64,000 nucleotides of DNA from a virus. The notes under the pieces were generated by a model, which worked only from the letters and a program-made list of their open reading frames with translations, did no database searches and was not told where the DNA came from. The translations under genes were made by a program, and so were the position numbers. Within the stretch, counting starts at the first letter, position 1. Each line of letters starts with the position of its first letter. The DNA lies in the IMG/VR virus record IMGVR_UViG_3300047157_000171; one strand, written 5' to 3'. Below are positions 1-64,000 of this stretch, in pieces.

Positions 1-7
1 TAATTTT

Positions 8-15
8 TACTTTTG
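8..15 (+). promoter_or_regulatory. Bacteroidota-type -7 element (TACTTTTG)
   Basis: Matches TAnnTTTG, 20 nt before the ATG at 36; the -33 element would lie outside the window. Confidence 0.5.
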
Positions 16-35
16 TCTACTTATAAAATACACAT

Positions 36-617
36 ATGAATAAAAGAAATAAGTCATACCTACTTTTCCTTTATGGGGTTTGGATAGATGAGAAAGATAT
101 TATACGTGCGCTACAAGAGACACTAATCGTTGTAATTGACACGGGATATATGAAGTTTGTACACGGACCAGGTTCCGCTATTGTTTGTTTTAAATCGCAA
201 GAAAGTTTTGAGGATTTGGCTGACTTCATACAAGATTCTTTACCAAACTACGTTACTAATCACATATTCATTCCAAAACCAAGAAAACTATCACATAGAT
301 TTCCTGATGATATGGACAAACACTTATTCGATGTTGATACCAACACTAATGATTTAGTTGATAAGCAAAACGAAAAATATCAAACACCACCAGATATCCC
401 TATGAATATGGAGGACTTCGATAATCCAATGTTCGATGGGATTATAGGTAAAATAGATGAGATGTTTGAAGATTTTGTAACAGACGTAAAGAAAATTACT
501 AATAAATCAAATAATTTTAATATTGATGATATATTAGATAAGATAACAGAAAATGGCGTATCTTCGCTAACCAAAGAGGAGAAAGATTTTTTAGATAAAC
601 AAAACAACCAAAAATAA
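36..617 (+). CDS. Hypothetical protein with C-terminal DUF6576-like motif
   Basis: C-terminal NIDDILDKITENGVSSLTKEEKDFL resembles the short helical domain at the end of Bacteroidota rhomboid proteins. Confidence 0.55.
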   Translation: MNKRNKSYLLFLYGVWIDEKDIIRALQETLIVVIDTGYMKFVHGPGSAIVCFKSQESFEDLADFIQDSLPNYVTNHIFIPKPRKLSHRFPDDMDKHLFDVDTNTNDLVDKQNEKYQTPPDIPMNMEDFDNPMFDGIIGKIDEMFEDFVTDVKKITNKSNNFNIDDILDKITENGVSSLTKEEKDFLDKQNNQK

Positions 618-620
618 TAT

Positions 621-1412
621 ATGGCTAAATACACATCACACATCAACCAAGACGAGATATCACATTATCTTAAAGAGTTAAGAAAGATTCCTGTTATAAC
701 ACCAGAAAGAGAAAAGGAATTGTCTAAAATCATGTTAAACCCCGATGTAACCCAACGAGAGATTGATAAGGTACATAAAGAATTATTAGAGGGTAACTTA
801 AGATTCGTTATAACAGTAGCTAAAGACTACCAAGGTCAAGGTATTGATTTATCTGACTTGATATCTGAGGGTAATTTAGGTCTTATGAAGGCGATTAAGT
901 CATTTGATTGGAGTAGAGGTTTAAGATTTATATCATACGCAGTATGGTGGGTTAAACAATCAATCTTCCAATGTCTAAATGAAAACTCAAGGACTATTAG
1001 ATTACCTGTTAATGTTGTGCAAGAAGTACAAAAGGCAAAAAAACAAGATAAACGTGTGGAGGATATAAACCCACGTCTTAGTAATTTAGCACATGCAATT
1101 ACCTTCGATGACCATATTAATGAGGAGGGTGATACTATGTTCGATTTATTAGAGGATGCTGATGCGGTGATGCCAGATTCAGCTTTGGACGGTAAAGATA
1201 TAGTTAAAAGACAACTCCTTAATATTATGGATGTCTTAGACGAACGTGAAAATGCTATCGTTAAAGATTACTTCGGAATCACTGGAACCCCAAGAACGTT
1301 AGAGGACATTGGTAATGATTTCGGACTAACAAAAGAAAGGGTTAGACAAATTAAAGAAAAGGCACTACGTAAGTTACGTAATGAGTCAGACGCAATATTT
1401 GACTACTTATAA
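621..1412 (+). CDS. RNA polymerase sigma-70 factor, RpoD/SigA-like (Bacteroidota type, no region 1.1)
   Basis: Region 2 NLRFVITVAKDYQGQG..DLISEGNLGLMKA..FISYAVWWVKQSI; region 4.2 TLEDIGNDFGLTKERVRQIKEKALRKLR. Confidence 0.95.
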   Translation: MAKYTSHINQDEISHYLKELRKIPVITPEREKELSKIMLNPDVTQREIDKVHKELLEGNLRFVITVAKDYQGQGIDLSDLISEGNLGLMKAIKSFDWSRGLRFISYAVWWVKQSIFQCLNENSRTIRLPVNVVQEVQKAKKQDKRVEDINPRLSNLAHAITFDDHINEEGDTMFDLLEDADAVMPDSALDGKDIVKRQLLNIMDVLDERENAIVKDYFGITGTPRTLEDIGNDFGLTKERVRQIKEKALRKLRNESDAIFDYL

Positions 1413-1421
1413 AAGTTTGAC

Positions 1422-1429
1422 TATTTATA
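1422..1429 (+). promoter_or_regulatory. Putative late-promoter motif TATTTATA
   Basis: Intergenic, upstream of 1465; same motif recurs before many virion-type genes. Confidence 0.45.
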
Positions 1430-1464
1430 GTGATATGTGTATTATTTAAAAATACTATGTCATT

Positions 1465-2991
1465 ATGAGAATACTTAGAGAACTACAGAAAAGAATATTC
1501 CCAACGTTGATAGCACTTACGGCATTGTCCGTGAGTCTTTCAGCTGCCTTTTATTCGGTAACGGGATTAAGTAAATTATTTGCGGGAGCGTCATTCCAAG
1601 TTATGGTAATGGCGGGTTCATTAGAAGTTGCTAAATTGGTGATAGCTTCGTTGCTATACCAATATTGGGGACAGTTAAATAAGATATTAAGAACCTATCT
1701 GTCAGTTGCTACTGTGATATTGGTGATAATTACATCGGTAGGTATATATGGATTCTTATCTGCGGCGTACCAAGAAACTGCAACGAAAACAGGAATCGTA
1801 GATAAAGAAGTTGAGTTATTAGAACTTAGAAAAAATAGATTTATTGAGAGTAGAGATTACTACTACCAAGAAAAAAAGTCTTTAGATGAGGGGATAAATC
1901 AATTAAGAAAAGGTTTATCTAATAACGTCATTCAATATAAAGATAAAGAAACAGGTCAGATTATAACCACAACATCATCTTCAAACCGAAGAGCATTACA
2001 AGAACAACTTAAGAGTGCTATAGAACAAAGAAGTCAAATCTCTATTAAATTAGAACAGGCGACAGATTCTATAAATTCAATAGAGGTTAAATCATTGACA
2101 GTAGAGACAGAGTCAGATTTGGCTGGTGAATTGGGCCCACTTAAATATTTGAGTGAATTGACGGAAGTGCCGATGAATAAGATTATCAATTACTTATTAT
2201 TGGTTATTATATTTGTGTTTGACCCGTTAGCCATATCCTTAGTGATTGCTGCTAACTTTGCATTTGATAAAATAAGACCTAAAAAGAAAGAGGTTGATGA
2301 CAATACGGAGGTTGGACCACAACCAATGATTTTAAACGAAGAAGTTTTATCACACATAGAAAAAGTATTAGATAAAAAAGTTAGGGATGTCTCAGACCTT
2401 AAAGAACCTGATTCTGAACAAGGGGTAATGGTTGATGAAGAAGAAATCGACGAAGACAATATGTACGATGAAGATTACTACCAATGGGAAAAAGAATCTG
2501 TTGAAGAATTACATTTACAAGACATATCTGAAGATTTCGAAGAAGATATCATAATTGATAAATCCAACCAAGACGAGTTAATCAGAACAATGGCTAGTTT
2601 AGATAGTAGTGAAGTTTTACGTGAAATTAAGAAAGAGATGACGCCAGATAAAGATAATTCATGGGATGTTACATTACAAGACGGTTTAGAGGAAGAAGAG
2701 GAATGGGATGAAGACCATGCCCTTGATTTGGTAATGAACGATATGGTTAAAGATTTCACTGAGGAGGATATTCAAAAAATAATTGATACCAACGAAGAAG
2801 AAATCGAACCTAATGAGGATTTAAAATTGGCAACTGAAAAGTTTAAAGAAATAGTGGTTAATGACCCTGAAGAAGTGGTTGTTGAGGATACATTAAAAGA
2901 AGTGGAACCACCTGTTAGTAAAACTAATGTGTCACCATATTTAAGAGTGGGAAACAGGGTAATACCGAGAAACAAGAGATATGGAAAATAA
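1465..2991 (+). CDS. Multi-pass membrane protein with coiled coil and acidic C-terminal tail
   Basis: About three N-terminal hydrophobic helices, coiled-coil segment, further TM (YLLLVIIFVFDPLAISLVIAA), D/E-rich tail. Confidence 0.7.
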   Translation: MRILRELQKRIFPTLIALTALSVSLSAAFYSVTGLSKLFAGASFQVMVMAGSLEVAKLVIASLLYQYWGQLNKILRTYLSVATVILVIITSVGIYGFLSAAYQETATKTGIVDKEVELLELRKNRFIESRDYYYQEKKSLDEGINQLRKGLSNNVIQYKDKETGQIITTTSSSNRRALQEQLKSAIEQRSQISIKLEQATDSINSIEVKSLTVETESDLAGELGPLKYLSELTEVPMNKIINYLLLVIIFVFDPLAISLVIAANFAFDKIRPKKKEVDDNTEVGPQPMILNEEVLSHIEKVLDKKVRDVSDLKEPDSEQGVMVDEEEIDEDNMYDEDYYQWEKESVEELHLQDISEDFEEDIIIDKSNQDELIRTMASLDSSEVLREIKKEMTPDKDNSWDVTLQDGLEEEEEWDEDHALDLVMNDMVKDFTEEDIQKIIDTNEEEIEPNEDLKLATEKFKEIVVNDPEEVVVEDTLKEVEPPVSKTNVSPYLRVGNRVIPRNKRYGK

Positions 2992-3574
2992 TCAAAAGCC
3001 GTTTCATATTAGAAGAAAACAGAATAAGACTCAAATAATGTTAACTCACACATCACGTGACTTAAAATTTTATTTTATGACTCTTAAGTATAGATACGGT
3101 GGTAAGTTTGAAAGAATACCGTCTTATATTATTAGTAAAGATGGTAAGGTAACCAATTTATTTGAGGCAAAATATAGTTCAAACTACTTTGGGACTAGAA
3201 GAATTGATAACCGAGCGATTATAATTTCATTAGAAAATAACGGTTGGTTAAAAAAACATCACCTATCAGGTAAGTTTATGAACTGGGTTGGTGATATTTA
3301 TTTTAAGAAGCCTTTCGAAAAGAAATGGAGAGGTTTCGGGTTTTGGGATTCTTATACTGATGAACAGTATAAATCATTATCGGACCTAATAATAAAGTTA
3401 AGTGAAGAGTTTGACATACCTTTAGAGTATGTGGGACACAACACTAAGATTACGGGGGTACAAAATTTTAAAGGTATTACCTCAAGGTCGAACTATTCGG
3501 ATATACATACAGATGTATCACCGGCATTTGATTTTAAAAAGTTAAAACAATATATAGATGAAAAACACGATTAA
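2981..3574 (+). CDS. N-acetylmuramoyl-L-alanine amidase-like protein (Amidase_2 fold), possibly degenerate
   Basis: IMLTHT, YIISKDGKV, IIISLEN, YTDEQYKSLSDLI, TDVSPAFDF follow the Amidase_2 motif order; the second Zn-ligand His appears replaced (GITSRSN). Confidence 0.7.
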   Translation: MENNQKPFHIRRKQNKTQIMLTHTSRDLKFYFMTLKYRYGGKFERIPSYIISKDGKVTNLFEAKYSSNYFGTRRIDNRAIIISLENNGWLKKHHLSGKFMNWVGDIYFKKPFEKKWRGFGFWDSYTDEQYKSLSDLIIKLSEEFDIPLEYVGHNTKITGVQNFKGITSRSNYSDIHTDVSPAFDFKKLKQYIDEKHD

Positions 3575-4079
3575 CGAATACGACCAAATTAAAACGTTAC
3601 TTAAACGTTCAAGGGCGTTAACAGAACAAATTGATGACAGACAAAGTATTGACGATGCGTCATCAGAAGACACTAAACCTGAAGAAAAGAGAGAAGAGTT
3701 CACAGTTTCAGGTGGTAAGATAGTTGTACACGGTTACGAAACAGAAGATATGAAAGTAACTGATGAAGAAAAACAAAACTTCCAAGAGACTATGGATGAA
3801 TTTGTTGAACAGGTTTCTGATTTAGTTGATTATAACGCATTACATCTTTACCCGGATAACATTGAATGGTCAGGTAAGTTAGTTAAATTTGACTTAGAAT
3901 TCTTTTACACGTTAGGTGAAAACAACGGAGTATATCTAAACGGTCAAATGATTAAAATTGACGACGACTTTTTAGAGATGATTAGTAAGTTAAGAAACTA
4001 CTATAAAGTATTCTCAAGTAAGTGGGCTAAATTAGTGGCTGCGAGAAAGAAAACAGAAATAGATGACGATTCTATATAA
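3558..4079 (+). CDS. Hypothetical protein
   Basis: 173-aa ORF overlapping both neighbours; N-terminal INE/LTE motifs. Confidence 0.7.
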   Translation: MKNTINEYDQIKTLLKRSRALTEQIDDRQSIDDASSEDTKPEEKREEFTVSGGKIVVHGYETEDMKVTDEEKQNFQETMDEFVEQVSDLVDYNALHLYPDNIEWSGKLVKFDLEFFYTLGENNGVYLNGQMIKIDDDFLEMISKLRNYYKVFSSKWAKLVAARKKTEIDDDSI

Positions 4080-4959
4080 AATATTAGGTTATATAACTGA
4101 TGGTTTGGGGTTAATTAAAAAATACCCTAAATTTTTCTTAGGTGTTGCTATTGCTATTTTTGTTATGTTATTCTTCAAACAATGTGAAGATAATAGACAA
4201 CTTAAAAATAGTATTGAGCAATTAGAAGTTGATATAGATAACGAATCTAATAGAACTTTAAATAATATAAAGGCGTTAAGGGACAGTGTGATAACAATCA
4301 ATGAGACTAACACATATTTAAAAGGTGTTGTTAGGGTTAAGGATGGTGAGAACGAAATTTTATCAGAAAGAATAGGAAAACAAGTAGTTAAGATTAACAC
4401 TCTAAAAGAAAAATTAGACGATAAAATTAAAATTAAGAATGTTTATGTTACTGATATTACTTCAGAAATTGAAACTAATGATGTGTTAACTCAGGTTGAC
4501 AGGGACACTTTAGGTAATATTGGTATTGGGATAAAGGATAGTAATCAGGTGTATTCTATTGAAACACAAACGTGGTTTAAGTTGATTCCTGATTCTACGA
4601 GTATGAAACTAAAATTGGTGGATAAGTACGGTTTCGGAAAAAGTTCACTATTAAAACAAAATTTTAATTTCTCATTAACATTATCTCAATTAGAGTTACC
4701 AGACGGTAATACAAGGGTTCTTATAACCCCGTATGATACTTTTGGTAATGAGATACCAAAAAGTCTATTATCGATACCATACGTTGACGGTGTTGATTTT
4801 ATAGACATTGAACCACAGTTAATACCTTCACCAATTAAGAAAAGAAAAAGGACAGGATTTGGTGTAATGATTGGTCCTAGTTTTGGGTTAAATCAATTCG
4901 ATGGAGCCTTCAGACCGACATGGGGAATAGGAATAACTGTAGGTTATAAGATTTTCTAA
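4063..4959 (+). CDS. Membrane-anchored coiled-coil protein with C-terminal amphipathic beta-strands (spanin-like candidate)
   Basis: N-terminal TM ending FFKQC, coiled coil, C-terminus GFGVMIGPSFG..WGIGITVGYKIF. Confidence 0.5.
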   Translation: MTILYKILGYITDGLGLIKKYPKFFLGVAIAIFVMLFFKQCEDNRQLKNSIEQLEVDIDNESNRTLNNIKALRDSVITINETNTYLKGVVRVKDGENEILSERIGKQVVKINTLKEKLDDKIKIKNVYVTDITSEIETNDVLTQVDRDTLGNIGIGIKDSNQVYSIETQTWFKLIPDSTSMKLKLVDKYGFGKSSLLKQNFNFSLTLSQLELPDGNTRVLITPYDTFGNEIPKSLLSIPYVDGVDFIDIEPQLIPSPIKKRKRTGFGVMIGPSFGLNQFDGAFRPTWGIGITVGYKIF

Positions 4960-4967
4960 TATTTATT
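4960..4967 (+). promoter_or_regulatory. Putative late-promoter motif TATTTATT
   Basis: Fills the 12-nt gap before 4972. Confidence 0.35.
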
Positions 4968-4971
4968 AGTA

Positions 4972-5220
4972 ATGGCACTAACAAAAACAGACACATTAAA
5001 GATTGAGAGAATGGTTCGTAAAGAGATGAAAGACTTTATGAGTAGCAGTCGTATAAAAAACCTTGTTATCAAATCCGTAGAGGAGGAGTTATCGAAAAAA
5101 GGGGTTGTAGATAAAAAGCAAGTGGTTGACATTTCCACTAAAGCATTGGTTGAGTTGTTCAGACAATTATGGATGAGAAGAAGTTTTTGGGAACAACCAG
5201 TAAAAAACATTAGACCGTAA
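4972..5220 (+). CDS. Hypothetical protein
   Basis: 82-aa ORF, TAATG-coupled to the next gene. Confidence 0.7.
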   Translation: MALTKTDTLKIERMVRKEMKDFMSSSRIKNLVIKSVEEELSKKGVVDKKQVVDISTKALVELFRQLWMRRSFWEQPVKNIRP

Positions 5221-6281
5221 TGGATATTAAAAAAGACATAAAAAGCGCATTGACTACTCACATGAGTAAAGTAGGTCATATTAACCAATCAAAAGACTTA
5301 AGTAATTTAAGTAATATGATATCTGAGAAAACCGTAAAATTCGGAAAGAAAGATGTGTATGAGATATTAGATGAGGTTATGACTGTAGAAGGTGATATTG
5401 ACGAATTAAGGTTAAACCCTTTTGGTTCGAATATTAAAGACATTGAGAAAGCATCTGCTAGTTTCATTAAAGTGTTATCTAAGAAATTACCTAAGTTAAA
5501 AGTTCAGGATTTACAAAGACTTAAAGTATTGTTTGGTCAGGTGGAGTCAGAATTGAGAAACGTTAAGAACCAAATTAATCTTGACGGTGTTGATGAGCCA
5601 GAACCGTCTACAAAAGAAAAAATTATTAATAAGGTTAAGGGGATGATGTCAGAAATCACAGGAGCCGCTTCGGCAGGAGGATTTTTAGGACCACTCTTTT
5701 CACCGATAGTAAAACAAAAAGGACCATCAAAACCAAATAAGAATAAAAAGTCTTATGAGGTTAAAGAAGATAAAGGTTTCTCAAAGTACTTAGAAACTGA
5801 TGAAAACCCTAATGGGGAAACTGACGGGTTAACTCCTGATGTTTTAAACAACATTATCTCTAAGATTGTAAAATCACATAATGATGAAGAAGAGACACCT
5901 AAAATGGATACAAAAGAGGCTACATTAGCGTCAAGTTCAGGGTCTTATGAGACACCATTCTTTTTAGCTAAGAATAATAAGAATTGGAGAGGTGCTGCTA
6001 AGACATTATATAAAGGTGGTAAATTTGTGAAGGTAAAGGATAAGTGTAAGACATTCCCATATTGTAACCAAGGAGATATAAAGGCATTAGAATTATTTGA
6101 AAACGGGAAGTACTCAACGTTAGCTGAGAAAGTTGCTGACAAAATGGGTGAAGACCCACTAAAAGTTAAATCATTAGTATTGAACAATATTGAAGAGTCA
6201 TTATTTCAGACAAGGATGAAAGAAAAGAATGAAAAGAATATTGAAAATTCAGAAAAAAACAATAAGATTAAGAATAAATAA
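5220..6281 (+). CDS. Hypothetical, probably virion/head-associated protein
   Basis: 353 aa, low-complexity charged linkers, C-proximal KCKTFPYCNQGD motif. Confidence 0.65.
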   Translation: MDIKKDIKSALTTHMSKVGHINQSKDLSNLSNMISEKTVKFGKKDVYEILDEVMTVEGDIDELRLNPFGSNIKDIEKASASFIKVLSKKLPKLKVQDLQRLKVLFGQVESELRNVKNQINLDGVDEPEPSTKEKIINKVKGMMSEITGAASAGGFLGPLFSPIVKQKGPSKPNKNKKSYEVKEDKGFSKYLETDENPNGETDGLTPDVLNNIISKIVKSHNDEEETPKMDTKEATLASSSGSYETPFFLAKNNKNWRGAAKTLYKGGKFVKVKDKCKTFPYCNQGDIKALELFENGKYSTLAEKVADKMGEDPLKVKSLVLNNIEESLFQTRMKEKNEKNIENSEKNNKIKNK

Positions 6282-6292
6282 TACTATAAAGA

Positions 6293-6300
6293 TATTTATA
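6293..6300 (+). promoter_or_regulatory. Putative late-promoter motif TATTTATA
   Basis: Intergenic, 16 nt before 6317. Confidence 0.45.
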
Positions 6301-6316
6301 TTAAAAGACCATTAAG

Positions 6317-7207
6317 ATGAAACTAAATAAATTCAATAAAGAACTAGGTAATATTATCGAAAACGTCGTAAAAGACGAAGTTCTTAAGACATTAAATATA
6401 ACTGAAGAGGCTACGGTTTGTGAAAACTGTGGATTAAATGAGACGGAATGTAAATGTGCCGTTAATGAAGAATCTGATGTAGACGAAGGAAATGCTTTTA
6501 CAGATGCTAGAAGTAAGGCTATTGAAGCGGGTGAAGATTCGTTTACAGTTGACGGAAAAGAGTATCCAGTTAAAGGAGATAAGGAAGAAGTTAAAGAATC
6601 TACTAAAAAAGTATTAACATTAACAGAATCTGAACTTATATCTCTTATTGAGAAGTTAGTTTCAGAACAACAATCAGTACCTGGAATTGATGAATACAAA
6701 AAGGCTCATAAAGAATCAGGTAAGTTTAATAAAGATAATGACGAGATTGTCTCTAAAAAAATGTCTGAATATACAGATGTTGAAGGAGGAGAGAAAAACG
6801 AATTTCCAAATCAAAATGGTGGTGAAGTAAAAGCCGATAGAGTTGAAGATGACAAAGAAATCGAATTCATTGAAGATATGAAGGGTGGGATGACCGCTTT
6901 AGAGTATGACAGAACAAATGATGAATTTGAAGAAAAAGTAGAGAAACAACTTAAAGGAGATTCAACTCAAGGAAACGCTCAAGTTGATGAGGATAACGAA
7001 CCATTAGGTAACGTAGTCCCAACAGAGACAGGTGAGAAGTTCGACAAAGCTCGTAAAAGACAAGGTCTTAACAAAGAAAAGAAAAAGGGTTACAATACAT
7101 TTCCACAAAAGGTTGAGCAGGTTAAAGAGTCGTTGATAAACGATAAAGTGTTATCAGATATGGATAAGATGAAGCATCTTGTTCTGTATACGAAAAAGAC
7201 TCAATAA
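6317..7207 (+). CDS. Acidic protein, putative prohead core/internal head protein
   Basis: Repeated (I/L/V)xE motifs (IIEN, ITEE, LNET, VNEE, LTESEL, VSEQ); AFTDARSKAIEAGEDSFTVDGKEYPV motif. Confidence 0.6.
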   Translation: MKLNKFNKELGNIIENVVKDEVLKTLNITEEATVCENCGLNETECKCAVNEESDVDEGNAFTDARSKAIEAGEDSFTVDGKEYPVKGDKEEVKESTKKVLTLTESELISLIEKLVSEQQSVPGIDEYKKAHKESGKFNKDNDEIVSKKMSEYTDVEGGEKNEFPNQNGGEVKADRVEDDKEIEFIEDMKGGMTALEYDRTNDEFEEKVEKQLKGDSTQGNAQVDEDNEPLGNVVPTETGEKFDKARKRQGLNKEKKKGYNTFPQKVEQVKESLINDKVLSDMDKMKHLVLYTKKTQ

Positions 7208-7244
7208 GACTTGATATAACTTAAGTTTTTGGTATTCTTATTGT

Positions 7245-7715
7245 ATGAGTGATAATCAAAACTTTATAGTTACAGAGTTTTATCAATACCTTACTCAAGA
7301 GATGAATGAAAATCAAATAGAGGTATGGTTAAAGGCTAATAACATAATCCCCGAATATTCTGAATTATTCTATGATTTTGTTATGTCTTTGTATACTCTC
7401 GTAGAAATCACATACTTAGGAGACGATGTGGTGTCTGATGTCGATGACAAACAGGGACACTTCAACTGGTGCTTTAACAAAGTTATTGACGACTTTGAGA
7501 AAGAAGGTATTGTGTTTTCACCTAAAGGTCAACACTACGACTACTTTTGGTCATTCTTTAAAGATGCTTTTTACTACGAAGAAACTAGAGAGACCGTAGA
7601 GAATATAGAAATATTTTTTAAAAACCTGTTTAACTTAAAAGGTAAAAAGACTAAGAGTGAGTTAGATATGTATACTGATTTGTATAAAATATTAGAAAAC
7701 GCATTAAAGTCTTGA
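7245..7715 (+). CDS. Hypothetical protein
   Basis: 156-aa ORF with normal codon usage. Confidence 0.7.
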   Translation: MSDNQNFIVTEFYQYLTQEMNENQIEVWLKANNIIPEYSELFYDFVMSLYTLVEITYLGDDVVSDVDDKQGHFNWCFNKVIDDFEKEGIVFSPKGQHYDYFWSFFKDAFYYEETRETVENIEIFFKNLFNLKGKKTKSELDMYTDLYKILENALKS

Positions 7716-7763
7716 CATAACATAAAAAAGTAATTAACTTTTACATAAATAAAAACAATTGTA

Positions 7764-7937
7764 ATGGATACATTAACGAAAATTAAAGAATTAACTGAGG
7801 TATTATCTTATGATTCTCAGAAAGCGATTGAGAAAGGTAATAAAAGTGCCGCTACAAGAGCTAGAAAAACGGCACAAGAGATAAAAAATCTTTTACAAGA
7901 TTTGAGAAAAGAGGTTTTAGACGCAACAAGAAAATAA
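7764..7937 (+). CDS. Hc1/histone H1-like small DNA-binding protein (57 aa, not in ORF track)
   Basis: Hand translation MDTLTKIKELTEVLSYDSQKAIEKGNKSAATRARKTAQEIKNLLQDLRKEVLDATRK; KGNKxAxxRARK is the signature of the Bacteroidota histone-H1-like family. Confidence 0.8.
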   Translation: MDTLTKIKELTEVLSYDSQKAIEKGNKSAATRARKTAQEIKNLLQDLRKEVLDATRK

Positions 7938-7938
7938 G

Positions 7939-8118
7939 ATGATACATAAAATTGAATTATTCCTTTTTATCCTTTCAGTATTCTACAATACTACATTAGT
8001 ATTTAAGATGGTTAGAAATGTTCTTAGAACACCACCACAACCGTTAAACTTAGAATGGAAAGATATGTTACTTTGGGGTATTTCATTATCATACATTATA
8101 ACCTATATTTTAACATAA
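7939..8118 (+). CDS. Small two-TM membrane protein (59 aa, not in ORF track)
   Basis: MIHKIELFLFILSVFYNTTLVFKMVRNVLRTPPQPLNLEWKDMLLWGISLSYIITYILT; exactly fills the gap between neighbours. Confidence 0.65.
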   Translation: MIHKIELFLFILSVFYNTTLVFKMVRNVLRTPPQPLNLEWKDMLLWGISLSYIITYILT

Positions 8119-8119
8119 C

Positions 8120-8569
8120 ATGAGTTTATATAATCACATAGAAAAAATGGAACCTTACTTCCATTCAATCAGAAAACATAAAGGATTTTTTATCATTGAT
8201 ATTAAATTACCAGATGATTGGAGATATAAGGACATTACTTTTGAAAAGAAAGATGTTGTAGGTTTTAAAGACAATGGATTAAAAGACGGTAAGAGATTCT
8301 TATCTTTCTTCTCAAAGCAAGAAGAGATTGATATTGAAAATTCGGTTAACACGGTCTTAGAGGTTATAGAGTCAAACAAAGAGAGAGAAGCTAAAGAATC
8401 GTTATTAAGAGAGAAAATGGTTGAACTTAAAAAACAGTTTGAACAAACTGACTTAGATACCCTTAAAAGTTTAGAATTTGTCTTTGACTCTACTGAAGAA
8501 ATAGAAACAGAAATAGAAAGTCACGATGAAGGAAGTGAATTGGTTGAGCAGGGAACTGAAGAGGGATAG
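8120..8569 (+). CDS. Hypothetical protein
   Basis: 149-aa ORF, C-terminal coiled coil. Confidence 0.7.
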   Translation: MSLYNHIEKMEPYFHSIRKHKGFFIIDIKLPDDWRYKDITFEKKDVVGFKDNGLKDGKRFLSFFSKQEEIDIENSVNTVLEVIESNKEREAKESLLREKMVELKKQFEQTDLDTLKSLEFVFDSTEEIETEIESHDEGSELVEQGTEEG

Positions 8570-8714
8570 TCTTGAGGTTAAAACCCACAAAGAAAATTTG
8601 ATTAAACAAATAACTTCGTTAAATAAAGAGGTTATTTCGAACACCGTAGTAGTTAATACGGAGAAAAAACGTTTAGGATTGATATGGCGACTAAAAAAGG
8701 TGTTGGGGATATAA
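8526..8714 (+). CDS. Hypothetical protein
   Basis: 62-aa ORF overlapping both neighbours. Confidence 0.55.
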   Translation: MKEVNWLSRELKRDSLEVKTHKENLIKQITSLNKEVISNTVVVNTEKKRLGLIWRLKKVLGI

Positions 8715-8917
8715 TGAATCAATTAGGTATAATCTCAGACCTATTAGAAAAAATAAATTTAGAGACAGAAAACGTAAAAGTTGACATAGATTTAAAATCT
8801 GAAGAGTTTGATGAGATACATAATAAAGTAGTTCAAAAACGAGGGTTGTTTGTTATTCCTAAAAAATCTTTTAACGTAACAATTTCAGGTATTACATTCA
8901 CATTTAGAAAAGTCTAA
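8684..8917 (+). CDS. Hypothetical protein
   Basis: 77-aa ORF (start may be the ATG at 8714). Confidence 0.55.
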   Translation: MATKKGVGDIMNQLGIISDLLEKINLETENVKVDIDLKSEEFDEIHNKVVQKRGLFVIPKKSFNVTISGITFTFRKV

Positions 8918-9549
8918 TAAGAGTAATGACGATATAAGGATTCCTTTGGGAATCCATTTTTTTGCAGTAAAACGTATAAATCTTTACGTTGAGCGGTTGA
9001 AAAATCAATTACATACATAACATTTCCCATTCCATCGTCTAAAGACAGTTTACGAAGAATACTAAACAATCTCTGACAATCATCTATATTTTTAAGACCA
9101 TAACCAATAATACTATCGTCTTTTTGTATGAATATCTTAGAATTAAGTGTGAAAACTTGTTTAAATTCGCCACCACGTTTTATTCGTCTATATAATTCTT
9201 CAGCATAGATAAATTCGTTGTTTTTATAATCCCATATTTTTTCTTCAATATCGTAATCATCTAAATTTAAGAATGTATATAATCCTGAAGTGAATTCTGC
9301 TTTTTTATTTCTACCTAAATCATCTTTAAAGAATAAGTCAGGTGATGGTACGTCTAAAGTGGTAACTAACGCAATATTATATTTGACTTTCTCTTTATTA
9401 CGAAAGACTTGCGGAAAAATGGGTTTATCTTTATTTAGATATTCCTTATATTTCTTTTTAGTATTGTTTAAGTTATTGGACCTAAACAACACTCTTCTTT
9501 TTTTCTTATTAGAAAAAAGAACAATACAATATTTTTTATCAGTACCCAT
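8914..9549 (-). CDS. Hypothetical protein
   Basis: 211-aa ORF; more plausible than the short + strand ORF it overlaps. Confidence 0.7.
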   Translation of the reverse strand: MGTDKKYCIVLFSNKKKRRVLFRSNNLNNTKKKYKEYLNKDKPIFPQVFRNKEKVKYNIALVTTLDVPSPDLFFKDDLGRNKKAEFTSGLYTFLNLDDYDIEEKIWDYKNNEFIYAEELYRRIKRGGEFKQVFTLNSKIFIQKDDSIIGYGLKNIDDCQRLFSILRKLSLDDGMGNVMYVIDFSTAQRKDLYVLLQKNGFPKESLYRHYSY

Positions 9550-10356
9550 ATGAATAATTATTACAAAATTTTAGGATTAAGTAAAGACGCAAGTCAAGAG
9601 GACATTAAAAAGTCTTATCGTAAACTTTCTAAAAAACACCATCCTGACATGGGTGGTGATGACGAAATGTTTAAAAAGATTAATGAAGCTTATAGTGTGT
9701 TGGGTGATGAGAAAAAAAGAAAAGAACATGATAATCCAAGACGTAGTTTTGATGATATATTCTCGTCAGGTTTTGGTTCTGATTTTATGGAAAGTATGTT
9801 CAATCAAGGTAGGTCTCGCAGATATCGAGGTTCCGACATAAAAATTGACTTAACTATCACGGTAAAAGATTCTATGATGGGGGGTGAAAAGGAAGTGTCT
9901 TATTATCGTATGACTAAAGATTTCAGAGAAGAAAGACGTAGTATAAAGATTAATATACCACAGGGTGCAGACGATGGTAATCTTTTCAGAGTTTCAGGTG
10001 GTGGTAATCAAGGGGAGTCCTCACCGGGAGATTTAATTATAATTATTAATATAGGTTCAGATGGTGTGTATTCAAAATCAGGTTTCAACCTTTTTTATAA
10101 CTTAGAGTTGAACCCTTTAGAGATATTAACAGGTAAAGAGGCTACGATTGATTTATACCACAGTAAGATTAAAGTAAATATCCCATCGTGTGTTGATATG
10201 AATAAACAAATGAGGGTTAAGGGTAAAGGATTTAAAACACGAAGAGGTTTTGGTGATTTGTTTATTACATTTAAAGTAAAAACACCAAAAGAATTATCTG
10301 AATATGAATGGAGATTAGTTGAACAACTAAAAAAAGGAGATAATTTTAGAGATTAA
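9550..10356 (+). CDS. dnaJ: DnaJ-class co-chaperone lacking the Zn finger (class B/CbpA-like)
   Basis: NYYKILGLSKDAS..IKKSYRKLSKKHHPDMGG; G/F linker; C-terminal domain GDLIIII..GKGF..GDLFITFKVKTP; no CxxCxGxG. Confidence 0.92.
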   Translation: MNNYYKILGLSKDASQEDIKKSYRKLSKKHHPDMGGDDEMFKKINEAYSVLGDEKKRKEHDNPRRSFDDIFSSGFGSDFMESMFNQGRSRRYRGSDIKIDLTITVKDSMMGGEKEVSYYRMTKDFREERRSIKINIPQGADDGNLFRVSGGGNQGESSPGDLIIIINIGSDGVYSKSGFNLFYNLELNPLEILTGKEATIDLYHSKIKVNIPSCVDMNKQMRVKGKGFKTRRGFGDLFITFKVKTPKELSEYEWRLVEQLKKGDNFRD

Positions 10357-10485
10357 CTCAACCATACCATAAAGAAACAAACTTCCTACGATTATCATTC
10401 CTATAATAACAGGTCTTTCAGTTTTTCTCAACTCTCTTTCGAGTTGTTCTCTCTGTTCTTTCTTTTTACATTTTGTACATGCCAT
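10327..10485 (-). CDS. Small CxxC, Lys-rich membrane protein (52 aa, not in ORF track)
   Basis: MACTKCKKKEQREQLERELRKTERPVIIGMIIVGSLFLYGMVELISKIISFF. Confidence 0.55.
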   Translation of the reverse strand: MACTKCKKKEQREQLERELRKTERPVIIGMIIVGSLFLYGMVELISKIISFF

Positions 10486-10560
10486 TACTTCACTATTTTC
10501 TTTAAATATAGTGGTTTTATGGTCTTTGTCAAACGATTTTTAAAATTTAACTAAATAAGA

Positions 10561-10592
10561 TTTGCCTTTTACCTTTTTTTATACTACATTTG
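10561..10592 (+). promoter_or_regulatory. Bacteroidota-type promoter TTTG-N20-TACATTTG
   Basis: Both consensus elements with canonical spacing, upstream of the methylase. Confidence 0.7.
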
Positions 10593-10623
10593 TCTACAAT
10601 AAAGTTTTAAAATAGAAAAAAGT

Positions 10624-11502
10624 ATGTTTAGTTATATAGGTGGAAAAAGTAAGATTGGTAAATGGATTAAAGAATTCATACCTACAGATATGGAGACTTA
10701 TGTGGAACCCTTTAGTGGTGCCTTTTGGGTTTACTATAATTTAGATTTGGCGTTATACCCAAAATTAAAGACAGTAGTTTATAATGATTTTAATAAGGTA
10801 AATGCGAACTTATTTGCTTGTGTAAAGAAATATGAAGAGTTTTACGAGTTTATTAAAGACATTCCTGCTCAAGAGAAGGATAGGTTTGAAAGATACCAAA
10901 AAGGTGCGTTTGAGGACTTTGATTTTGACCCAGACACACCTAACTTTCAAAAAGGTTTGGAGTATATCTATGTTGTGACTCAAGTGTTCAGTGGGATTAG
11001 ACCTGAAACATCTAACTTCATTGATTTAAAGGGTAAATACAATTCTAAATTCAACTCATTTAGAAACAAACTAAATAACCCTAAGTTCTATAAACATTTC
11101 CAAATGATAACGCACGTTAAGAATGAGGATTTTGAAGATATCATTAATGAGTTTGATTCACCAACCACATATTTTTATTTAGACCCACCATATTGGAAAA
11201 CTGAGGATTATTATTCTAACCAAGACTTTGATGTCACGGACCACAAAAGACTTTCAGAAGTTTTAGGTAAGATTGAGGGTAAATATAGTCTATCTTACTA
11301 CGATTTTGAGTTATTGAAAGAATACTACCCAAAAGACACCCATAGATGGACGAGTAAAGATTACGCAAAGGCGGCAGGTGCGGTATCAGGTAAAAAACAG
11401 ACAAAGGCAAGTGAGTTATTGATTATGAATTATAATGATACAACGTGGCAAGATGTAATTTTAGAAAAAGAAAATATTACAGACGATACATTTGGAAAAT
11501 AA
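10624..11502 (+). CDS. DNA adenine methyltransferase, Dam/D12 class
   Basis: YIGGKSK, YVEPFSGA (SAM binding), YLDPPY (catalytic). Confidence 0.93.
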   Translation: MFSYIGGKSKIGKWIKEFIPTDMETYVEPFSGAFWVYYNLDLALYPKLKTVVYNDFNKVNANLFACVKKYEEFYEFIKDIPAQEKDRFERYQKGAFEDFDFDPDTPNFQKGLEYIYVVTQVFSGIRPETSNFIDLKGKYNSKFNSFRNKLNNPKFYKHFQMITHVKNEDFEDIINEFDSPTTYFYLDPPYWKTEDYYSNQDFDVTDHKRLSEVLGKIEGKYSLSYYDFELLKEYYPKDTHRWTSKDYAKAAGAVSGKKQTKASELLIMNYNDTTWQDVILEKENITDDTFGK

Positions 11503-11521
11503 CGATTTTTATGTATCTTTG
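11491..11521 (+). promoter_or_regulatory. Bacteroidota-type promoter TTTG-N19-TATCTTTG
   Basis: Consensus elements with canonical spacing, upstream of the small ORF at 11559. Confidence 0.7.
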
Positions 11522-11558
11522 TACTTCATTAGAACATTTAATAATAACAATTTAAGTC

Positions 11559-11687
11559 ATGGCAGCAAACACCAACACATTTAAAAAGGCTAAGAAAAAA
11601 AGACCAGGAGTTCATTCGAAGAATAACAATTCTGCGAGTAAAAACTCACCAAACTACAAGAAAAAGTATAGAGGTCAAGGAAGATAG
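11559..11687 (+). CDS. Small highly basic peptide (42 aa, not in ORF track)
   Basis: MAANTNTFKKAKKKRPGVHSKNNNSASKNSPNYKKKYRGQGR; lies between a promoter and a terminator. Confidence 0.7.
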   Translation: MAANTNTFKKAKKKRPGVHSKNNNSASKNSPNYKKKYRGQGR

Positions 11688-11692
11688 TCTAA

Positions 11693-11729
11693 AAAAATAT
11701 CCCTCTAATTAATTTAGGGGGATATTTTT
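11693..11729 (+). terminator. Intrinsic terminator (likely bidirectional)
   Basis: aaaaatatccctctaa-ttaat-ttagggggatattttt inverted repeat. Confidence 0.75.
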
Positions 11730-11741
11730 GTTAAAAACAGA

Positions 11742-11749
11742 TATTTATT
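11742..11749 (+). promoter_or_regulatory. Putative late-promoter motif TATTTATT
   Basis: Between terminator and ATG 11765. Confidence 0.45.
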
Positions 11750-11764
11750 AATAAACGTATTAGT

Positions 11765-13216
11765 ATGAATTTTGAAAAATTAATCAGAGAAATGCTTTTA
11801 GAAGATGCTCGTTTAGAGCACCTATTAAAAACACATGCTCACAAAGATATAGTAAAGGTTAATAAGGAGACAGGAAAGAGAAAGGTTAAGAAGGCTCCTC
11901 TTACTTCAGACCAAATGATGATTATGGTTGGTAACGACCCTACATCAAGAATTGATGGTTTAGATTTAACACAACTACACGATGACGAAACATTGAAGAA
12001 TATTTCTCCTGATTCTGTTAAGAAAACAGGTGAATACACTCAATGGATGGTCAAACAATATAAAATGTTACCACAGATGACTGAGATTCCTTATGGTGAA
12101 TCAGGATACTCTGATGAGTTATCAGAAAAACAAAGATTATTTTTCGAAGATTTATATAAGACTAAAGAGGATTTAATAAAGTTCCATAGATTTAAAACTA
12201 CGGATAAGATTGAAGAGGCCGATATTAACAAGTACTCAATTAAAGAGTTGGAAGATATTGTGGCACCATTATCATTAGAGATGGCGACAAGTACTAAGGC
12301 TGAGAGAAAATCGTCTATGTTACACCCAGGTGCTGAATTTATGGTAGAAACCGATAAGTGGTATGTGGTTAAAATACATCGTAATGATGAATTAGGAAAA
12401 GAAGCTGCCGTGTTCTATGGAGGTTCACAAAAACGTCCTTCTGAGGGGGAAACTAATTGGTGTACATCTGCTCCTGGTATGAATTATTATTTCACTTACT
12501 TAAAAACAGGTCCTTACTACGTTTTCTTAGATAAAACAGACACAAAGACAGGTAATGTATCGGGATTACCGACTCATAGATACCAATTCCATTTTGAGTC
12601 TAATCAGTTTATGGATGTTAATGATAGACAGATTGACTTAGTTAAGTTCTTTAATGATAGTCCTGATTTAAAAGAAGAGTTTAAATCGGTTATTACCTCA
12701 CACTTCAGTAAATCAAATAAAGGTGGTACTAAGTCAAAAACAGTTGAGGTAAATTACCCTTCTGATGGTATATCTAAATTAATTGGGTTATACGGTTTTG
12801 AGGATTTCTTCAACGGATTACCATCTGATTTAGAGAGTTTTGAATTTGAGTACTCAAACTCAGGATATGGTAGTCAAAAAGATATTGAACCACCTAAATT
12901 AGCGGTACCTGATAGTATTGGTAGGTTTAATCAGTTAAAGGTTTTATTCTTCGATAACTGTATCATTTCAATACCTGAGAGTATTTCCAAAGTACCTTTA
13001 AATATTTTATCAATACCAAACAACAAAGGTGTTAAGTTACCTGACTCGTTGGCTGATATGATAAGTAATGGAACCTTAAATATTTTAGGGTTGTCAGGTA
13101 CTGGGTATACAATGGAAACTTTACCACCAAAAATTGCTAAAGCGATTAACGATAGAAACAATGAACAGGATGAGAATCCAAGTGAAGATACTGCGTTCTT
13201 AGTGATATTAGATTAG
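11765..13216 (+). CDS. WCT-motif protein with C-terminal leucine-rich repeats
   Basis: DINKY..WYVVKI..FYGG..ETNWCTSAPG..YF..Y..RYQFHF core; C-terminal PDSIGRFNQLKVLFFDNC-IISIPESI..LNILSIPNN..LPDSL repeats. Confidence 0.7.
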   Translation: MNFEKLIREMLLEDARLEHLLKTHAHKDIVKVNKETGKRKVKKAPLTSDQMMIMVGNDPTSRIDGLDLTQLHDDETLKNISPDSVKKTGEYTQWMVKQYKMLPQMTEIPYGESGYSDELSEKQRLFFEDLYKTKEDLIKFHRFKTTDKIEEADINKYSIKELEDIVAPLSLEMATSTKAERKSSMLHPGAEFMVETDKWYVVKIHRNDELGKEAAVFYGGSQKRPSEGETNWCTSAPGMNYYFTYLKTGPYYVFLDKTDTKTGNVSGLPTHRYQFHFESNQFMDVNDRQIDLVKFFNDSPDLKEEFKSVITSHFSKSNKGGTKSKTVEVNYPSDGISKLIGLYGFEDFFNGLPSDLESFEFEYSNSGYGSQKDIEPPKLAVPDSIGRFNQLKVLFFDNCIISIPESISKVPLNILSIPNNKGVKLPDSLADMISNGTLNILGLSGTGYTMETLPPKIAKAINDRNNEQDENPSEDTAFLVILD

Positions 13217-13220
13217 TGAT

Positions 13221-13493
13221 TTGATGGATAATGAGGTTATTATTTACGTTAAAAACTTAAAGAAGTATTTAGTTAATTCCGCTAAGGCTCGAGAATTATT
13301 TCTTACTAACGACATTGACATCGATGATTTTATAAATGAGGTTGTTAAAGTTGCTAGGAATAATGTTAAGGAAGGTAAAGACCCACAACTAACACAAAAA
13401 CAGTACGAAGAAGTACGTTTTAAACTAACAGACAAAGAATCCGACATTCCGATGATGGAGATAAAAGGGTTCCCACCATTTTTTTTAAATTAG
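13221..13493 (+). CDS. Hypothetical protein
   Basis: 90-aa ORF. Confidence 0.65.
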   Translation: MMDNEVIIYVKNLKKYLVNSAKARELFLTNDIDIDDFINEVVKVARNNVKEGKDPQLTQKQYEEVRFKLTDKESDIPMMEIKGFPPFFLN

Positions 13494-13538
13494 TATTGTT
13501 TATTAATCAGTTTTTCTTATATTTCTAAAAAAGATTTA

Positions 13539-14945
13539 ATGAAAAACAGGTTAACTTTAGTAACGGTTGCGACTCATAAGACGCATGAGTTAGATAGGTT
13601 TATTGAGTCCGCTAATTATCACGGATATGACTATGTTATATTAGGATTAGGGATGGAATGGACCGGTGGTGTTGCCGATAATGGTCGGTTAGTATTCCCC
13701 GGTGGAGGAATGAAAGTGAATCTTCTAAAAGATTATTTATCCACATATGTGGGGTCGAATAGTGATGTTATACTTTTTACAGATTCTTACGATGTTGTAT
13801 TCAACGAAAAACCCGATGAGTTATTAAGTAGATGGAACGGTAATGTATTATTTACTGCGGAAAAAACTTGTTGGCCTGACAGGGATTTGGAAGAAGAATA
13901 TCCAAACTCACCTTATGGTTATAAATATTTAAATAGTGGTGGTTTTATTGCTACAGTTGGTGACCTAATTAATCTAACGGAGACTAAGTGTATGGACCAC
14001 GACGATGACCAACTATATTACACACTAAAGTTTTTAAATGGTGATAAGATTAATTTGGATTATAATTTAGATATATTTCAAACTCTTAATCAGTCTATTG
14101 ACGATGTTGAAATACATAATGGTAGAGTATATAATAAAGTGACTAAAACGTATCCTATTGTTATTCACGCTAATGGAGGTGTTGGTCCAAGAACTTATTT
14201 AAACAAATTATATAACGATATGAGACAACCAGACCCTAAGTTAAAACAGTTAAATGGTGATGAAAGAGTGTGTTTACAAATGTTATTTGATAAGAAACAT
14301 ACGAATCCATCAATTATGGTTGAAAGTCTTTCTTACTTAACCTATGATAAAAGATTGATTGATTTATCGTTTTATAATAATGACAAAGAAAATCAATGGG
14401 CGATTGAGAACTACATTAAAAATAATGGAGATAAATACAACTCAATCACACAGGTTTATGATGAAAGTAAAGGGGTTTATGAGTTAAGAGAAATGTCGTT
14501 TAAGGAGTCTACAGGATATGATGGTGATTATGTATTACATAACGATTCATCATTTATTATAAAAAACAAGGATACAATTCAGTTATTAATGTCTGAGGGT
14601 AAGGATATAATCTCACCGATGATTAATACTGAACAAACGTTTAACTCTAATTTTTGGGGTGGTGTTTCAGACGATGGGTATTATTTAGAAAGTTATGACT
14701 ATCACGATATTAGAACGTACAATAAAAAAGGAACTTTTGTTGTTCCATTTATTAGTGGTGTGATAATGTTCAGTAAAGAAATCTTAAAGACTGATTTATT
14801 TTCAACTATGTTTAGTGATTTAGATAAAGAGATACTAAATTACTACAATGAGGACCATATGGTTGTGTTAGCTAATACTATCAGAGATAAGAATCTGTTT
14901 ATGTATATAACCAATAAAAGATATTACGGAAAATTCTTTAATTAA
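13539..14945 (+). CDS. PLOD/LH3-like protein: collagen glycosyltransferase domain + accessory domain, no hydroxylase domain
   Basis: GT motifs LVTVAT, LGLGMEWTGG, GGGMKV, LFTDSYDV, AEKTCWP, YLNSGGFI, DDDQLYYT, IFQTLN, IHANG; accessory motifs IISPM, SNFWGG, DGYY..SYDY, VPFISG, FMYITN..YG. Confidence 0.85.
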   Translation: MKNRLTLVTVATHKTHELDRFIESANYHGYDYVILGLGMEWTGGVADNGRLVFPGGGMKVNLLKDYLSTYVGSNSDVILFTDSYDVVFNEKPDELLSRWNGNVLFTAEKTCWPDRDLEEEYPNSPYGYKYLNSGGFIATVGDLINLTETKCMDHDDDQLYYTLKFLNGDKINLDYNLDIFQTLNQSIDDVEIHNGRVYNKVTKTYPIVIHANGGVGPRTYLNKLYNDMRQPDPKLKQLNGDERVCLQMLFDKKHTNPSIMVESLSYLTYDKRLIDLSFYNNDKENQWAIENYIKNNGDKYNSITQVYDESKGVYELREMSFKESTGYDGDYVLHNDSSFIIKNKDTIQLLMSEGKDIISPMINTEQTFNSNFWGGVSDDGYYLESYDYHDIRTYNKKGTFVVPFISGVIMFSKEILKTDLFSTMFSDLDKEILNYYNEDHMVVLANTIRDKNLFMYITNKRYYGKFFN

Positions 14946-14946
14946 A

Positions 14947-14979
14947 TTTGGACTACAAAGAAAAAAAGGCTTATCTTTG
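14947..14979 (+). promoter_or_regulatory. Bacteroidota-type promoter TTTG-N21-TATCTTTG
   Basis: Consensus elements upstream of 15007. Confidence 0.7.
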
Positions 14980-15006
14980 TATTGAACAAAAAGAGAAATA
15001 GAAATT

Positions 15007-15816
15007 ATGGCAGACTTATTAAAATATCACAAATCGTTACCTTTAACAGAACAAGAAATCTTAGACAGAGCACCATCTGTTTTCGCAACAGAGGCTTCAG
15101 GTCACGTTTCAGAAAAATATACGTTTATTCCAACAACTCAAGTTATTAAGGACATGGAGGAGTTAGGGTGGAAAGTATATTCGGCAGAACAAAGAACTGC
15201 GAGAACTAAGGTAAGAAATACACATACGAAACACTTACTACGTTTTCGTAACGACAAAATTACCGAGGTGTTAGACTGTATCCCTGAGATTACACTAACC
15301 AATTCACACGATGGTCGAAACGCATTTCAATTCTATGTTGGTCTATACAGACCTGATGTTCAAAGTTCTTTCGTAATTCGTCATGAAACTCTAAATGGTT
15401 TACGTATCAAACACCAGTGGTACACATTAAATGAGGTAAGAGAGGTAACACAAAAGGTTATCAATCACTTACCAACCTTAATCGAACAAGTACAGTTACT
15501 TAACAATACCAATATTGGTAAGACAGAACAAAGAGAATACGCAATGAGAGCCATGATGACACGTTGGGGAAAAGATTACCCTTCAATCCTACACAAAGTG
15601 GTTATGAACCCAATTAAAGGTGAAACAGTAACATTGTGGGATGCTTTCAACAACATACAAAACCATATATTAAACGGTGGTATTACTTACACATTAGCAT
15701 CTAAACGACAACAAACTGTGAGAGCGATTACAAATGTCGACTTAAAAATTAAAATCAACGAAGAGTTGTGGGAAGTGACCCAAGGGTATGTCAAACTAAA
15801 ACAAAAAGTATATTAA
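15007..15816 (+). CDS. DUF932/DUF945 family protein
   Basis: APSVFA..VSEKYTFIPT, TKHLLRFR, EITLTNSHDG, LWDAFNNIQNH..GG. Confidence 0.8.
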   Translation: MADLLKYHKSLPLTEQEILDRAPSVFATEASGHVSEKYTFIPTTQVIKDMEELGWKVYSAEQRTARTKVRNTHTKHLLRFRNDKITEVLDCIPEITLTNSHDGRNAFQFYVGLYRPDVQSSFVIRHETLNGLRIKHQWYTLNEVREVTQKVINHLPTLIEQVQLLNNTNIGKTEQREYAMRAMMTRWGKDYPSILHKVVMNPIKGETVTLWDAFNNIQNHILNGGITYTLASKRQQTVRAITNVDLKIKINEELWEVTQGYVKLKQKVY

Positions 15817-15817
15817 C

Positions 15818-15844
15818 AAAAAGGGACCTCGAGTCCCTTTTTTT
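15818..15844 (+). terminator. Intrinsic terminator
   Basis: aaaaagggac-ctcga-gtccc followed by a T run. Confidence 0.75.
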
Positions 15845-15872
15845 ATTCGGTAAAAACTCTTATCTTTACTCC

Positions 15873-17531
15873 ATGGTTGAAAATCTGTATAAGAATATTT
15901 TTGATGAGCATAGGACTACGTATCACGAAGTATCTAATGATGCGACTTTAATGCGTAATATAACTGACCATAAAACCAATGCGTCTAGAATGGATGGGTA
16001 TAGTAATAAGAAGTTATATTATTTTACCGTGTCTAAATATTCAGAAAATAAAGAAGATTTTATTGATGAATATGGTAATATGTTGTGTGACTTGGAGAAT
16101 AATCGAAGGACTGTTGTTGTTGAAAAGGAAGGGGATAAGGTTAGGTTATCGTTTTACTATTACAAGAAATTCAGGAAGGTTGGTAAGTTGTATTTTGCTA
16201 AGATGTACGACCGACATTATCTAACCTATAATTTAAAGACTAATAATTTTTATATGACAAACGTTATGAAGTCGATAGGTTATAGAAGAAGTAAACGAAT
16301 ACGTTGTAACCCAACACATAATATTAGTCGAGTGGTTGAACATATTCATGATTTTAAGTTTACTAATGATGATTCAGAATATCTTAAAGTGTTTATGAGG
16401 ACTTTAGACCCTGACACTAACTATGGTAAAGACAAGTACTTAACATTTGAAGAGGCGTTCATAAGATTCTTTGTTAGTAGAAATGGTATCAAAGGTCCAA
16501 ATCATATGACATCGTTAATATTGAGAAATTATCCAGGTAAGAAGTCCTTAAAAAAGAATGGGTATAATTTGATACATTCAATCTTAGATAATGTTGGGTT
16601 GAAAAGTAAGTACTTCATTAGTTTAATGAATAACTATAAACCTGATTTAAGTTATTTGATTCAGTACGCTAACCTATTAGGGTTAAAATATGTTAAGAGT
16701 ATTAATAAGGAGTTTTTTAAGAAAGAGAGGGCTCCGTATGAGACCTTTGTTGATTTAAAGAAAAAGTATTACGAAGATACGGAACTTTATCCGATTTACC
16801 AAAACATTACCGATTATGATAGAAAAAACATCGTTAAGGTCATCAACGATTTTACAGTTACGAGTCCTGATACGCCAATAAACAATACACGGTCTATGAA
16901 TATCACTGGTTTGATAAATGACCATATTAGGATTATGGATAACTTAAGAACGTTTGAGGAGGATATTAAATTTAGGGCTAAGACTTATTCAGAATTTGAG
17001 CAAGAACACGTTAACTATAGTGAGAAGTATTCATTATATAGAAATTCTGAGGAAATTTACTATCAATACGATGAAAAAATAATTAATAGCTTAAAGAATT
17101 CACAAAAAGGGTATGAGTACGTATTATTATCGAATGATATGGACTATATAAATGAGTCTACACATCAAAATAATTGTGTTAGAACTTATATAGATAAGTT
17201 TGATTCTATAATCATTTCTGTCAGGCTTGGGGATAAAAGAATAACGACTGAATTCACATACAAAGGGGATTGTATTCAAAAGAGAGGGTCTTATAATAGT
17301 AAAGTTGACGAATCTTTTAATGAGGGTATTATGGAGTTGGAACGTATTATGAAAACTATTTATTTGGGTGGGGGGTTAAAACAACCAACTATCAAAATAA
17401 AGAATAAACTTAACGGAGACGAAAAACACTATACAATCAAAGAGTTAAAAACTAATGGGTATAGACGTTCTAGAGGTAATGAAGGTTTTTTGGATTTTGT
17501 CGACGATGAATTAGATTTTATGTTAATATGA
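15873..17531 (+). CDS. PcfJ-domain protein
   Basis: C-terminal LL..DMDYINESTHQNNCVRTY..IISVR..RITTE; start moved from 15768 to the ATG after the terminator and a TATCTTTA element. Confidence 0.75.
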   Translation: MVENLYKNIFDEHRTTYHEVSNDATLMRNITDHKTNASRMDGYSNKKLYYFTVSKYSENKEDFIDEYGNMLCDLENNRRTVVVEKEGDKVRLSFYYYKKFRKVGKLYFAKMYDRHYLTYNLKTNNFYMTNVMKSIGYRRSKRIRCNPTHNISRVVEHIHDFKFTNDDSEYLKVFMRTLDPDTNYGKDKYLTFEEAFIRFFVSRNGIKGPNHMTSLILRNYPGKKSLKKNGYNLIHSILDNVGLKSKYFISLMNNYKPDLSYLIQYANLLGLKYVKSINKEFFKKERAPYETFVDLKKKYYEDTELYPIYQNITDYDRKNIVKVINDFTVTSPDTPINNTRSMNITGLINDHIRIMDNLRTFEEDIKFRAKTYSEFEQEHVNYSEKYSLYRNSEEIYYQYDEKIINSLKNSQKGYEYVLLSNDMDYINESTHQNNCVRTYIDKFDSIIISVRLGDKRITTEFTYKGDCIQKRGSYNSKVDESFNEGIMELERIMKTIYLGGGLKQPTIKIKNKLNGDEKHYTIKELKTNGYRRSRGNEGFLDFVDDELDFMLI

Positions 17532-18121
17532 AAAAAACAATGACAATGATTTTATGTATATGTTTTGTCACGGCATTTACATTAAGAGAACAACAACAAT
17601 ATGAGGACGTAACGATAACTACAGACATATATACGGTATTATACTCTCAAGAATATGAACAACCACTTAAGTTAGATTATATAGTACAATGTCCTGGTGA
17701 CGGGGTTAGTAGAAAAGGATTAGATTTCTACGGAGTTGATAGCGTGAAGACTTCAAACAATAATGATTATCGTAATAATGTTTGGGATAAAGGTCATTTA
17801 GCACCAGCAGCTGATTTTAATTGTAGTCGAGAGATGTTAAAGAAGACATTCTCGTATTTGAATTGTGCACTACAACATGAAGGTCTTAATAGAGGGCCGT
17901 GGAGATTCTTGGAAGAATATGAAAGAGAGTTAGCGTTAGAAAATGACACGGTTAAAGTTTCTGTGATAGTGCATTTCGATAACGATACTGTATTACCAAC
18001 AGGCGCTAAGATACCATCAGATTTTACTAAGATAATTATAGTCAATAATGACACCCTAACATACAAATTCCCAAACAAAAATGTTAGAGGTAAAAAATGG
18101 GAAGAATTTCAGGTTAAATAA
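17528..18121 (+). CDS. DNA/RNA non-specific endonuclease (NucA/EndoG family), exported
   Basis: Signal-like N-terminus; WDKGHLAPAADF, TFSYLNCALQ, LNRGPWRFLE. Confidence 0.92.
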   Translation: MKKTMTMILCICFVTAFTLREQQQYEDVTITTDIYTVLYSQEYEQPLKLDYIVQCPGDGVSRKGLDFYGVDSVKTSNNNDYRNNVWDKGHLAPAADFNCSREMLKKTFSYLNCALQHEGLNRGPWRFLEEYERELALENDTVKVSVIVHFDNDTVLPTGAKIPSDFTKIIIVNNDTLTYKFPNKNVRGKKWEEFQVK

Positions 18122-18166
18122 TTTACAACCTTAATATTATAAGGTATTATTATAAAAACAAAAATT

Positions 18167-18487
18167 ATGAAAAAAGTATCATACAGTGAATTTAAAGAGT
18201 TACAATCTGGTAACAATAGAATATTCGTAGATTTCTACGCCGATTGGTGTGGACCATGTAAAATGATGTTACCTGTGTTAGAAAAGGTGTCTGATGAAAT
18301 GTCTGAGTCAGGTGTAACCTTTGTTAAGGTTAACGCTGATGAAGAAAGAGAGTTATCTGCGGAATTTGGTGTTAGAGGAATTCCAACATTTGTTATGATT
18401 GACGAAGGTGAGGTTAAAAATAGATTCTCAGGTGTTAAGGGCAAAGCGGAATTAACCGAAAGTATTAAAGAAACATTCAATGTCTAA
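18167..18487 (+). CDS. trxA: Thioredoxin
   Basis: VDFYADWCGPCK; GVRGIPT. Confidence 0.95.
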   Translation: MKKVSYSEFKELQSGNNRIFVDFYADWCGPCKMMLPVLEKVSDEMSESGVTFVKVNADEERELSAEFGVRGIPTFVMIDEGEVKNRFSGVKGKAELTESIKETFNV

Positions 18488-18755
18488 AGACGTATTCCTA
18501 TACACAATGGACGGTTGTCCTTACTGTCAAGAGGTTAAAACATTATTGGATAATGATAATGTTAAATACACTGAGAGAGATTGTGATGAATATGAAATGC
18601 AGTATGAGATATTAAAGTCGAATACTGATAATAATGAGTTTGTTCCGGCTTTTGAAATCAGGGATAATGAAAAAATGTCTAAACGTTTTTTAGTTCCTGA
18701 TAGAGATTTTGAGGAATTAGAACACGCGGTACATTTGATTAAAAAATATATTTAA
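18480..18755 (+). CDS. Glutaredoxin-like protein
   Basis: LYTMDGCPYC; cis-Pro motif FVPAF. Confidence 0.88.
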   Translation: MSKDVFLYTMDGCPYCQEVKTLLDNDNVKYTERDCDEYEMQYEILKSNTDNNEFVPAFEIRDNEKMSKRFLVPDRDFEELEHAVHLIKKYI

Positions 18756-19288
18756 TGATAGTAGAAACAAAAGTTGGGTTGGAGTATAAGGTACCTAAAG
18801 GACCGAGATTAAAATCAAGAAGAGAGTTTCAGTTAGATGATGGGTTAGTAATAGCAACTTTTGATGGTGACTTAAGTGATTTAGATTTTATGGTAAAATA
18901 CTTAGACCCTAATGTTTCTAAGAGTTTAAGAACCCCGTCTTATTGTATGATTGGTGTGGACTTATTATTGAAGGCTCAACAGAATAAAGGGTTAACTAAG
19001 GATTTTATTATTGAGTTTATTCAATTATGGGACAACTTAGTTCCACCATCAGATATTGAAGCTAGAGATAGTTACGTATTTAACTTTGATAATGTGTTAG
19101 GTGATTATTCCGAATTAAACTTCTATGGTGAAATGTCAGTTGAGATGTTATCAACAGTCATTAATTTGTATGTGTTAAATGAGAAGTCTAAGTTAAAAGG
19201 TAAGAAGTTTAGGACCCTTTTAGAGAGTATCGTTAAATATTGTGATAACAATATGGACTACTTCACACTAATTTCTAAGATAAAGTAG
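18755..19288 (+). CDS. Hypothetical protein
   Basis: 177-aa ORF coupled to the glutaredoxin gene. Confidence 0.7.
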   Translation: MIVETKVGLEYKVPKGPRLKSRREFQLDDGLVIATFDGDLSDLDFMVKYLDPNVSKSLRTPSYCMIGVDLLLKAQQNKGLTKDFIIEFIQLWDNLVPPSDIEARDSYVFNFDNVLGDYSELNFYGEMSVEMLSTVINLYVLNEKSKLKGKKFRTLLESIVKYCDNNMDYFTLISKIK

Positions 19289-19296
19289 TATTTATA
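19289..19296 (+). promoter_or_regulatory. Putative late-promoter motif TATTTATA
   Basis: In the 24-nt gap before 19313. Confidence 0.45.
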
Positions 19297-19312
19297 GTTA
19301 ATACTATCTACT

Positions 19313-20125
19313 ATGGAAAAAAAATACGAGATTAAAGTTAGAGACAAAGGTTTTAGCGTGTTACGTACTAATGACGTGATAGGGTTTAAAACGTATACGG
19401 TTGTTAATGAGAATGACAGTAACTACTATACCGTATCAGTTGCTAATAACGCAACCTTAAAAGAATCTAATAATGATGAGGTTTTTTATGTCATTAAGGA
19501 GAAAGGTAAAAGAGTTATTAGAGAAAATATAAACACAATCTTTCCAACTACAATTGTAAATTACTTTCTATCGAATTTAAATGAAAATGAAGAGTATGTG
19601 GGGGAAGGTAATTCAGAAGAGGTTTTAGATTACCTTTATGATACTTTCAATAGGTTAAGTTATCGAGTAAGACATGTAATATATTACGATAATATAGAAG
19701 ACTCTTTAGATTATGAATTTTTATTAATAATTGGAGGTGATTTGGATACTATATATCTTTCAGTTAAGGAAAACGGTGATATTTTTGTTGTTGACAATGA
19801 CGAAGTTCATTTGTTAGGTGATACAGGTTCTCCTGAGTATTTTGAAAAGTCTTTATCTACTTACTTAAGTGGTATGGAACATTTTACTGCGATGGTTAAT
19901 GAGGATATGGATGATGAGGTCATCATTGAGTCATTTAATCAAACACACGGTATTGTAATAGAAAATAGAATTGCTCAAATATACAATAAGAATACTTCAA
20001 AATCTTGTGGTTATATTGATAGACGTAATGGTGTTTATAAATTAACAGAAGATGTTAAATTATATGGGGTTGATAGGTTAAAATCTATTGTTGAAAACTA
20101 CGAAGTAAAACAATTACTTAAATAG
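19313..20125 (+). CDS. Hypothetical, putative head-associated protein
   Basis: Many (I/L/V)xE motifs: VNE, LKE, IRE, LNE, IIE, VIE, LTE, IVE. Confidence 0.6.
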   Translation: MEKKYEIKVRDKGFSVLRTNDVIGFKTYTVVNENDSNYYTVSVANNATLKESNNDEVFYVIKEKGKRVIRENINTIFPTTIVNYFLSNLNENEEYVGEGNSEEVLDYLYDTFNRLSYRVRHVIYYDNIEDSLDYEFLLIIGGDLDTIYLSVKENGDIFVVDNDEVHLLGDTGSPEYFEKSLSTYLSGMEHFTAMVNEDMDDEVIIESFNQTHGIVIENRIAQIYNKNTSKSCGYIDRRNGVYKLTEDVKLYGVDRLKSIVENYEVKQLLK

Positions 20126-20127
20126 TA

Positions 20128-20679
20128 TTATTGTCTTATCAGTAGGTCTATAAAGTGTTCTTTAAGGTCCATTCTTTCTTCTTCGGGGTAACTACACCAC
20201 TGCCAAGTAATACTTGCTTTAATCGTATCTATTTCGGTCTGAACTTTCTTACAGTTTTTCTCTAAGGTGTCTAAATCTTTCTTATCAAATTCTTTCTCGA
20301 TATCAATATCTAATTCGTCTGATAACATAACCAACTCCATTAGATTTAAATCTTCATATGCTTTGGCTGCTTTTGAAAATATCTTATTCATCTTTTCGTC
20401 CTTAATAACGTCAGGATGTGTTTTACGTGAGATATTACGGTACAGTTCTTTTGCGATTTTAGAATTGTTCTTAGGTTTAACCTCTTCGTTAAGTTCATCG
20501 ATTAGTTTTTGACCTTCAGCGGATGCCTTATCAATACCATCATGATTAGACTCGTCCATTAGGGTATCTTTAAAGTCCTCCATAAATATTGCAGTATATT
20601 CTTCCTGTTGTGAAGTCACTTCGTCTAATTCTAATTGGAGGTATTTGTATTTAAACACCCATTTTTTTGTTGTATTCAT
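20128..20679 (-). CDS. J-domain-like protein
   Basis: AKELYRNISRKTHPDV..KIFSKAAKAYE (helix II-HPD-helix III) flanked by coiled coils. Confidence 0.75.
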   Translation of the reverse strand: MNTTKKWVFKYKYLQLELDEVTSQQEEYTAIFMEDFKDTLMDESNHDGIDKASAEGQKLIDELNEEVKPKNNSKIAKELYRNISRKTHPDVIKDEKMNKIFSKAAKAYEDLNLMELVMLSDELDIDIEKEFDKKDLDTLEKNCKKVQTEIDTIKASITWQWCSYPEEERMDLKEHFIDLLIRQ

Positions 20680-20680
20680 A

Positions 20681-21658
20681 TTAAAATATAATAAGTTCTT
20701 TAGTTTTGTCTAACTGTTCCCATTGAAATTTATCAGGAGTATCAAAACCGTTAATATAGTAATCTTTATAAATTGGTGTAAAAAAATCTAACTTATCTTT
20801 CATTTGTTTAATTGATAGAGGAAAGACATCCATAACACAACTATAAATATTTTTCATATCGTATTTCTCAGTACCAAATGAATTAATATTAAAACTTAAT
20901 GGTGTGATTGAACTTTGATTAAAGTTAACACTTATTAAACATTCGTCCATCAATGAACTATTAACAATGTTCTTAGACATATACCTCAAATAAAGAGGTA
21001 GTATTCTATTTGGTGATAATGGGTCAGAACCAATGAATTGATTATTGGTGGTTGGTAATTCGTGATAACTATGTAGTGTGTTATTATTAGTATAAAACTC
21101 ACTATGGGTTGTGTATGTGTTTAAGATACTTACAGAAGGTTTCTCTAATTTTGGGTCGTCGAGTCTAACGATATTTAAAACATCTTTCTTAGACACACTC
21201 CTGTCGTTAGTCATAACAGTAATTGATACGACATTACATTCTTTCGTATCGTATGTTAATTGACAAATGTGCGAGTGACTTTTACTTAACCCGTCTACGA
21301 TTTTTTGTGAGATGTGTTTACCAATAGGGTATGAGTTGACTACATTTTTTGTTGAGTAACCATAATAGTTACCATAATGTAGTGTGTCAGAATAAATTGG
21401 CGATTTTTGTTGAAAAAAATTAATCTCGGAGAACGTATTAAATAACTCAAAATTATCTTGGAAAAGGTATGATTTCAAATCAATTAAGTTTGTAGTAGGA
21501 AGATAGATATTACAGTATTTACCAAATATTGAAGTATTTATATTGTAAGGAAACAGATTGTTACACTCAATGAAGTAGTCCACAATAGATTCACTAATAA
21601 TATTAGGAATAGATTGTTTAGTTTTAACCGAATAAGACTTGTAATTTCTGTATCTCAC
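20681..21658 (-). CDS. Degenerate S-adenosylmethionine synthetase (MetK)-like protein, probable pseudo-enzyme
   Basis: Collinear MetK-like motifs YGYSTKN..YPIG, QLTYD..VVSITV, GSDP..NRILPLYLRYMSKNIV..L.DECLI, PLSFNINSFGT, VFPLS..MKDKLD..PIYK, FQWEQLDK; GHPDK, TGRK and GGGAFSGKD absent. Confidence 0.75.
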   Translation of the reverse strand: MRYRNYKSYSVKTKQSIPNIISESIVDYFIECNNLFPYNINTSIFGKYCNIYLPTTNLIDLKSYLFQDNFELFNTFSEINFFQQKSPIYSDTLHYGNYYGYSTKNVVNSYPIGKHISQKIVDGLSKSHSHICQLTYDTKECNVVSITVMTNDRSVSKKDVLNIVRLDDPKLEKPSVSILNTYTTHSEFYTNNNTLHSYHELPTTNNQFIGSDPLSPNRILPLYLRYMSKNIVNSSLMDECLISVNFNQSSITPLSFNINSFGTEKYDMKNIYSCVMDVFPLSIKQMKDKLDFFTPIYKDYYINGFDTPDKFQWEQLDKTKELIIF

Positions 21659-21708
21659 TTTTTTTTTAATAAATGTATATAAATTATACTACATTATAAA
21701 GGAGGTGA

Positions 21709-21716
21709 TATTTATA
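21709..21716 (+). promoter_or_regulatory. Putative late-promoter motif TATTTATA
   Basis: Upstream of the first fibre-cluster gene. Confidence 0.45.
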
Positions 21717-21745
21717 AAAGTATTAAAACAGTAAAAAGATAATAA

Positions 21746-24316
21746 ATGGCTAGGTATAGAAGGCTCACCACAACTACTACTTCAATCATTCAGGGCGTCC
21801 CGTCCACTATCGACACAATACAAGAATTAGCATCATTCGTAAATGAAAATGCTATTATTAATGTTGATGTAAACGGGTTAGACTTAGTAATTGACAGAAA
21901 TAACGGAACACAAGACGTTATTGATTTAACTCCTATTGCTACAGGAGAGGTAAGTGCGGTATCTATAATAAGTGCTGGTTTAAATAACGGTACTTTAACA
22001 CTAACCAAGTCAGACAACACAGAGTTTAGTGTTGATTTAAAACAACTACAATTCATCGTTACCCCTTCATTGGTTGGTAACGATTTAATATTTACAGATT
22101 CTTTAGGTTCTACAATTAGTATTGACCTAACTTCATTCGACCAAACAGTTTCAGTTAATTCGCTTTCTACACGTATTTCTTCAGAAGAAATCAGTAGAAT
22201 CGCGGGGGATAACTCATTATCTGGTTCGATAAATTCACTTTCAACGAGAATAGATAATAGTGGTTCTACGTATGACGATACTGCCGTGTATGGTGAGATA
22301 TCTACGGTAAAAACGTCATTAGATAGTAGAATAAATGGTATTTCTATACCATCAGAATTTGATTCAAGTTCTTTAACCACTAGAGTTTCATCGGTAGAGA
22401 GTACGGTTAACGGAATCTCAATTCCTTCGGAGTTTGATTCGAGTTCGTTAACAACAAGAATATCTTCAGTAGAGAGTACGGTTGATGGGATTTCAATTCC
22501 TTCGGAGTTTGATTCTTCTTCACTAACCAGTAGAATTTCTATTGAGGAGAGTGTTCGTACTGATGGTGATACATCGATTTCACAGTCGATTAATCAAAGG
22601 TTTAGTAATATAAGTGGTTCTATTTACGATGACACGTCATTAACAACAAGGGTATCATCAATAGAGAGTAGCGTTGACGGAATATCAGTACCTACAGATG
22701 TGTCTGATTTAACTGACAATGGAAGTCTTTTAAATGGTACGACATATGATGATACATCGATAGAGAGTAGGGTTAGTCTAACCGAAAGTGTTAATAGTTC
22801 TTTAGATTCAAGAATATCAACTGAAGAGTCTAATAGAATATTATCTGATGTATCACAAAACACATCAATAGACCAAAGATTCACAAACCTTAGTAGTTCT
22901 ACATATAATGATACGTCTTTAGTTACACGAGTATCTTCAGTGGAGAGTACAATCAATGGTATATCAATACCGTCTGAATTCGACCCTTCATCTTTAGAGG
23001 ATAGAGTATCTGTGGAGAAAGTTGGTAGAATTGCTGGTGATAATTCATTAACAATTCGTGTTAGTCAGTTAGAAGTTGCTGACCCATCTATAGACAGTAG
23101 AATATCAACTGAAGAGTCATCTCGTATATCGGGTGATACTTCGATAGACCAAAGATTTAGTAATCTTAGTGGTTCTATATATAATGATACATCATTAGTA
23201 AGTAGGGTATCAACATTAGAGGATACGGTTGGTGGCATATCTATACCATCAGAATTTGATTCGACATCACTTACAACGAGGTTATCGTCAGTAGAGAGTA
23301 CGGTTAATGGTATTTCAATACCATCAGAATTTGATTCAAGTTCAATTGAGACACGTATCACAACAAACGATACTCATATAGCTTCTATTAATAATAGAGT
23401 ATCAACCAAAGAAATTTTAATTAGTGATGTATCAACAGAGTTGGCGTCATTATCTATACCATCAGAATTTAATTCTTCGTCTTTAACAACGAGAATATCT
23501 GCGATGGAGATTGTTCATGATTTAGACGAACAATCAATCAACACAAAAATATCGAGTAATAGTTCAACAATAGCTTCATTAGATAATAAGTTATCGTTAA
23601 CTGAAACTAATTTTAGTTCGGATATATCATCATTAACTAGTTTAATTGGTGGGTTACAAACTGTTGTTAACAGTCAACAATCTACAATAGTCTCATTAGG
23701 GGATAAAATTGAAGAATGTTGTGATGGTCCTGAACCGACTACAACAACTACGACAACAGATAGTTCAACGACTACTACAACAACTGAGTCACCAACGACT
23801 ACTACAACAACTGAGTCACCAACAACTACAACAACAACGACTCAGAGTGGTACGACTACAACGACAACGACATTAAATAGTAGTAACTCTTATCTATTAT
23901 ATGCTGACGCTGGACCTGGTGCAGGACAAGTATTATACAATTCGAGTAACCAACAATTTTATCCGTTCTTAGTACAAAATAGTCCAACAAATTTTAATGA
24001 TTTTGTTACGGACAGACTTAACAATTCAAATAATATTACTATATTTAGTCATGACGTATGTGCAGATAAAAACACCGTCACTTTTAGTTTGAATTTCCCA
24101 GGAAGTACAAACGGAGTACAGGCGTTCTACTTACATCCGTCGTCTCAAGGTACAATAGTTAATATACTTGATACAAATAATAATACTACCTATTCTGTGA
24201 CACCAAGTAGTGGTCAATCGGTAACGATAGGTGGTGCTAACTATACCTTATATAGATGGTTACAACCACAACCAAATGGTTCGACTTTCTCAATAAAGGT
24301 AAATAATTGTTTATAA
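21746..24316 (+). CDS. Fibre-like virion protein with trimeric coiled-coil repeats and Thr-rich linker
   Basis: Repeats SLTTRVSSVESTVNGISIPSEFDS; TTTTTT/ESPTTT linker before a ~145-aa C-terminal domain. Confidence 0.7.
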   Translation: MARYRRLTTTTTSIIQGVPSTIDTIQELASFVNENAIINVDVNGLDLVIDRNNGTQDVIDLTPIATGEVSAVSIISAGLNNGTLTLTKSDNTEFSVDLKQLQFIVTPSLVGNDLIFTDSLGSTISIDLTSFDQTVSVNSLSTRISSEEISRIAGDNSLSGSINSLSTRIDNSGSTYDDTAVYGEISTVKTSLDSRINGISIPSEFDSSSLTTRVSSVESTVNGISIPSEFDSSSLTTRISSVESTVDGISIPSEFDSSSLTSRISIEESVRTDGDTSISQSINQRFSNISGSIYDDTSLTTRVSSIESSVDGISVPTDVSDLTDNGSLLNGTTYDDTSIESRVSLTESVNSSLDSRISTEESNRILSDVSQNTSIDQRFTNLSSSTYNDTSLVTRVSSVESTINGISIPSEFDPSSLEDRVSVEKVGRIAGDNSLTIRVSQLEVADPSIDSRISTEESSRISGDTSIDQRFSNLSGSIYNDTSLVSRVSTLEDTVGGISIPSEFDSTSLTTRLSSVESTVNGISIPSEFDSSSIETRITTNDTHIASINNRVSTKEILISDVSTELASLSIPSEFNSSSLTTRISAMEIVHDLDEQSINTKISSNSSTIASLDNKLSLTETNFSSDISSLTSLIGGLQTVVNSQQSTIVSLGDKIEECCDGPEPTTTTTTTDSSTTTTTTESPTTTTTTESPTTTTTTTQSGTTTTTTTLNSSNSYLLYADAGPGAGQVLYNSSNQQFYPFLVQNSPTNFNDFVTDRLNNSNNITIFSHDVCADKNTVTFSLNFPGSTNGVQAFYLHPSSQGTIVNILDTNNNTTYSVTPSSGQSVTIGGANYTLYRWLQPQPNGSTFSIKVNNCL
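23766..23819 (+). repeat. Perfect 27-nt tandem duplication in the Thr-rich linker
   Basis: caacgactactacaacaactgagtcac x2, encoding TTTTTTESP. Confidence 0.9.
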
Positions 24317-24317
24317 T

Positions 24318-25199
24318 ATGGCTGACGAAATATTTCCAATTCAAGAAGGTGGTTTAACAGTGGGAGGACCTATCGTACCAGCATCTGAAGATGCTACGTA
24401 CGGAACGCACTTCTCATATTTAGGTGTTGGTGGGTATGTTGAAGTACCAACTGACGATTATAGAAATGGAATCCCTGTGGGTTCAAACATAAATGCTGAC
24501 GGATATTCTTCAGGTAGAAGAAGATTCGGTATGATGGTTTATGTTATTGAGGATAATAAACTTTATAGACTATCACCTACAAAGGCCGATGGTAATAAGG
24601 TATCGTTATCTGATTGGGACAACGCAAGTGAAGCACAAAAGATTGTTTGGTTAGACCCTATGGCGTCTGCATTTGACTTCTCAACGTTCTCACAAATAAC
24701 AGGGACACAAAATGATGATGATGCTTGGGAAGAGTTAGATTTCACGTCAGGTGGAAGTAATACAGATACTAAAGTGTCAGGTGCGACTCTAACGGGTTCA
24801 GTACTTTCAATAAAACAAAACAACGGAGAACCTAATATCAATTTAGATTTATCAGGTTTAGACGACCGTTTTGTATATGCTGGTAGCTATAACGCTGGTC
24901 AACTAACGTTAAATATATCAGGTGCTGATGATGTGGTAGTTCCATTACAGGGATTAGTAAACACCATAGCAGATACGGCATCATTCGATGCTACAACAAA
25001 TAAAATAGTATTCTCAAGTGATGGAGGAGGTAGTCTATTTAGTGTAGACCTTTCAGCACTTAAGGATAACGAAGATAATTTAGTCGCTTCGGAAGCGGTC
25101 AACGGTGAGGTTGATGTCGTAACTGAAGAAGAACTAACGCAGAGAATTAATGAAGATTTTTCTGATTATTTAGACGATAATCTTAATTCATTAATTTAA
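24318..25199 (+). CDS. Fibre-associated virion protein
   Basis: RRRFGMMVYVIEDNKLYRL motif; GxxLxL..xxDLSxL beta-repeats shared with neighbouring fibres. Confidence 0.6.
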   Translation: MADEIFPIQEGGLTVGGPIVPASEDATYGTHFSYLGVGGYVEVPTDDYRNGIPVGSNINADGYSSGRRRFGMMVYVIEDNKLYRLSPTKADGNKVSLSDWDNASEAQKIVWLDPMASAFDFSTFSQITGTQNDDDAWEELDFTSGGSNTDTKVSGATLTGSVLSIKQNNGEPNINLDLSGLDDRFVYAGSYNAGQLTLNISGADDVVVPLQGLVNTIADTASFDATTNKIVFSSDGGGSLFSVDLSALKDNEDNLVASEAVNGEVDVVTEEELTQRINEDFSDYLDDNLNSLI

Positions 25200-25231
25200 T
25201 GTAAAACGAGATACTTACGACCGGTGGGTTG

Positions 25232-25239
25232 TATTTATT
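25232..25239 (+). promoter_or_regulatory. Putative late-promoter motif TATTTATT
   Basis: Intergenic, upstream of 25270. Confidence 0.4.
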
Positions 25240-25269
25240 AATAATAAACCATATATAAAAACAAACAAA

Positions 25270-27786
25270 ATGGCAAACACACAATTTCAAGATTTAGCAT
25301 CACTTATTGCGGGTAAGTTGAATTTAATCATTGGTAAAGTAAACACCAACACATCAGGAAGGACTTCATTAGGAGTTGCAATTTCTGACGAGGCGGCTAC
25401 ACGTTTATCAAATGACAATTCAATCGTAGCATTAATCGACGCTAACGATGCAAAAGACGTATCATTAGAAACAAGAGTTTCAGGTGAAGAGGTCTTAAGA
25501 GCAAATGCTGACGGTTCTTTAACAACAAGAATCGGAGCGGAAGAAGTAGCAAGAGCGAGTGCTGATTTAGCGGCGTCTCAATCAGTTACTGCAAAATTAA
25601 CATCAGTAGATTCAAGAGTAACTGCTGAGGAGTCTTCAAGAGTTATAGGTGACGCATCTGTAACAACTGCAATGACTAATAAAATTAATCAAGTTGAAGC
25701 GGATTCAATTTCTGCTGACGGTTCATTAGCAACTGCTATCGGTAACGAGGCGACTGCTAGAGCAAACGCTGACGGTTCTTTAACAACAAGAGTATCGAAC
25801 GAAGAAGTAGCAAGAGCAAACGGAGACGTTTCAATCGCGGCTTTACTTTCGACTGAGGTTGTTGACAGAACAAACGCAGATGCTGCTGAATACGCGGCTA
25901 GAGTAAATGCTGACAGTTCATTAAATTCTAAGATTTCTTCTGAAACTTCAGCAAGAGTATCGGCTATCACATCAGTAGACGCACAATTAGCGGGTGGTGT
26001 TGGTTCAATCGAAACAAGATTATCTGAAGAAGAAGTAGCATCAGCATCGTCTGACGCATCTATCGTTGTTGCTTACCAAGCGGCTGACGTATCTTTAACT
26101 TCAAGATTATCTTCTGAAGAAGTAGCAAGAGCAAACGGAGATTCTGCATTAGAAACTTCATTAAACTCTGAGATTTCTTCAAGAGCATCAGGTGATGTAG
26201 TATTAGATGGTAAAATCTCAACAGAAGTTGTAAGAGCAACTGCTGCTGAAGGTTCATTAAATACTAAAGTATCTGTTGAAACGGCAAGAGCAATCGGTGT
26301 TGAAGGTTCATTAGAAACAAGAATTTCTTCTGAAGAGGAAGCTACAGTATCTTTAGCTAACTCATTACAGGTTTACATGTCTGACGAAGTTGAGTCAATT
26401 GACGTAAGAGTATCAAACGAAGAATCGACATCAGCATCAGCTGACGCATCTATCGTTGTTGCTTACCAAGCGGCTGACGGTGTATTAGAAACAAGAATTT
26501 CTAACGAGGAAATCGCAAGAGCTAACGGAGATTCTGCATTAGAAACTTCATTAAACTCTGAAATCTCTTCAAGAGTATCAGGTGATTTATCGTTAAACAA
26601 CAAAATTGATTCAGAAATTTCAACTGAGGTTATCGCAAGAGACTCGGCAATTACTGTAGCAATTAACGACTTAGTAGATGGAGCAGGTGATGCTTACAAT
26701 ACTTTAAGTGAGTTACAAGCAGAATTAGAAGGTAACGATAGTGATATCGCAACTATCTTAACGGCACAAGGTTCTTTATCAACAAGAATCGGAGCTGAAG
26801 AGTCTGTATCTGCATCAGCTGACGCATCTATCGAACTTAGAGTTTCAACTTTAGAGAACGGTAATACATCAGCAGTAGATTCATTAGATGTAAGAGTAAC
26901 GGCTGAAGAGTCAATCTCAATTTCATCTGACGCATCTTTAGAGACAAGAATCTCAAATGATGAAGACGCATTAGCAGCGGCGAAAGTTTCATTAGGAAAC
27001 GCTGACGGTTCATTAGAAACAAGAATTTCTGAAGAAGAATCAGTACAAGCATCTGTAGAATCATCTTTAACTACAAGAGTTTCAAACGAAGAATCAACAA
27101 GATTGGCTAAAGACACTTCAATCGAGGTAGCTTACCAAGCGGCTGACACTTCATTAACGTCAAGAATTTCTGCTGAAGAAGTTTTAAGAGCGACAACAGA
27201 CAACAACTTAGCAATCGCTATCGAAGATGAAGAATCAAGAGCAATTGCAGTTGAAGGTTCGTTAAACACTAAACTTAACACTGAAATTTCAACACGTTCT
27301 ACGGCTGACGTATCGTTAAATACGAAAATTAACAGTGTAGAAACTAAATTTGACGGAGAAGTTGAGACTGAATCAATCGCAAGAGTTTCAGCTGACACTT
27401 CATTAACATCAAGATTATCAACTGAGGAAGTAGCAAGAGCTAACGGTGACGCATCTGTATTAGCAGCGGCAACATCATCAGCAACGGCAGTATCAGTAGC
27501 ATTATCAAGTGAGATTTCTTCTACTAACGCAGATTTCATATCATCAGACGCAAGAGTCCTTGCTGAAGAAGGTGCGAGAGGAGCGGCAGACACGTCATTA
27601 ACGACAAGATTATCGTCTGAAGAAGTAGCAAGAGCTAACGGAGACAATGCAATTAACGTAGACTTAACATCTTTAGAAACAAGAGTTTCAACTGATGAAG
27701 TAGCGTTAGCTGACCACATCGCTTTCCAAGGAACAGTTGCAGAATTCTCAACTGTATTAGATGCTAACATTATAGCATTAAGTTAA
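25270..27786 (+). CDS. Long coiled-coil fibre protein (838 aa)
   Basis: About 18-residue repeat SLxTRISxEExxRxxxD along most of its length; internal ~150-bp duplication (~26040-26195 vs ~26430-26585). Confidence 0.75.
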   Translation: MANTQFQDLASLIAGKLNLIIGKVNTNTSGRTSLGVAISDEAATRLSNDNSIVALIDANDAKDVSLETRVSGEEVLRANADGSLTTRIGAEEVARASADLAASQSVTAKLTSVDSRVTAEESSRVIGDASVTTAMTNKINQVEADSISADGSLATAIGNEATARANADGSLTTRVSNEEVARANGDVSIAALLSTEVVDRTNADAAEYAARVNADSSLNSKISSETSARVSAITSVDAQLAGGVGSIETRLSEEEVASASSDASIVVAYQAADVSLTSRLSSEEVARANGDSALETSLNSEISSRASGDVVLDGKISTEVVRATAAEGSLNTKVSVETARAIGVEGSLETRISSEEEATVSLANSLQVYMSDEVESIDVRVSNEESTSASADASIVVAYQAADGVLETRISNEEIARANGDSALETSLNSEISSRVSGDLSLNNKIDSEISTEVIARDSAITVAINDLVDGAGDAYNTLSELQAELEGNDSDIATILTAQGSLSTRIGAEESVSASADASIELRVSTLENGNTSAVDSLDVRVTAEESISISSDASLETRISNDEDALAAAKVSLGNADGSLETRISEEESVQASVESSLTTRVSNEESTRLAKDTSIEVAYQAADTSLTSRISAEEVLRATTDNNLAIAIEDEESRAIAVEGSLNTKLNTEISTRSTADVSLNTKINSVETKFDGEVETESIARVSADTSLTSRLSTEEVARANGDASVLAAATSSATAVSVALSSEISSTNADFISSDARVLAEEGARGAADTSLTTRLSSEEVARANGDNAINVDLTSLETRVSTDEVALADHIAFQGTVAEFSTVLDANIIALS

Positions 27787-27804
27787 TAAAATTAAGGTAT
27801 GTTT

Positions 27805-27832
27805 AAAGGGAGGGGGTTTCCCCCTCCTTTTA
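27805..27832 (+). terminator. Intrinsic terminator
   Basis: aaagggagggg-gttt-cccctcctttt. Confidence 0.75.
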
Positions 27833-27890
27833 TTAACTTATATAAAAATAAAACCTCGGAAACGAGGAGTGTATAAAAAAACAAAGAATA

Positions 27891-29321
27891 ATGACACAAT
27901 ACCAACAATTAGCAGGTCTAATCGCAGGAAAGTTAAATTCGATAATTACGAAAGTTAACGTTAACACTGGTGATGTAGACGCTATCCAAGGAGGTTCATT
28001 AGATTCTAGATACTATACAGAGACAGAAGTTGATACATTCATCAGTAACTCCACTGCGACCACATTAAATTTTAATGCGGACAATGGAGTTTTTACGTTA
28101 ACAAAAGGAGACGGTTCTACAATCACAGTTGATTTAGACGGTAGGTTTACAGATAACGTTCATGCTGATGCAATGAACCAAGGAGTTGCTACTACAGATA
28201 CACCAAATTTTGTTGGTGTGCAGGTAGGGACATTAAATGTATCTGAATTGACAACGGACTTAGTTCCAGACACTGATTCAGCATTAGATTTAGGTGAAAC
28301 TGACAAACAATATAACGATTTATATTTATCGGGTCAGATTTACCAATCAGGTGTACCGATTCAATCGGGTGAAGCGAAACCTTTAGTTTATCATGAAAAC
28401 TTTACAGGTGACGGAACAACAACTGAATTTACAGTGTCTAAAACATTAACTTCGTTAATTATGACGGATATTAATGGTTTAGTTCAGGAAAAGGGTGAAG
28501 ATTTCACACATACAGATTATTCGAAAACTATAACATTTGCAAATGCACCACAATCGGGTGAAGTTGTACAGATAACTTATTTCTATGGTGGGTCAAAACC
28601 TATCATGAAGTATGAGACATTTACTGCTAACGGTACTAGTGATAGTATTACAGTAAGTGATTCGTTATCACAGGTTGTTTATGTTGAGATTAATGGTTTA
28701 GTACAACTTAAAGGTGATAACTACAACACAACAGGTAGTTTAATCGAATTTGAGGGTACTCCAACATCAGGTTCTGAAATCGCAGTACTTTACTACAACA
28801 CAGGTGACTCATCAGTATCGGGAACATCTAATAAACTTGCTAAATTTGGGGTTGACGGACTTTCAGTTGTCGACTCATTAATTAGCGAATCAGGAAATAC
28901 CGTTTCAATCACAGGAAACTTATTTGTTGGTGGTGATACTACCACAGTAAATTCAACAGAAGTTGAAATTGCTGATAAGGCAATCGTATTAGGAGCAGGA
29001 GCACAGTCTTCTGAACTTGCTGCGGCACCATCAGGGATAAAAATAGGTGATGAAGATTCTCCATTAGCATCTATTTTATATAATGGAAGTGTATGGAATT
29101 TTGACGGAGGTATCGGTTCTTCTACTGTAATTAATAAATCACAATCAATAACTTTCTCAGGAGACGTTAGTGGTTCTGGTACGATTACAAATTTAGGGGA
29201 TATTGAAATTACAAATATGGACTTTAATACATCGGCGTTAAGAACAGAAATGGACGACTACATCGGTACGTATATACAATTCCGTAATGATTTAAACACG
29301 GGATTAAACTCGTTAATATAA
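27891..29321 (+). CDS. Tail-fibre-like protein with two tandem beta domains
   Basis: Twice F(T)gdGTxxxFTV..NGLVQxKGxD(F/Y)..IxFxxxPxSGxx(V/I)xxxY; STEVEIADKAIVL motif typical of fibre proteins. Confidence 0.65.
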   Translation: MTQYQQLAGLIAGKLNSIITKVNVNTGDVDAIQGGSLDSRYYTETEVDTFISNSTATTLNFNADNGVFTLTKGDGSTITVDLDGRFTDNVHADAMNQGVATTDTPNFVGVQVGTLNVSELTTDLVPDTDSALDLGETDKQYNDLYLSGQIYQSGVPIQSGEAKPLVYHENFTGDGTTTEFTVSKTLTSLIMTDINGLVQEKGEDFTHTDYSKTITFANAPQSGEVVQITYFYGGSKPIMKYETFTANGTSDSITVSDSLSQVVYVEINGLVQLKGDNYNTTGSLIEFEGTPTSGSEIAVLYYNTGDSSVSGTSNKLAKFGVDGLSVVDSLISESGNTVSITGNLFVGGDTTTVNSTEVEIADKAIVLGAGAQSSELAAAPSGIKIGDEDSPLASILYNGSVWNFDGGIGSSTVINKSQSITFSGDVSGSGTITNLGDIEITNMDFNTSALRTEMDDYIGTYIQFRNDLNTGLNSLI

Positions 29322-29386
29322 AATGGTTGAGTTATCAACTACGTTTGGAAACAAACAAATAAATAAAATTAATAAACATTAAAAAA

Positions 29387-32300
29387 ATGGCATTAAGACA
29401 ATTAGGATTATTCCAACTTAATACGAACCCAGGAACACAAGAAATTGATTTAGGTACTACCGCTAATTTTCTTGATGAAATATTCGTTGATTCCATATCT
29501 GCAAACACCTATTTAGGTGACGGGTCTGGACTTACAATCGACGGTATCGATTCATTAGTAGATAGTCTTTCAATTGAAACTTCTGCAAGAACAGGGGCTG
29601 ACGCATCGTTAGCAACAAAAATTTCTACAGATGTTCAATCGGCAATCGACAACTTAGTAGATGGTGCACCAAGTGCGTTAGATACTTTAGTTGAGTTAGC
29701 ATCCAAAATCGGTGAAGGTTCTATTAGTGAAGCGAACATTGTTGCTGAGATTAACTCAGTAGGTGTACGTGTAACTAACGAAGCGGCAACAAGATTGTCG
29801 GCGGATGGTTCGTTGGCGACTTTGATTGGACAAGTTTCAACGGGTGCGTCTTCAAACTTAGCGTCTGAGATTCTACAAACTGGTAATGAAGTTAATTCGT
29901 TAACCACTAGAATTTCATCAGAAGAATCTGTTAGAGCAACACAAGTAACATCATTAGCTAATGAGATTACAGGTGAAGTTACTGCAGATTTAAATTCTGT
30001 TGATACAAGAATTACAGGTGTTGAGGGAGATTTAACTTCAGTAGAGACAAGACTGTCAACTGAAGAGTCTACTATGGTTGTTACCGTAAATAGTTTAGGT
30101 ACCGTAGTCGACGGAGACATATCGTCTGTAGTTACTAAGATAGGGGATGAAGAATCTGCTAGATTAGGGGCTGATAGTTCATTAGCGACATTAATTTCTA
30201 CGGAAGTAGTTAATAGAGCAAGTGAAGATAACACATTAGACGGTAAAATTACCACAGAGGCATCATCAAGAGTTGTTGCTGATAATTCTTTAGGTAATAG
30301 AATTGATACGTTAGAAAATAACCCGTATGACGATTCATCAATCAACACAAGAGTTGGTGGTGTCGAGTCAAGTGCGAGTTCTTTAGGGGCAAGAATTTCA
30401 TCTGAAGAAGTGGTTAGATTATCTAAGGATAATTCTATCGCAACAATAGCGGGACAAAATACTTCAAGTATCAATACGGCATCGACATCATTAACATCTA
30501 GAATTTCTATTGAAGAAAATGCTAGATTAACAGGTGTTAATTCTGTAAATGATAAAGTAGGTGTTGAAGCGTCAAGTAGAGTTGTAAAGGATGATTCATT
30601 AGATGCTAAAATAGATTCAGAAATATCAACACTTAAATTAGATGTTGAACAGAACGAATCAGATATTAGTGGTGAAGAAACAATAAGAATTCAGAAAGAT
30701 AACTCATTAGATAGTAAGATATCAACTGAAGTTGTTACTTTAGAGGCTAAAGACACCTCTTTAGCAACTAGAATAGGTGTTGAAGAAGGTGCAAGAGCAT
30801 CGTCTGACTCAGCATTAAGTAATGAGATTTCGGTTCAAGCATCAATGAGACAATCAGCGGATACGGCAATTTCAAGTCAATTAATATCAGATATTTCTGT
30901 ATTAGTTGATGCTGATGGTATTTTATCATCTGACATTGCTACTGAAGAATCTTTAAGATATTCGGCGGATGATTCATTAACAACTAGAGTTAGTAGTGTT
31001 GAATCAGAAGTTTCATCGAATAAAGCATCTACAGATACTAGAGTTTTAACGGTTGAAGGTCAAATAGGTGGTATCGATGTTGATATTACAGGTTTAACTT
31101 CAGGAGTTACTAGTTTAGATAGTAAAATTGATTCAGAAATTTCTTCTGAGGTCGCTGCAAGAAATTCAGCAATCGTTGTCGCTAAAGACGAAATCATTAA
31201 CGGTGCTGGTGACGCTTACAATACATTAAGTGAGTTACAAACTGCTTTAGAAGGTAACGACGGTGATATAACTACTATATTAACGGCACAAGGTTCTATT
31301 AATATTAGAATATCAACTGAAGAGTCTACTAGATTTTTAAAGGATAGTATATTAGAATCTGAAATTGATGGTAATAATAATTCGTTAGAAACTAGAATTT
31401 CTACTGAAGAAGTAGCAAGAGCAAACGGAGATTCTACATTAGGAACTTCATTAAACTCTGAAATTTCTTCAAGAGAATCAGCAGATTCATCACTTACGAT
31501 TAGAATATCGACTGAAGAAGCGGCAAGACAATCAGCAGTTACTGCGATTAACGAATCGGCTTACGATGATACATCTATCAATACAAGAGTTGGTGGTGTT
31601 GAATCAGATTTAACTTCTGAAATTAGTTCAGAGGCTTCATCAAGAGTGTTAGGTGATAATTCACTAAACACTAAGATTGGTTCAGTATCTACGGCATTAG
31701 CGTCAGAGATAGGTACAACAAACGGTGAAATCACATCATTAAACACAAGAGTTTCTAACGAAGAGAGTAATACTACGATAATAGAAAGTTCTTTAGTGGG
31801 TGTTGATACATCATTACATAGTAGAATTTCTTCTGAAGAAGTTACTAGAAGTTTAGCAGTAAGTTCATTACATGTTAAATCGGGTAACATCACGGGAGAT
31901 GTGACTTCTATAGCAAATAGAATACAATCTGAAGAGTCTACAAGACTATCAAGTGATAACATATTAACAGGTTCAGTTGGTTCAATCAATACGAGAGTTG
32001 CAACTGAAGAAGGTAAGTCGACATCATTAACAACGAGAGTTGGTAATGTAGAAAGTGATTTAACTTCAGAAGTTAATTCGGTTGACACAAGAATTGATAA
32101 TATTGAGGCGGCTGCTTACGATGATTCATCTATCAATACAAGAATTGGTGGTGTTGAATCAGACTTAACAACGGCTGAAGGTTCTTTAGAAACAAAAATA
32201 ACTGCAGAGGAGAGTTCAAGAGTATTAGGTGATTCATCACTTACTACTGTAATTAGTACTCTACAATCGGACTTAAATACTGAAATTGCATCTACAAATA

Positions 32301-35300
32301 CGGAGATGACATCTTTAGATACGAGATTATCTACGATTGAATTGGATGACGAAACTGTTGAGTCTTCATTAGAAACTAAAATTGGTGGTGTATCTGCTGA
32401 TTTAGCGTCTGAGGTTGGAGTAAGAGGTACGGCTGACACTTCATTAACGAATAGAATTGCTAGTGAAGAAACAAACAGAGTTTCTGCGGATTCATCTTTA
32501 GCTCTTTTAATCGGTGGTAACGCATCTGATATTAGTTCACTTAACGAATTATCGGGAGTGTCAATAACAGGTGATGTATTAAAAGTATCAGGTTCAAACC
32601 AAGAGTTTACTGTTGATTTGTCACAGTTTAACGACAATACAGACAATTATATAACAGGAGCGGCACTTTCAGGTGATGTATTAACATTATCAAGAGTATC
32701 AGGTTCTGTAACGGTAGATTTAGGTCAATATCAAACCTCATCAGAGGTGGCATCACAAATAGCAACGGCAATTACAGGTTACGCTACTGAGAGTTATGTT
32801 AATAGTGCAGTGGCACCATTAGCAGTAACAACGGCAGTATCTGCGGCTGACGCTTCATTAAATACTAAGATAGATTCTTTAGACTCAAGTTTAGATTCAG
32901 AGATTTCATCTAGAATTGAAAGTGAAGATTATGTTATCGGTGCTGCGATGTCTAATGACACATTAAAATTAACAAGAGCGAAAGGTGGTGTAGTATCAGT
33001 AGACCTGTCACAATTTATAGATGACACTGACACAGATAACTATATTACAGGAGCTGCGATATCAGGTGATATACTAACATTAAGTAGACAAAACGGAGAC
33101 GTTACGGTTAACTTAGGTCAGTATCAAACTTCTTCAGAAGTTGCATCACAGATTACTGCGGGTCTTGTAGGTTACGCTACTGAATCATATGTTGGTTCGG
33201 CAGTTTCACCTAAAGCGAATAAAACATATGTTGATTCACAAGACGCATCATTAGCGACTAGAATAGATTCAATTGATACGACAATCGCATCACACAATGA
33301 ATTAGACGGAACAAGTTTCGCAGCTAACATACTTACAGTTTCAGGTTCTGAGGCTGACTACTCAGTAGATTTAAGTTCATTAGCAACAGACGTAAATGTT
33401 TCTTCAGGTTCATACAATTCAACAACAGGTACGTTAACATTAACGAAATCTGACGGTGGAACTGTTGCGGTAAGTAACTTCTATGTAGATGTAAACGGAG
33501 ATAACTTTATCACGGGAGCAAGTGTAGTAGGTCAAAACTTAATCTTATCAAGACAAGGGTTAAGTGATATTACGGTATCTTTAGCTGGTTTTGTAACATC
33601 AGGTGAATTAACAACGGCAATTTCAGACTTCAAGTCAAGTTCAGCAATCGCAACTGATATATCATCAGCGGTGGCTACTGAAGCAGGAATCAGAAGTTCG
33701 GCTGACAACTCATTAGCAGTTGCCATATCAGCGGTACAATCAGATTTCGATTCAATACCTGAAGATGAAAATGATTATATTTCATCAGCGGCAATTGTAA
33801 GTAACGATTTAGTTATTACAAGAACTGACGGTGGGACAGTAACAGTTAGTTTAGCACAATTTATGGATGACACTAATACGGATAACTTCGTAACAGGTGC
33901 GTCTTTAGCGGGTGATACATTAACATTAACGAGAGACTCAGGTAACTCTATCACAGTTAACTTAGGTCAATATCAAACTTCTTCGGAAGTTGGTGGACAA
34001 ATAACATCAGCATTAGCGGGTTACGCTACTGAGAGTTATGTTGGTGGTGTAATTGCACCGTTAGCGGTAGCATCGGCAGTATCTACGGCAGATTCATCAT
34101 TGAACACTAAGATAGACTCTTTAGAATCAAGTTTAAATTCTGAGGTCTCGTCAAGAATAGCAACCGAAGATTATTTAGTCGGAGCTACAATGTCTAACGA
34201 CACATTAAAATTAACAAGAAACTTAGGTGGTATTGTAACAGTTGACTTAGGTCAATTTAAAGACAATACTGACAACTTCCTAACAGGAGCTTCTTTATCG
34301 GGTGATTTACTTACTCTAACAAGAAACTCAGGTGGTTCATTATCTGTTAACTTAGGACAATATCAAACATCGTCTGAAGTGGCATCACAGATAACCTCAG
34401 CAATTGCTAATTACGCTACTACATCATATGTTGATACTGCTGATACTTCATTGGCAAGTAAAATAACATCTGTAGACACAAGATTCGGTGGTTTACCATC
34501 TGAAGATTATGTAACAGGAGCGGTTATGTCTAACGACACATTAAAATTAACAAGAGCACAAGGTGGTGTTGTATCAGTAGACTTAAGTAGATATACTACG
34601 GCTTCTGAGTTAACATCGGCTTTATCTCCATACGCAACCTCAGCGGTTACTTCTACACAGATTTCATCAGGAATCCAAACAGAAACTAACAGAGCGGTTG
34701 GTAAAGAGAACTCATTAAATACAAGAATCGGTGATGTATCGACGGCTTTAGGAACTGAGATTGGAACAACAAATAGTGAAGTTACTTCATTACATACGAG
34801 AGTTGGTTCAGTATCAGCGGCAGCGTCGACGAATACTACGAATATAGGTTCAGTATCAACACTAACAGGAACATTAAGTTCAGATATCTCTACATTAGAG
34901 GCGTCTGGTTATGATGATTCATCTTTAGAGACAAGAATCTCAACAGAGGAATCGACAAGACTTGTTAAGGATAATTCATTAAATACTAAAGTTGGTTCAG
35001 TATCTACGGCAATTGCTAACGAGATTAATTCAACGAATGGTGACATCACATCATTAAACACGAGAGTGGGTAATGAAGAAAGTACGAGAAGTACTAAAGA
35101 CAGTTCATTAGCAACTGCTTTATCTGCGGAAACCGCAGCAAGAGTAGCTGGTGATAGTAGTTTAGGTTCACGTATTGATGGTGTAAATGAATTAGACGGG
35201 TTAGTATTCTCATCTAACGTTTTAACGGTAGGTGGTTCTGAAAGTGACTTCTCTGTAGATTTAGGAGTGTTAGCTTCTGATGTTACAGTAACAGGTGGTA

Positions 35301-36220
35301 CATATAACTCAGGAACACAAACGTTAAACTTAACTAAGAGTAATAATGATACAATCGCTATATCAGGATTCGCAATTGATACGGATACTGACAATTTTGC
35401 TGATTCAGTGTCATTCAATTCAACGAATGGTGTTTTAACTATTGGTAGAACAGGAACATTAGCTGACTTAAATGTTGATTTAGATGGTAGATACTTAGTA
35501 GATACCGTAGATAACAACAACTATGTAGATAGTGCAAGTTTCAATACTACTAACGGTGTCTTAACAATAGGAATGTCAGGTTCTTTAGCTGACATTAATG
35601 TTGACTTAGACGGAAGATTCACAGATAATGGTTACGCAGACGCAATGAACCAACATGTAAAAACTAACTCAGCGGTAACGTTTAGTACGGTTAATACAGG
35701 TCAGGGAGCGACTGAAGTATATTTAATGAATCAAAATGTTAGAACATCTGACACGGTAACATTCAATCAAGTTAACGCTAGTATTGGTGATATCGATGAA
35801 ATCAGAATTGATACTACAACGTTAACAAGTTCATTAGGTGTCTTATCTATAAACACTGATGTGGAAATCACAGGAGAATTAAGAGCAACAAGTAAGTCGT
35901 TCTTAATCGACCATCCTACTCAACCTAACATGATGTTACAATATGGTAACTTAGAGGGACCTGAGCATGGAGTCTACATTAGAGGTAAAGTAGGTGCTGA
36001 CGGTATGATTGAATTACCAGAATATTGGACTGAGTTAGTACATGAAGATTCTATAACAGTACAATTAACTGCTATTGGAGCACCAACAACACACTATGTT
36101 AAGTCTATTGAAGACAACAAAGTAGAAGTTGGTTCTGAAAGTGGTATAGTAAATGCTTTCTACACGATAAACGCTGAGAGAAAGGATGTTTATAAATTAA
36201 AAGTTGAATTTCCAGCTTAA
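29387..36220 (+). CDS. Giant tail fibre (2277 aa): coiled-coil shaft, repeated beta modules, C-terminal chaperone-like domain
   Basis: DGAPSALDTLVEL motif; 18-residue coiled-coil repeats; repeated DNYITGAxLSGDxLTLxR..VTVxLGQYQTSSEV modules; C-terminal KSFLIDHP..LEGPE.GVYIRG..LPEYW..SITVQLT..AERKDV. Confidence 0.85.
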   Translation: MALRQLGLFQLNTNPGTQEIDLGTTANFLDEIFVDSISANTYLGDGSGLTIDGIDSLVDSLSIETSARTGADASLATKISTDVQSAIDNLVDGAPSALDTLVELASKIGEGSISEANIVAEINSVGVRVTNEAATRLSADGSLATLIGQVSTGASSNLASEILQTGNEVNSLTTRISSEESVRATQVTSLANEITGEVTADLNSVDTRITGVEGDLTSVETRLSTEESTMVVTVNSLGTVVDGDISSVVTKIGDEESARLGADSSLATLISTEVVNRASEDNTLDGKITTEASSRVVADNSLGNRIDTLENNPYDDSSINTRVGGVESSASSLGARISSEEVVRLSKDNSIATIAGQNTSSINTASTSLTSRISIEENARLTGVNSVNDKVGVEASSRVVKDDSLDAKIDSEISTLKLDVEQNESDISGEETIRIQKDNSLDSKISTEVVTLEAKDTSLATRIGVEEGARASSDSALSNEISVQASMRQSADTAISSQLISDISVLVDADGILSSDIATEESLRYSADDSLTTRVSSVESEVSSNKASTDTRVLTVEGQIGGIDVDITGLTSGVTSLDSKIDSEISSEVAARNSAIVVAKDEIINGAGDAYNTLSELQTALEGNDGDITTILTAQGSINIRISTEESTRFLKDSILESEIDGNNNSLETRISTEEVARANGDSTLGTSLNSEISSRESADSSLTIRISTEEAARQSAVTAINESAYDDTSINTRVGGVESDLTSEISSEASSRVLGDNSLNTKIGSVSTALASEIGTTNGEITSLNTRVSNEESNTTIIESSLVGVDTSLHSRISSEEVTRSLAVSSLHVKSGNITGDVTSIANRIQSEESTRLSSDNILTGSVGSINTRVATEEGKSTSLTTRVGNVESDLTSEVNSVDTRIDNIEAAAYDDSSINTRIGGVESDLTTAEGSLETKITAEESSRVLGDSSLTTVISTLQSDLNTEIASTNTEMTSLDTRLSTIELDDETVESSLETKIGGVSADLASEVGVRGTADTSLTNRIASEETNRVSADSSLALLIGGNASDISSLNELSGVSITGDVLKVSGSNQEFTVDLSQFNDNTDNYITGAALSGDVLTLSRVSGSVTVDLGQYQTSSEVASQIATAITGYATESYVNSAVAPLAVTTAVSAADASLNTKIDSLDSSLDSEISSRIESEDYVIGAAMSNDTLKLTRAKGGVVSVDLSQFIDDTDTDNYITGAAISGDILTLSRQNGDVTVNLGQYQTSSEVASQITAGLVGYATESYVGSAVSPKANKTYVDSQDASLATRIDSIDTTIASHNELDGTSFAANILTVSGSEADYSVDLSSLATDVNVSSGSYNSTTGTLTLTKSDGGTVAVSNFYVDVNGDNFITGASVVGQNLILSRQGLSDITVSLAGFVTSGELTTAISDFKSSSAIATDISSAVATEAGIRSSADNSLAVAISAVQSDFDSIPEDENDYISSAAIVSNDLVITRTDGGTVTVSLAQFMDDTNTDNFVTGASLAGDTLTLTRDSGNSITVNLGQYQTSSEVGGQITSALAGYATESYVGGVIAPLAVASAVSTADSSLNTKIDSLESSLNSEVSSRIATEDYLVGATMSNDTLKLTRNLGGIVTVDLGQFKDNTDNFLTGASLSGDLLTLTRNSGGSLSVNLGQYQTSSEVASQITSAIANYATTSYVDTADTSLASKITSVDTRFGGLPSEDYVTGAVMSNDTLKLTRAQGGVVSVDLSRYTTASELTSALSPYATSAVTSTQISSGIQTETNRAVGKENSLNTRIGDVSTALGTEIGTTNSEVTSLHTRVGSVSAAASTNTTNIGSVSTLTGTLSSDISTLEASGYDDSSLETRISTEESTRLVKDNSLNTKVGSVSTAIANEINSTNGDITSLNTRVGNEESTRSTKDSSLATALSAETAARVAGDSSLGSRIDGVNELDGLVFSSNVLTVGGSESDFSVDLGVLASDVTVTGGTYNSGTQTLNLTKSNNDTIAISGFAIDTDTDNFADSVSFNSTNGVLTIGRTGTLADLNVDLDGRYLVDTVDNNNYVDSASFNTTNGVLTIGMSGSLADINVDLDGRFTDNGYADAMNQHVKTNSAVTFSTVNTGQGATEVYLMNQNVRTSDTVTFNQVNASIGDIDEIRIDTTTLTSSLGVLSINTDVEITGELRATSKSFLIDHPTQPNMMLQYGNLEGPEHGVYIRGKVGADGMIELPEYWTELVHEDSITVQLTAIGAPTTHYVKSIEDNKVEVGSESGIVNAFYTINAERKDVYKLKVEFPA

Positions 36221-36268
36221 GATGACTAAACATAATAACATAATAAATTTTAAAATTGATTCTTTGTA

Positions 36269-39088
36269 ATGGCTAAGAACATAATTATCACACCGAATTT
36301 AACAGGGACAGATAATCCAAACATAGCTATCACCAATGGAAATGAAGAGATTGTCATCGGCTTAAACGCCGGTGGCTCTCTTATCTTCCAAGACGGTGGT
36401 GGAACTACGTTATTGGAACTGGACTCTAATGGTAACGCCACAGTAAAGAACCAAAACCTTAAAACTAATCAGTTTACAGTAAACTCACAAGACGCTTTCG
36501 ACGAGTCCCTTTATGTAGGTCCATCAGGACACTTAAAAGGACAGAAAGGTATCAAAGGAAACATAGGACCCACCGGAGCTCAAGGAGCGAAAGGAGTAAT
36601 TGGGGCAAAAGGTTTGAAAGGATACATTGGTTCCGTAGGGGTGGTAGGTGCCCAAGGTGCTCAGGGTGCTCAAGGACAAGTAGGTGCAACTGCACCAAAA
36701 GGTCCAAAAGGCCCAATAGGAAATGCAGGTCCAACAGGACCCGTAGGACCAAAAGGAGGACAAGGTGCTCAAGGACCTAAAGGTTACGTAGGTAATCAAG
36801 GGAGTAAAGGAGTAACAGGACCTAAAGGTCTAAAAGGAGGAGTAGGTCCACAAGGACCACAAGGTGCTTCACCTCAAGGACCACAAGGACCGCAAGGACC
36901 TCAAGGACCACAAGGACCGCAAGGACCTAAAGGTTATAAAGGGATAAAAGGTGCGACAGGTAATGTCGGACCAACAGGACAGAAAGGTATCGCGGGTACT
37001 AAAGGTAACGAAGGACCTATAGGGGACAGAGGTATCACAGGACTTAAAGGATACAAAGGTATTACAGGACCTAAGGGTCAGACGGGTAATAAAGGACCCA
37101 AAGGTAATGCCGGTGACCAAGGACCTACCGCAGCAAAAGGTGCGTTAGGTAATAAAGGTACTAAAGGTAACAAAGGTGTCATTGGCTCGAAAGGGTATAA
37201 GGGCAATAGAGGACCACAAGGACCAAAAGGTTATGAACCTAAAGGACCTAAAGGATACCAAGGACCTAAAGGGTACAAAGGTATCAAAGGTAACAAAGGT
37301 ATTAAAGGAAACACAGGACCACAAGGACCGAGAGGTATACAAGGTGGCGGCGGTGACTTAGGACCAACAGGTGTTGCAGGTATCAACGGACCAAAAGGAC
37401 CAAGAGGTGTTCAAGGACCTGTCGGTACTCAAGGACCAAAAGGTTATAAAGGGGTCAAAGGTAATAAAGGACCACAAGGTACTAAAGGACCTCAGGGAGA
37501 CCAAGGAGGGCCAGGTGCTAAAGGTGTTATTGGACCTCAAGGTAATAAAGGTATAAAAGGTAACGCAGGACCAAAAGGTTATATTGGTTCTTCTATTAAA
37601 GGTAATAGAGGAGGACAAGGACCAACAGGTTATAAAGGTATCAAAGGTAATAAAGGTGTTAAGGGTATCAAAGGAAACTTTGGACCTCAAGGACCTACAG
37701 GACCTACAGGAAACCAAGGACCGACAGGTGCTAAAGGAACTGCTGGAGCCACAGGAACTAAAGGTAACCGAGGAGGTACTGGCGGACCGGGTGACAAAGG
37801 TGTTACAGGACCGGGAGGACCAACAGGTGGAAAAGGTATCAAAGGTAACATAGGTGGACAAGGACCAAGAGGAGGTCAAGGTGCACAAGGTTATCAAGGA
37901 GCGAGAGGTACTACAGGACTTAAAGGAAATAAAGGTATCAAAGGTTATCAAGGTGATAAAGGTCAAACAGGTGGAAAAGGTATTAAAGGTAATATCGGAC
38001 CAGGTGGACCAACAGGGCCAGGAGGTGACAGAGGACCAAACGGTGATGCAGGTGGAAAAGGTTACAGAGGTGACCAAGGACCTACAGGACAGAAAGGTTA
38101 TAAAGGAGCCCCAGGTGGAAAAGGTATCAAAGGTAACATAGGTGGTCAAGGAGCGAGAGGTCCACAAGGAGGACAAGGTTCTCAAGGAGCACGAGGTACT
38201 ACAGGACCAAAAGGACCTAAAGGTTATAAAGGTAATGCTGGTGCCAAAGGTTATCAAGGTTCTAAAGGTATCAAAGGTAATAAAGGAACTAAGGGTTATA
38301 CGGGTAATCAAGGACCACAAGGTGACAAAGGTTACGTAGGTGACCCAGGAGCTCAAGGACCCGCAGGTGGAAACAGTAGTACCAAAGGTGGTAGAGGACC
38401 ACAAGGTACTTCACCAAAAGGTTATATTGGAGGACAAGGACCACAAGGTAACAAAGGTGTCAGAGGACAACAAGGACCGGGTGGTGACTTATATCTTGTA
38501 TCAACATTCCCAGATGCTCCTGAAGGACCAACAGGACAAAGAGGACCAACAGGACCGAATGGTACATCTAAAGGACCAAAAGGATATGCAGGACCACAAG
38601 GTACTCAAGGACCGAAAGGTGTAAAAGGACCGTCATATTTTGGACCAAAAGGTAAGAGAGGACCTAAAGGTTCAGGAGGACCAAAAGGACCAAAAGGATA
38701 CGGACCATTTGGTCAGGGACCAAAAGGATATAAAGGACCAAAAGGACCTACAGGTAACTCATCTGATATGAGGTTAAAGGAAAACATCAAAGAATTAGTT
38801 GGTGGTATTGAAAAAATATCAAAACTTAGAGGTGTTAAATTTGATTGGATTAAAGAATCTGTTCATAATGTGGATGGAGTTAAAGGTGGAGATGCTGGTT
38901 TTATCGCACAAGAAGTTAACGAGGTTTTACCTGAGTTGACTAATATAATGAATCAAGAGAATGGTACAATGCAAGTCAACTATGCTAAGATGACTTCGGT
39001 ATTAATCTCAGCACTTAGAGAACAGAGGGAAATCGTTAAAGAATATACTGATAAACTTGAAATAATTAAATTAAATCGTTCGAAATAA
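36269..39088 (+). CDS. Collagen-like fibre protein 1 with C-terminal S74 intramolecular chaperone
   Basis: About 740 aa of Gly-X-Y (aa ~91-830), then SSDMRLKENI..LRGVKFDW..AGFIAQEV..LPEL..VNY. Confidence 0.92.
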   Translation: MAKNIIITPNLTGTDNPNIAITNGNEEIVIGLNAGGSLIFQDGGGTTLLELDSNGNATVKNQNLKTNQFTVNSQDAFDESLYVGPSGHLKGQKGIKGNIGPTGAQGAKGVIGAKGLKGYIGSVGVVGAQGAQGAQGQVGATAPKGPKGPIGNAGPTGPVGPKGGQGAQGPKGYVGNQGSKGVTGPKGLKGGVGPQGPQGASPQGPQGPQGPQGPQGPQGPKGYKGIKGATGNVGPTGQKGIAGTKGNEGPIGDRGITGLKGYKGITGPKGQTGNKGPKGNAGDQGPTAAKGALGNKGTKGNKGVIGSKGYKGNRGPQGPKGYEPKGPKGYQGPKGYKGIKGNKGIKGNTGPQGPRGIQGGGGDLGPTGVAGINGPKGPRGVQGPVGTQGPKGYKGVKGNKGPQGTKGPQGDQGGPGAKGVIGPQGNKGIKGNAGPKGYIGSSIKGNRGGQGPTGYKGIKGNKGVKGIKGNFGPQGPTGPTGNQGPTGAKGTAGATGTKGNRGGTGGPGDKGVTGPGGPTGGKGIKGNIGGQGPRGGQGAQGYQGARGTTGLKGNKGIKGYQGDKGQTGGKGIKGNIGPGGPTGPGGDRGPNGDAGGKGYRGDQGPTGQKGYKGAPGGKGIKGNIGGQGARGPQGGQGSQGARGTTGPKGPKGYKGNAGAKGYQGSKGIKGNKGTKGYTGNQGPQGDKGYVGDPGAQGPAGGNSSTKGGRGPQGTSPKGYIGGQGPQGNKGVRGQQGPGGDLYLVSTFPDAPEGPTGQRGPTGPNGTSKGPKGYAGPQGTQGPKGVKGPSYFGPKGKRGPKGSGGPKGPKGYGPFGQGPKGYKGPKGPTGNSSDMRLKENIKELVGGIEKISKLRGVKFDWIKESVHNVDGVKGGDAGFIAQEVNEVLPELTNIMNQENGTMQVNYAKMTSVLISALREQREIVKEYTDKLEIIKLNRSK

Positions 39089-42021
39089 TGGCACTACAAA
39101 AAGGAAACAAAGGGATACAGATTATTCCAAATAGAGTAGGTACGAATGAACCTAAAATAGAACTTTACCAAGGTTCTACTACGTATACACTAGAAGTTGA
39201 AGACAACACTAATGATGTTGTTATATTTTTAAATGGTACGGAGGTCGCTCGTATGAAATCATCAGGTGATGAGAGATTTCAAATTGTTGGAGACCTAATA
39301 ATTGACGGAGATTTAAGGGACTCAAGTGGTAACGTAATCGTAACTCAATCAGGTATTTACAACGGAACATTCCAAGGTACTACAGGTGACAGAGGACCTC
39401 AGGGACCTCAAGGTAACCAAGGGCCTAAGGGAACAAAAGGACCGAAAGGTAACTTTGGACCTACAGGTCAGAAAGGAACTAAAGGAGTTGCTGGTAATAA
39501 AGGTAATAAAGGTACTAAAGGTAATAATTCACCTAAAGGTGTTATTGGAGATAACGGACCAAGAGGAAATGACGGACCGCAAGGACCGCAAGGACCTCAA
39601 GGTGATAAGGGTATTAAAGGTAACTTAGGTGATAAAGGTTTAAAAGGTAACCGTGGATATCAAGGTGGAAACGGAGACAAAGGACCTATCGGAAACAAAG
39701 GTAACAAAGGTGCTAAAGGTATCAAAGGTAACGTTGGTAACAAAGGTATCAAAGGTATTAAAGGTAATATCGGAGGTAACGGAGATTTAGGACCAACAGG
39801 TACTCAAGGGGTTAAAGGTGTTTTAGGTGCTAAGGGTTATACCGGAGCACAAGGACCACAAGGGCCTCAGGGACCTAAAGGTTATCAACCAACAGGGCCA
39901 ATTGGGCCAAAAGGTAATAGAGGATATCAAGGGGCTATTGGTGACAAAGGTTACCAAGGTGGACAAGGTGTCTCACCAAAAGGACCAAAAGGTGGACCTG
40001 GTGACCAAGGACCAAAAGGACCTCAGGGTAATAAAGGACCGACAGGACCAAAAGGTTATAAAGGTGTCGGAGGTGGACAATCATCTTTGGGTGTAGGTGT
40101 TATTACAGGACCTACAGGACAGAAAGGTATCACAGGGCCAGTTGGACCTACAGGACCGCAAGGACCGATTGGAACACAAGGACCTCAAGGACCTAAGGGT
40201 TATAGAGGTGCTACCGGTCAGAAGGGTTATGCAATCAATGACGACCCTTCAACTCCGGGATTAACTGCTCCTAAAGGACCAAAAGGACCACAAGGTTACA
40301 TTGGTAATACAGGACCGAAAGGTGCTACCGGTGATGGTGGAGATAGAGGACCTCAGGGAAATACAGGTAATGCTGGTTCAAAAGGTCAGATAGGACCACA
40401 AGGTGCTAAAGGTTATAAAGGTAATATTGGAGGACCTGGTGATAAAGGTTATACAGGTGGAAAAGGACCTAACGCGGCTGCGGGACCAAAAGGACCTAAA
40501 GGTAATGTTGGAAACAAAGGTACAACAGGACCAGGTGGACCACAAGGACCTACAGGACCAATTGGAACTAAAGGTAATATTGGTAATAAAGGTGTTACAG
40601 GACTTAAAGGAAATAAAGGTATCAAAGGACAAAAAGGGGCATCCCCTCAGGGACCTAAGGGTTACAGAGGAGCACAAGGACCACAAGGTTCTCAAGGAGC
40701 ACGAGGTACTACAGGACCAAAAGGACCTAAAGGTTATAAAGGTAACAAAGGTGTTAAGGGTTATATAGGTACCAAAGGAAACAAGGGTGTTAAAGGATAC
40801 CAACCAGTTGGACCACAAGGACCTATAGGGACTAAAGGTATTAGAGGTGCTACGGGACCACAAGGGCCTACAGGACCACAAGGAAACCAAGGACCACAAG
40901 GTGGTCAGGGACCAAAAGGATACATAGGACCTTCATATAAAGGACCTACAGGTTATAAAGGTGTCGTATCAAGTGTCGGAGACAGAGGTGCTACGGGACC
41001 AAAAGGGCCTAAAGGTTATAAAGGTAATGCAGGACCAAAAGGATATAAGGGTATCAAAGGAAACAAAGGTGTTAAAGGATATCAACCACAAGGGCCAACA
41101 GGACAAAAAGGTTATACAGGTGCAAAAGGACAGAAAGGTATAACAGGACCAGGCGGACCTACAGGACCTACAGGTTCTAATGGTACTAAAGGTAACAGAG
41201 GTGGTTTAGGACCTCAGGGACCAAAAGGTATTAAAGGTAACAGAGGTAATACAGGACCAAAAGGACCGAAAGGAAATAAAGGTACTAAAGGTATTAAAGG
41301 ATACAAAGGTAATAAGGGTATTAAAGGTAACTTAGGTGATAAAGGTACTAAAGGTAACAGAGGTAACTTTGGACCAAACGCAGGACCAAGAGGACCACAA
41401 GGACCACAAGGACCAAGAGGATATCAAGGTAACTTTGGACCACAAGGACCAGTAGGTGCTAAAGGTGGTTCAGGTGCTGGTGGTGGTACAGGTCAAAAAG
41501 GTGGTACTTCCGCGGGTCTTAAAGGACCTAAAGGGTATGCTGGACCTATATCTTCTTTTGGAGGCTCTGGTGGACCACAAGGTGACCCAGGACCTATAGG
41601 TACTAAAGGTAATAGAGGACCAACAGGACAAAAAGGAGCATCCGGCGGTGGCGGCGGTGGTCCAACTAGTGGTGGTGGTTCATCATCACTTCTTTCAGAT
41701 AAGAGACTTAAATTAGATATTAATTTAATATCGAATCCTTTACAAAAAATCCAAGAACTGATACCTGTCGAATTTGATTGGACAGATAAAGGTTTAGAAG
41801 ATGGACTTGTACGTGGAGCCTACGGGAAACACGATATTGGTTTTGTTGCTCAAAACGCTAAAAAAGTAATTCCAAGTTCAGTTAACACTGAAGATACGGG
41901 TTACTTAACATTGTCATACTCTAGAGTTGTTCCATTAATCATTGAAGCGATTAAGGAAGAACAAAAAAACATTGATATGTTAGAGGAAGAAATAAATAAA
42001 CTTAGACTAAACAACAATTAA
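39088..42021 (+). CDS. Collagen-like fibre protein 2 with C-terminal S74 intramolecular chaperone
   Basis: About 755 aa of Gly-X-Y, then [38 protein letters not shown]. Confidence 0.92.
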
Positions 42022-42023
42022 TC

Positions 42024-44870
42024 ATGGCTAAGAATATATTAATCACACCAAATAGAACAGGAACAGAGTCTCCTGAGATATTGTTAGTAAATAACGGTAC
42101 TGTAGACTCAATCTTTACAATCGGTGAGAATCTTCCATTACTTATCGGTGAAGACGGAGCTCCGGCAGCTAGTTTTAGTTCAAACGGGTTTTTAACACCT
42201 AACGGATTTAAAATTACGGGGTCGTTAAAAGTAAGAAATGGGAGTGGAACATCCGTTACTGTATTAGATAATACGGGAACATGGACAGGTTCATTCACAG
42301 GTATAAAAGGGAATCAAGGACCGCAAGGATATAAAGGTCAAAAAGGACCACAGGGTAATACGGGTGACTTTGGACCACAAGGTGACAGAGGTTACAAAGG
42401 TGGTTTTGGAGACAAAGGTTATCAAGGTGGACCTGGTGATAAAGGATATCAAGGTAACGTAGGACCAAAAGGACCAAAAGGTGTTATTGGAGCTAAAGGT
42501 TTCAAAGGACTGAAAGGTAATTTAGGGACTCAGGGACCCGGTGGACCAATAGGTCCTCAGGGAGCCCAAGGACCTACAGGACCAAAAGGTTATATTGGTA
42601 ACCAAGGTGGTATAGGACCTCAGGGTAATGTAGGACCAACAGGTGACGTAGGATATACGGGACCAAAAGGTGTTGTAGGACCAGGTGGACCGACAGGACC
42701 GAGAGGTTATCAAGGACCACAAGGTACTTCACCAAAAGGTATCAAAGGTACAACAGGTGATAAAGGTGTAACAGGTGCTAAAGGTATCAAAGGTAACAAA
42801 GGTGTAACAGGTGGAAGAGGACCTCAGGGTCAGACTAACACAACCAAAGGACCTACAGGTTATAAAGGTGTCAGAGGTACTAAAGGACAGAAAGGTATTA
42901 TTGGTTCGACTTCACAACAAGGAGACCAAGGATATCAAGGAGGTCAAGGACCGGGTGGTGATAAAGGAACCATAGGTGCACAAGGTACTACAGGTGATAG
43001 AGGTGTTACAGGACCAAAGGGACTTAAAGGTAACGTTGGTGCTAGAGGATACCAAGGAGGCCAAGGAGGTCAAGGTGCTCAAGGTGGTAATACTAAAGGT
43101 AATAAGGGTATTACAGGACCTAAGGGTTACAAAGGTGGAAAAGGACCTGCAGTTGCTAATGGACCGAAAGGACCAATAGGTGGACCGGGTAATAAGGGTG
43201 TCTCTAATATTAGAGGAGCCCAAGGACCACAAGGACCAAAAGGTTATATCGGTATTAAAGGTGTCAAAGGTGGTATCGGAGATAAAGGTATTACAGGACC
43301 AGGTGGACCTACAGGACCACAAGGAAACCAAGGACCACAAGGTGAAAGAGGTGGTACGGGTACTTCTTATACGGGTAACGTTGGAGACAAAGGTTATAGA
43401 GGAGCACAAGGATACCAAGGACCACAAGGTTCTCAAGGACCACAAGGTGGTAACACTAAAGGGTATAAAGGTAATATTGGTTACAAAGGAATCAAAGGAC
43501 CACAAGGACCAACAGGTCAAAAAGGAGCTACAGGTAATATAGGTGGCGGTGGTGATAAAGGTTACATCGGTGTTAAAGGAAACAAAGGTGTTAAAGGTTA
43601 TCAACCACAAGGACCAGGCGGACCTACAGGACCGGGAGGACCAACAGGACAGAAAGGTATCACAGGACCAACAGGTCAAAAAGGTGGTCAAGGAAACCAA
43701 GGTGCTAAAGGTAATGTTGGGAATAAAGGACCAAAAGGTTATCAACCACAAGGACCAAAAGGTATCAAAGGTATCAAAGGAAACAAAGGTACTAAAGGTA
43801 ATAAAGGTTATAAGGGGATATCTACCGTTTCATCTTTAACTAAAGGTACTAAAGGTAATAAAGGATATAGACATTCTACAGGACCAAAAGGTTATCAACC
43901 ACAAGGACCCGTTGGAGACAAAGGTTATCAAGGTGGACCGGGTGATGGTGGACCTACAGGACCGGGAGGACCAACAGGTGGAAAAGGTATTAAAGGTAAC
44001 ATCGGTGGTCAAGGTGCTAAAGGTAATGCTGGACCTACAGGATACCAAGGAGCACAAGGAGCAAAAGGTGTTAAAGGTAATAACGTTTCTACTAAAGGAC
44101 CAAAAGGTAACGTTGGGGCAAAAGGAGCACAAGGACCTACAGGACCAAAAGGTTATACAGGGTCTCTTGGAAATGTGGGTGACTCACATAGAGGACCAAA
44201 TGGACCTACAGGACCGCAAGGACCGATTGGAACGACAGGTGCTACAGGAGATAAAGGTTACGCTGGATATACTCATTGGGTTAATTCAGGTAGTCCAGCA
44301 CCGGCAGGACCTAAAGGTTTTAAAGGAAACAAAGGTGTTAAAGGATATATAGGACCAAAGGGAATTAAAGGTAATGCTGGAGGCAAAGGTTATCCTTCGT
44401 CTATATTCGGACCAAAGGGAAATAAAGGACCTAATGGATTAGCTGCGACTCAAGGACCTATAGGTGATGCTGGAGCAAGTTCAGGAAACACTAAAGGTAA
44501 TAGAGGACCAAATGGACCACAAGGTTATAGAGGACCAAAAGGGTTTAAAGGAAATGCGGGACCAGCTTCTGATAGAAGAGCTAAGACTAATGTTGAGTTA
44601 ATTACTGATTCGTTAGAAAAAGTATCTAAGATTAGAGGTGTTGAATTCCTATGGAAATCTGATTATAAACCTAAAACTTTAGAAACACCAACGGATATTG
44701 GGGTTATTGCACAAGAGATAAAAGAAGTCTTACCTGAATTAATTATTGAAGGTAATGACGGATTCTTAAGAGTTAATTATCCACAAATCACGTCTTTATT
44801 AGTCAATGCGTTTAACGAACAAAATAGTAAGTTAAATATGATTAAGAAAGATATCGATTCGATGTTATAA
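42024..44870 (+). CDS. Collagen-like fibre protein 3 with C-terminal S74 intramolecular chaperone
   Basis: About 755 aa of Gly-X-Y, then ASDRRAKTNV..IRGVEFLW..IGVIAQEI..LPEL..VNY. Confidence 0.92.
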   Translation: MAKNILITPNRTGTESPEILLVNNGTVDSIFTIGENLPLLIGEDGAPAASFSSNGFLTPNGFKITGSLKVRNGSGTSVTVLDNTGTWTGSFTGIKGNQGPQGYKGQKGPQGNTGDFGPQGDRGYKGGFGDKGYQGGPGDKGYQGNVGPKGPKGVIGAKGFKGLKGNLGTQGPGGPIGPQGAQGPTGPKGYIGNQGGIGPQGNVGPTGDVGYTGPKGVVGPGGPTGPRGYQGPQGTSPKGIKGTTGDKGVTGAKGIKGNKGVTGGRGPQGQTNTTKGPTGYKGVRGTKGQKGIIGSTSQQGDQGYQGGQGPGGDKGTIGAQGTTGDRGVTGPKGLKGNVGARGYQGGQGGQGAQGGNTKGNKGITGPKGYKGGKGPAVANGPKGPIGGPGNKGVSNIRGAQGPQGPKGYIGIKGVKGGIGDKGITGPGGPTGPQGNQGPQGERGGTGTSYTGNVGDKGYRGAQGYQGPQGSQGPQGGNTKGYKGNIGYKGIKGPQGPTGQKGATGNIGGGGDKGYIGVKGNKGVKGYQPQGPGGPTGPGGPTGQKGITGPTGQKGGQGNQGAKGNVGNKGPKGYQPQGPKGIKGIKGNKGTKGNKGYKGISTVSSLTKGTKGNKGYRHSTGPKGYQPQGPVGDKGYQGGPGDGGPTGPGGPTGGKGIKGNIGGQGAKGNAGPTGYQGAQGAKGVKGNNVSTKGPKGNVGAKGAQGPTGPKGYTGSLGNVGDSHRGPNGPTGPQGPIGTTGATGDKGYAGYTHWVNSGSPAPAGPKGFKGNKGVKGYIGPKGIKGNAGGKGYPSSIFGPKGNKGPNGLAATQGPIGDAGASSGNTKGNRGPNGPQGYRGPKGFKGNAGPASDRRAKTNVELITDSLEKVSKIRGVEFLWKSDYKPKTLETPTDIGVIAQEIKEVLPELIIEGNDGFLRVNYPQITSLLVNAFNEQNSKLNMIKKDIDSML

Positions 44871-44893
44871 TTCTTTTAATAGTTTATTAATTT

Positions 44894-44924
44894 AAAACCC
44901 TCATCATAAAGATGGGGGTTTTTT
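44894..44924 (+). terminator. Intrinsic terminator closing the fibre cluster
   Basis: aaaaccctcatc-ataaa-gatggggg followed by a T run. Confidence 0.8.
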
Positions 44925-44949
44925 ATTTACTGATACTACAGGTTTGTTA

Positions 44950-44957
44950 TATTTATT
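44950..44957 (+). promoter_or_regulatory. Putative late-promoter motif TATTTATT
   Basis: Between terminator and the small ORF at 44989. Confidence 0.4.
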
Positions 44958-44988
44958 AATATAATAAAAACTTAAAACAAATAGTATT

Positions 44989-45111
44989 ATGGGATGTGGA
45001 TGTAAAAAGAAAAAAACTGAACAACCAGTTCAGGCACCAAGACAAACAAACGAAGATATTAAAAATCAAATTAAAGTTGTTGTGAACAAATATAATAAAT
45101 TAAAAAAATAA
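44989..45111 (+). CDS. Small Cys/Lys-rich protein (40 aa, not in ORF track)
   Basis: MGCGCKKKKTEQPVQAPRQTNEDIKNQIKVVVNKYNKLKK. Confidence 0.6.
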   Translation: MGCGCKKKKTEQPVQAPRQTNEDIKNQIKVVVNKYNKLKK

Positions 45112-45122
45112 GATAACGACTA

Positions 45123-45130
45123 TATTTATT
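45123..45130 (+). promoter_or_regulatory. Putative late-promoter motif TATTTATT
   Basis: Context tatatttattagtatg is identical to 50211-50226. Confidence 0.45.
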
Positions 45131-45133
45131 AGT

Positions 45134-46228
45134 ATGATGTTATTAAAAATGGTTAAGGAGATAATAATGGACAACCTAAATGAAGGTACATCGTCCGATT
45201 ATCAAACGCTTAGAAAAGTCTTTAAATATAATACAGAAAAGTTATATGGTTATCTACTTAAGAGAGGTGACTTAGATTCTTTCATTGATGATATAGTTAA
45301 AGATGATAGTGATGAGTCTAACGAGTTGATGAAAAATATCATACACGGTATGATATCGGATAAAGATATTGATTCGTTGTATAAATATACCTTACCGATT
45401 TTCTCTGATTTGATATTGAACCGTAATGAAATAATTATGGAATTAGGTGGTAGAGAAGATTTAGCAAAACTCTTTTACCACGATAGTAATATGTCTGAAG
45501 AGACTACAACATCAATCTTATCAGGAGAGTATGATGAACTTTTTTATAGTGGGTATAATTCAGGTAAAGATGAAATGTTTTATTACCTTAGTGATTTAAC
45601 TGAAGAAAACATGAAATTATTAAAAGATTACATGGTTGACGAGGGGTTAAATAAAGAGGTACATTATAATGGAGATAACGAAGTATTAGAAAATTTACTT
45701 AGTGAGGATGACAATATTTTAACCAAAGATTGTTTTGATGAAATCTTTAGGAGTGAAAATAATATAATAGACGCGTTGTACAGTATTGACTTATTTGAAA
45801 ATATGGAAAATAATGTTTCTAACGCTTATGATAGAGCACAGATAGCGGCCTTGGAGACTGAGTTATATAACAATTTAATGAGTTCTATTGAAGATTTCTT
45901 TGGTAGTAAGGGGGAATTTAAATATACCGAAAAGAGTGATTCATATAAACAGAAATACCCCGATAGGAGTCACACACCAACAACAACGTATGTGATAGAA
46001 ATTTCGGAACAGTTATATATTGACGTAATAAGTTGGTGGATTGAAGAAATAAGTGATGCTGGATATTCTATTAATTATTGGGGGGATTTTGAAGATGTGT
46101 TAGAAGAATATTGTAATGAACATCTTTCATATAGAGACCAATTAACATATCGATTCCCTGATTATGCTGACAGTAAACTATCTTCCGATTATATGAATGA
46201 TTCTTTCAGAGATGAATTATATTATTAA
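45134..46228 (+). CDS. Acidic hypothetical protein
   Basis: 364 aa, D/E/Y-rich; N-terminal LLKMVKEIIMDNLNEG. Confidence 0.7.
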   Translation: MMLLKMVKEIIMDNLNEGTSSDYQTLRKVFKYNTEKLYGYLLKRGDLDSFIDDIVKDDSDESNELMKNIIHGMISDKDIDSLYKYTLPIFSDLILNRNEIIMELGGREDLAKLFYHDSNMSEETTTSILSGEYDELFYSGYNSGKDEMFYYLSDLTEENMKLLKDYMVDEGLNKEVHYNGDNEVLENLLSEDDNILTKDCFDEIFRSENNIIDALYSIDLFENMENNVSNAYDRAQIAALETELYNNLMSSIEDFFGSKGEFKYTEKSDSYKQKYPDRSHTPTTTYVIEISEQLYIDVISWWIEEISDAGYSINYWGDFEDVLEEYCNEHLSYRDQLTYRFPDYADSKLSSDYMNDSFRDELYY

Positions 46229-46791
46229 TTAAATAAGTCTACTAAGTTTTCCTTTATTACCATACTTTTCACTGAATTAACATAGTTTTCTGATTCTGCG
46301 TATGAACGACTTAGATAGTTGTAGTATTGTTCTTCAGTTTTTAAATCTTTAAGATATGTGCTTTGATAAAATGCGTAATCTAATACTGATGAGACCCAAT
46401 CAGAATAATATGCGTGGTTTCTATTAGTCCCCAATGCGGTATTCACTCTAATACGAGCTTCTTTCATCCCAAATAGGTTATGATTCTCAATGAATATATC
46501 ACTTTTCCAATATCCTGTTTCAACCATTGATTGTGCCATTACGATATGTGGGAACTTAATGTTAAGTCTCTTAAGTTCTGTTACTAAATTTTCTTTTGAA
46601 AAGTCATACGATTCTTCATTAACACTCATTAGTATGATTTCTTTTTCATATCTATCAACTATTGGGGATTTAGAGTATCTACCATAGAAAAACGATAAAA
46701 TGTTTGTGAGTAGTAATAGGTAGAAGATATGTAATAGTCTCTTTTTGATGCTAACAAACATCAATTTTTTCTTATCGTAACGATATAACAT
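46225..46791 (-). CDS. Membrane-anchored glucosaminidase (GH73-like peptidoglycan hydrolase)
   Basis: N-terminal TM; AQSMVETG..NHNLFGMK..YSDWVSSVLDY..YA..Y. Confidence 0.85.
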   Translation of the reverse strand: MLYRYDKKKLMFVSIKKRLLHIFYLLLLTNILSFFYGRYSKSPIVDRYEKEIILMSVNEESYDFSKENLVTELKRLNIKFPHIVMAQSMVETGYWKSDIFIENHNLFGMKEARIRVNTALGTNRNHAYYSDWVSSVLDYAFYQSTYLKDLKTEEQYYNYLSRSYAESENYVNSVKSMVIKENLVDLFN

Positions 46792-46867
46792 ATAAGGTCT
46801 TTATTTTTTGTTAATGTGATTGTATTTTAAAAGTGTTAAAATAATTGTATAAAGTCAAATTAATACA

Positions 46868-46875
46868 TATTTATA
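46868..46875 (+). promoter_or_regulatory. Putative late-promoter motif TATTTATA
   Basis: Intergenic, upstream of 46897. Confidence 0.45.
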
Positions 46876-46896
46876 GTATATAAACGACTGACTAAC

Positions 46897-48000
46897 ATGT
46901 GGAAAAACAAAACAGTAGATAAGATATTTAAGTACTTTGGGTACGACCCTTCGAGTAGTTTTACTAATGACGAAGAAAAGGCGACTAAACGTGCTTCGGC
47001 ATTAGCAAAAATGAGGGTATATGGTAAAATACCTAGTGACGTATTACAAAAAGTAATAGACTACGATGATACTCAAATTGCGCAAGAAAAACATGCTGCG
47101 GAACGTAAAAGAAGAGAAAGGGAAAGACTGTTAAATATTAGAAGAACAAAGGCTTCAAACAGAGAGAACGACTCTTTTTCTGACGATTTACGAGCTAAGG
47201 CACTATATCAATTCATAATGGATGAGGGGGAGTTAAGTTACGATGAGAATGATATTGATTCTTTTAAAAGTGAAAGAGAAGAGTTTCAACTTAAACTTAA
47301 AAAGGTTAAATCTAAATTAGAAAAACTAAACGGCTCAAACAATACATCAACTAAAGTCACAGATATGATTGATAAGTTAGAGATTATGGTGGACGAACTT
47401 GAATCTAAAATTGATGAGTTAACAGATGATATCGAAAGTGAAGATATATATGAGGTGTTATATGAAGATGACTGGGAACATTATGGGTTAAGACATTTTG
47501 AAACGGACTACGGGGATTATGCGGTTGGAATTGAAGATGAAGCTGAGTCAGCGGCTAAAGAAAGTATGACTAATCAAATAGATGACCTAGGAATTGAGGG
47601 GATTAGTGCTTGGGTTATTCAAAATAATTTAGATGATAAATCATTGGAAGAGGACTTAAAACAAAGTTACTATGAGTATTATAATGATGATGTTCGTTAT
47701 GACTTAGAAGGTTTTTTTTATGATTATGATGAAGACGATGAAGAAACACACCCGAGTGAGGAGGAAATTGAAGAGAAAGTTGATGAACTTGTGGATGATA
47801 GAGTTAGTGACTTGATGAATAATACAGATGAAGTATTTGGGGAATTAGGATATGACATTAAAGATTATGTTGATTTAGATGGTGTTGCTGAGGATATAAT
47901 ACAGAATGATGGGTTCGGTCATGTACTATCAGGGTATGATGGAGTTGAGAATATAGTCGAAATTGATGGTGTAGATTATCATATATATAGAACTAATTAA
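46897..48000 (+). CDS. Coiled-coil protein with very acidic C-terminal half
   Basis: C-terminal ~190 aa about one third D/E; ends DYVDLDGVAEDIIQNDGFGHVLSGYDGVE. Confidence 0.7.
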   Translation: MWKNKTVDKIFKYFGYDPSSSFTNDEEKATKRASALAKMRVYGKIPSDVLQKVIDYDDTQIAQEKHAAERKRRERERLLNIRRTKASNRENDSFSDDLRAKALYQFIMDEGELSYDENDIDSFKSEREEFQLKLKKVKSKLEKLNGSNNTSTKVTDMIDKLEIMVDELESKIDELTDDIESEDIYEVLYEDDWEHYGLRHFETDYGDYAVGIEDEAESAAKESMTNQIDDLGIEGISAWVIQNNLDDKSLEEDLKQSYYEYYNDDVRYDLEGFFYDYDEDDEETHPSEEEIEEKVDELVDDRVSDLMNNTDEVFGELGYDIKDYVDLDGVAEDIIQNDGFGHVLSGYDGVENIVEIDGVDYHIYRTN

Positions 48001-48001
48001 T

Positions 48002-48733
48002 ATGTTAAAAGAAGGAAGAAAAGAAACGTTAATCGCTAAGTATCCAACGTCTGAAGACTTATTGACAGATTACTTAACTAATTCAGAGATACATAAAAAG
48101 ACTAACTACAAATATGCTGATTGGTATCTAACTCAATACTTCGAAATTGGTAGTATGGAAGATATCCCTGAAATCGAAGATGGGGATGAGATAATAGAGA
48201 AATTCGATAAATACCGTAAAAATCTAGAAAAAAAAGATATTAACCAATACGAGACGATTGGGGAATTAGCTGATGTTATCAGTGACTACGAGAGGGACAA
48301 ATCCCCTAAAATTTCAGAATCGGAATCTATTAAATTAGTTGACAACGATGAAATAATCATTGTTAGACCTTTAACACACAGGTCGTCTTGTAAGTACGGT
48401 TCAGGGACTAAGTGGTGTACAACACACAAAGACACCAAGTATTTCAATCAATATGACGGTAAGGGTAATCTATATTACATACATAACAAACAGGTTGAGT
48501 CTGACAATCCGTTTTATAAGATAGCGGCCTTCGTCAGATACTCAGGACCTGAAGAATGGTACGATGCGTTAGATAAAAGAATGTCTGATGGTGAAGTTAA
48601 ATTGGCTAAGTTGTTAATTAAAAAGTCTTCATTAGATTTAATTAGAAATGACGTACAACAAACAATAGCTTCTATGAGTGTGCGGAAACACCTAATTTCC
48701 GTACAGAAGAATCAATGGTTAATAATGTTATAG
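48002..48733 (+). CDS. WCT-motif protein (paralogue of 11765..13216)
   Basis: KYADWYL..KKDINQY..IIVRPLTH.SSCKYGSGTKWCTT..YFNQY..LYYI. Confidence 0.7.
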   Translation: MLKEGRKETLIAKYPTSEDLLTDYLTNSEIHKKTNYKYADWYLTQYFEIGSMEDIPEIEDGDEIIEKFDKYRKNLEKKDINQYETIGELADVISDYERDKSPKISESESIKLVDNDEIIIVRPLTHRSSCKYGSGTKWCTTHKDTKYFNQYDGKGNLYYIHNKQVESDNPFYKIAAFVRYSGPEEWYDALDKRMSDGEVKLAKLLIKKSSLDLIRNDVQQTIASMSVRKHLISVQKNQWLIML

Positions 48734-49509
48734 AAACTTTAGAGGATAGATTAGACTTTAGTTATACGGTGGAAGAGACTAACAATCGTAAGTATGGGTA
48801 TGGTGAATTACCTCTTTGGTTTGAAGTTAACAGTGAGTTAGGTGAGGTTTTTGGTGGTACTATTTTGGAAACGTTTATGATTGGAACCAGTGATACTGAA
48901 AAACATAAGGGAGTGATTTTAGGTCAAATGAGGATAGATGTTAATGAAGATAGAAATGAATACAAAATTAGTTATCAAATAGATTCTACATCAGGTATTT
49001 TTGGAAGCGAAGGTGATGATGAAAGATACCCAATCTTAAGATATGTTAAAAAGACACATACCTATGGAATAAGAGGTGATAATTTTAACTTTAATAATTG
49101 GTATGAGACGTTAATTCGTTTCAGCAAGAAATTAGTTAATAATCCAGTAACGTTGAAGGCAATTACCGATAAAGTTTTTTGGTCTTCAAACAATGTTATG
49201 TCTACTTATAAATTTAATCGTAGAGGACCATTAACCAATAGTATGATAAAATACTTAGACGGTTTAGGTGGTAAGTTAGGAAGTAAAAAAGATTTTCTTA
49301 TTAAGAGTGGTAAAGTTAAGAAAGGTAATAATGGTGAATTCACATCACCAAACGGTGAATATCTTAATATTGGTGGTTACTTCTCAACATTCTTTGCTTC
49401 ACTTAAAGACGCAGGTATCATTAAATATGTTAGAGAAGGTAGAAGATTTATGATTACCAAAGGTGATAACTATAAAGCATTTAAAGAGGGTAAATTAAGA
49501 AGAGTATGA
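48715..49509 (+). CDS. Hypothetical protein; may be the frameshifted C-terminal half of 48002
   Basis: Reading frame open from 48652; C-terminus (YFSTFFASLKDAGIIKY) looks winged-helix-like. Confidence 0.6.
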   Translation: MVNNVIETLEDRLDFSYTVEETNNRKYGYGELPLWFEVNSELGEVFGGTILETFMIGTSDTEKHKGVILGQMRIDVNEDRNEYKISYQIDSTSGIFGSEGDDERYPILRYVKKTHTYGIRGDNFNFNNWYETLIRFSKKLVNNPVTLKAITDKVFWSSNNVMSTYKFNRRGPLTNSMIKYLDGLGGKLGSKKDFLIKSGKVKKGNNGEFTSPNGEYLNIGGYFSTFFASLKDAGIIKYVREGRRFMITKGDNYKAFKEGKLRRV

Positions 49510-50201
49510 TAATAGATTGGTTAGAGAAGGGTCCTTTAGATTTAGAATACAAACAATATAAATTATTAGCGTATCTAAAAGAGGTGGACCAAGATTGGAA
49601 TCAATACTTATTATACCCACATTTAACAAACGTTGTCGAGTACAATAGATTATTAAACCTTATCTCAAAAAACAAATCAGAAATTGAAGAGTTATTTCCA
49701 AAAGAAATGGTTGGGATTGACTTAGAAACTAAAAAGATTATTTACGAAGTTAAACAACAACCCAATGAAAAGATGGGGGAAGATATTCAAGAGATTATTG
49801 AATGGGGTATTAGTAGATTAGACGAATATAGTCAGATTGGTATTATCATATATGAAGACATTGCTGAGGACATAATAGTTGAAAGAGTTGGGTTAGAAAG
49901 TAACGTAAAGGATGAAGGTTATATAATATTCAATGGTGATACTGTCAATGTGTACTACTTTAATATCGGAAGAATTATAATGGATGTTGATGGGGGTAGA
50001 TTTCTATTTACTAAGAAGATTAAGGAGTTTAAAAGAAAAAAATTTCAAACAACTAACGACATAAAGTTAGAGATTTTAAAAGAGGGTTCTCACTTGTCAG
50101 TACCTGAATTCTATAGTGTTGAGGGACATAGACCATATCCGTTAGAGGAGACTGTACTACCTATGGTTAAAAGAAAAATAATGGTATACTCTAAGAATTA
50201 G
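49506..50201 (+). CDS. Conserved hypothetical protein of Bacteroidota type
   Basis: DWLEKGPLDLEYKQYKLLAYLK..LYPHL..VGL..KDEGY pattern, recalled from Bacteroidota hypotheticals. Confidence 0.6.
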   Translation: MIIDWLEKGPLDLEYKQYKLLAYLKEVDQDWNQYLLYPHLTNVVEYNRLLNLISKNKSEIEELFPKEMVGIDLETKKIIYEVKQQPNEKMGEDIQEIIEWGISRLDEYSQIGIIIYEDIAEDIIVERVGLESNVKDEGYIIFNGDTVNVYYFNIGRIIMDVDGGRFLFTKKIKEFKRKKFQTTNDIKLEILKEGSHLSVPEFYSVEGHRPYPLEETVLPMVKRKIMVYSKN

Positions 50202-50212
50202 TGGTTACTATA

Positions 50213-50220
50213 TATTTATT
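50213..50220 (+). promoter_or_regulatory. Putative late-promoter motif TATTTATT
   Basis: Immediately before the holin-like gene. Confidence 0.45.
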
Positions 50221-50223
50221 AGT

Positions 50224-50502
50224 ATGAAAAAGATGTTTACAGGTATTAAAAATTGGATGAGAGACCTTTTAAAAGATGGTGATGGAGCACCGTCATCTAA
50301 AAGAATTATGGGTCTATTGTCAGGTATTAGTTTATGTGTGGCATTGTTCTTAAATGTTATCTTAGGAAAACCTGTTGATTCTACTTTAGTAAATGCGGTC
50401 GCTGCTTTAGCGTTCGGAACATTAGGGTTAACATCGGTTGAAAAAGTATGGTCATCTAAAAAAAGTGATGACAAAAAAGAAGATACTCCATCTCAGGAGT
50501 AA
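50224..50502 (+). CDS. Holin-like two-TM protein
   Basis: DGAPSSKR, then two TM helices and a charged C-terminal tail. Confidence 0.55.
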   Translation: MKKMFTGIKNWMRDLLKDGDGAPSSKRIMGLLSGISLCVALFLNVILGKPVDSTLVNAVAALAFGTLGLTSVEKVWSSKKSDDKKEDTPSQE

Positions 50503-50515
50503 GACTACAACAAAT

Positions 50516-50546
50516 TTTGATTTTTAAAATAAAATCTGTATCTTTG
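50516..50546 (+). promoter_or_regulatory. Bacteroidota-type promoter TTTG-N19-TATCTTTG
   Basis: Consensus elements upstream of 50569. Confidence 0.7.
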
Positions 50547-50568
50547 TATTCTAAAGAATAGATAAGAT

Positions 50569-50886
50569 ATGGATAGTATATATGCGAGTTTACCACACCC
50601 AGATGATTTCGAAGAATATTTGAATGATAATAAGGAGTGGTATTTTAATTTGTGTTACACAAAAATAAAAGACAATTTTAAGGGGGATAAACTTGAAACT
50701 GTCGAATTAATGACATTCACCTTTGAGGATGATGAGAGTACTGTGTATGATATCACAGTAAGTCAAGAAGACTTCATTCTGAATTTAGGGAATTGTTTGA
50801 AACACTATGAAGAAATTGAAGATTATGCTACTTGTGCAAACGTAAATAAATTAATTAAAGAAATTAGTGAATATTATGGACTATAA
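50569..50886 (+). CDS. Hypothetical protein
   Basis: 105 aa; C-terminal hairpin EEIEDYATCA. Confidence 0.65.
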   Translation: MDSIYASLPHPDDFEEYLNDNKEWYFNLCYTKIKDNFKGDKLETVELMTFTFEDDESTVYDITVSQEDFILNLGNCLKHYEEIEDYATCANVNKLIKEISEYYGL

Positions 50887-51163
50887 CGATTCGTTTACCT
50901 TTTATAAATTGATGATTTCAACCCCCATTGCTGAGGAAATTAAAGTATGGAGAATTGAAGAGGATAATTCTTTCCGTAAGATTCATGAAAGATTTCAAAA
51001 GAAATATGTTAACAAAGAACAATGGTTCGTTAATACTGCGTTGTCTGAAATGAGTGATTCGTTTCCTTCACCACATGGTAAACAACTTGATGGTGCGATG
51101 ATATGTGAGTTAGCGATGGATAAATTAGGTGATGAAGGTAAATCAGAGGGTTGGTACTATTAA
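50867..51163 (+). CDS. Hypothetical protein
   Basis: 98-aa ORF. Confidence 0.6.
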   Translation: MNIMDYNDSFTFYKLMISTPIAEEIKVWRIEEDNSFRKIHERFQKKYVNKEQWFVNTALSEMSDSFPSPHGKQLDGAMICELAMDKLGDEGKSEGWYY

Positions 51164-51263
51164 GTTATAATGAAGGTAATTAAAATAATATTGTTCATTA
51201 TTGTTGAAAGATACAAAGAGTATAAAAAAAATAAGAGAAAATCGATTTGGGATTTATAGATGT

Positions 51264-51500
51264 ATGAAAATAGAAGATATTGATAGGATTATAGAAATGG
51301 CTTGGGAGGATAGAACTCCCTTTGAAGCGATAGAGTTCCAATTTGGTATTAAAGAGAATGATGTTCGTAAGATAATGAGAACACACTTAAAAGAATCGTC
51401 CTTCAAACTATGGAGAAAACGAGTAAAGGGAAGAAAAACAAAACACAGTAAAACAAGTCTGTCATCAATGGACAGGTTTAAATCAAAAAATCAAAAGTAA
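51264..51500 (+). CDS. DUF2805/TIGR03643 family protein
   Basis: IDRIIEMAWEDRTPFEAIEFQFG..E..VRKIMR..LK.SSFKLWRKRV.GRKTKH; start moved to ATG 51264. Confidence 0.85.
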   Translation: MKIEDIDRIIEMAWEDRTPFEAIEFQFGIKENDVRKIMRTHLKESSFKLWRKRVKGRKTKHSKTSLSSMDRFKSKNQK

Positions 51501-51778
51501 TGAGTTTATTAGCAGGATTAAGTTTAATCTTAGGATTAACACTATTAACGTTTGTGGTTAATTTTTTATTTGACTACACAAAAGAATTTCCAATTGCGTT
51601 AGTTGGTGTTATGATTTTCGGTGATATTATTTTAGTTGCGTTATGGTATCAAATAGGGCTTGAGTTTATCACGGATATAAGTAAATTTAAAATTGGTATG
51701 AGTATATCGTTTATGATTATGTCTTTTGCTAGAGCATTGATATTTTTCATATACGGTAAAAAAAGAGGTTGGGTATAA
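51500..51778 (+). CDS. Three-TM membrane protein
   Basis: Three hydrophobic segments. Confidence 0.65.
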   Translation: MSLLAGLSLILGLTLLTFVVNFLFDYTKEFPIALVGVMIFGDIILVALWYQIGLEFITDISKFKIGMSISFMIMSFARALIFFIYGKKRGWV

Positions 51779-51782
51779 TAAT

Positions 51783-51968
51783 ATGGGTTTAGAATCTAAA
51801 GAGTGGTTAGAAAAAAATGAGTGGCCTGATATTCCTGTTGACAGTGATGCGTATTCACACTACACACACTTATCAGAATTATTAGACCAATTCGGTAAAG
51901 AATACCATCAAAAACAATTGGTTAAGTGGGCGATTGTTGAAAAAAGTAAATTTAAAAAATTCTTATAA
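51783..51968 (+). CDS. Hypothetical protein
   Basis: 61-aa ORF filling the gap between neighbours. Confidence 0.55.
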   Translation: MGLESKEWLEKNEWPDIPVDSDAYSHYTHLSELLDQFGKEYHQKQLVKWAIVEKSKFKKFL

Positions 51969-51971
51969 AAT

Positions 51972-52775
51972 ATGGAGTATAAATTAAGTTACCGAGGGTG
52001 GGAGAATATATTCTTAGAGTATTATATAACAACAAATTGCAACTTAAACTGTGCATCGTGTTCTACGTTTTCTCCATTGGTGAAAGGTACGACACATATT
52101 GACTTAGAGGTTATTAAGTCAGAGACGGAAAAGATGTATAGAATTACCAACAATGGTAAAAATATATATCGATTAGTTTTGATGGGAGGGGAACCACTTA
52201 TGCACCCTAACATTAATGAAATCATTACTCATTTTGGTGAGTTAAACGTACCGATTAGGATAGTGACAAATGGTATACTTATTCCAACTAAGAAAGGAGA
52301 GTTTTTCGAATTACTAAAGAAATATAATGTCGAATTTATTATCTCTATATACCCTAAGATAAAGTATGAGAAGATATTTAAAAAATTAGAAGAGTATGGT
52401 TGTGTTTATGGGAAGTTTACATACTTAGGTGACGAGTCATGGGGAAGTCAGTTTCTTCATAGAGAGAAAAAGGGGGTTACGGATTGTAGGTATCGTGGGA
52501 ACGTATATATCCTTAAAGATAATAAGATATTTACTTGTTCTGAAACTGCTTTTTTTGATATCTTTGACGAAACATTCAAAGGAGAACACGATTTAAAAAT
52601 AACCAAAGATGATTATGTTGACTTAGACGATATTGAGACCTTAGAGGAATTAATGGAGGCTAGAAAAACAATCCCACCGTTATGTGAGTATTGTGATGGA
52701 AGTATTAAAAAGGGAGGTAAATGGACGATGTCCAATAATAGTATAGATGAATGGTTAACACCTAAAAAAAAATAG
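51972..52775 (+). CDS. Radical SAM protein
   Basis: CNLNCASC, MGGEPLMHP, IVTNG; C-terminal Cys residues (C..C..CEYC) suggest a Twitch/SPASM-like extension. Confidence 0.9.
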   Translation: MEYKLSYRGWENIFLEYYITTNCNLNCASCSTFSPLVKGTTHIDLEVIKSETEKMYRITNNGKNIYRLVLMGGEPLMHPNINEIITHFGELNVPIRIVTNGILIPTKKGEFFELLKKYNVEFIISIYPKIKYEKIFKKLEEYGCVYGKFTYLGDESWGSQFLHREKKGVTDCRYRGNVYILKDNKIFTCSETAFFDIFDETFKGEHDLKITKDDYVDLDDIETLEELMEARKTIPPLCEYCDGSIKKGGKWTMSNNSIDEWLTPKKK

Positions 52776-53081
52776 ATGAGTAAGAAAAAAGAGTTGCCTA
52801 CGAACTATCCGATACTGAATAAGATGTTTAGTATCTTTGTTTTAGATAAGAAATTAACGCCATTAGAGAGGTTAGGAAACCGATTAGGGTATATGGGTAG
52901 TGCGTTCATTATGATGTCACCTTACCTATTACCATACGATAATATTGGTGCTTATACTTACTTATTAGGTGCGGTGTTTTCCCTACCCCAAGTATGGATA
53001 GCAAAACAATGGAACTTAGTAATGATAAATTTAAATTTATTGTTAGGTTACGGACTTTATATTTACAACTCAATTTACTAA
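52776..53081 (+). CDS. Small multi-pass membrane protein
   Basis: Three TM segments; LPQVWIAKQWNLV. Confidence 0.6.
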   Translation: MSKKKELPTNYPILNKMFSIFVLDKKLTPLERLGNRLGYMGSAFIMMSPYLLPYDNIGAYTYLLGAVFSLPQVWIAKQWNLVMINLNLLLGYGLYIYNSIY

Positions 53082-53100
53082 TATTAAAAAAAGACACGAA

Positions 53101-53679
53101 ATGAAAAACCTTATTGTAATCGCTCATCCTGACAAAAATAGTTTTTGTTATAATGGTATCTATAAAACCATTGAAGAATCTTTAAATGTTGATGGGGAAG
53201 AGAGTAAGGTCATTGATTTATATCGAGATGAGTTTCATTCTTCAGATAGGAAAGAATTGATTAGTGGATATAAAGATTTGGTTACGTGGTCCGATAGGAT
53301 TTATTTTGTTTCACCTGTATGGTGGTTCAGATTAACACCGAGATTGGAAGTGTTTTTTGATGAGGTATTCACACCTGGTTTTGCGTATCAGTTTGTTCCA
53401 ATCATTGGTAAGTACGCATACCCTAAACCATTCCTCAAAGATAAGAAGGTTAGAACTTACATCACTCACGGGGCACCATCATTACCTGTTAGAACATTAT
53501 ACCTTAATTCGGTTAAGTTACGATTGGTTATGGGGGTATTCACGTTTGTGTTTGGATGGAAACCATCAAGGTGGTTTAAAACAAAACAATTTTGGTCAGT
53601 TCCTTTTGTTACGGATAAGAAACGTAAGAAATATTTAGAGGTGGTTAAAAAAGACATTAAAAGAGATTTAAAAAAATAA
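53101..53679 (+). CDS. NAD(P)H-dependent oxidoreductase, flavodoxin-like fold (KefF/NqrA type)
   Basis: LIVIAHPDKNSF, DLY, SPVWWFRLTPRL..FFDEVFTPGFAY. Confidence 0.9.
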   Translation: MKNLIVIAHPDKNSFCYNGIYKTIEESLNVDGEESKVIDLYRDEFHSSDRKELISGYKDLVTWSDRIYFVSPVWWFRLTPRLEVFFDEVFTPGFAYQFVPIIGKYAYPKPFLKDKKVRTYITHGAPSLPVRTLYLNSVKLRLVMGVFTFVFGWKPSRWFKTKQFWSVPFVTDKKRKKYLEVVKKDIKRDLKK

Positions 53680-53681
53680 AA

Positions 53682-53909
53682 ATGGAAAAAGGATTTTGGG
53701 CAGGATTACTGTCGTTTGTATTGGCTAAAGTAGCCCACTTAATTATTACAGGAACTATTGGTTTCATAATTGGTATGAGTTATGCTCAGACACCTGAAGA
53801 TATGCCATGGGGGTTTATTAGAGTTATTGATAATCCAATTACAGGGATTATATTCTTAATTTTTGCTACTAAATTCATATATGGTAAATTGACAACTAAG
53901 AATGGGTAA
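53682..53909 (+). CDS. Small membrane protein
   Basis: Two hydrophobic segments. Confidence 0.6.
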   Translation: MEKGFWAGLLSFVLAKVAHLIITGTIGFIIGMSYAQTPEDMPWGFIRVIDNPITGIIFLIFATKFIYGKLTTKNG

Positions 53910-54948
53910 TATAGATAAGCAATATCAAAGGTTACTATCTGACATCATTGAAAATGGTGTTGATAAGAAAGACCGTACAGGTACTGGTACTATTTCGGTG
54001 TTTGGTCGTCAGATAAGACACAACATGAGTGAAGGATTTCCTTTACTAACCACAAAGAAGATGGCAGTTAAAACTATGATGACTGAATTGAAGTGGTTTC
54101 TAAAAGGAGATACTAATATTAAATACTTAGTTGATAACAATTGTCATATTTGGGATGGTGATGCTTATAAAGCATTTAAGAGTACATTTTCGCCAATGCC
54201 CGGCATTCAATCATCTTTACCTAGTCAAGATGAATTTATCAACAAAATCAAAACCAATAATGAGTTTGCTCAGAAGTGGGGAGAGTTAGGACCTATATAT
54301 GGTAATCAATGGAGAGAGTGGGGTTCTAAGTATGAAACTAATTATATATTAGGTACACGAAAAAGAGTTAAGCCAGGCATCGACCAAATTGTAAAACTTA
54401 TTGATAATCTAAAGAACAATCCTGATAGTAGAAGATTGATGGTATCAGCATGGAATGTTGATGAAATTGATAATGTAGTTCTTCCTCCGTGTCATTATGG
54501 GTTCCAAGTTTATACTGAAGAACTTAGTTTTGATGAGAGAGTTAAATATTGGGTTAGTTCTATAGGTAAGAGTCTATCTTACGCAAAACGTATGACCGAT
54601 ATTGATTTAGACGAACGAGGTGTTCCTAAAAGAAAATTATCTTTAATGTGGAATCAAAGAAGTTGTGATACTTTCTTAGGTATTCCATTTAACATATCCT
54701 CATACGGTACTTTATTAGTCTTAATAGCTAAAGAAGTGAATATGGTTCATGGTGAACTAATTGGTAACTTAGGTGATGTACATTTATATAAGAATCACAT
54801 CCAACAAGCAAAAGAGCAGATTTTGAGAGAACCGTATAATTTACCAACAATTGAGTTTAGTAATGTAGATTTATTAGGTGGTGAATGGGATTATAAACTT
54901 AATGATTATGAATATCATCCAACTATAAAAGCACCTTTAAGTAATTAA
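53902..54948 (+). CDS. thyA: Thymidylate synthase (with insertions)
   Basis: DRTGTGT, FPLLTTKK, ELKWFLKG, LGPIYG.QWR, SRR..SAWN, LPPCH, QRSCD.FLGIPFNISSY, GDVHLYKNH. Confidence 0.97.
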   Translation: MGNIDKQYQRLLSDIIENGVDKKDRTGTGTISVFGRQIRHNMSEGFPLLTTKKMAVKTMMTELKWFLKGDTNIKYLVDNNCHIWDGDAYKAFKSTFSPMPGIQSSLPSQDEFINKIKTNNEFAQKWGELGPIYGNQWREWGSKYETNYILGTRKRVKPGIDQIVKLIDNLKNNPDSRRLMVSAWNVDEIDNVVLPPCHYGFQVYTEELSFDERVKYWVSSIGKSLSYAKRMTDIDLDERGVPKRKLSLMWNQRSCDTFLGIPFNISSYGTLLVLIAKEVNMVHGELIGNLGDVHLYKNHIQQAKEQILREPYNLPTIEFSNVDLLGGEWDYKLNDYEYHPTIKAPLSN

Positions 54949-55101
54949 TAAATGAATAATATGGTTATTAAGAAATTAAAAAAAATAATTAAGACTTATA
55001 TGAGTCTTTTATTGGATGGGTACAGACCATCAAAGAATCACAAAGAATAATTTAGAATATCATAAAATATTTATGTATATTTGTAATATAAAATAAAAAC
55101 T

Positions 55102-55275
55102 ATGAAAAGAGAAATATACGGAAGTTGGATTGGGGGAGTCTGTGGAGGACTTGCTAATTATATTGGTATTAATACTGGTATATTGAGAGTTTTAACGGTA
55201 ATAAGTGCATTACTTAGTTTCGGTTGGACAATATTGATATATTTAATAATGTGGTTTATTATACCATCAGAATAA
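55102..55275 (+). CDS. pspC: PspC-domain protein (57 aa, not in ORF track)
   Basis: MKREIYGSWIGGVCGGLANYIGINTGILRVLTVISALLSFGWTILIYLIMWFIIPSE. Confidence 0.85.
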   Translation: MKREIYGSWIGGVCGGLANYIGINTGILRVLTVISALLSFGWTILIYLIMWFIIPSE

Positions 55276-55332
55276 AAATTAAGTTTACTTAGGGGTTTAT
55301 ACCTCCTATTATATAAAAAACACAATTCACTT

Positions 55333-56481
55333 ATGCCAAAGAATGGAAAGATAAATATAGGGGTTTCCTTATATATTAAAAAAGAGAATGACTCAATATT
55401 CTCTAACGGTATCAAACAAAACGTATTGATGTTCGTTAAATTATTAAAACAATCAAAGAAATTTAATGAAGTTTATATTATTAACGTAGGTGACGGAGAC
55501 GACCCTTCAATGTTAATGATGGATGACGTAGATGCTAAAGTGGTTAGGTTTAAAGATGTCGAAGATGAGATTGACTTCCTAATTGAGTTAGGTGCTCAAA
55601 CAGGTTCCAAAATTACTGATAAGGTAAAGGCGAACGGTGGTAAAGTTGTTGCTTATAAAGGTGGAAACGATTGGTGGATTGATACTGAGAGAACTTTATT
55701 TGGTTTAACCCCTGGTGCGGTCTTTATCGGTATTGAATATGATGCTATATGGACAACTCCACAACACATCAACACTAACCAACACTATTTTAGATTAGCG
55801 TATGATACCGAGGTAAAAGAGGTACCACATATTTGGGACCCATTCTTTATTGATAAGATTATTGGACAGTGTAAGAAACCATTTGGATATCAACCTGGTA
55901 AAACTAAATGGAACATAGGGGTCTTTGAACCTAACATCAATATGGTTAAGACTTGTCACTATCCTATGTTAATTATGGAAGATACTTACAGACACCTTAA
56001 AAGAGAATTGGGTAAAGAAGAAGCGGACCACAAAATGGGGGACATCTTTGTGACCAATGCTTTGAAGATTAAGGATAATGAGATATTCCGTCACTTCTCA
56101 AACACTTTAGATATTGTTAAAGATAATAAAGCATCGTTTGAAGCACGTTATAAGTTACCGTGGTTTATGAGTGAACACGTTGATGCGGTTGTTTCATGGC
56201 AAATGGAGAACGCACTTAACTATATGTGGTATGATGTTTTATATGGTAACTATCCGTTAATTCACAATGCTCACTTTATTAAAGATGCGGGATACTACTA
56301 CGAAGGTTTTGATGTTACAATGGGTAAAGAGAAGTTGTTAGAAGCTTTTGAGACTCATGATGAGAACTTTGAACAATACAAAAAACAATCTAAAGAGACT
56401 ATATGGGAACACTCTTCAATTAATCCTAAGAATGTGGAGTATCATGAAGATTTGATTTTAGAATTATACGAGAAAAAGTAA
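55333..56481 (+). CDS. DUF2827 family protein (putative GT-B glycosyltransferase)
   Basis: SIFSNGIKQN, IELGAQ, PHIWDPFFI, EPNINMVKT..PML, DAVVSWQ.ENALNY.W.DVLYG.YPLIHNA..IKDAGYYY..FD. Confidence 0.8.
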   Translation: MPKNGKINIGVSLYIKKENDSIFSNGIKQNVLMFVKLLKQSKKFNEVYIINVGDGDDPSMLMMDDVDAKVVRFKDVEDEIDFLIELGAQTGSKITDKVKANGGKVVAYKGGNDWWIDTERTLFGLTPGAVFIGIEYDAIWTTPQHINTNQHYFRLAYDTEVKEVPHIWDPFFIDKIIGQCKKPFGYQPGKTKWNIGVFEPNINMVKTCHYPMLIMEDTYRHLKRELGKEEADHKMGDIFVTNALKIKDNEIFRHFSNTLDIVKDNKASFEARYKLPWFMSEHVDAVVSWQMENALNYMWYDVLYGNYPLIHNAHFIKDAGYYYEGFDVTMGKEKLLEAFETHDENFEQYKKQSKETIWEHSSINPKNVEYHEDLILELYEKK

Positions 56482-57365
56482 TGAGATTAAGTGACAAAAT
56501 AGGTAACACACCACTAATAAAAATTAGTGATAAGATTTACGCTAAGGCTGAGTTATTTAATCCTACAGGTTCTATCAAAGATAGACCCGCAAGTTATATT
56601 ATAAATGATGCTGAGAAAAGAGGTATACTTAAAAAGGGTGATACTATTATTGAAGCGACTTCAGGTAATATGGGTGTATCATTCGCTTGGTTAGCCGCAG
56701 AGAGAGGATATCGTTGTGTGATAGTAATGCCGTCTAATATGTCTGAGGAAAGAAAAAAGACAATGTCTTTCTATGGTGCGGAATTAATTGAAGTACCTGC
56801 GGGTGAATTTGACACTGCAATTGAATTAAGAGATAGATTATCCAGAGAAAACGGATGGTTTAACTGTAACCAATTTGATAATCAACTTAACGTGGAGTCT
56901 CATAAAAAGACTACGGCTACTGAAATACTTAAAGATGTTGGTTATGATAGTGATAACTACAAAGTAATTGAAGCCTTTGTGACAGGGACAGGGACAGGTG
57001 GTACTCTAATGGGTGCCGGTGTTGAGGTTAAAAAGTACGTACCATTTACTAAAATCATTGCGGTTGAACCTGATGAGTCACCTGTTATGAGTGGTGGAGA
57101 ACCAGGGTTACACGGTATACAGGGAATTGGTGACGGCTCAAAGTTCTTAGTGGATATGAATAAAGTTAACCAAGTAATTAGAATTAAGACTGAAGATGCT
57201 AAAAAACGTGCTTTAAGGTTGTCTAAAGAAATGGGTATCTTTGTTGGTATTTCGGCGGGTGCTAATATATTAGCTTCAGAGAAATGGGTGGAAGAAAATA
57301 ATCCTGAGGGTATTGTTGTTACTTTCTTATGTGATAGAGGAGATAGATATTTTAGTTGTTTATGA
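56481..57365 (+). CDS. cysK: Cysteine synthase family PLP enzyme (CysK/CysM-like)
   Basis: IGNTPL, NPTGSIKDR, EATSGNMG, GTGTGGT, HGIQGIG, GISAGAN, DRGDRY. Confidence 0.9.
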   Translation: MRLSDKIGNTPLIKISDKIYAKAELFNPTGSIKDRPASYIINDAEKRGILKKGDTIIEATSGNMGVSFAWLAAERGYRCVIVMPSNMSEERKKTMSFYGAELIEVPAGEFDTAIELRDRLSRENGWFNCNQFDNQLNVESHKKTTATEILKDVGYDSDNYKVIEAFVTGTGTGGTLMGAGVEVKKYVPFTKIIAVEPDESPVMSGGEPGLHGIQGIGDGSKFLVDMNKVNQVIRIKTEDAKKRALRLSKEMGIFVGISAGANILASEKWVEENNPEGIVVTFLCDRGDRYFSCL

Positions 57366-57631
57366 ATTATGTGATACTTGCGGTGATACAAATGTTATTT
57401 AACACCCTTAAAATCTTAGAGATTAAATATTCGTACGATAGAGATATGAGAAAAACAATGTTAATCGGATTCGCATTAACAATTGTATGGTTATTCTCAA
57501 CGGCATTAGGTGTGTCGGCAGTTATTGAAATGGATTACTATATGATGGGGGTTTATATTGTCTTCTCAATGTTAGGTAAGTACATAGCACTAAAACTACA
57601 GGACTATTTACATATTAGACCAAAGAAGTGA
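57356..57631 (+). CDS. Three-TM membrane protein
   Basis: Hydrophobic; start possibly 57362. Confidence 0.6.
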   Translation: MFMNYVILAVIQMLFNTLKILEIKYSYDRDMRKTMLIGFALTIVWLFSTALGVSAVIEMDYYMMGVYIVFSMLGKYIALKLQDYLHIRPKK

Positions 57632-57849
57632 TGAGATATTTGATTTTTTTAATAATATGTTTATCATTAAGTTCATGTGGGTTCTATCACTTTCCTAAAG
57701 TATATCGATACAATACGATACCTTATGATATTGAAGTTCCTTTACATAAGAATATAAAACAAAATAAATATAACCGTAACAATCCTTATTATGAGAAAGA
57801 TACTACAAAAAATAGCGTGGAAAACGAACAATTGGACTGCGAAGTTTAG
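57628..57849 (+). CDS. Putative lipoprotein
   Basis: Signal peptide with lipobox LSSC. Confidence 0.55.
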   Translation: MMRYLIFLIICLSLSSCGFYHFPKVYRYNTIPYDIEVPLHKNIKQNKYNRNNPYYEKDTTKNSVENEQLDCEV

Positions 57850-58129
57850 TTTACTCACCATATATTTAGGTGGTGACCACCATAAGTTTGGTTTTCAGTT
57901 TTTAAATATAGATAATGGTATTTGGTGGTCAGGTTCCCTTTTTGAAATCACATGGTCCTTCCCAACGGTGACACATGCTGGTGAACTTACAATTGATGTC
58001 TTTTATCTTTTTGAGAAATGGGATAATTGGTGTATCGATATGATAGACAGGGTGATGTGGGGTTCAAGTCTTAGTCTATGGGAAAGAGTTAACCGATACA
58101 TACACACAAAATTCAAATCGATTAGATAA
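57791..58129 (+). CDS. Hypothetical Trp-rich protein
   Basis: 112-aa ORF. Confidence 0.55.
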   Translation: MRKILQKIAWKTNNWTAKFSLLTIYLGGDHHKFGFQFLNIDNGIWWSGSLFEITWSFPTVTHAGELTIDVFYLFEKWDNWCIDMIDRVMWGSSLSLWERVNRYIHTKFKSIR

Positions 58130-58232
58130 ATTTTTATTTAATTTAATTCGACTTACTTAACTAATAATAGAAATTAATCTATTTATCCCTTTTTTTTATT
58201 CGATACTACAAAGTTATTTTATAATTTACAGA

Positions 58233-58240
58233 TATTTATA
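58233..58240 (+). promoter_or_regulatory. Putative late-promoter motif TATTTATA
   Basis: Intergenic, upstream of 58276. Confidence 0.4.
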
Positions 58241-58275
58241 TATGAGTAATAAATTATATTAAAACAGTTAAAGGT

Positions 58276-58506
58276 ATGTTAGGAGTATTAAAAAAACTAA
58301 TGGAGATGTTAAAGGTATACGTTTTACCTTATTACAAAATCGTTAAAGAATTCGTAAAGACAAAGGGCTTCACCGCTTTAGTTGCTTTAGGGTTTGGTTC
58401 GATTTTATTATTAATGGGGTATCCATTTATGGGTGGAATCGGTTTCGGTGTATTCTTCAGTAAGAACACAGAAATAATCAAGGAATTGATTGAAGATTAC
58501 ATGTAG
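58276..58506 (+). CDS. Small membrane protein
   Basis: Gly-rich hydrophobic hairpin; flanked by late motif and terminator. Confidence 0.65.
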   Translation: MLGVLKKLMEMLKVYVLPYYKIVKEFVKTKGFTALVALGFGSILLLMGYPFMGGIGFGVFFSKNTEIIKELIEDYM

Positions 58507-58531
58507 TAAATATCTTTACAAAAAAACTCGT

Positions 58532-58565
58532 AAAAGGGGGGTCAATTATTGACTCCCCTTTTTTA
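58532..58565 (+). terminator. Intrinsic terminator
   Basis: aaaaggggggtcaa-tta-ttgactcccc followed by a T run. Confidence 0.75.
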
Positions 58566-58577
58566 TTGTTGTATAAT
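58549..58577 (+). promoter_or_regulatory. Classical sigma70-like promoter TTGACT-N17-TATAAT, overlapping the terminator
   Basis: TTGACT 58549-54, 17-nt spacer, TATAAT 58572-77, upstream of 58597. Confidence 0.45.
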
Positions 58578-58596
58578 TTAATAAAGAAATATAGAT

Positions 58597-59370
58597 ATGA
58601 TAGATTTTAAACACTCAGGGTTTGTTTCCGATATAATTTACTCTTTACCCGCAATCAAAAAGGCGTGTGATATTAATGGTGAACAGGCTAATTTACATTT
58701 AGAGGTGAATATACCTAATGAAGATAAAGATAAACCTGGTTATCCTTATAGTCCGTTTAGACTTATGAAGGAAGAGGTTGAAATGTTAAAAGGTTTATTG
58801 GAGTCACAGACATATATCAACGAGGTGAAGGTCTTTGATGGTGATAACAGTATAATCAACGTAGATTTAGGGTTATGTAAAACACAACCAATTAATTTTG
58901 CTGCTGGTAGTATTTCGAGGCACTACTTTTCTATGATGGGTGTGTACGATTCGTTAGAGAAACCATCACTAAAAGTTAAAACCAATGAAAGATTTAATAA
59001 TCGAATAGTGATTTCACGTTCATTAATCTACCAAAACAAAAATGTAGATTGGAGTATCTTAAATAACTTTAAAGATGTAGAGTATTATTTCATTGGTAGT
59101 AATATGGAGTTTAAAGATATTGCAACACGTGTTAATAATATCAAACAGGTTCCGTTTAAAGATTATAATGAAGTTGCTAAAATCATAAAAGGTTGTAGTT
59201 TGTTTATTGGTAATCAAAATATGTTCTACTCAATTGCTGAGTCACTTAAAGTTAAAAGAATGTTAGAGGTATGTCCTTATAGTCCTAATGTGATACCATC
59301 AGGAGGAGAGAACTATGACATACATTACAGTAAATTATTAGAGTTCTTAATTGATAAACACGTCAACTAA
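58597..59370 (+). CDS. GT9 (heptosyltransferase-like) glycosyltransferase-fold protein
   Basis: FKHSG..SDIIYSLPA; AKIIKGCSLFIGNQ..FYSIAE. Confidence 0.7.
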   Translation: MIDFKHSGFVSDIIYSLPAIKKACDINGEQANLHLEVNIPNEDKDKPGYPYSPFRLMKEEVEMLKGLLESQTYINEVKVFDGDNSIINVDLGLCKTQPINFAAGSISRHYFSMMGVYDSLEKPSLKVKTNERFNNRIVISRSLIYQNKNVDWSILNNFKDVEYYFIGSNMEFKDIATRVNNIKQVPFKDYNEVAKIIKGCSLFIGNQNMFYSIAESLKVKRMLEVCPYSPNVIPSGGENYDIHYSKLLEFLIDKHVN

Positions 59371-59534
59371 TGGGTTTTAATAACGAAGAGTATATTGAGG
59401 AAATTTTATACACTGCACATAAAAATGGGTATAGTCAACGACTATTGGATGAGGTTAAACGACTAAGAGAGTCAGGTGACAAATCACGTACCGTTGATTT
59501 ATATAATAAAGCGTTAAGTATTGTAAATGGGTAA
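59370..59534 (+). CDS. Hypothetical protein (54 aa, not in ORF track)
   Basis: MGFNNEEYIEEILYTAHKNG..; overlaps both neighbours. Confidence 0.55.
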   Translation: MGFNNEEYIEEILYTAHKNGYSQRLLDEVKRLRESGDKSRTVDLYNKALSIVNG

Positions 59535-59928
59535 GAAACCAGATAATGTAGTATATGATGAGGAGAAGGGTTATTACCCTTCGCTTACTCCTTATGGTAC
59601 TAATGTTAGTGGTCCCTCCATTGATGTCGTAGATGTTGGTGGGTTTAAACGTTTTGGTGTTGAGAGAGCAAAGAAAGAAATAAATGCTAGATTTATAGAA
59701 ATTAAAAAAGAATATGAAAAACTTATTGAACAGGCTTCAATCACAGAGATGGTTTATTCATCTCGTTTCAACTTCGAACCTATTGTTGGAAATGTATATC
59801 ATCTTTATTTGGATGATAATGGAAAGACTTTCCTTTCATTAATAGGTCCTAACGAGTGGAATCAAAAATATGTGGGGTCATTTAAATTACTAACAAATCA
59901 CGAATGGGAGAAAATTTCACTAACATAG
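59527..59928 (+). CDS. DUF2452 family protein
   Basis: KKPDNVV..LTPYGTNVSGPSI..FEPIVG.VYHLY..FLSLIGP.EW. Confidence 0.8.
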   Translation: MGKKPDNVVYDEEKGYYPSLTPYGTNVSGPSIDVVDVGGFKRFGVERAKKEINARFIEIKKEYEKLIEQASITEMVYSSRFNFEPIVGNVYHLYLDDNGKTFLSLIGPNEWNQKYVGSFKLLTNHEWEKISLT

Positions 59929-60224
59929 TTTTTAAAAAACACAGACTCAACGAGAAAGGTATTCACGGTATATATGAATTAGATGATAAAAACTACATCT
60001 CAGTTTGTAGTGGAGGGGATTCTTATGGTGATTTATATAGGGTAGAGTATCATGTCTTTTTATCTCAGTTACACGGTAAGTGGTTTAAAAATATTAAGTC
60101 AACCTTTGAAGTTGCGTTGGTAGGTGAACAAAAAGAAGAATTTGTGATTAACGATTATGATGTGATGTCAGGTCTAACTCAACAAGATGTTGAAGATTTT
60201 ATAAAAAAAGTTAAACAAAAGTAA
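59904..60224 (+). CDS. Hypothetical protein
   Basis: 106-aa ORF. Confidence 0.6.
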   Translation: MGENFTNIVFKKHRLNEKGIHGIYELDDKNYISVCSGGDSYGDLYRVEYHVFLSQLHGKWFKNIKSTFEVALVGEQKEEFVINDYDVMSGLTQQDVEDFIKKVKQK

Positions 60225-60289
60225 GTTTTTAAGTTAAAATAGTATATTTATTATTTGTCCCTAAAGTTTAAAATCTTCTTAAACGTAAC

Positions 60290-60323
60290 AACCCCGACCT
60301 TGAAAATAGGTTCGGGGTTTTTT
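60290..60323 (+). terminator. Intrinsic terminator
   Basis: aaccccgacct-tgaaaat-aggttcgggg followed by a T run. Confidence 0.75.
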
Positions 60324-60379
60324 AATTTACATGTTGAATTATTAGATAATAAATCATACTATTAAGTAAAATCAATTTA

Positions 60380-61243
60380 ATGGAAAAATATATAAATAAT
60401 ATCACGCAAGGTGATTGTGTCGATATCTTAAAGGATATGGATAATGAGAGTGTAGATTTGATGATAACTTCACCCCCTTATAATGTAGGTATTGATTACG
60501 ACACCCACGTAGATACTTTATCTATGGATGATTATTGGGATTTTACACGTCAGTGGTTGAAAGGTGTTTATGATGTATTAAAGGATGATGGTAGAGTTGC
60601 TATTAACATTCCCTATGAAACAAATGTGAGGGAACGAGGAGGTAGAATATTCTTTGCTTCGGAGTTCTATCAAATAATGAAGGAAATCGGGTTTGGTTTT
60701 TTCGGGTTGGTTGATTTAGATGAAGACAGTCCACATAGGTCAAAGACTACTGCGTGGGGTAGTTGGATGAGTCCTTCAGCTCCTTACATATATAATCCAA
60801 AAGAGTGTGTTATATTAGGATATAAAAAGGAATATAAGAAAAAGGTAAAAGGTGAACCTCAATGGTCTCCATCTGAGATAAAGATGGTTGAGAAGACTAA
60901 CGGTGAGGGAATGAGAAAAAGAATTGAATACAATGATTCGGATAAGAAAGAATTTATGTCTTTGGTTTTTGGACAATGGAATTACTTTGCAGATACTAAT
61001 CAGTTAACGAAGGCGACATTCTCTATGGACATACCTGTAAAGGCTATAAAGATTTTGTCTTATCAAAACGATGTGGTGTTAGACCCATTCTCAGGTTCAG
61101 GAACAACTGCGGTTGCTTGTTTAGTACATAATAGAAGATACATTGGTATTGAACTTTCAGATGAGTATACTAAGAAATCAAAAGCGAGGATAAATAAGAC
61201 TAAGGCTGAAATGGCTCAAGTAGAAATGGTATATGAAAAATGA
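60380..61243 (+). CDS. Site-specific DNA methyltransferase (N4-C/N6-A, beta class)
   Basis: ITSPPYN catalytic motif N-terminal; VLDPFSGSGTT..YIGIEL SAM-binding motif C-terminal. Confidence 0.93.
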   Translation: MEKYINNITQGDCVDILKDMDNESVDLMITSPPYNVGIDYDTHVDTLSMDDYWDFTRQWLKGVYDVLKDDGRVAINIPYETNVRERGGRIFFASEFYQIMKEIGFGFFGLVDLDEDSPHRSKTTAWGSWMSPSAPYIYNPKECVILGYKKEYKKKVKGEPQWSPSEIKMVEKTNGEGMRKRIEYNDSDKKEFMSLVFGQWNYFADTNQLTKATFSMDIPVKAIKILSYQNDVVLDPFSGSGTTAVACLVHNRRYIGIELSDEYTKKSKARINKTKAEMAQVEMVYEK

Positions 61244-61460
61244 TACTCTTGATTTACATGGGGTAAGACATTCTGATGTTAGTAGGAAGGTAGATATTTT
61301 TATGGGTCAAATGATTGACTCACGAGAACCATACCTTTATATTATCACAGGTCTATCCAATGAGATGCAAGACATTGTGACGGAAACCTTAAAAGATTAT
61401 AAATTGGATTATGAAGTCGGTGACTTTTTTAATCCAGGGTACATAAAAATTAAATTATAG
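61233..61460 (+). CDS. Smr-domain protein
   Basis: TLDLHG..YIITG..NPG. Confidence 0.75.
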   Translation: MKNDTLDLHGVRHSDVSRKVDIFMGQMIDSREPYLYIITGLSNEMQDIVTETLKDYKLDYEVGDFFNPGYIKIKL

Positions 61461-61462
61461 AA

Positions 61463-63246
61463 ATGGTAGTATTAGGAATATCCCCAAATCACGACTCGGC
61501 GTTGTGTATAGTTAAAGATGGTAAAATCTTATCTGCGATATCAAGAGAAAGAATATCAAGGGTTAAGAAAGATAGATATATCACACAAAAAATGATGGAC
61601 TATGTTTTAGACCACGCTGGTATGACGATAGATGATATCGATTATGTTGGTATTACATATTGGTTCGAGAATAGAACTACATGGAAAAATGAATTTGAAG
61701 ATTTGAAACTCTATGTTAAAGAGGATTATATGTGGATGTTTAACAAGACGTTTGATTTTACTGATGATGGTACTCCTGCTCCGTATGTTGAAGGAAAGGG
61801 ATATCAAGTATTATCTGACTTAGTATTGTTAACACCACCAATCACCAACAGACCACACGAATGTGTTCCAATTAATTTGGATATATATGGTAGAACAATA
61901 CCGGGTTGGTTTATCAATCACCACCATGCACATGCAGCATCAACTTACTATACGACTAACTTAGATAAGGCGGCTATCTTTACTATGGATTCTACTGAAG
62001 CGGACCCTTATGCGTGTTCCTTATTCTCGTATGGTTATGGTAATAAATTAGAAACGTTATATTACCCTGGTGTTAATATCGCACATGCTTATTCTGTCTT
62101 TACTGAAACTTTAGGATTAGGTCCTGGGTTGTTTAAGGCGGGTACGACTATGGGGTTAGCTCCATATGGTAAAGTAAACCCTGATATTATCAAAGACCTC
62201 GATAAATATACGAAGTCTTATTGGGAGAGAAATGAAGGTGGCGATGATTGGAGATGGATTTACAGGTTGTTTATGAAAGTAACGGGTAAGGTCATTACCC
62301 ATCCCCACCCACAAGACCCAATGATGAGTGATAACTTCTTCGGGTGCTGAGTATTTCAATAAGGAAACCTCAGACAGTCAAGAAGCTATGGACGCTGCTG
62401 CGACTATACAATACATCTTTGAACATACGGTATTCAGATTTGCACAGGAGTTGTTTGAGGAGACTAAAACGATAAATGGTGGTAACTTATGTATGGCCGG
62501 TGGAGGGTTCTTAAACTGTACCACAAACGGTAAGATAGAGGCTAACACATCATTCAATACGGTATCTCCATATCCTGGTTCGGGTGATGACGGATTATCT
62601 GTTGGATGTGCATTGTATGTGTCACATAACTTATTAGATGTTCCGAGAACTGAAAAGACCGTTGGTGAGGTTGTTTATACAGGTAAGACCTATCCAACAC
62701 CCGAAGGTGGTAAGGATTTGGATTTAGATTTCTTAGGGTCTCAATTAAATGAAGGTAAGGTAATCGCTTGGATGCAAGGGGGTTCTGAGTTTGGACCAAG
62801 AGCGTTAGGACATAGAAGTTTTATTGCTAATCCATGTTTGGAAAATACCAGAGATTACATTAACTTTGACATTAAGAATAGATGAAATGGTGTTTAGACC
62901 TTTTGCTCCGGCAGTTTGTGTTGAAGATGTTAAAGACTACTTTGAGTTTGAAGGTGATTCACCGTATATGTTAAAGATATGTAATGTGGTGTCAGATAAG
63001 ATACCTTCAGTTACGCACGTAGATGGTACATCGAGAATACAAACAGTTGTTAGAGAGGACAATCAAGATTATTATGATTTGATTAGGTCGTTTGAGAACT
63101 ATAGTGGAGTCCCTGTGATATTAAACACTTCGTTGAACTTAGCGGGAGAACCGATAGTAGAAAACTCCTGAAGATTGCTTTTCAACCTATTCAATAATTG
63201 TGATGTGGATATATTAGTTATTAATGAAAAAATGTGGGTAAAATAA
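61463..63246 (+). CDS. Carbamoyltransferase (NodU/CmcH family), split in this sequence by several 1-nt insertions
   Basis: HDSALC..RERISRVK, HHHAHAAS, GTTMGLAPYG, MAGGGFLNC, GDDGLSVG, EFGPRALGHRSFIA, RPFAP, THVDGTSRIQTV, LNTSLN; breaks at ~62340, ~62883-62893, ~63164-63183. Confidence 0.85.
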
Positions 63247-63247
63247 A

Positions 63248-63846
63248 ATGGATGTAGTATTAAACATTTTGACGGTTTTTTTAACATTGTTTTGCGGTTA
63301 TTGATATGCCGGGGAATGTTCCTTTAATTATTAGAATTAAGGAAAGAGAACGGTGAGATTGAATCAGGTAAGGCAACTATTATCTCGGTATGTATTATGA
63401 TTGCTATGTTGTTTATAGGTAAAACTTTATTCACATTATTAGGGATAGAAACATTTCATTTCGCATTGGCGGGAGCGATGTTATTATTATTCTTTGGGGG
63501 TTAAGATGGTGTTAGGTATTGAATCAACGAGTAGTGATGAACCGATGTCTGCCACTATATTCCCAATTGCATTTCCACTCATAGCGGGACCTGGTACATT
63601 ATCAACAATAATGTCATTAACTCAAGATATGTCAGACGTTGTTATAATCGTAGGTATTATTCTAAATGCTTTGGTTATCTTTTTCTTCCTTAAGTCGGCG
63701 TGCTTGGATACAAAAAAAAATTAGGGGTTGTGGGTATTACAATAATGGAGAGAGTGTTTGGTATTATCCTGATTGCTATTGGTATGAAGATACTTATTAC
63801 ATCTTTAGTGTTAAGTATTAATTTCGCTAATTCGATGATAACATAA
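63248..63846 (+). CDS. marC: MarC family membrane protein, frameshifted in this sequence
   Basis: Fragments IDMPGNVP, FALAGAM, IFPIAFPLIAGPGTLST, IMERVFGIILIAIG. Confidence 0.8.
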
Positions 63847-63863
63847 AAATTGTCTCAGTAATA

Positions 63864-63895
63864 TTTGTTATTACCGAATTTTGTTTTTACTTTTG
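63864..63895 (+). promoter_or_regulatory. Bacteroidota-type promoter TTTG-N20-TACTTTTG
   Basis: Consensus elements upstream of 63915. Confidence 0.65.
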
Positions 63896-63914
63896 TATTA
63901 AATAACGATTAGAA

Positions 63915-64000
63915 ATGAAAGAAAAATATATAGTCGATAAAACTGAGTTAGTCGAACATCCTGAACATTACGGTGGAGAATCAAATCCCTACGAGGTTGT
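63915..64000 (+). CDS. DUF3310-like protein, 5' fragment
   Basis: MKEKYIVDKTELVEHPEHYGGESNPYEV; VxHPxHY motif; runs off the window. Confidence 0.65.
   Translation, partial: MKEKYIVDKTELVEHPEHYGGESNPYEV

Follow-up and report, generated by a model that had tools for sequence, protein, structure and literature searches.

Glc-Gal attached to hydroxylysine is, to our knowledge, considered characteristic of animal collagens, a rule to which mimivirus is the one viral exception. The mimivirus protein R699 is a proven collagen galactosyl-hydroxylysine (Gal-Hyl) glucosyltransferase (PMC9546862, PMC12279948). Reviews describe prokaryotic and phage collagen-like proteins as generally neither hydroxylated nor glycosylated (PMC8968730), and no report of such a phage system was found in the literature searched. 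The window analysed here is a 64,000-nucleotide stretch of viral DNA (IMG/VR record IMGVR_UViG_3300047157_000171), the source of which is a large marine T4-like bacteriophage of ~300 kb (evidence given below). A 468-aa open reading frame (ORF) in this window encodes a probable counterpart of R699, namely a putative R699/LH3-type collagen Gal-Hyl glucosyltransferase (GT).

Domains and predicted active site of the GT protein

13539..14945, + strand: GT+AC enzyme gene, ATG start, 468 aa, two domains (GT_PLOD catalytic and accessory)
13542..14216, + strand: GT-A catalytic domain, residues 2-226, Pfam GT_PLOD E 3.6e-64
14268..14936, + strand: accessory (AC) domain, residues ~244-466, defined by the LH3 alignment, a COLGALT1 match and a confident model

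Pfam PF25342 (GT_PLOD) matched the N-terminal domain with 216.7 bits, against a curated cut-off of 27 bits. When the PDB was searched with phmmer, the ORF aligned to human LH3 over query residues 4-466 (chain residues 15-492, E 1e-56) and to mimivirus R699 over query residues 8-464 (R699 chain residues 18-455, E 9.5e-51). The matched part of human LH3, residues ~38-515, comprises its GT and accessory domains. The AF2 model of the protein (pLDDT 91.2, with the AC region also confident) showed a GT-A fold followed by a second Rossmann-like accessory domain, and in Foldseek it matched LH3 with TMq 0.85-0.88 (~488 alignment columns) and R699 with TMq 0.80. The two domains thus follow the order of animal lysyl hydroxylases, as the initial annotation had proposed. 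Its assignment to the PLOD/LH3 type also held, except that the closest known protein is the stand-alone GT+AC enzyme R699 and not a truncated animal PLOD.

The LH3 alignment stops at chain residue 492, the ORF itself ends at about chain residue 494, and the separate phage lysyl hydroxylase (LH) protein described below aligns from chain residue 503 onward, indicating that the end of the ORF coincides with the expected start of the LH domain in LH3, as had been noticed at the outset. The C-terminal Fe2+/2OG lysyl hydroxylase domain is absent from the 468-aa chain, which shows not the full-length PLOD1-3 layout but the stand-alone GT+AC layout of R699-type proteins (~460 aa). Query residues 312-464 also matched COLGALT1 residues ~102-262 (E 2e-16), and the AC domain has no DxD motif, with NDS where LH3 has DAD. 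It is homologous to both the AC domain of LH3 and the non-catalytic GT1 domain of COLGALT1, and is probably non-catalytic.

Every motif quoted in the initial annotation was located in the ORF: DSYD (82-85), CWP (111-113), LNSGGF (131-136), DDDQL (155-159) and HANG (210-213) in the GT domain, and SNFWG (370-374), DGYY (379-382), VPFI (402-405), FMY (454-456) and YG (463-464) in the AC domain. In HMMER alignments the predicted Mn2+ ligands D82, D85 and H210 correspond to LH3 D112, D115 and His253 and were invariant across 32 homologues, while the uridine sandwich W41/Y84 corresponds to W75/Y114 of LH3 and W48/Y85 of R699. The predicted sugar and acceptor residues of the GT domain are K59, E108, W112, N132, D156, D157, Q158 and N212. 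Mutation of any of eleven R699 residues, W48, Y85, K62, E114, W118, N138, D162, D163, Q164, H216 and N218, kills activity (PMC12279948). The HMMER alignment places these at phage W41, Y84, K59, E108, W112, N132, D156, D157, Q158, H210 and N212, respectively. Ten of the eleven columns were invariant in the 32 homologues and the remaining one, N132, was at least 90% conserved. R699 also has a "2K-1E" induced-fit triad and forms a loop-locked homodimer. Of the triad, the phage protein has only conservative replacements at two positions, D47 for E54 and R218 for K222; the K438 column is D in the phage protein, with K one residue later.

Separate lysyl hydroxylase and GT25 genes upstream of the window

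Genes upstream of the window were reached by walking near-identical metagenome contigs (99.7-99.99% identical). Two candidate partner enzymes were found on a contig 99.7% identical to the window:

L007:6761-7450: LH protein P0122, 229 aa
L007:16893-17633: GT25 protein P0123, 246 aa

The LH gene stands alone 12-13 kb upstream of the window start, ~26 kb from the GT gene, in agreement with the early suggestion that the hydroxylase might be encoded separately. P0122 matched only LH3 (2e-33) and mimivirus L230 (6e-27), and the aligned motifs indicate that it keeps the H-x-D...H Fe2+ triad and the 2OG-binding Arg. A search for a GT25/COLGALT gene, which had also been recommended, found a COLGALT-like GT25 gene 2-3 kb upstream of the window start. 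P0123 matched Pfam GT25 (3.6e-9), and in the PDB its sequence matched COLGALT1 alone, with a modest score (E 1e-6). The top eight structural matches of its model were all COLGALT1 (TMq 0.73-0.74). The unusual EDD metal motif is kept, IIEDDF being aligned with VFEDDL of COLGALT1. GT, LH and GT25 are therefore present together in one phage genome as three separate genes, and by alignment the predicted catalytic residues are retained in all three.

Collagen fibre genes and the neighbourhood of the GT gene

The window also carries three collagen-like fibre genes:

36269..39088, + strand: collagen-like fibre protein 1, 939 aa, 222 GXY triplets, Lys at Y in 81
39088..42021, + strand: collagen-like fibre protein 2, 977 aa, 230 GXY triplets, Lys at Y in 88
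42024..44870, + strand: collagen-like fibre protein 3, 948 aa, 213 GXY triplets, Lys at Y in 72

Among Gly-X-Y triplets lying in runs of at least six, 241/665 (34-38% per gene) had Lys at the Y position, bearing out the reported richness in Y-position Lys. All three proteins have Pfam Collagen matches and a C-terminal Peptidase_S74 chaperone, and they are the likely substrates proposed for the GT.

The GT gene and the collagen genes are 22 kb apart, and the genes around the GT are non-structural, encoding a sigma factor, DnaJ, a methyltransferase, a nuclease and a thioredoxin. Its upstream neighbour is conserved and was used as the lineage marker, defining the slot in which presence or absence of the GT was scored:

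11765..13216, + strand: conserved upstream neighbour, 483 aa, weak LRR match

Neither a T4 late-promoter motif (TATAAATA), nor a shared TTATATTT motif, nor a Bacteroidota -7 motif was found to link the GT gene to the collagen, LH or GT25 genes. Because no shared promoter motif was found, co-regulation of the GT gene with these genes is unsupported and was dropped.

Distribution of the enzymes and their fused forms in viruses

Collagen genes were present in 19/26 viral records with a GT_PLOD homologue, compared with 6/39 random viral records (p = 4.5e-6), which runs against the possibility, raised in the initial annotation, that homologues are common in phages without collagen genes. Some fragmentary GT_PLOD records had no collagen gene (G012, G013, G016 and G019), and the collagen-free records were only 10-36% complete. 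Short collagens in random viral contigs had Lys at 0 to 55% of Y positions, in small counts. Since the short collagens of random phages can carry Lys at Y, no Lys-at-Y specificity is claimed outside the lineage comparison below.

Three fusions of the same domains were observed. Small phages have GT25-GT-LH (about 615 aa), giant-virus MAGs have GT25-GT-AC-LH (about 900 aa), and a related jumbo phage has GT25-GT-MT-AC (923 aa). Many IMG/VR homologues of the GT come from giant-virus MAGs. Among cultured phages, S-CAM9, S-8S53, S-PRM1 and CRP-6 carry a fused version, and in S-CAM9 (N161109_031), S-8S53 (WLW37456) and CRP-6 (gp58) the fused gene lies 1-2 kb from a collagen-like tail-fibre gene; the tail fibre is N161109_027 in S-CAM9 and gp60 in CRP-6. 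The same distance was found in most metagenomic loci with a long enough flank. These fused proteins belong to PHROG 61 and are annotated as 2OG-Fe(II) oxygenase or hypothetical. The system occurs in ~300-kb T4-like jumbo phages, cyanomyoviruses (S-CAM9), ~62-kb terminally repeated phages and the 45-kb roseophage CRP-6. The GT_PLOD system is widespread in marine phages, in several unrelated phage backgrounds; an animal-like pathway in a phage had been called unusual, and the set of candidate enzymes is not a one-off.

In an unrooted tree of the GT domain, the animal enzymes formed their own clade (96) with the phage sequences outside it, and the fused GT25-GT-LH phage proteins formed a separate clade (99). 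Without a root, the tree gives no direction of transfer among the animal, giant-virus and phage sequences.

Covariation of GT and LH with collagen lysine in the phage lineage

When 20 kb of the window were compared with the phage collection by megablast there was no match, and a related-locus search with the 468-aa protein alone found no related locus; alignments were used instead. Of 305 IMG/VR relatives, the best 80 had the 483-aa lineage marker at 37-43% identity. The GT was directly downstream of the marker in 15 loci and absent in 62, and 45 GT-less relatives were also without LH. GT25 was 60-62% conserved in relatives. In the 18 GT-less records with collagens in the DNA fetched, Lys was found at only 0-7% of Y positions, compared with 36-51% in the collagens of GT/LH-bearing relatives, the exception being the clade with the 923-aa GT25-GT-MT-AC enzyme, whose nearby collagens had only 1% and 11% Lys at Y. 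The GC content was 0.30 vs 0.32 in this comparison, so base composition does not explain the difference in Lys. Members of this phage lineage have either both GT and LH or neither, and outside the 923-aa clade the Y-position Lys of their collagens tracks the pair. In terms of independent contrasts the covariation comes down to two that run as predicted, one that is neutral and none that runs the other way, and alone is not significant; a test on phylogenetically independent pairs, which compared the presence of GT with Lys-rich collagens, had 1-2 usable pairs and was underpowered. One relative (L040/L221) had a truncated 161-aa GT reading frame.

Proposed pathway and alternative explanations

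The three enzymes share homology, fold and catalytic residues with collagen-modifying enzymes, lie in one genome and are co-distributed with Lys-rich collagens. We are fairly confident that the GT is an active Mn2+/UDP-sugar-dependent retaining enzyme of LH3/R699 type, the last of three that would modify Gly-X-Lys in the collagen tail fibres of the phage. By analogy with the animal and mimivirus pathway, from which the order of steps is taken, the 229-aa Fe2+/2-oxoglutarate lysyl hydroxylase would first form 5-hydroxylysine on still-unfolded chains. The 246-aa GT25 enzyme would then add galactose and the GT+AC protein glucose, giving Glc-Gal-Hyl, where acceptor and sugars are those suggested by the sequence relationships. 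The C-terminal S74 chaperone domains would finally trimerise the chains and self-cleave. The glycan may serve helix stability, protease resistance or receptor binding. As far as sequence reaches, the original proposal that the phage glycosylates its own collagens holds, with Lys at Y tracking GT and LH. We also lean, by a narrower balance, towards the broader reading that a complete metazoan-type pathway of collagen Lys hydroxylation and Glc-Gal addition is run by several unrelated kinds of tailed phage in bacterial cells and decorates their tail fibres.

The strongest competing explanation keeps the collagen substrate and changes the chemistry: the GT would glucosylate Hyl directly or use another UDP-sugar, and GT25 would do something else. 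In work cited in PMC9546862, LH3 is credited with GT as well as GGT activity and L230 with forming Glc-Hyl; the donor (Glc or Gal) and acceptor specificity of the GT are not readable from an alignment, and the GT25 match to COLGALT1 is the modest one given above. However, the acceptor-sugar contacts of R699, E114, W118 and N218, are all kept in the phage GT. An EDD-motif GT25 is present in the genome and conserved in relatives, and in many viruses it is joined to the GT domain in one protein, a pattern that fits the addition of Gal followed by Glc. We regard the different chemistry as unlikely.

Relatives of GT25 include LPS galactosyltransferases. The enzymes could accordingly act on something other than collagen, such as host envelope glycans, other virion proteins or free sugars, and the position of the GT gene among non-structural genes far from the fibre genes would fit this, as would the side activity of R699 on free glucose (making kojibiose) and the GT_PLOD records that have no collagen gene. 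Against this, those records are fragments, every solved relative of the three enzymes modifies collagen, the enzymes are fused together and adjoin collagen fibre genes in phages of several unrelated backgrounds, and Y-position Lys disappears from the collagens where LH and GT have been lost together. A non-collagen target is unlikely, somewhat more so than a different chemistry on collagen.

That the GT gene is an inactive relic, or a pseudo-enzyme kept for a structural role, appears highly improbable: the AC domain is non-catalytic in LH3 and a truncated frame exists in one relative, but the metal, UDP and acceptor residues of the GT are intact and conserved across homologues of 33% to 99% identity, and its AF2 model is confident. 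Least credible of all is an origin of the contig from a giant virus of eukaryotes, with the finding merely repeating mimivirus biology, which the giant-virus MAG homologues and the collagen+S74 fibres of polinton-like viruses (PMC12220804) might suggest, since the genomes of syntenic relatives contain genes for a large terminase, a contractile tail sheath and a T4 Gp23 capsid protein (E 4e-63), indicating a ~300-kb tailed phage and not a giant virus; the window and flank encode a sigma-70 factor and peptidoglycan-binding amidases, and a search for an NCLDV capsid gave no match, a weak result as it had no positive control.

If the collagen pathway is correct, the three-enzyme set would extend hydroxylysine-Glc-Gal chemistry to bacterial viruses and the bacterial cytoplasm. 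It would represent a new kind of virion glycosylation, which in abundant marine phages may influence how stable the fibres are and how the host is recognised, and small enzymes native to bacterial cells would be candidates for making hydroxylated, glycosylated recombinant collagen in bacteria. The diversity of viral GT_PLOD, LH and GT25 architectures, compared with a single animal clade, would bear on the origin of the animal PLOD/COLGALT toolkit. The idea is directly testable because the cultured phages named above carry the fused enzymes.

Comparison with known systems

R699 of Acanthamoeba polyphaga mimivirus (PDB 9dyt, 9dzs, 9e92) has the same stand-alone GT+AC layout (458 vs 468 aa) and has all mutationally validated catalytic residues in common with the phage protein, and each virus also encodes collagens and a lysyl hydroxylase. 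The two differ in that identity is only about 26-28% (Foldseek alignment), with the E54/K222/K438 triad kept only conservatively; in that the phage works in the bacterial cytoplasm and mimivirus in an amoebal virus factory; and in that the proposed phage substrates are tail fibres with S74 chaperones and the phage enzyme is known from sequence. Human LH3/PLOD3 (PDB 6fxk etc.) is the best match in both sequence and structure, with its DxxD+His Mn2+ site, W75/Y114 sandwich, W145 and poly-Asp D190/D191 all having counterparts, whereas the phage GT has no fused C-terminal LH, signal peptide or ER context.

Human COLGALT1/GLT25D1 and LH3 (complex 8zgc) carry out Lys -> Hyl -> Gal-Hyl -> Glc-Gal-Hyl, and the phage has putative counterparts for all three activities. 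The phage GT25 keeps the EDD motif and the top matches of its model are all to the catalytic domain of COLGALT1, but it consists of one 246-aa domain and lacks the non-catalytic GT1 domain. Unlike in animals, the phage enzymes are separate small proteins here and are fused in other ways in other phages. The fused proteins of S-CAM9, S-8S53 and CRP-6 share the GT_PLOD domain (30-35% identity) and presumably the same pathway, and their genes likewise adjoin collagen-like tail fibres with Lys at Y. They differ in combining three presumed activities in one polypeptide (~590-620 aa) without an AC domain, and the Y positions of their collagens are about 50% Thr and about 20% Lys.

Homology, fold and catalytic residues of the glycosyltransferase

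The GT_PLOD catalytic domain (GT) and accessory domain (AC) of the 468-aa protein were compared with human LH3 (PLOD3), in which a lysyl hydroxylase domain (LH) follows, and with R699, the mimivirus collagen galactosyl-hydroxylysine glucosyltransferase.

13539-14945, + strand: putative R699/LH3-type glycosyltransferase, 468 aa, intact ORF

The Pfam GT_PLOD profile covered residues 2-226 with 216.7 bits (cut-off 27). The top matches among all PDB sequences were LH3 (E ~1e-56, chain 15-492 on query 4-466) and R699 (E 9.5e-51, chain 18-455 of 458 on query 8-464). The AlphaFold model, built from an alignment of 32 homologues (mean pLDDT 91.2), matched LH3 with TMq 0.85-0.88 over both domains and R699 with 0.80. 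The ORF stops at the point that corresponds to the start of LH3's LH domain. The domain order proposed in the initial annotation, GT and AC without LH, was thereby confirmed by sequence matches and model, and every motif it quoted was found in place. The N-terminal non-catalytic domain of the human collagen galactosyltransferase COLGALT1 aligned with the second half only (residues 312-464).

In R699, W48 and Y85 bind UDP, K62, N138, D162, D163, Q164, H216, E114, W118 and N218 contact the donor or acceptor sugar, and mutation of these residues abolished activity (PMC12279948, 2025 structure paper). In the HMMER alignment, their phage equivalents were W41 and Y84, and K59, N132, D156, D157, Q158, H210, E108, W112 and N212, respectively. 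These columns, like those of the DxxD pair (D82/D85), were invariant across 32 phage, metagenomic and animal homologues, except N132 (at least 90% conserved). The '2K-1E' triad of R699 was retained only conservatively (D47, R218 and a Lys one position off). As in R699, the AC domain carries no DxD motif, and it is probably non-catalytic. The protein is a real and intact glycosyltransferase of the R699/LH3 type and is very probably active.

Phage source of the window and the GT-domain tree

Because many IMG/VR homologues of the GT come from giant-virus MAGs, a phage and a giant virus as source of the window were tested against each other. The gene order around the GT was common to 13 IMG/VR contigs: a D12 methyltransferase (54-59% identity), an LRR-like 483-aa protein (38-42%), the GT and a 587-aa protein. 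In the larger syntenic records, the major capsid protein was T4 Gp23 (E 4e-63), and genes for a large terminase and a contractile sheath were also present; CheckV completeness implied genomes of ~300 kb. A sigma-70 factor and peptidoglycan-binding amidases were encoded in the window and its flank.

621-1412: phage sigma-70-family factor (regions 1.2, 2 and 4)
15007-15816: DUF932 protein (PHROG 12094), near the GT gene
17528-18121: non-specific DNA/RNA endonuclease, near the GT gene

The source of the window is a marine T4-like jumbo bacteriophage. An unrooted tree built from the GT domains of 82 sequences placed the window clade (support 99) as sister (86) to a clade of 477/692-aa jumbo-phage proteins. 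Trifunctional phage enzymes formed their own clade (99), animal PLODs formed one clade (96), and giant-virus sequences were scattered. The phage gene was therefore not acquired recently from an animal. An exhaustive profile-free search returned 2325 cluster representatives at E <=1e-3 and 163 at <=1e-30, with many architectures.

Partner enzymes upstream of the window

Upstream genes were read from contigs that matched the window's first 10.6 kb at 99.7-99.99% identity and reached beyond its start.

12.1-12.8 kb upstream of window start: LH protein, 229 aa
1.9-2.7 kb upstream of window start: GT25 protein, 246 aa

The initial annotation had supposed either a separately encoded hydroxylase or a different acceptor, and suggested searching for a GT25/COLGALT gene as well; a separate hydroxylase and a GT25 gene were both found here. 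The only PDB entries that the stand-alone LH protein matched were LH3 (2e-33) and mimivirus L230 (6e-27), in each case in the LH domain, with the His-x-Asp...His...Arg motif aligned. For the GT25 protein, the COLGALT1 catalytic domain gave the sole PDB sequence matches, and the unusual Glu-Asp-Asp metal motif of COLGALT1 (PMC12003778) aligned to IIEDDF. The eight best structural matches of its model (pLDDT 84.3) were all COLGALT1 (TMq 0.73-0.74). Mimivirus R655 (PDB 9crz) was the second structural class (TMq 0.50-0.53) and may carry out the galactosyltransferase step in mimivirus. With LH, GT25 and GT all found, the genome therefore encodes the animal pathway's three activities, each on a small protein of its own.

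A single LH copy was seen within 21 kb upstream of the window. Relatives carried two tandem LH paralogues (G008:C1:11991-13363; also G001, G003, G005, G015 and G067), one 45-48% and the other 30-35% identical to that of the window strain.

Association of GT_PLOD with collagen

36269-44870: three collagen genes, 213-230 Gly-X-Y triplets each, Lys at Y in 34-38%

These fibres, described from the outset as rich in Lys at Y, proved to be so, and each ends in a C-terminal Peptidase_S74 chaperone domain. Collagen scored above the Pfam cut-off in 19 of 26 IMG/VR records that encode a GT_PLOD homologue, and 17 of the 26 had at least 19 matches, in ORFs of 975-1773 aa. As a control, 39 IMG/VR records with a minimum length of 19 kb were sampled at random with an arbitrary 14-mer; collagen occurred in six, with at most 7 matches each and no ORF >666 aa (Fisher, p 4.5e-6 for presence and 1.7e-9 for >=19 matches). 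The initial annotation's refuting case, homologues common in phages without collagen genes, was not what these counts showed. The collagen-less GT_PLOD records were mostly fragments (10-36% complete); the exceptions were two complete ~55-kb genomes with a distant short GT only, without LH and GT25.

The functional link can be read directly from the domain architectures. Related jumbo phages encoded GT+AC (477 aa), GT-methyltransferase-AC (692 aa) and GT25-GT-MT-AC (923 aa), where the inserted methyltransferase-like domain (MT) of ~290 aa matched Pfam PF13489/PF08242 (precomputed).

L037:9953-12031: GT_PLOD enzyme with inserted MT
L041:2597-4684: GT_PLOD enzyme with inserted MT
L044:9239-12007: GT_PLOD enzyme with inserted MT

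Giant-virus MAGs encoded GT25-GT-AC and GT25-GT-AC-LH (700-970 aa), the latter being the whole collagen-lysine pathway on one polypeptide. This four-domain form (~850-910 aa) was seen in GVMAG contigs L021, L025, L026 and L027 (e.g. L025:2492-5200). A separate clade of smaller phages carried GT25-GT-LH fused in ~615 aa. In most of its loci with a long enough flank, a collagen gene of 1250-1340 aa lay 1-2 kb away.

Cultured marine phages also encoded GT25, GT_PLOD and LH in one previously unrecognised protein of ~590-620 aa, annotated as hypothetical or 2OG-Fe(II) oxygenase (PHROG 61). A tail-fibre gene of collagen-like sequence, its Y positions holding Lys and Thr, lies 1-2 kb away.

L091:7365-9206: S-CAM9 N161109_031, GT25-GT-LH fusion, annotated 'hypothetical'
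L009:3317-5182: S-8S53 fusion, 621 aa, annotated '2OG-Fe(II) oxygenase'
L090:6467-8236: Roseobacter phage CRP-6 gp58, GT25-GT-LH fusion

N161109_031 lies 1.5 kb downstream of tail fibre N161109_027 (59 GXY triplets, 22 with Lys), and gp58 two genes after tail fibre gp60 (99 triplets, 26 with Lys).

GT presence and Lys at Y within the lineage

A lineage marker independent of the GT was provided by the conserved upstream neighbour; 305 relatives were retrieved and the best 80 kept, among which a GT gene followed the marker in 15 loci and did not in 62. The marker (window 11765-13216, 483 aa, weak LRR match) adjoins the GT slot, be it occupied or empty, in >300 IMG/VR contigs and has many invariant residues, e.g. 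RYQFHF and FFEDLYK. Whole-record searches covered 46 records, 45 of them without GT at the marker site. GT_PLOD was found in one and LH in one, both being G067 (297 kb, 99% complete), where GT25 was present as well. Neither GT_PLOD nor LH was found in near-complete G082 (317 kb), G097 or G072.

Phages bearing GT and LH had Lys at 36-51% of Y positions; these were the window, the 477-aa clade, L037/L041 and G067, whose three tandem fibres had 38-40%. In 16 GT-less loci, Lys at Y was 0-7%. It was zero in G072 and G066, GT-less sisters of two GT-bearing clades, because Y was nearly all Ser. Their collagen fibres (L298:758-9516 and L300) are very long, and one 1402-aa protein had Ser at Y in 313 of 314 triplets. 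Other GT-less relatives had Thr or Gln at Y. Y-position chemistry thus differs sharply among sub-lineages, a difference that possibly reflects another modification system. GC was alike in GT-bearing and GT-less groups (0.32 and 0.30), so base composition does not explain the Lys-at-Y difference. Of the independent contrasts on the marker tree, two went the predicted way, one was neutral and none ran opposite; by itself this is not significant. The neutral contrast was the 923-aa GT25-GT-MT-AC clade, with 1% and 11% Lys at Y in nearby collagens.

At L040:9962-10444 (= L221, IMGVR_UViG_3300050343_000258), the GT reading frame was only 161 aa long (pseudogene or misassembly); LH and a Lys-rich collagen (48% Lys at Y) were still present.

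Proposed pathway and relation to known systems

Together with the LH and GT25 genes, the GT gene makes up this T4-like marine jumbo phage's set for collagen-lysine modification, as seen from homology, catalytic residues and genomic associations. It sits among non-structural genes, 22 kb from the fibre genes, and no promoter shared with them was found. We consider it likely that the enzyme targets the phage's own Lys-rich collagen fibres. By homology, LH would hydroxylate Lys at Y on chains not yet folded, GT25 would put Gal on the hydroxylated Lys, and the 468-aa enzyme would then attach Glc. The S74 domains may afterwards trimerise the chains and self-cleave, in a role like that of the animal C-propeptide. 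The acceptor, the sugars, the order of steps and the biological purpose of the modification are those we infer.

Iyer et al. 2010 (PMC2938197) interpreted cyanophage clusters with tandem dioxygenases as secondary metabolism, and predicted collagen-like proteins as targets of bacterial hydroxylases. Full-text searches of literature outside subscription journals yielded no account of bacteriophages with PLOD-type enzymes, hydroxylysine or glycosylated hydroxylysine. According to a 2022 review, prokaryotic collagens are generally unmodified, with mimivirus the viral exception (PMC8968730). The initial annotation regarded an animal-like collagen modification pathway in a phage as unusual. Collagen-lysine modification is a known system, here in a new biological setting, and among phages it extends far beyond this one genome.

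Follow-up and report, generated by a model that had tools for sequence, protein, structure and literature searches.

A minus-strand gene at positions 20681-21658 of the 64,000-nucleotide stretch of virus DNA analysed here (the window) encodes a protein of 325 amino acids that is a full-length homologue of the SAM synthetase MetK, built, according to structure prediction, on the three-domain MetK fold. Judged by its residues, the protein appears to be a MetK-derived pseudoenzyme unable to make SAM. Its gene is a genuine accessory gene that selection has maintained in a single lineage of large, uncultured phages from the sea, and it is always found beside a gene for a J-domain protein. The protein probably acts by binding and not by catalysis, and the reading that we put forward, tentatively, is that it is a poison or decoy subunit for the MetK of the host.

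The phage DNA of the window is rich in AT (GC about 0.30-0.38), and nearly all of its genes are on the plus strand, interrupted by a minus-strand cassette of two genes, namely those for the MetK-like protein and the J-domain protein. The MetK-like gene starts with GTG, where its relatives have ATG at the same codon, and ends with a TAA stop at 20681-20683. One flank of the cassette is formed by two unknown genes (270 aa and 177 aa) and then a glutaredoxin-like gene (CPYC), with a thioredoxin (WCGPC), a non-specific nuclease, a DUF932 gene and a PLOD-type glycosyltransferase/oxygenase further out; the other flank consists of long fibre-like genes rich in repeats. Elsewhere the window encodes a sigma-70-type factor (621-1412), a complete DnaJ with a J domain and DnaJ_C (9550-10356), a D12 N6-adenine DNA methyltransferase (10624-11502), a radical-SAM protein (51972-52775), a thymidylate synthase, and collagen-repeat fibres with S74 chaperone ends.

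At the sequence level, significant similarity to MetK is confined to the last third of the protein (residues ~205-322). Residues 208-315 (20714-21037, minus strand) match the MetK C-terminal domain PF02773 (S-AdoMet_synt_C) with an E-value of 1.4e-18 and 67.6 bits against a gathering threshold of 25, and the same domain is matched by all 14 of the 14 family members. TIGR01034 is matched with an E-value of 4.6e-21, only its model positions 259-373 being covered; E. coli MetK in the PDB is retrieved with E-values of 1.5e-12 from the single sequence and 2.4e-18 from the family profile, residues 207-320 pairing with E. coli MetK 261-374. We could not find the N-terminal and central MetK domains (PF00438 and PF02772) in the window protein, and PF02772 was matched weakly (E = 0.0028) by two of the 14 family members. 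In an hhalign comparison of the family profile with a canonical profile of nine MetKs, the two were collinear over 16-320 and 18-368, respectively, with a probability of 99.85% and an E-value of 1.5e-30. Because the C-terminal third dominates this score, the remaining protein was tested separately. Residues 1-200 alone gave E-values of 2.6e-4 (small profile) and 3.8e-5 (41-sequence profile), in the expected register both times, and the reversed control gave 0.33; residues 1-100 alone had no significant match in the right register to the MetK profiles. The sequence signal being weak for residues 1-200 and non-significant for 1-100, homology of the N-terminal part rests on structure.

A first AlphaFold model was made from the 14 family members only, with MetK and templates both excluded. 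Its pLDDT was 56.7 overall and fell below 50 in the C-terminal third; the greater part of residues 1-85 and 110-180 was modelled with confidence. The low-confidence parts were trimmed, and only residues 1-195 were used in the structural search, whose best match was MetK 4le5_B (Z = 9.5, 175 aligned residues, rmsd 5.7, model 1-195 on chain 1-258), ranks 2 and 3 of this all-against-all search being two further SAM synthetases. Foldseek, given the first model, returned a full-length MetK alignment (E = 8.5e-9). A second model, based on an alignment with canonical MetKs, reached a pLDDT of 87.1 and a pTM of 0.86, and matched many MetK structures (TM 0.79-0.86, E = 1e-22) as well as a MetK cluster of the ESM Atlas (TM 0.88); since it is biased to MetK by its own alignment, it counts only as confirmation. 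BFVD contained no structural match, and the protein is only about 19% identical to any MetK. The first-pass annotation had traced MetK through this reading frame from end to end. All of the motif pairs that it quoted are present in the translation, profile searches and Foldseek both return MetK, and the full-length hhalign match and the structure models uphold that description.

The second gene of the cassette (20128-20679, minus strand) starts 1 nt past the MetK-like stop and encodes a J-domain protein of 183 aa (PF00226). The window copy scores slightly below the cut-off for this domain (25.2 bits against 27.8; E = 1.8e-5), and six of the six orthologues tested match it, with a best E-value of 2.6e-6. 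Searched against the PDB, the J family profile retrieved the J domain of CbpA (residues 66-111, E = 1.8e-5), and nearly all of the remaining matches were also J domains. The HPD tripeptide (residues 88-90; 20410-20418, minus strand) is invariant in the aligned orthologues, and so is the block KELYRNISRKTHPD. The J domain occupies an internal stretch (about residues 66-112) between two conserved regions of unknown function. Small phage J-domain proteins that have HPD and no DnaJ client-binding domains are represented likewise by Rki of the T4-like phage RB43 (PMC3486835); the internal position of the domain between two conserved regions sets the present protein apart. The J protein is 64-90% conserved, above the MetK-like gene, and has an equally narrow distribution.

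The two genes occur in the same order in the window and in loci L001/L002/L003, L004, L006, L012, L014, L016 and L017. Between the MetK-like stop and the J start there are 0-2 nt in the window, L002, L004, L006, L012, L014, L016 and L017, and in L001 and L003 the J start was put 46 nt downstream by the gene caller. The head-to-tail arrangement recorded at first pass is present in the relatives as in the window, and the genes are predicted from it to be co-transcribed and probably also translationally coupled. One relative departs from this pattern: in L015, a 158-kb TARA contig, the J gene is in place, 357 nt of non-coding DNA stand where the MetK-like gene is expected, and tblastn detected no trace of the gene. 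As L015 is nested among pair-bearing loci in the J-protein tree (support 0.93), secondary loss is the simplest reading. Retention of the J gene in the absence of its neighbour means that at least one lineage can do without the MetK-like gene and that the J protein is more than a private folding helper, so that the earlier suggestion of a J gene serving to fold the MetK-like protein loses ground. A predicted complex of the two proteins (score 0.15, mark 0.32, no controls) argues neither for nor against their binding.

The divergent intergenic region of 87 nt (21659-21745) contains conserved AT-rich blocks. Two of them, CTTTATwATG and TTTATwAAAAA, lie 5' of the MetK-like gene and are conserved in six aligned loci whose coding dS is saturated; on the other strand, the block TATTTATA is conserved before the fibre gene at 21746. 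The core TTTATwA is common to the proximal MetK-like block and to the motif of the divergent fibre gene. There is no TTTG in the 87-nt region 5' of the MetK-like gene, and hence no host-type Bacteroidota -33 or -7 box. These motifs give a hint that the gene is transcribed by the phage sigma factor and is not immediate-early. RNA-library contigs extend over the J gene and over the two ends of the MetK-like gene but leave the middle of the latter (about 20808-21275) almost uncovered; since such contigs cannot show transcription, strand or level, no conclusion on expression was drawn from them.

This neighbourhood bears on the first alternative to a poison subunit, namely that the protein is a homo-oligomeric scaffold or adaptor which, in concert with Hsp70 and the J protein, takes part in the assembly of phage proteins, for instance of the very large collagen-like and repeat fibres encoded beside it, and is unlinked to host MetK and SAM. 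Such a role would account for the tight coupling and co-distribution of the gene with the J gene; the MetK-like gene was lost in L015, however, where the J and fibre genes are still there. The fibre-like genes directly adjoin and have the upstream TTTATwA core in common with the MetK-like gene, but the latter is on the opposite strand from every neighbour. This phage invests in proteostasis, as seen in its full DnaJ (9550-10356), for which we could not find any close cellular relative; DnaK and DnaJ are also on record for large aquatic phages of Flavobacteriia (PMC12619734), and in P0029, another eroded MetK lineage, the coupled gene is a genuine ClpP gene. All of this would suit a scaffold, although no link between the MetK fold itself and assembly roles is known. 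We regard this explanation as the main rival, possible but slightly less likely than a poison subunit.

Thirteen full-length relatives of the MetK-like protein, all from metagenomes, have identities of 41-98% and lengths of 318-327 aa, and every locus of the family comes from seawater or marine metagenomes. An exhaustive profile search of 1.84 billion representatives recovered only two 50%-identity clusters of the family, the E-value jumping from 1e-135 (family) to 2e-21 (ordinary MetKs). Among 50,697 phage records there was no full-length relative, the matches being canonical MetK C-domains only; neither a scan of IMG/VR nor 185,579 species genomes yielded any relative, and no longer or fused form of the protein was found. 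In a maximum-likelihood tree, which was a quick search and to which long-branch warnings apply, the family forms one clade (support 100) outside the canonical MetKs, with a stem that measures 3.39 changes per site. The family alignment contains 68 invariant columns, many of them polar (N19, E23, D27, N41, D91, K114, N191, E200, D212, R218, R225 and K229 among them). The dN/dS values (Nei-Gojobori) of the three pairs with unsaturated dS are 0.029, 0.048 and 0.081, and for thirds of the gene the ratio is about 0.10 at most in any pair where it could be calculated. A long stem followed by tight constraint is as expected for a change of function.

The catalytic residues were compared in hhalign and MAFFT alignments, and canonical sites are given in E. 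coli MetK numbering. The GHPDK motif (His14, Asp16 and Lys17) is replaced by K-T-K-Q-S at residues 12-16, Glu42 (a K+ ligand) by Asn41, Glu55 by Pro54 and Lys165 by Ile131. In hhalign, Asp118 of GAGDQG falls on His94, whose column is variable, and about 11 residues are missing from the gating loop; MAFFT offers an alternative, shifted by three residues from this register, that sets the GDQG Asp against Asp91, which is invariant and might then be a substitute for it. GxTGRK (Arg244 and Lys245) has become T190-N191-N192-N193. The loop GGGAFSGKDPxKVDRS (Lys265, Lys269 and Asp271) has become T-N-N-Q-F-I-G-S-D-P-L-S-P-N-R, with only Gly, Asp, Pro and Arg retained; its GGG part reads T/S-N-N, and SGKDPSKVDR reads GSDPLSPNR. 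Canonical MetKs have 44 positions with a conservation of at least 88%, and only 18 of these keep the same residue here, for the most part Gly, Pro, Trp and helix residues. The alignments agree with the first-pass annotation on the loss of GHPDK, GLTGRK and GGGAFSGK, and add GAGDQG, Glu42, Glu55 and Lys165 to it. Against the metK equivalog cut-off of 309.4 bits (TIGR01034), the MetK-like protein scores 75.2 bits and a canonical MetK (P0021) 485.5 bits. Together, the replaced residues and this score make SAM synthetase activity very unlikely.

The replaced ex-catalytic columns are about as conserved as the rest (0.68 versus 0.70, permutation p = 0.74), and the middle third is the least conserved part of the protein (0.585 versus about 0.76). 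That the ex-catalytic columns are not conserved above the average argues against a catalytic pocket rebuilt at the old site. Glu55, Gln98, Phe230 and Asp238 are taken by us to be the methionine and adenine contacts in the E. coli structure; the residues aligned with them are not kept, nor are any of the basic residues. A sponge or sensor for SAM or SAM-AMP that uses the old pocket was set aside for this reason, the aligned ligand contacts and the basic residues being gone, and the SAM sensor listed as an option at first pass is weakened with it.

The same columns weigh on the second alternative, in which the protein has acquired a new function as a small-molecule binder or a different enzyme, by way of a remodelled cavity with many Asn, Ser and Tyr residues. 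The 68 invariant columns with their many polar residues, and the long stem branch with tight conservation after it, are what such a history might leave; but the phosphate, metal and methionine ligands are all lost, the gating loop has become shorter, conservation of the replaced ex-active-site columns does not exceed the average, and the least conserved third includes part of the pocket. We consider a new function of this kind unlikely. Far weaker is the notion of a decaying, functionless remnant of a phage MetK auxiliary metabolic gene, which could cite the lost catalytic motifs and the missing gene of L015 and is rejected on the dN/dS of 0.03-0.08, the intact frame, the constant length of 318-327 aa across identities of 41-98% and the 68 invariant columns; the check on selection proposed at first pass shows strong purifying selection, with no decay of the relatives' ORF. 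Hardly any credence can be given to an unusual yet active SAM synthetase either, for which the MetK fold would speak, given that the equivalents of His14, Asp16, Lys17, Glu42, Asp118, Lys165, Arg244, Lys245, Lys265, Lys269 and Asp271 are all replaced and that the score is 75 bits against a 309-bit equivalog cut-off.

The poison or decoy subunit, suggested at first pass as a possible anti-defence measure, remains the reading that we prefer, and we hold it as a possibility. The subunits of MAT pair via beta-sheets with their active sites at the dimer interface, and a heterodimer of R265H and wild-type MAT makes no SAM (PMC7271947). In the mechanism proposed here, the flat beta-sheet face that is the subunit-pairing surface of MetK would capture subunits of the host MetK. 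Because MetK active sites are built from both partners, the hybrid dimer would be dead at both of them, and host SAM synthesis would be lowered or re-routed at a chosen time of infection. The J-domain partner might recruit DnaK and so aid the assembly or exchange of a MetK-type subunit that is hard to fold, and it would have an additional role of its own. Inhibition of MetK by a bound phage protein has been reported for the SAM lyase of T3 (PDB 7ock, 8bb1; bioRxiv 10.1101/2023.02.27.530186).

Several observations pull against simple SAM depletion: the phage has SAM users of its own, a host-type promoter is lacking before the gene, and the conserved Arg-Glu salt bridge between MetK subunits has been changed at both residues. 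The D12 methyltransferase and the radical-SAM protein, both phage-encoded, argue against outright depletion of SAM. The main polar contact of the MAT dimer is Glu57-Arg264 in the human enzyme (PMC7271947), and the equivalents of both residues are Asn in the phage protein, namely Asn41, which is invariant, and Asn192, which is present in 11 of 13 members; this pair of Asn residues would be compatible with a homodimer of the MetK-like protein itself. The identity to MetK of only about 19% also counts against a poison subunit, as does a promoter without an early appearance. A more elaborate form of the model, chaperone-assisted poisoning, in which the J protein and DnaK (the host's or the phage's) would insert the dead MetK mimic into host oligomers, seems to us quite improbable. 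If it were true, the phage would gain timed control of the host SAM supply with its own methylase still working, and an eroded MetK beside proteostasis genes would represent a general strategy, a mimic combined with a chaperone or protease against one host protein. The probability left after these models belongs to something else.

Compared with bacterial MetK (E. coli, PDB 1fug and 7ll3), the phage protein has the same full-length three-domain fold, as far as the models go, with a recognisable C-terminal third, and it keeps the structural residues G100, P111, G210, D212, P213, R218, R225, K229, W313 and E314. It is, however, about 55 residues shorter, and the catalytic, metal-binding and triphosphate-binding residues are all replaced. 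MetKs have been annotated, as enzymes, in Staphylococcus phage UPMK_1, Erysipelothrix phage phi1605 and Faecalibacterium phage FP_Brigit, and in phrog_1569, which the MetK-like protein matches with an E-value of 2e-9; the identity to these annotated phage MetKs is 26-35%, via the C-terminal third only. Eroded MetK-like lineages other than this family were also seen in metagenomes. P0029 is beside a genuine ClpP gene, P0087 is on a contig of orphan genes, and P0067 is a partly eroded MetK of a cellular MAG. With three such lineages, loss of catalysis in the MetK fold may be recurrent.

The SAM lyase of T3 offers a parallel in outcome, a host MetK disabled by a bound phage protein, which is only predicted here. 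The means differ: the T3 protein is an enzyme that cleaves SAM, whereas the MetK-like protein is a dead copy of MetK that would act as a mimic subunit. The T3 SAMase is not known to be related to MetK in fold. A second parallel is found in the trypanosomatid AdoMetDC 'prozyme', a dead homologue under selection whose function depends on forming a pair with the active enzyme. The prozyme shares a genome with this enzyme and activates it; the phage protein, in contrast, would pair with an enzyme of the host and would probably inhibit it. The precedent for a poison subunit within the MAT family itself is human MAT1A R264H or rat R265H, in which a crippled subunit combined with a wild-type one makes no SAM (PMC7271947). 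That subunit is a point mutant of the same gene, whereas the phage protein is a homologue of ~19% identity from another genome, in which the Arg equivalent to the mutated site and its Glu partner have both become Asn.

MetK, phage-borne MetK genes and phage J-domain proteins (Rki of RB43, PMC3486835) are already known. In the literature, we could not find any account of phages with a conserved MetK family that has lost catalysis, or of a dead MetK paired with a J-domain gene; what is new here is a predicted phage pseudoenzyme derived from a well-known enzyme and accompanied by a defined partner. The methylases of the phage itself require SAM, and so do type I restriction, BREX and the SAM-AMP signalling of type III CRISPR. 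Because both the defences and the phage methylases need it, whichever side controls MetK has real leverage in an infection. To our knowledge, the SAM lyase of T3 is the only described way in which a phage blocks MetK, and if the poison reading is true, the MetK-like protein would provide a second route, mechanistically different, by means of a mimic subunit. Whatever its role, it offers a clean natural example of a putative phage pseudoenzyme, for which the partner gene is defined and one relative provides a natural knockout.

In L015, a 158-kb TARA contig from a relative of the window phage, the J-domain gene is retained at the same locus, and neither a MetK-like gene nor a remnant of one was found beside it (L015:2645-3000). 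In the J-protein tree, L015 is nested among phages bearing the MetK-like/J-domain pair, and the contig is a natural knockout of the MetK-like gene.

The J-domain protein encoded beside the MetK-like gene is not the only co-chaperone of the window phage. A complete DnaJ-type gene is found at window 9550-10356 (+ strand; J domain, E-value = 1.4e-22; DnaJ_C, E-value = 1.3e-31), and the phage therefore possesses two J-domain proteins, encoded no more than 11 kb apart. The window also encodes a D12-class N6-adenine DNA methyltransferase (10624-11502, + strand) and a radical-SAM protein (51972-52775, + strand), and both, as SAM-requiring phage enzymes, are relevant to any SAM-depletion model for the MetK-like protein.

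The divergent intergenic region between the MetK-like and fibre-like genes (window 21659-21745) contains the blocks CTTTATwATG and TTTATwAAAAA, together with TATTTATA on the opposite strand; TTTG occurs nowhere in it. In A5, the alignment of six loci, these blocks are conserved although the coding regions of the loci are saturated at silent sites. A sigma-70-type factor with regions 1.2, 2 and 4 is encoded by the phage itself (window 621-1412, + strand). Within the repeat-rich fibre-like gene (21746-24316), a 27-nt deletion at window 23766-23792 (+ strand) distinguishes contigs of different seawater runs, and 3-nt insertions also vary; these differences are length variation in a Thr-rich tract. 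Elsewhere, one of three similar genes in a region with higher GC (0.42–0.44) encodes a protein of collagen triple-helix repeats (36269-39088, + strand; PF01391, E-value = 7e-76), which has an S74 intramolecular chaperone domain at its end. The thymidylate synthase (53902-54948, + strand; 348 aa) matches a 266-position profile from end to end, and its insertions thus amount to about 80 additional residues.

A second eroded MetK homologue, P0029 (338 aa; GHPDK replaced by SHPIM), is separate from that of the window. In three loci (L005:3297-4982, L018:7001-8686 and L019:3191-4876), its gene lies 3 nt ahead of a gene for a genuine ClpP (PF00574, E-value = 3e-57), and the pair is a second instance of a putatively dead MetK adjoining a proteostasis gene. 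Two further MetK-like proteins are partly eroded: P0087 (L021:1766-2899; 377 aa), with orphan genes on its contig, and P0067 (L022:5001-6071; 356 aa), in a cellular MAG with adjoining sugar-metabolism genes. The catalytic motifs of MetK seem to have been lost several times over. Among the canonical MetKs examined in genomic context, the closest to the family profile is P0017 (L020:6001-7068), a short form of 355 aa with every MetK motif intact; because its surroundings are cellular, a reduced-genome context with Era, RecO, MurC and LepA, phages are not the only carriers of short MetKs.

Follow-up and report, generated by a model that had tools for sequence, protein, structure and literature searches.

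Three adjacent collagen-like genes of this uncultured marine phage, here called A, B and C, form a length-locked trio: the Gly-X-Y stalks that they encode are closely matched in length within each phage, while the length itself varies about threefold among related phages. Collagen repeats and S74 domains are individually familiar in phage fibres; the length-locked trio is the new part, and in the literature searched we found no mention of a tandem trio with co-varying length. We consider it probable that A, B and C arose as paralogs long ago, that each would build its own homotrimeric collagen-like rod, folded and released by its S74 domain, and that the rods would act as a length-matched set.

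Domain anatomy and operon structure

In the window, i.e. the whole stretch of 64,000 nucleotides that was analysed, the trio and the hairpin that follows it are arranged as follows.

36269..39088, + strand: gene A, 939 aa; N-domain 1-90; interrupted collagen 91-831 (235 triplets, 11 breaks); Peptidase_S74 from S832, with K837
39088..42021, + strand: gene B, 977 aa; N-domain 1-96; collagen 97-858 (237 triplets, 14 breaks); 11-aa Gly/Ser linker; Peptidase_S74 from S870, with K875
42024..44870, + strand: gene C, 948 aa; N-domain 1-92; collagen 93-848 (228 triplets, 18 breaks); Peptidase_S74 from S849, with K854
44894..44922, + strand: terminator-like hairpin (12-bp stem and T run) 3' of gene C, which closes the A-B-C transcription unit

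The order of N-domain, Gly-X-Y stalk and S74 domain in each gene, which had been proposed in the original prediction, matches the open reading frames, the Pfam matches and the triplet counts. The stalks match Collagen PF01391 with E-values of 1e-65 to 1e-80 and are proline-poor. From the first Gly to the S74 Ser they extend over 741 (A), 773 (B) and 756 (C) residues, with 741, 762 and 756 helical residues, respectively; the breaks are 1-14 residues in size, and their presence in all three chains means that the helix is interrupted rather than continuous. At E ≤ 0.01, Pfam detected nothing beyond Collagen and Peptidase_S74 in the three proteins. Moreover, the last triplet is separated from the S74 Ser by 0 residues in A, by the 11-residue linker in B and by 0 residues in C; as predicted, helix and chaperone are not separated by a head in this clade. 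The stop codon of gene A overlaps the start codon of gene B (TAATG at 39086-39090, with gene B starting at 39088) and gene C starts 2 nt past the stop codon of gene B, at 42024, both as originally noted; A, B and C are co-transcribed and coupled in an operon. The G+C content of the three genes is 42-44% compared with about 30-38% in the rest of the window, as expected from their Gly and Pro codons.

Peptidase_S74 (PF13884) was detected at the C terminus of all three proteins (A 832-890, B 870-932, C 849-906; E-values of 4e-10 to 4e-15) with scores of 51.6, 40.2 and 56.2 bits, respectively, compared with a gathering cut-off of 22. The S-D-x-R-x-K motif is intact, as had been claimed, and begins at S832 in A, S870 in B and S849 in C; the Ser and Lys at the cleavage site lie five residues apart (S832/K837, S870/K875, S849/K854). 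This pair is present in all 45 proteins of 15 trios, including gene B of locus L156, in which the motif reads S-D-E-N-I-K. Among solved structures, a profile of the three S74 domains matched the chaperone domains 6f45, 8jov, 7dc3 and 3gud; in the alignment with 3gud, the motif Ser pairs with the first residue of the chain. In viral contigs, nearly all proteins related through the A-type S74 domain are fibres without collagen. From these sequence features, we infer autocleavage by the S74 domain and a bare mature rod.

The shared N-domain of ~90 aa starts with the conserved motif M-A-K-N-I-x-I-x-P-N-x-T-G-T. Its predicted model is all beta (pLDDT 71), and a fold search with this model against the PDB gave no match. 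Neither a signal peptide nor a membrane segment was evident at the conserved N terminus of A, B and C, and we found no signal tying the N-domain to a known virion socket.

We suggest that the all-beta N-domain is the probable attachment end of each protein. The S74 domain would trimerise before the rest of the chain and set the register, the Gly-X-Y stalk would then zip toward the N terminus, and the S74 domain would release itself by cleavage at the Ser of S-D-x-R-x-K, leaving headless rods of about 200-220 nm in this clade.

Orthology and length matching of the trio

At least 15 different contigs of marine phages carry the trio, and in the 15 loci analysed, which fall into three clades, all three genes always occur together. 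In the metagenome scan, a three-sequence N-domain alignment worked and a six-sequence alignment was too divergent. Among cultured phages, no close DNA relatives were found, and a protein search recovered only collagen/S74 tails and never the N-domain. A single-sequence search with the N-domain returned nothing from viral contigs or from a set of 5.8 billion proteins. An N-domain profile searched against 1.8 billion representatives gave 15 matches, most of them contig-end fragments. Weak multi-repeat matches of the N-domain profile lay in Ig-like repeat proteins and were judged uninformative. A search with the C-terminal 150 residues returned no full-length orthologs.

Trees of the N-domain and the S74 domain resolved three orthogroups common to clades 2 and 3, and A, B and C each have 1:1 orthologs inside clade 1; a tree built from the N-domain only did not assign A, B and C to the orthogroups of these two other clades. 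The paralogs share only 23-44% identity in their S74 and N-domains, alignment of their collagen parts needs 27-35 gap events compared with 5-16 for orthologs, and DNA repeats between the three genes are only 60-79% identical.

The number of triplets ranges from 95 to 317 across phages, and the counts within a genome (e.g. 97/95/95, 139/140/131, 152/148/148, 165/162/163, 235/237/228, 291/299/283 and 300/317/311) follow one another closely, with pairwise r of 0.996-0.998 (permutation P < 1e-5) and an exact P of 1.4e-4 in clade 3 alone. Independent variation of helix lengths in relatives, which the original prediction had named as evidence against itself, was thus not observed; the opposite was found (r about 0.997), in line with its proposal of three length-matched fibres. 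The residue extents agree within 0.7-3.7% in 14 of the 15 loci, the looser match being L176 with 10%, and the total length in residues is better matched than the number of triplets in clades 1 and 2. At least six length changes occurred in parallel in the three orthogroups, and the matching was retained. Recent gene conversion as the cause of the equal lengths was rejected because the collagen parts of the paralogs are not collinear. Compensating indels in clade 1 were likewise rejected as evidence for a ruler, since the net length changes are, by estimate, no smaller than with random signs.

Lysine placement and PLOD-type enzymes

X-Lys-Gly is the site of collagen lysyl hydroxylases. In the triplets of A, B and C, 253 of 254 lysines occupy the Y position (84/85, 91/91 and 78/78, respectively) and Lys fills 34-38% of all Y positions, while Pro and Tyr are found nearly exclusively in X. 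The rods are strongly cationic, with a net charge of +79 to +89 per chain and a pI of about 10.3. The window also encodes a candidate modifying enzyme.

13539..14945, + strand: PLOD-type glycosyltransferase with GT_PLOD (E 3.6e-64) and a second GT-like domain

This enzyme is the probable modifier of the Lys-rich rods. In six clade-2 loci, a GT_PLOD gene is likewise present, 6-9 kb upstream of the trio, and the syntenic PLOD slot is filled only in phages with a Lys-rich trio and is empty in those with a Lys-poor one. Matches to phrog_61 were detected in 5/5 Lys-rich contigs compared with 0/5 Lys-poor contigs, although absence from the latter is not proof because the relatives are metagenomic fragments. 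In the Lys-rich contigs, a separate oxygenase-like ORF of ~220 aa accompanies the PLOD matches; no lysyl hydroxylase was seen in the window, and the gene of this genome lies outside it. The Lys-rich Y positions, together with PLOD matches in the Lys-rich clades and not in Lys-poor ones, suggest that the rods are probably hydroxylated and glycosylated. With Lys in about one third of the Y positions, a PLOD-like hydroxylase and glycosyltransferases of the phage would probably turn many lysines into glycosylated hydroxylysine; the functional surface would therefore be that of the modified rod itself rather than a terminal head.

Chain assembly, virion location and known systems

The original prediction had also raised an a1/a2/a3 heterotrimer. 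In such a structure, A, B and C would wind into one triple helix nucleated by a heterotrimeric S74 domain, with translational coupling giving a 1:1:1 ratio. Tight length matching is classically seen in chains that assemble together into a single helix, and lengths matched within about 1-4% that co-vary over a threefold range, as well as tightly coupled genes in an always complete trio, would fit such a helix. The same holds for a modest excess of coincident breaks (12/36 versus 7.2 expected for A/B/C in triplet coordinates; 215 observed versus 170 expected over all trios), with a few breaks shared by all three chains near triplets 64-66 and 112-114. This excess may either be left over from common descent or reflect a real constraint on alignment; in residue coordinates, which are blurred by unequal gap lengths so that triplet coordinates were also used, the coincidence between A, B and C is close to chance. 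However, most breaks are shifts of the Gly frame that are unmatched in the other chains; e.g. A has an unbroken run of 86 triplets where B has 5 breaks and C has 7. Moreover, the gap lengths differ where break positions coincide (e.g. 2 versus 9, 2 versus 7, 3 versus 11), the best rigid three-chain Gly register covers at most 33% of the rod, and the breaks are paralog-specific, with A keeping 8-10 of its own 11 and C 13-15 of its own 18 in orthologs. In clade 3, the break periodicities of the three chains are incompatible, i.e. chain Z is nearly continuous, Y gains one residue every 7 or 14 triplets and X gains two every 13, and a Cys-rich knob of 85-113 aa precedes the S74 domain in chain Z only. 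As the chains of a triple helix are staggered by one residue, an insertion confined to a single chain would place two chains in the same slot. Finally, the S74 and N-domains of the paralogs have diverged to the low identity given above, and all solved S74 chaperones known to us are homotrimers. In total, these observations make the heterotrimer improbable, and the equal lengths within each phage despite the threefold variation support that the trio is probably a set of separate fibres and not a mixed triple helix.

Separate homotrimeric fibres might also exist without any co-assembly, their equal lengths reflecting common descent and a shared optimum reach, e.g. the thickness of a host surface layer. 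The evidence for homotrimers applies equally here, the few indels by which orthologs differ imply that part of the length similarity is inherited, and rigid co-assembly might not tolerate the deviation in L176. We nevertheless regard fully independent fibres as unlikely, because matching that persists through at least six parallel changes is tighter than a loose optimum predicts, and because the better match of residue length than of triplets in clades 1 and 2 points to a constraint on physical length. Three rods held to the same physical length would act together; in the length-matched set that we favour, they may lie side by side, be fixed at both ends or all track one lineage-specific reach. 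More tentatively, the three homotrimeric helices could be combined, side by side or tied at both ends, in one nine-chain, sugar-coated fibre, a joint assembly in which evolution must alter all three lengths together.

A last alternative is that the proteins are not virion fibres but other collagen-like material made during infection, e.g. of the cell surface or extracellular matrix, with S74 serving as a folding aid only. The position of the trio in clades 2 and 3, among non-structural DnaJ, methyltransferase, PcfJ-like and nucleotide-metabolism genes and not in a tail module, is compatible with such material, as is the lack of a signal linking the N-domain to a known virion socket. By contrast, no signal for export or membrane insertion is evident at the N terminus, the trio in the clade of this phage directly follows a 2277-aa fibre-like protein sharing modules with collagen-S74 fibres, and phage S74 domains and collagen stalks typically belong to tail fibres or spikes (PMC12220804). 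We consider non-virion material very unlikely; by analogy, the fibres of the length-matched set probably sit on the phage particle. One further gene accompanies the trio.

45134..46228, + strand: 364-aa mainly helical protein, downstream of the trio

In all three clades, most loci encode a homolog of this protein no more than about 3 kb downstream of the trio. Its model (pLDDT 81, helical) gave no match in the PDB, and a single-sequence search of viral contigs returned nothing.

The length-locked trio is a natural system in which to study the measurement or selection of fibre length, and also the way in which a triple helix that is very long, proline-poor and interrupted is registered by a cleavable C-terminal domain. 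The trio and the PLOD-like enzymes jointly point to hydroxylysine glycosylation of the animal type on the fibres of bacteriophages, which the contrast between Lys-rich trios with the enzymes and Lys-poor trios in which none was found makes directly testable. Headless, polycationic and probably glycosylated 200-nm rods suggest host contact without a folded receptor-binding tip. A nine-chain joint fibre, if true, would be a new principle of viral fibre construction and length control, and a true a1/a2/a3 heterotrimer, if true, would be a collagen heterotrimer outside animals.

A C-terminal S74 domain is found in the phage fibres and spikes K1F endosialidase, T5 L-shaped fibre pb1 and GA-1 neck appendage (Schwarzer 2007, as cited in PMC12220804). 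A, B and C share with these the position of the domain, the Ser-x4-Lys pair and the matches to solved chaperones, and trimerisation from the C terminus and self-release are expected for them too. However, the chaperone in these fibres folds a beta-helical or knob-like receptor-binding tip, whereas S74 in A, B and C directly follows Gly-X-Y so that only collagen would remain; moreover, A, B and C are a length-locked set of three genes. Collagen repeats fused to an endosialidase chaperone in polinton-like viruses (PMC12220804) and the tail fibre of cyanophage S-8S55 (WLW37664.1) similarly combine collagen repeat and S74 in one protein, and this architecture is thus already reported at the domain level; the S-8S55 protein differs in that its contiguous run is only ~55 triplets long and that a non-collagen segment of about 160 residues precedes S74.

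Mimivirus collagen with L230 (lysyl hydroxylase and glucosyltransferase) and animal LH3/PLOD3 likewise pair a PLOD-family enzyme with X-Lys-Gly-rich collagen. Unlike with L230, the virus here is a tailed phage, the enzyme domains are split over separate genes, the substrates bear S74 and the chemistry is predicted. Like the heterotrimeric collagens (type I, type IV, C1q), the trio comprises three different chains that are equally long and are encoded, and presumably made, together. In those collagens, interruptions are largely in register between chains, whereas those of A, B and C are not. Finally, the proposed analogy to the procollagen C-propeptide is fair at the level of function, in that the C-terminal domain would select and register three chains, start zipping from C to N and then be removed. 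It does not extend to homology, as Pfam showed no sequence relationship at E ≤ 0.01; the S74 domain would remove itself autocatalytically, whereas the propeptide is cut off by a separate protease, and chain selection in A, B and C appears homotypic.

Architecture of the three collagen-S74 genes

The three tandem collagen-S74 genes of the window, here called A, B and C in 5' to 3' order, are borne out as originally described in their coordinates, domains, motifs and junctions.

36269-39088, + strand: gene A, ORF of 939 aa
39088-42021, + strand: gene B, ORF of 977 aa
42024-44870, + strand: gene C, ORF of 948 aa
44894-44922: strong terminator-like hairpin 3' of gene C

A and B overlap in TAATG, while a 2-nt gap precedes the start of C. 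Each protein has an N-domain of 90-96 aa, and the sole Pfam domains in each are Collagen, at E 1e-65 to 1e-80, and Peptidase_S74 at the C-terminus. The S-D-x-R-x-K motif is located at S832 (A), S870 (B) and S849 (C); in A and C, this Ser directly follows the collagen; in B, an 11-residue Gly/Ser linker connects the two. Compared as a profile, the three S74 domains match the solved chaperone domains 6f45 (long tail fibre), 8jov (another tail fibre), 7dc3 (MYRF) and 3gud (GA-1 neck appendage), and the Ser of the motif falls on residue 1 of the 3gud chain.

Counted from the initial Gly up to the Ser of S74, A, B and C span 741, 773 and 756 residues with 235, 237 and 228 Gly-X-Y triplets. The predicted helix of ~750 Gly-X-Y residues is present, with the qualification that it is interrupted by 11, 14 and 18 breaks, respectively, of 1-14 residues. 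Many two-residue breaks in 36269-44870 are of one form, G-x-[S/Q/E]-P-x-G (e.g. GASPQG, GTSPKG, GYQPQG; three in A, five in B and at least three in C), which is present again in clade 3, one of the related phage groups described below. Because triplet lysines are nearly all in the Y position (84/85 in A, 91/91 in B, 78/78 in C), G-X-K makes up 34-38% of all triplets. Pro and Tyr occur in 28-32% and 10-13% of triplets, respectively, both almost exclusively in the X position, and the predicted mature chains have a net charge of +79 to +89, a pI of ~10.3 and no Cys. The clade 3 rods are neutral, and G-A-Q and G-P-T are abundant in them.

Relatives of the trio and matching of chain lengths

A metagenome scan with the N-domain alignment yielded three kinds of locus in clade 1, i.e. 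the window and its close relatives.

L143, L144, L150: same phage as the window
L156/L157 (Tara): 90% relative
L145: 58% relative

All clade 1 loci recovered keep the gene order A-B-C and the flanking genes for a 2277-aa and a 364-aa protein. In the B ortholog of L156 (9036-9359), S-D-E-N-I-K replaces S-D-K-R-L-K, so that Arg is gone while Ser and Lys are retained. The metagenome scan, together with a scan of viral contigs with another N-domain, added two further clades with a tandem collagen-S74 trio, and Pfam confirmed the architecture in four of their proteins (one from clade 2, three from clade 3). Junctions in clade 2 are as in the window, i.e. a few-base overlap and then a 2-nt gap; those in clade 3 are variable, with a 2-3-nt gap and then usually an overlap. 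In L163 (4676-9998), the middle gene is broken into four frames; four contigs whose gene coordinates and lengths agree with it have an intact copy, and the split is probably an assembly error in repeats. CheckV estimates from whole-contig records imply genomes near 300 kb for the contigs of clades 2 and 3.

A tree of N-domains and S74 domains resolved three orthogroups common to clades 2 and 3 (support 91-99; chains X, Y and Z) and left A, B and C without a firm place among them. In orthogroup Z, a Cys-rich knob (85-113 aa) separates the collagen from S74 (e.g. L159, 4680-9998; L172, 8211-9998), and some clade 2 loci have an additional non-collagen insert of 219-359 aa in this chain; A, B and C have neither knob nor Cys. 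Among A, B and C, the N-domains are 28-33% and the S74 domains 29-43% identical. Orthologs share 58-90% N-domain identity, and 5-16 gap events align their collagen parts, compared to 27-35 for paralogs. DNA repeats shared between A, B and C are only 60-79% identical; therefore, recent homogenisation of the genes is excluded.

Table. Gly-X-Y triplets per chain at the 15 loci analysed
Locus, clade, triplets
L172, 3, 97/95/95
L171, 3, 139/140/131
L173, 3, 150/148/145
L174, 3, 152/148/148
L175, 3, 155/152/153
L176, 3, 155/170/157
L177, 3, 165/162/163
L145, 1, 219/227/223
L156, 1, 228/231/224
Window, 1, 235/237/228
L167, 2, 290/298/288
L166, 2, 291/299/283
L168, 2, 290/312/302
L159, 2, 300/317/311
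L165, 2, 302/315/311

The pairwise length correlations of the three chains are 0.996-0.998 (ten lineages). Permuting genes between genomes never reached the observed within-genome length range (P < 1e-5, phylogeny ignored), and the matching holds in clade 3 alone (exact P = 1.4e-4). Within a genome, the residue extents of the helices are matched to 0.7-3.7%, with the exception of L176 (10%), and in clades 1 and 2 they are more closely matched than the triplet counts. We conclude that the length-locked trio is a real feature. The alternative of three length-matched fibres in the original prediction thus stands: rather than varying independently in related phages, the lengths co-vary.

Oligomeric state of the trio

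The a1/a2/a3 heterotrimer that was also proposed is disfavoured. Anchored at either end, the breaks of A, B and C coincide in position at chance level (P 0.09-0.88), and with a rigid alignment no more than 33% of the rod can share one three-chain Gly phase. In triplet coordinates, 12 break coincidences were observed in 36 comparisons in the window (7.2 expected) and 215 between paralogs in all trios (170 expected). This modest excess, mainly in clades 1 and 2, favours a heterotrimer; however, it could be left over from shared ancestry, or reflect hinge points partly aligned between rods. Moreover, A has an 86-triplet run without a break opposite five breaks in B and seven in C, and where breaks coincide the gap lengths are unequal. 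Breaks are conserved in orthologs (8-10 of 11 in A and 13-15 of 18 in C; P < 0.0005), and each paralog retains its own break pattern. Finally, the clade 3 chains (L171-L177) differ in periodicity: Z is almost continuous, Y has a single-residue insertion every 7 or 14 triplets, and X a two-residue insertion (G-A-S-P-V-G) every 13 triplets.

In the collagen helix, the three strands are staggered by one residue; therefore, a frame-shifting insertion in one strand only is not repeatedly tolerable, while one present in all three is harmless. Together with this argument, the break, register and periodicity evidence leads us to read the trio, from sequence, as three separate homotrimers, and we consider it very unlikely that A, B and C wind into one heterotrimer in clade 1. 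S74 cleavage, modification of the rods and a place of A, B and C on the virion are likewise inferred.

Gene neighbourhood and known systems

13539-14945: glycosyltransferase (GT) of the PLOD (collagen lysyl hydroxylase/glycosyltransferase) family, 468 aa; PLOD GT domain (E 3.6e-64) and second GT-like domain; matches phrog_61
29387-36220: 2277-aa protein, encoded immediately 5' of the trio
45134-46228: 364-aa protein, mainly helical; each of the three clades has homologs (22-56% identity) 3' of the trio, on either strand

In six clade 2 loci, a homolog 34-36% identical to the GT is encoded 6-9 kb 5' of the trio and adjoins the same PcfJ-like gene. In whole contigs, phrog_61 matches were found in 5/5 Lys-rich clade 2 records, each with a ~477-aa GT, versus 0/5 Lys-poor clade 3 records; four of the five also have a separate ~220-aa oxygenase-like ORF ~27-28 kb from the GT. 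Clade 3 and the window share the order DnaJ, methyltransferase, 483-aa ORF, then PcfJ-like gene, 106-aa ORF and trio. In clade 3, the 483-aa ORF and the PcfJ-like gene lie too close together to accommodate a GT, and the syntenic gap lacks the 2277-aa gene and four other large ORFs (window 21746-36220). The syntenic GT slot is occupied only in phages with a Lys-rich trio, and PLOD-type enzymes probably modify the rods.

The last 200 residues of the 2277-aa protein match phrog_17490 and phrog_28536, and it has a ~50-aa module that shares 65-77% identity with part of the collagen-plus-S74 fibre proteins, 2000-4700 aa long, of other viral contigs (L024-L080). The 364-aa protein (AF2 model, pLDDT 81) had no match in PDB, Pfam or PHROG and is a candidate fibre partner. 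The enzyme genes lined up at 51972-62350 may have a role in modifying DNA or nucleotides (radical SAM, flavodoxin-like, 348-aa thymidylate-synthase-family protein, DUF2827 (E 3e-119), PLP-dependent enzyme, DNA methylase, carbamoyltransferase-like protein).

Collagen repeats and an endosialidase chaperone in one protein have been reported in polinton-like viruses (PMC12220804). The tail fibre of the cultured Synechococcus cyanophage S-8S55 has ~55 contiguous triplets, then ~160 residues and an S74 domain. Its locus (L179, OQ504983.1 23411-34101) also holds a tail assembly chaperone gene and, within ~6 kb downstream of the fibre, at least five annotated 2OG-Fe(II) oxygenase genes, which hint at fibre hydroxylation in isolates too. 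In the cultured phages searched and the literature retrieved, we found neither a ~750-residue collagen abutting S74 directly, nor the N-domain family, nor a length-locked trio. The predicted analogy to the animal procollagen C-propeptide holds for function and fails as homology, the Pfam domains being Collagen and Peptidase_S74 only. The new part is above all the length-locked trio.
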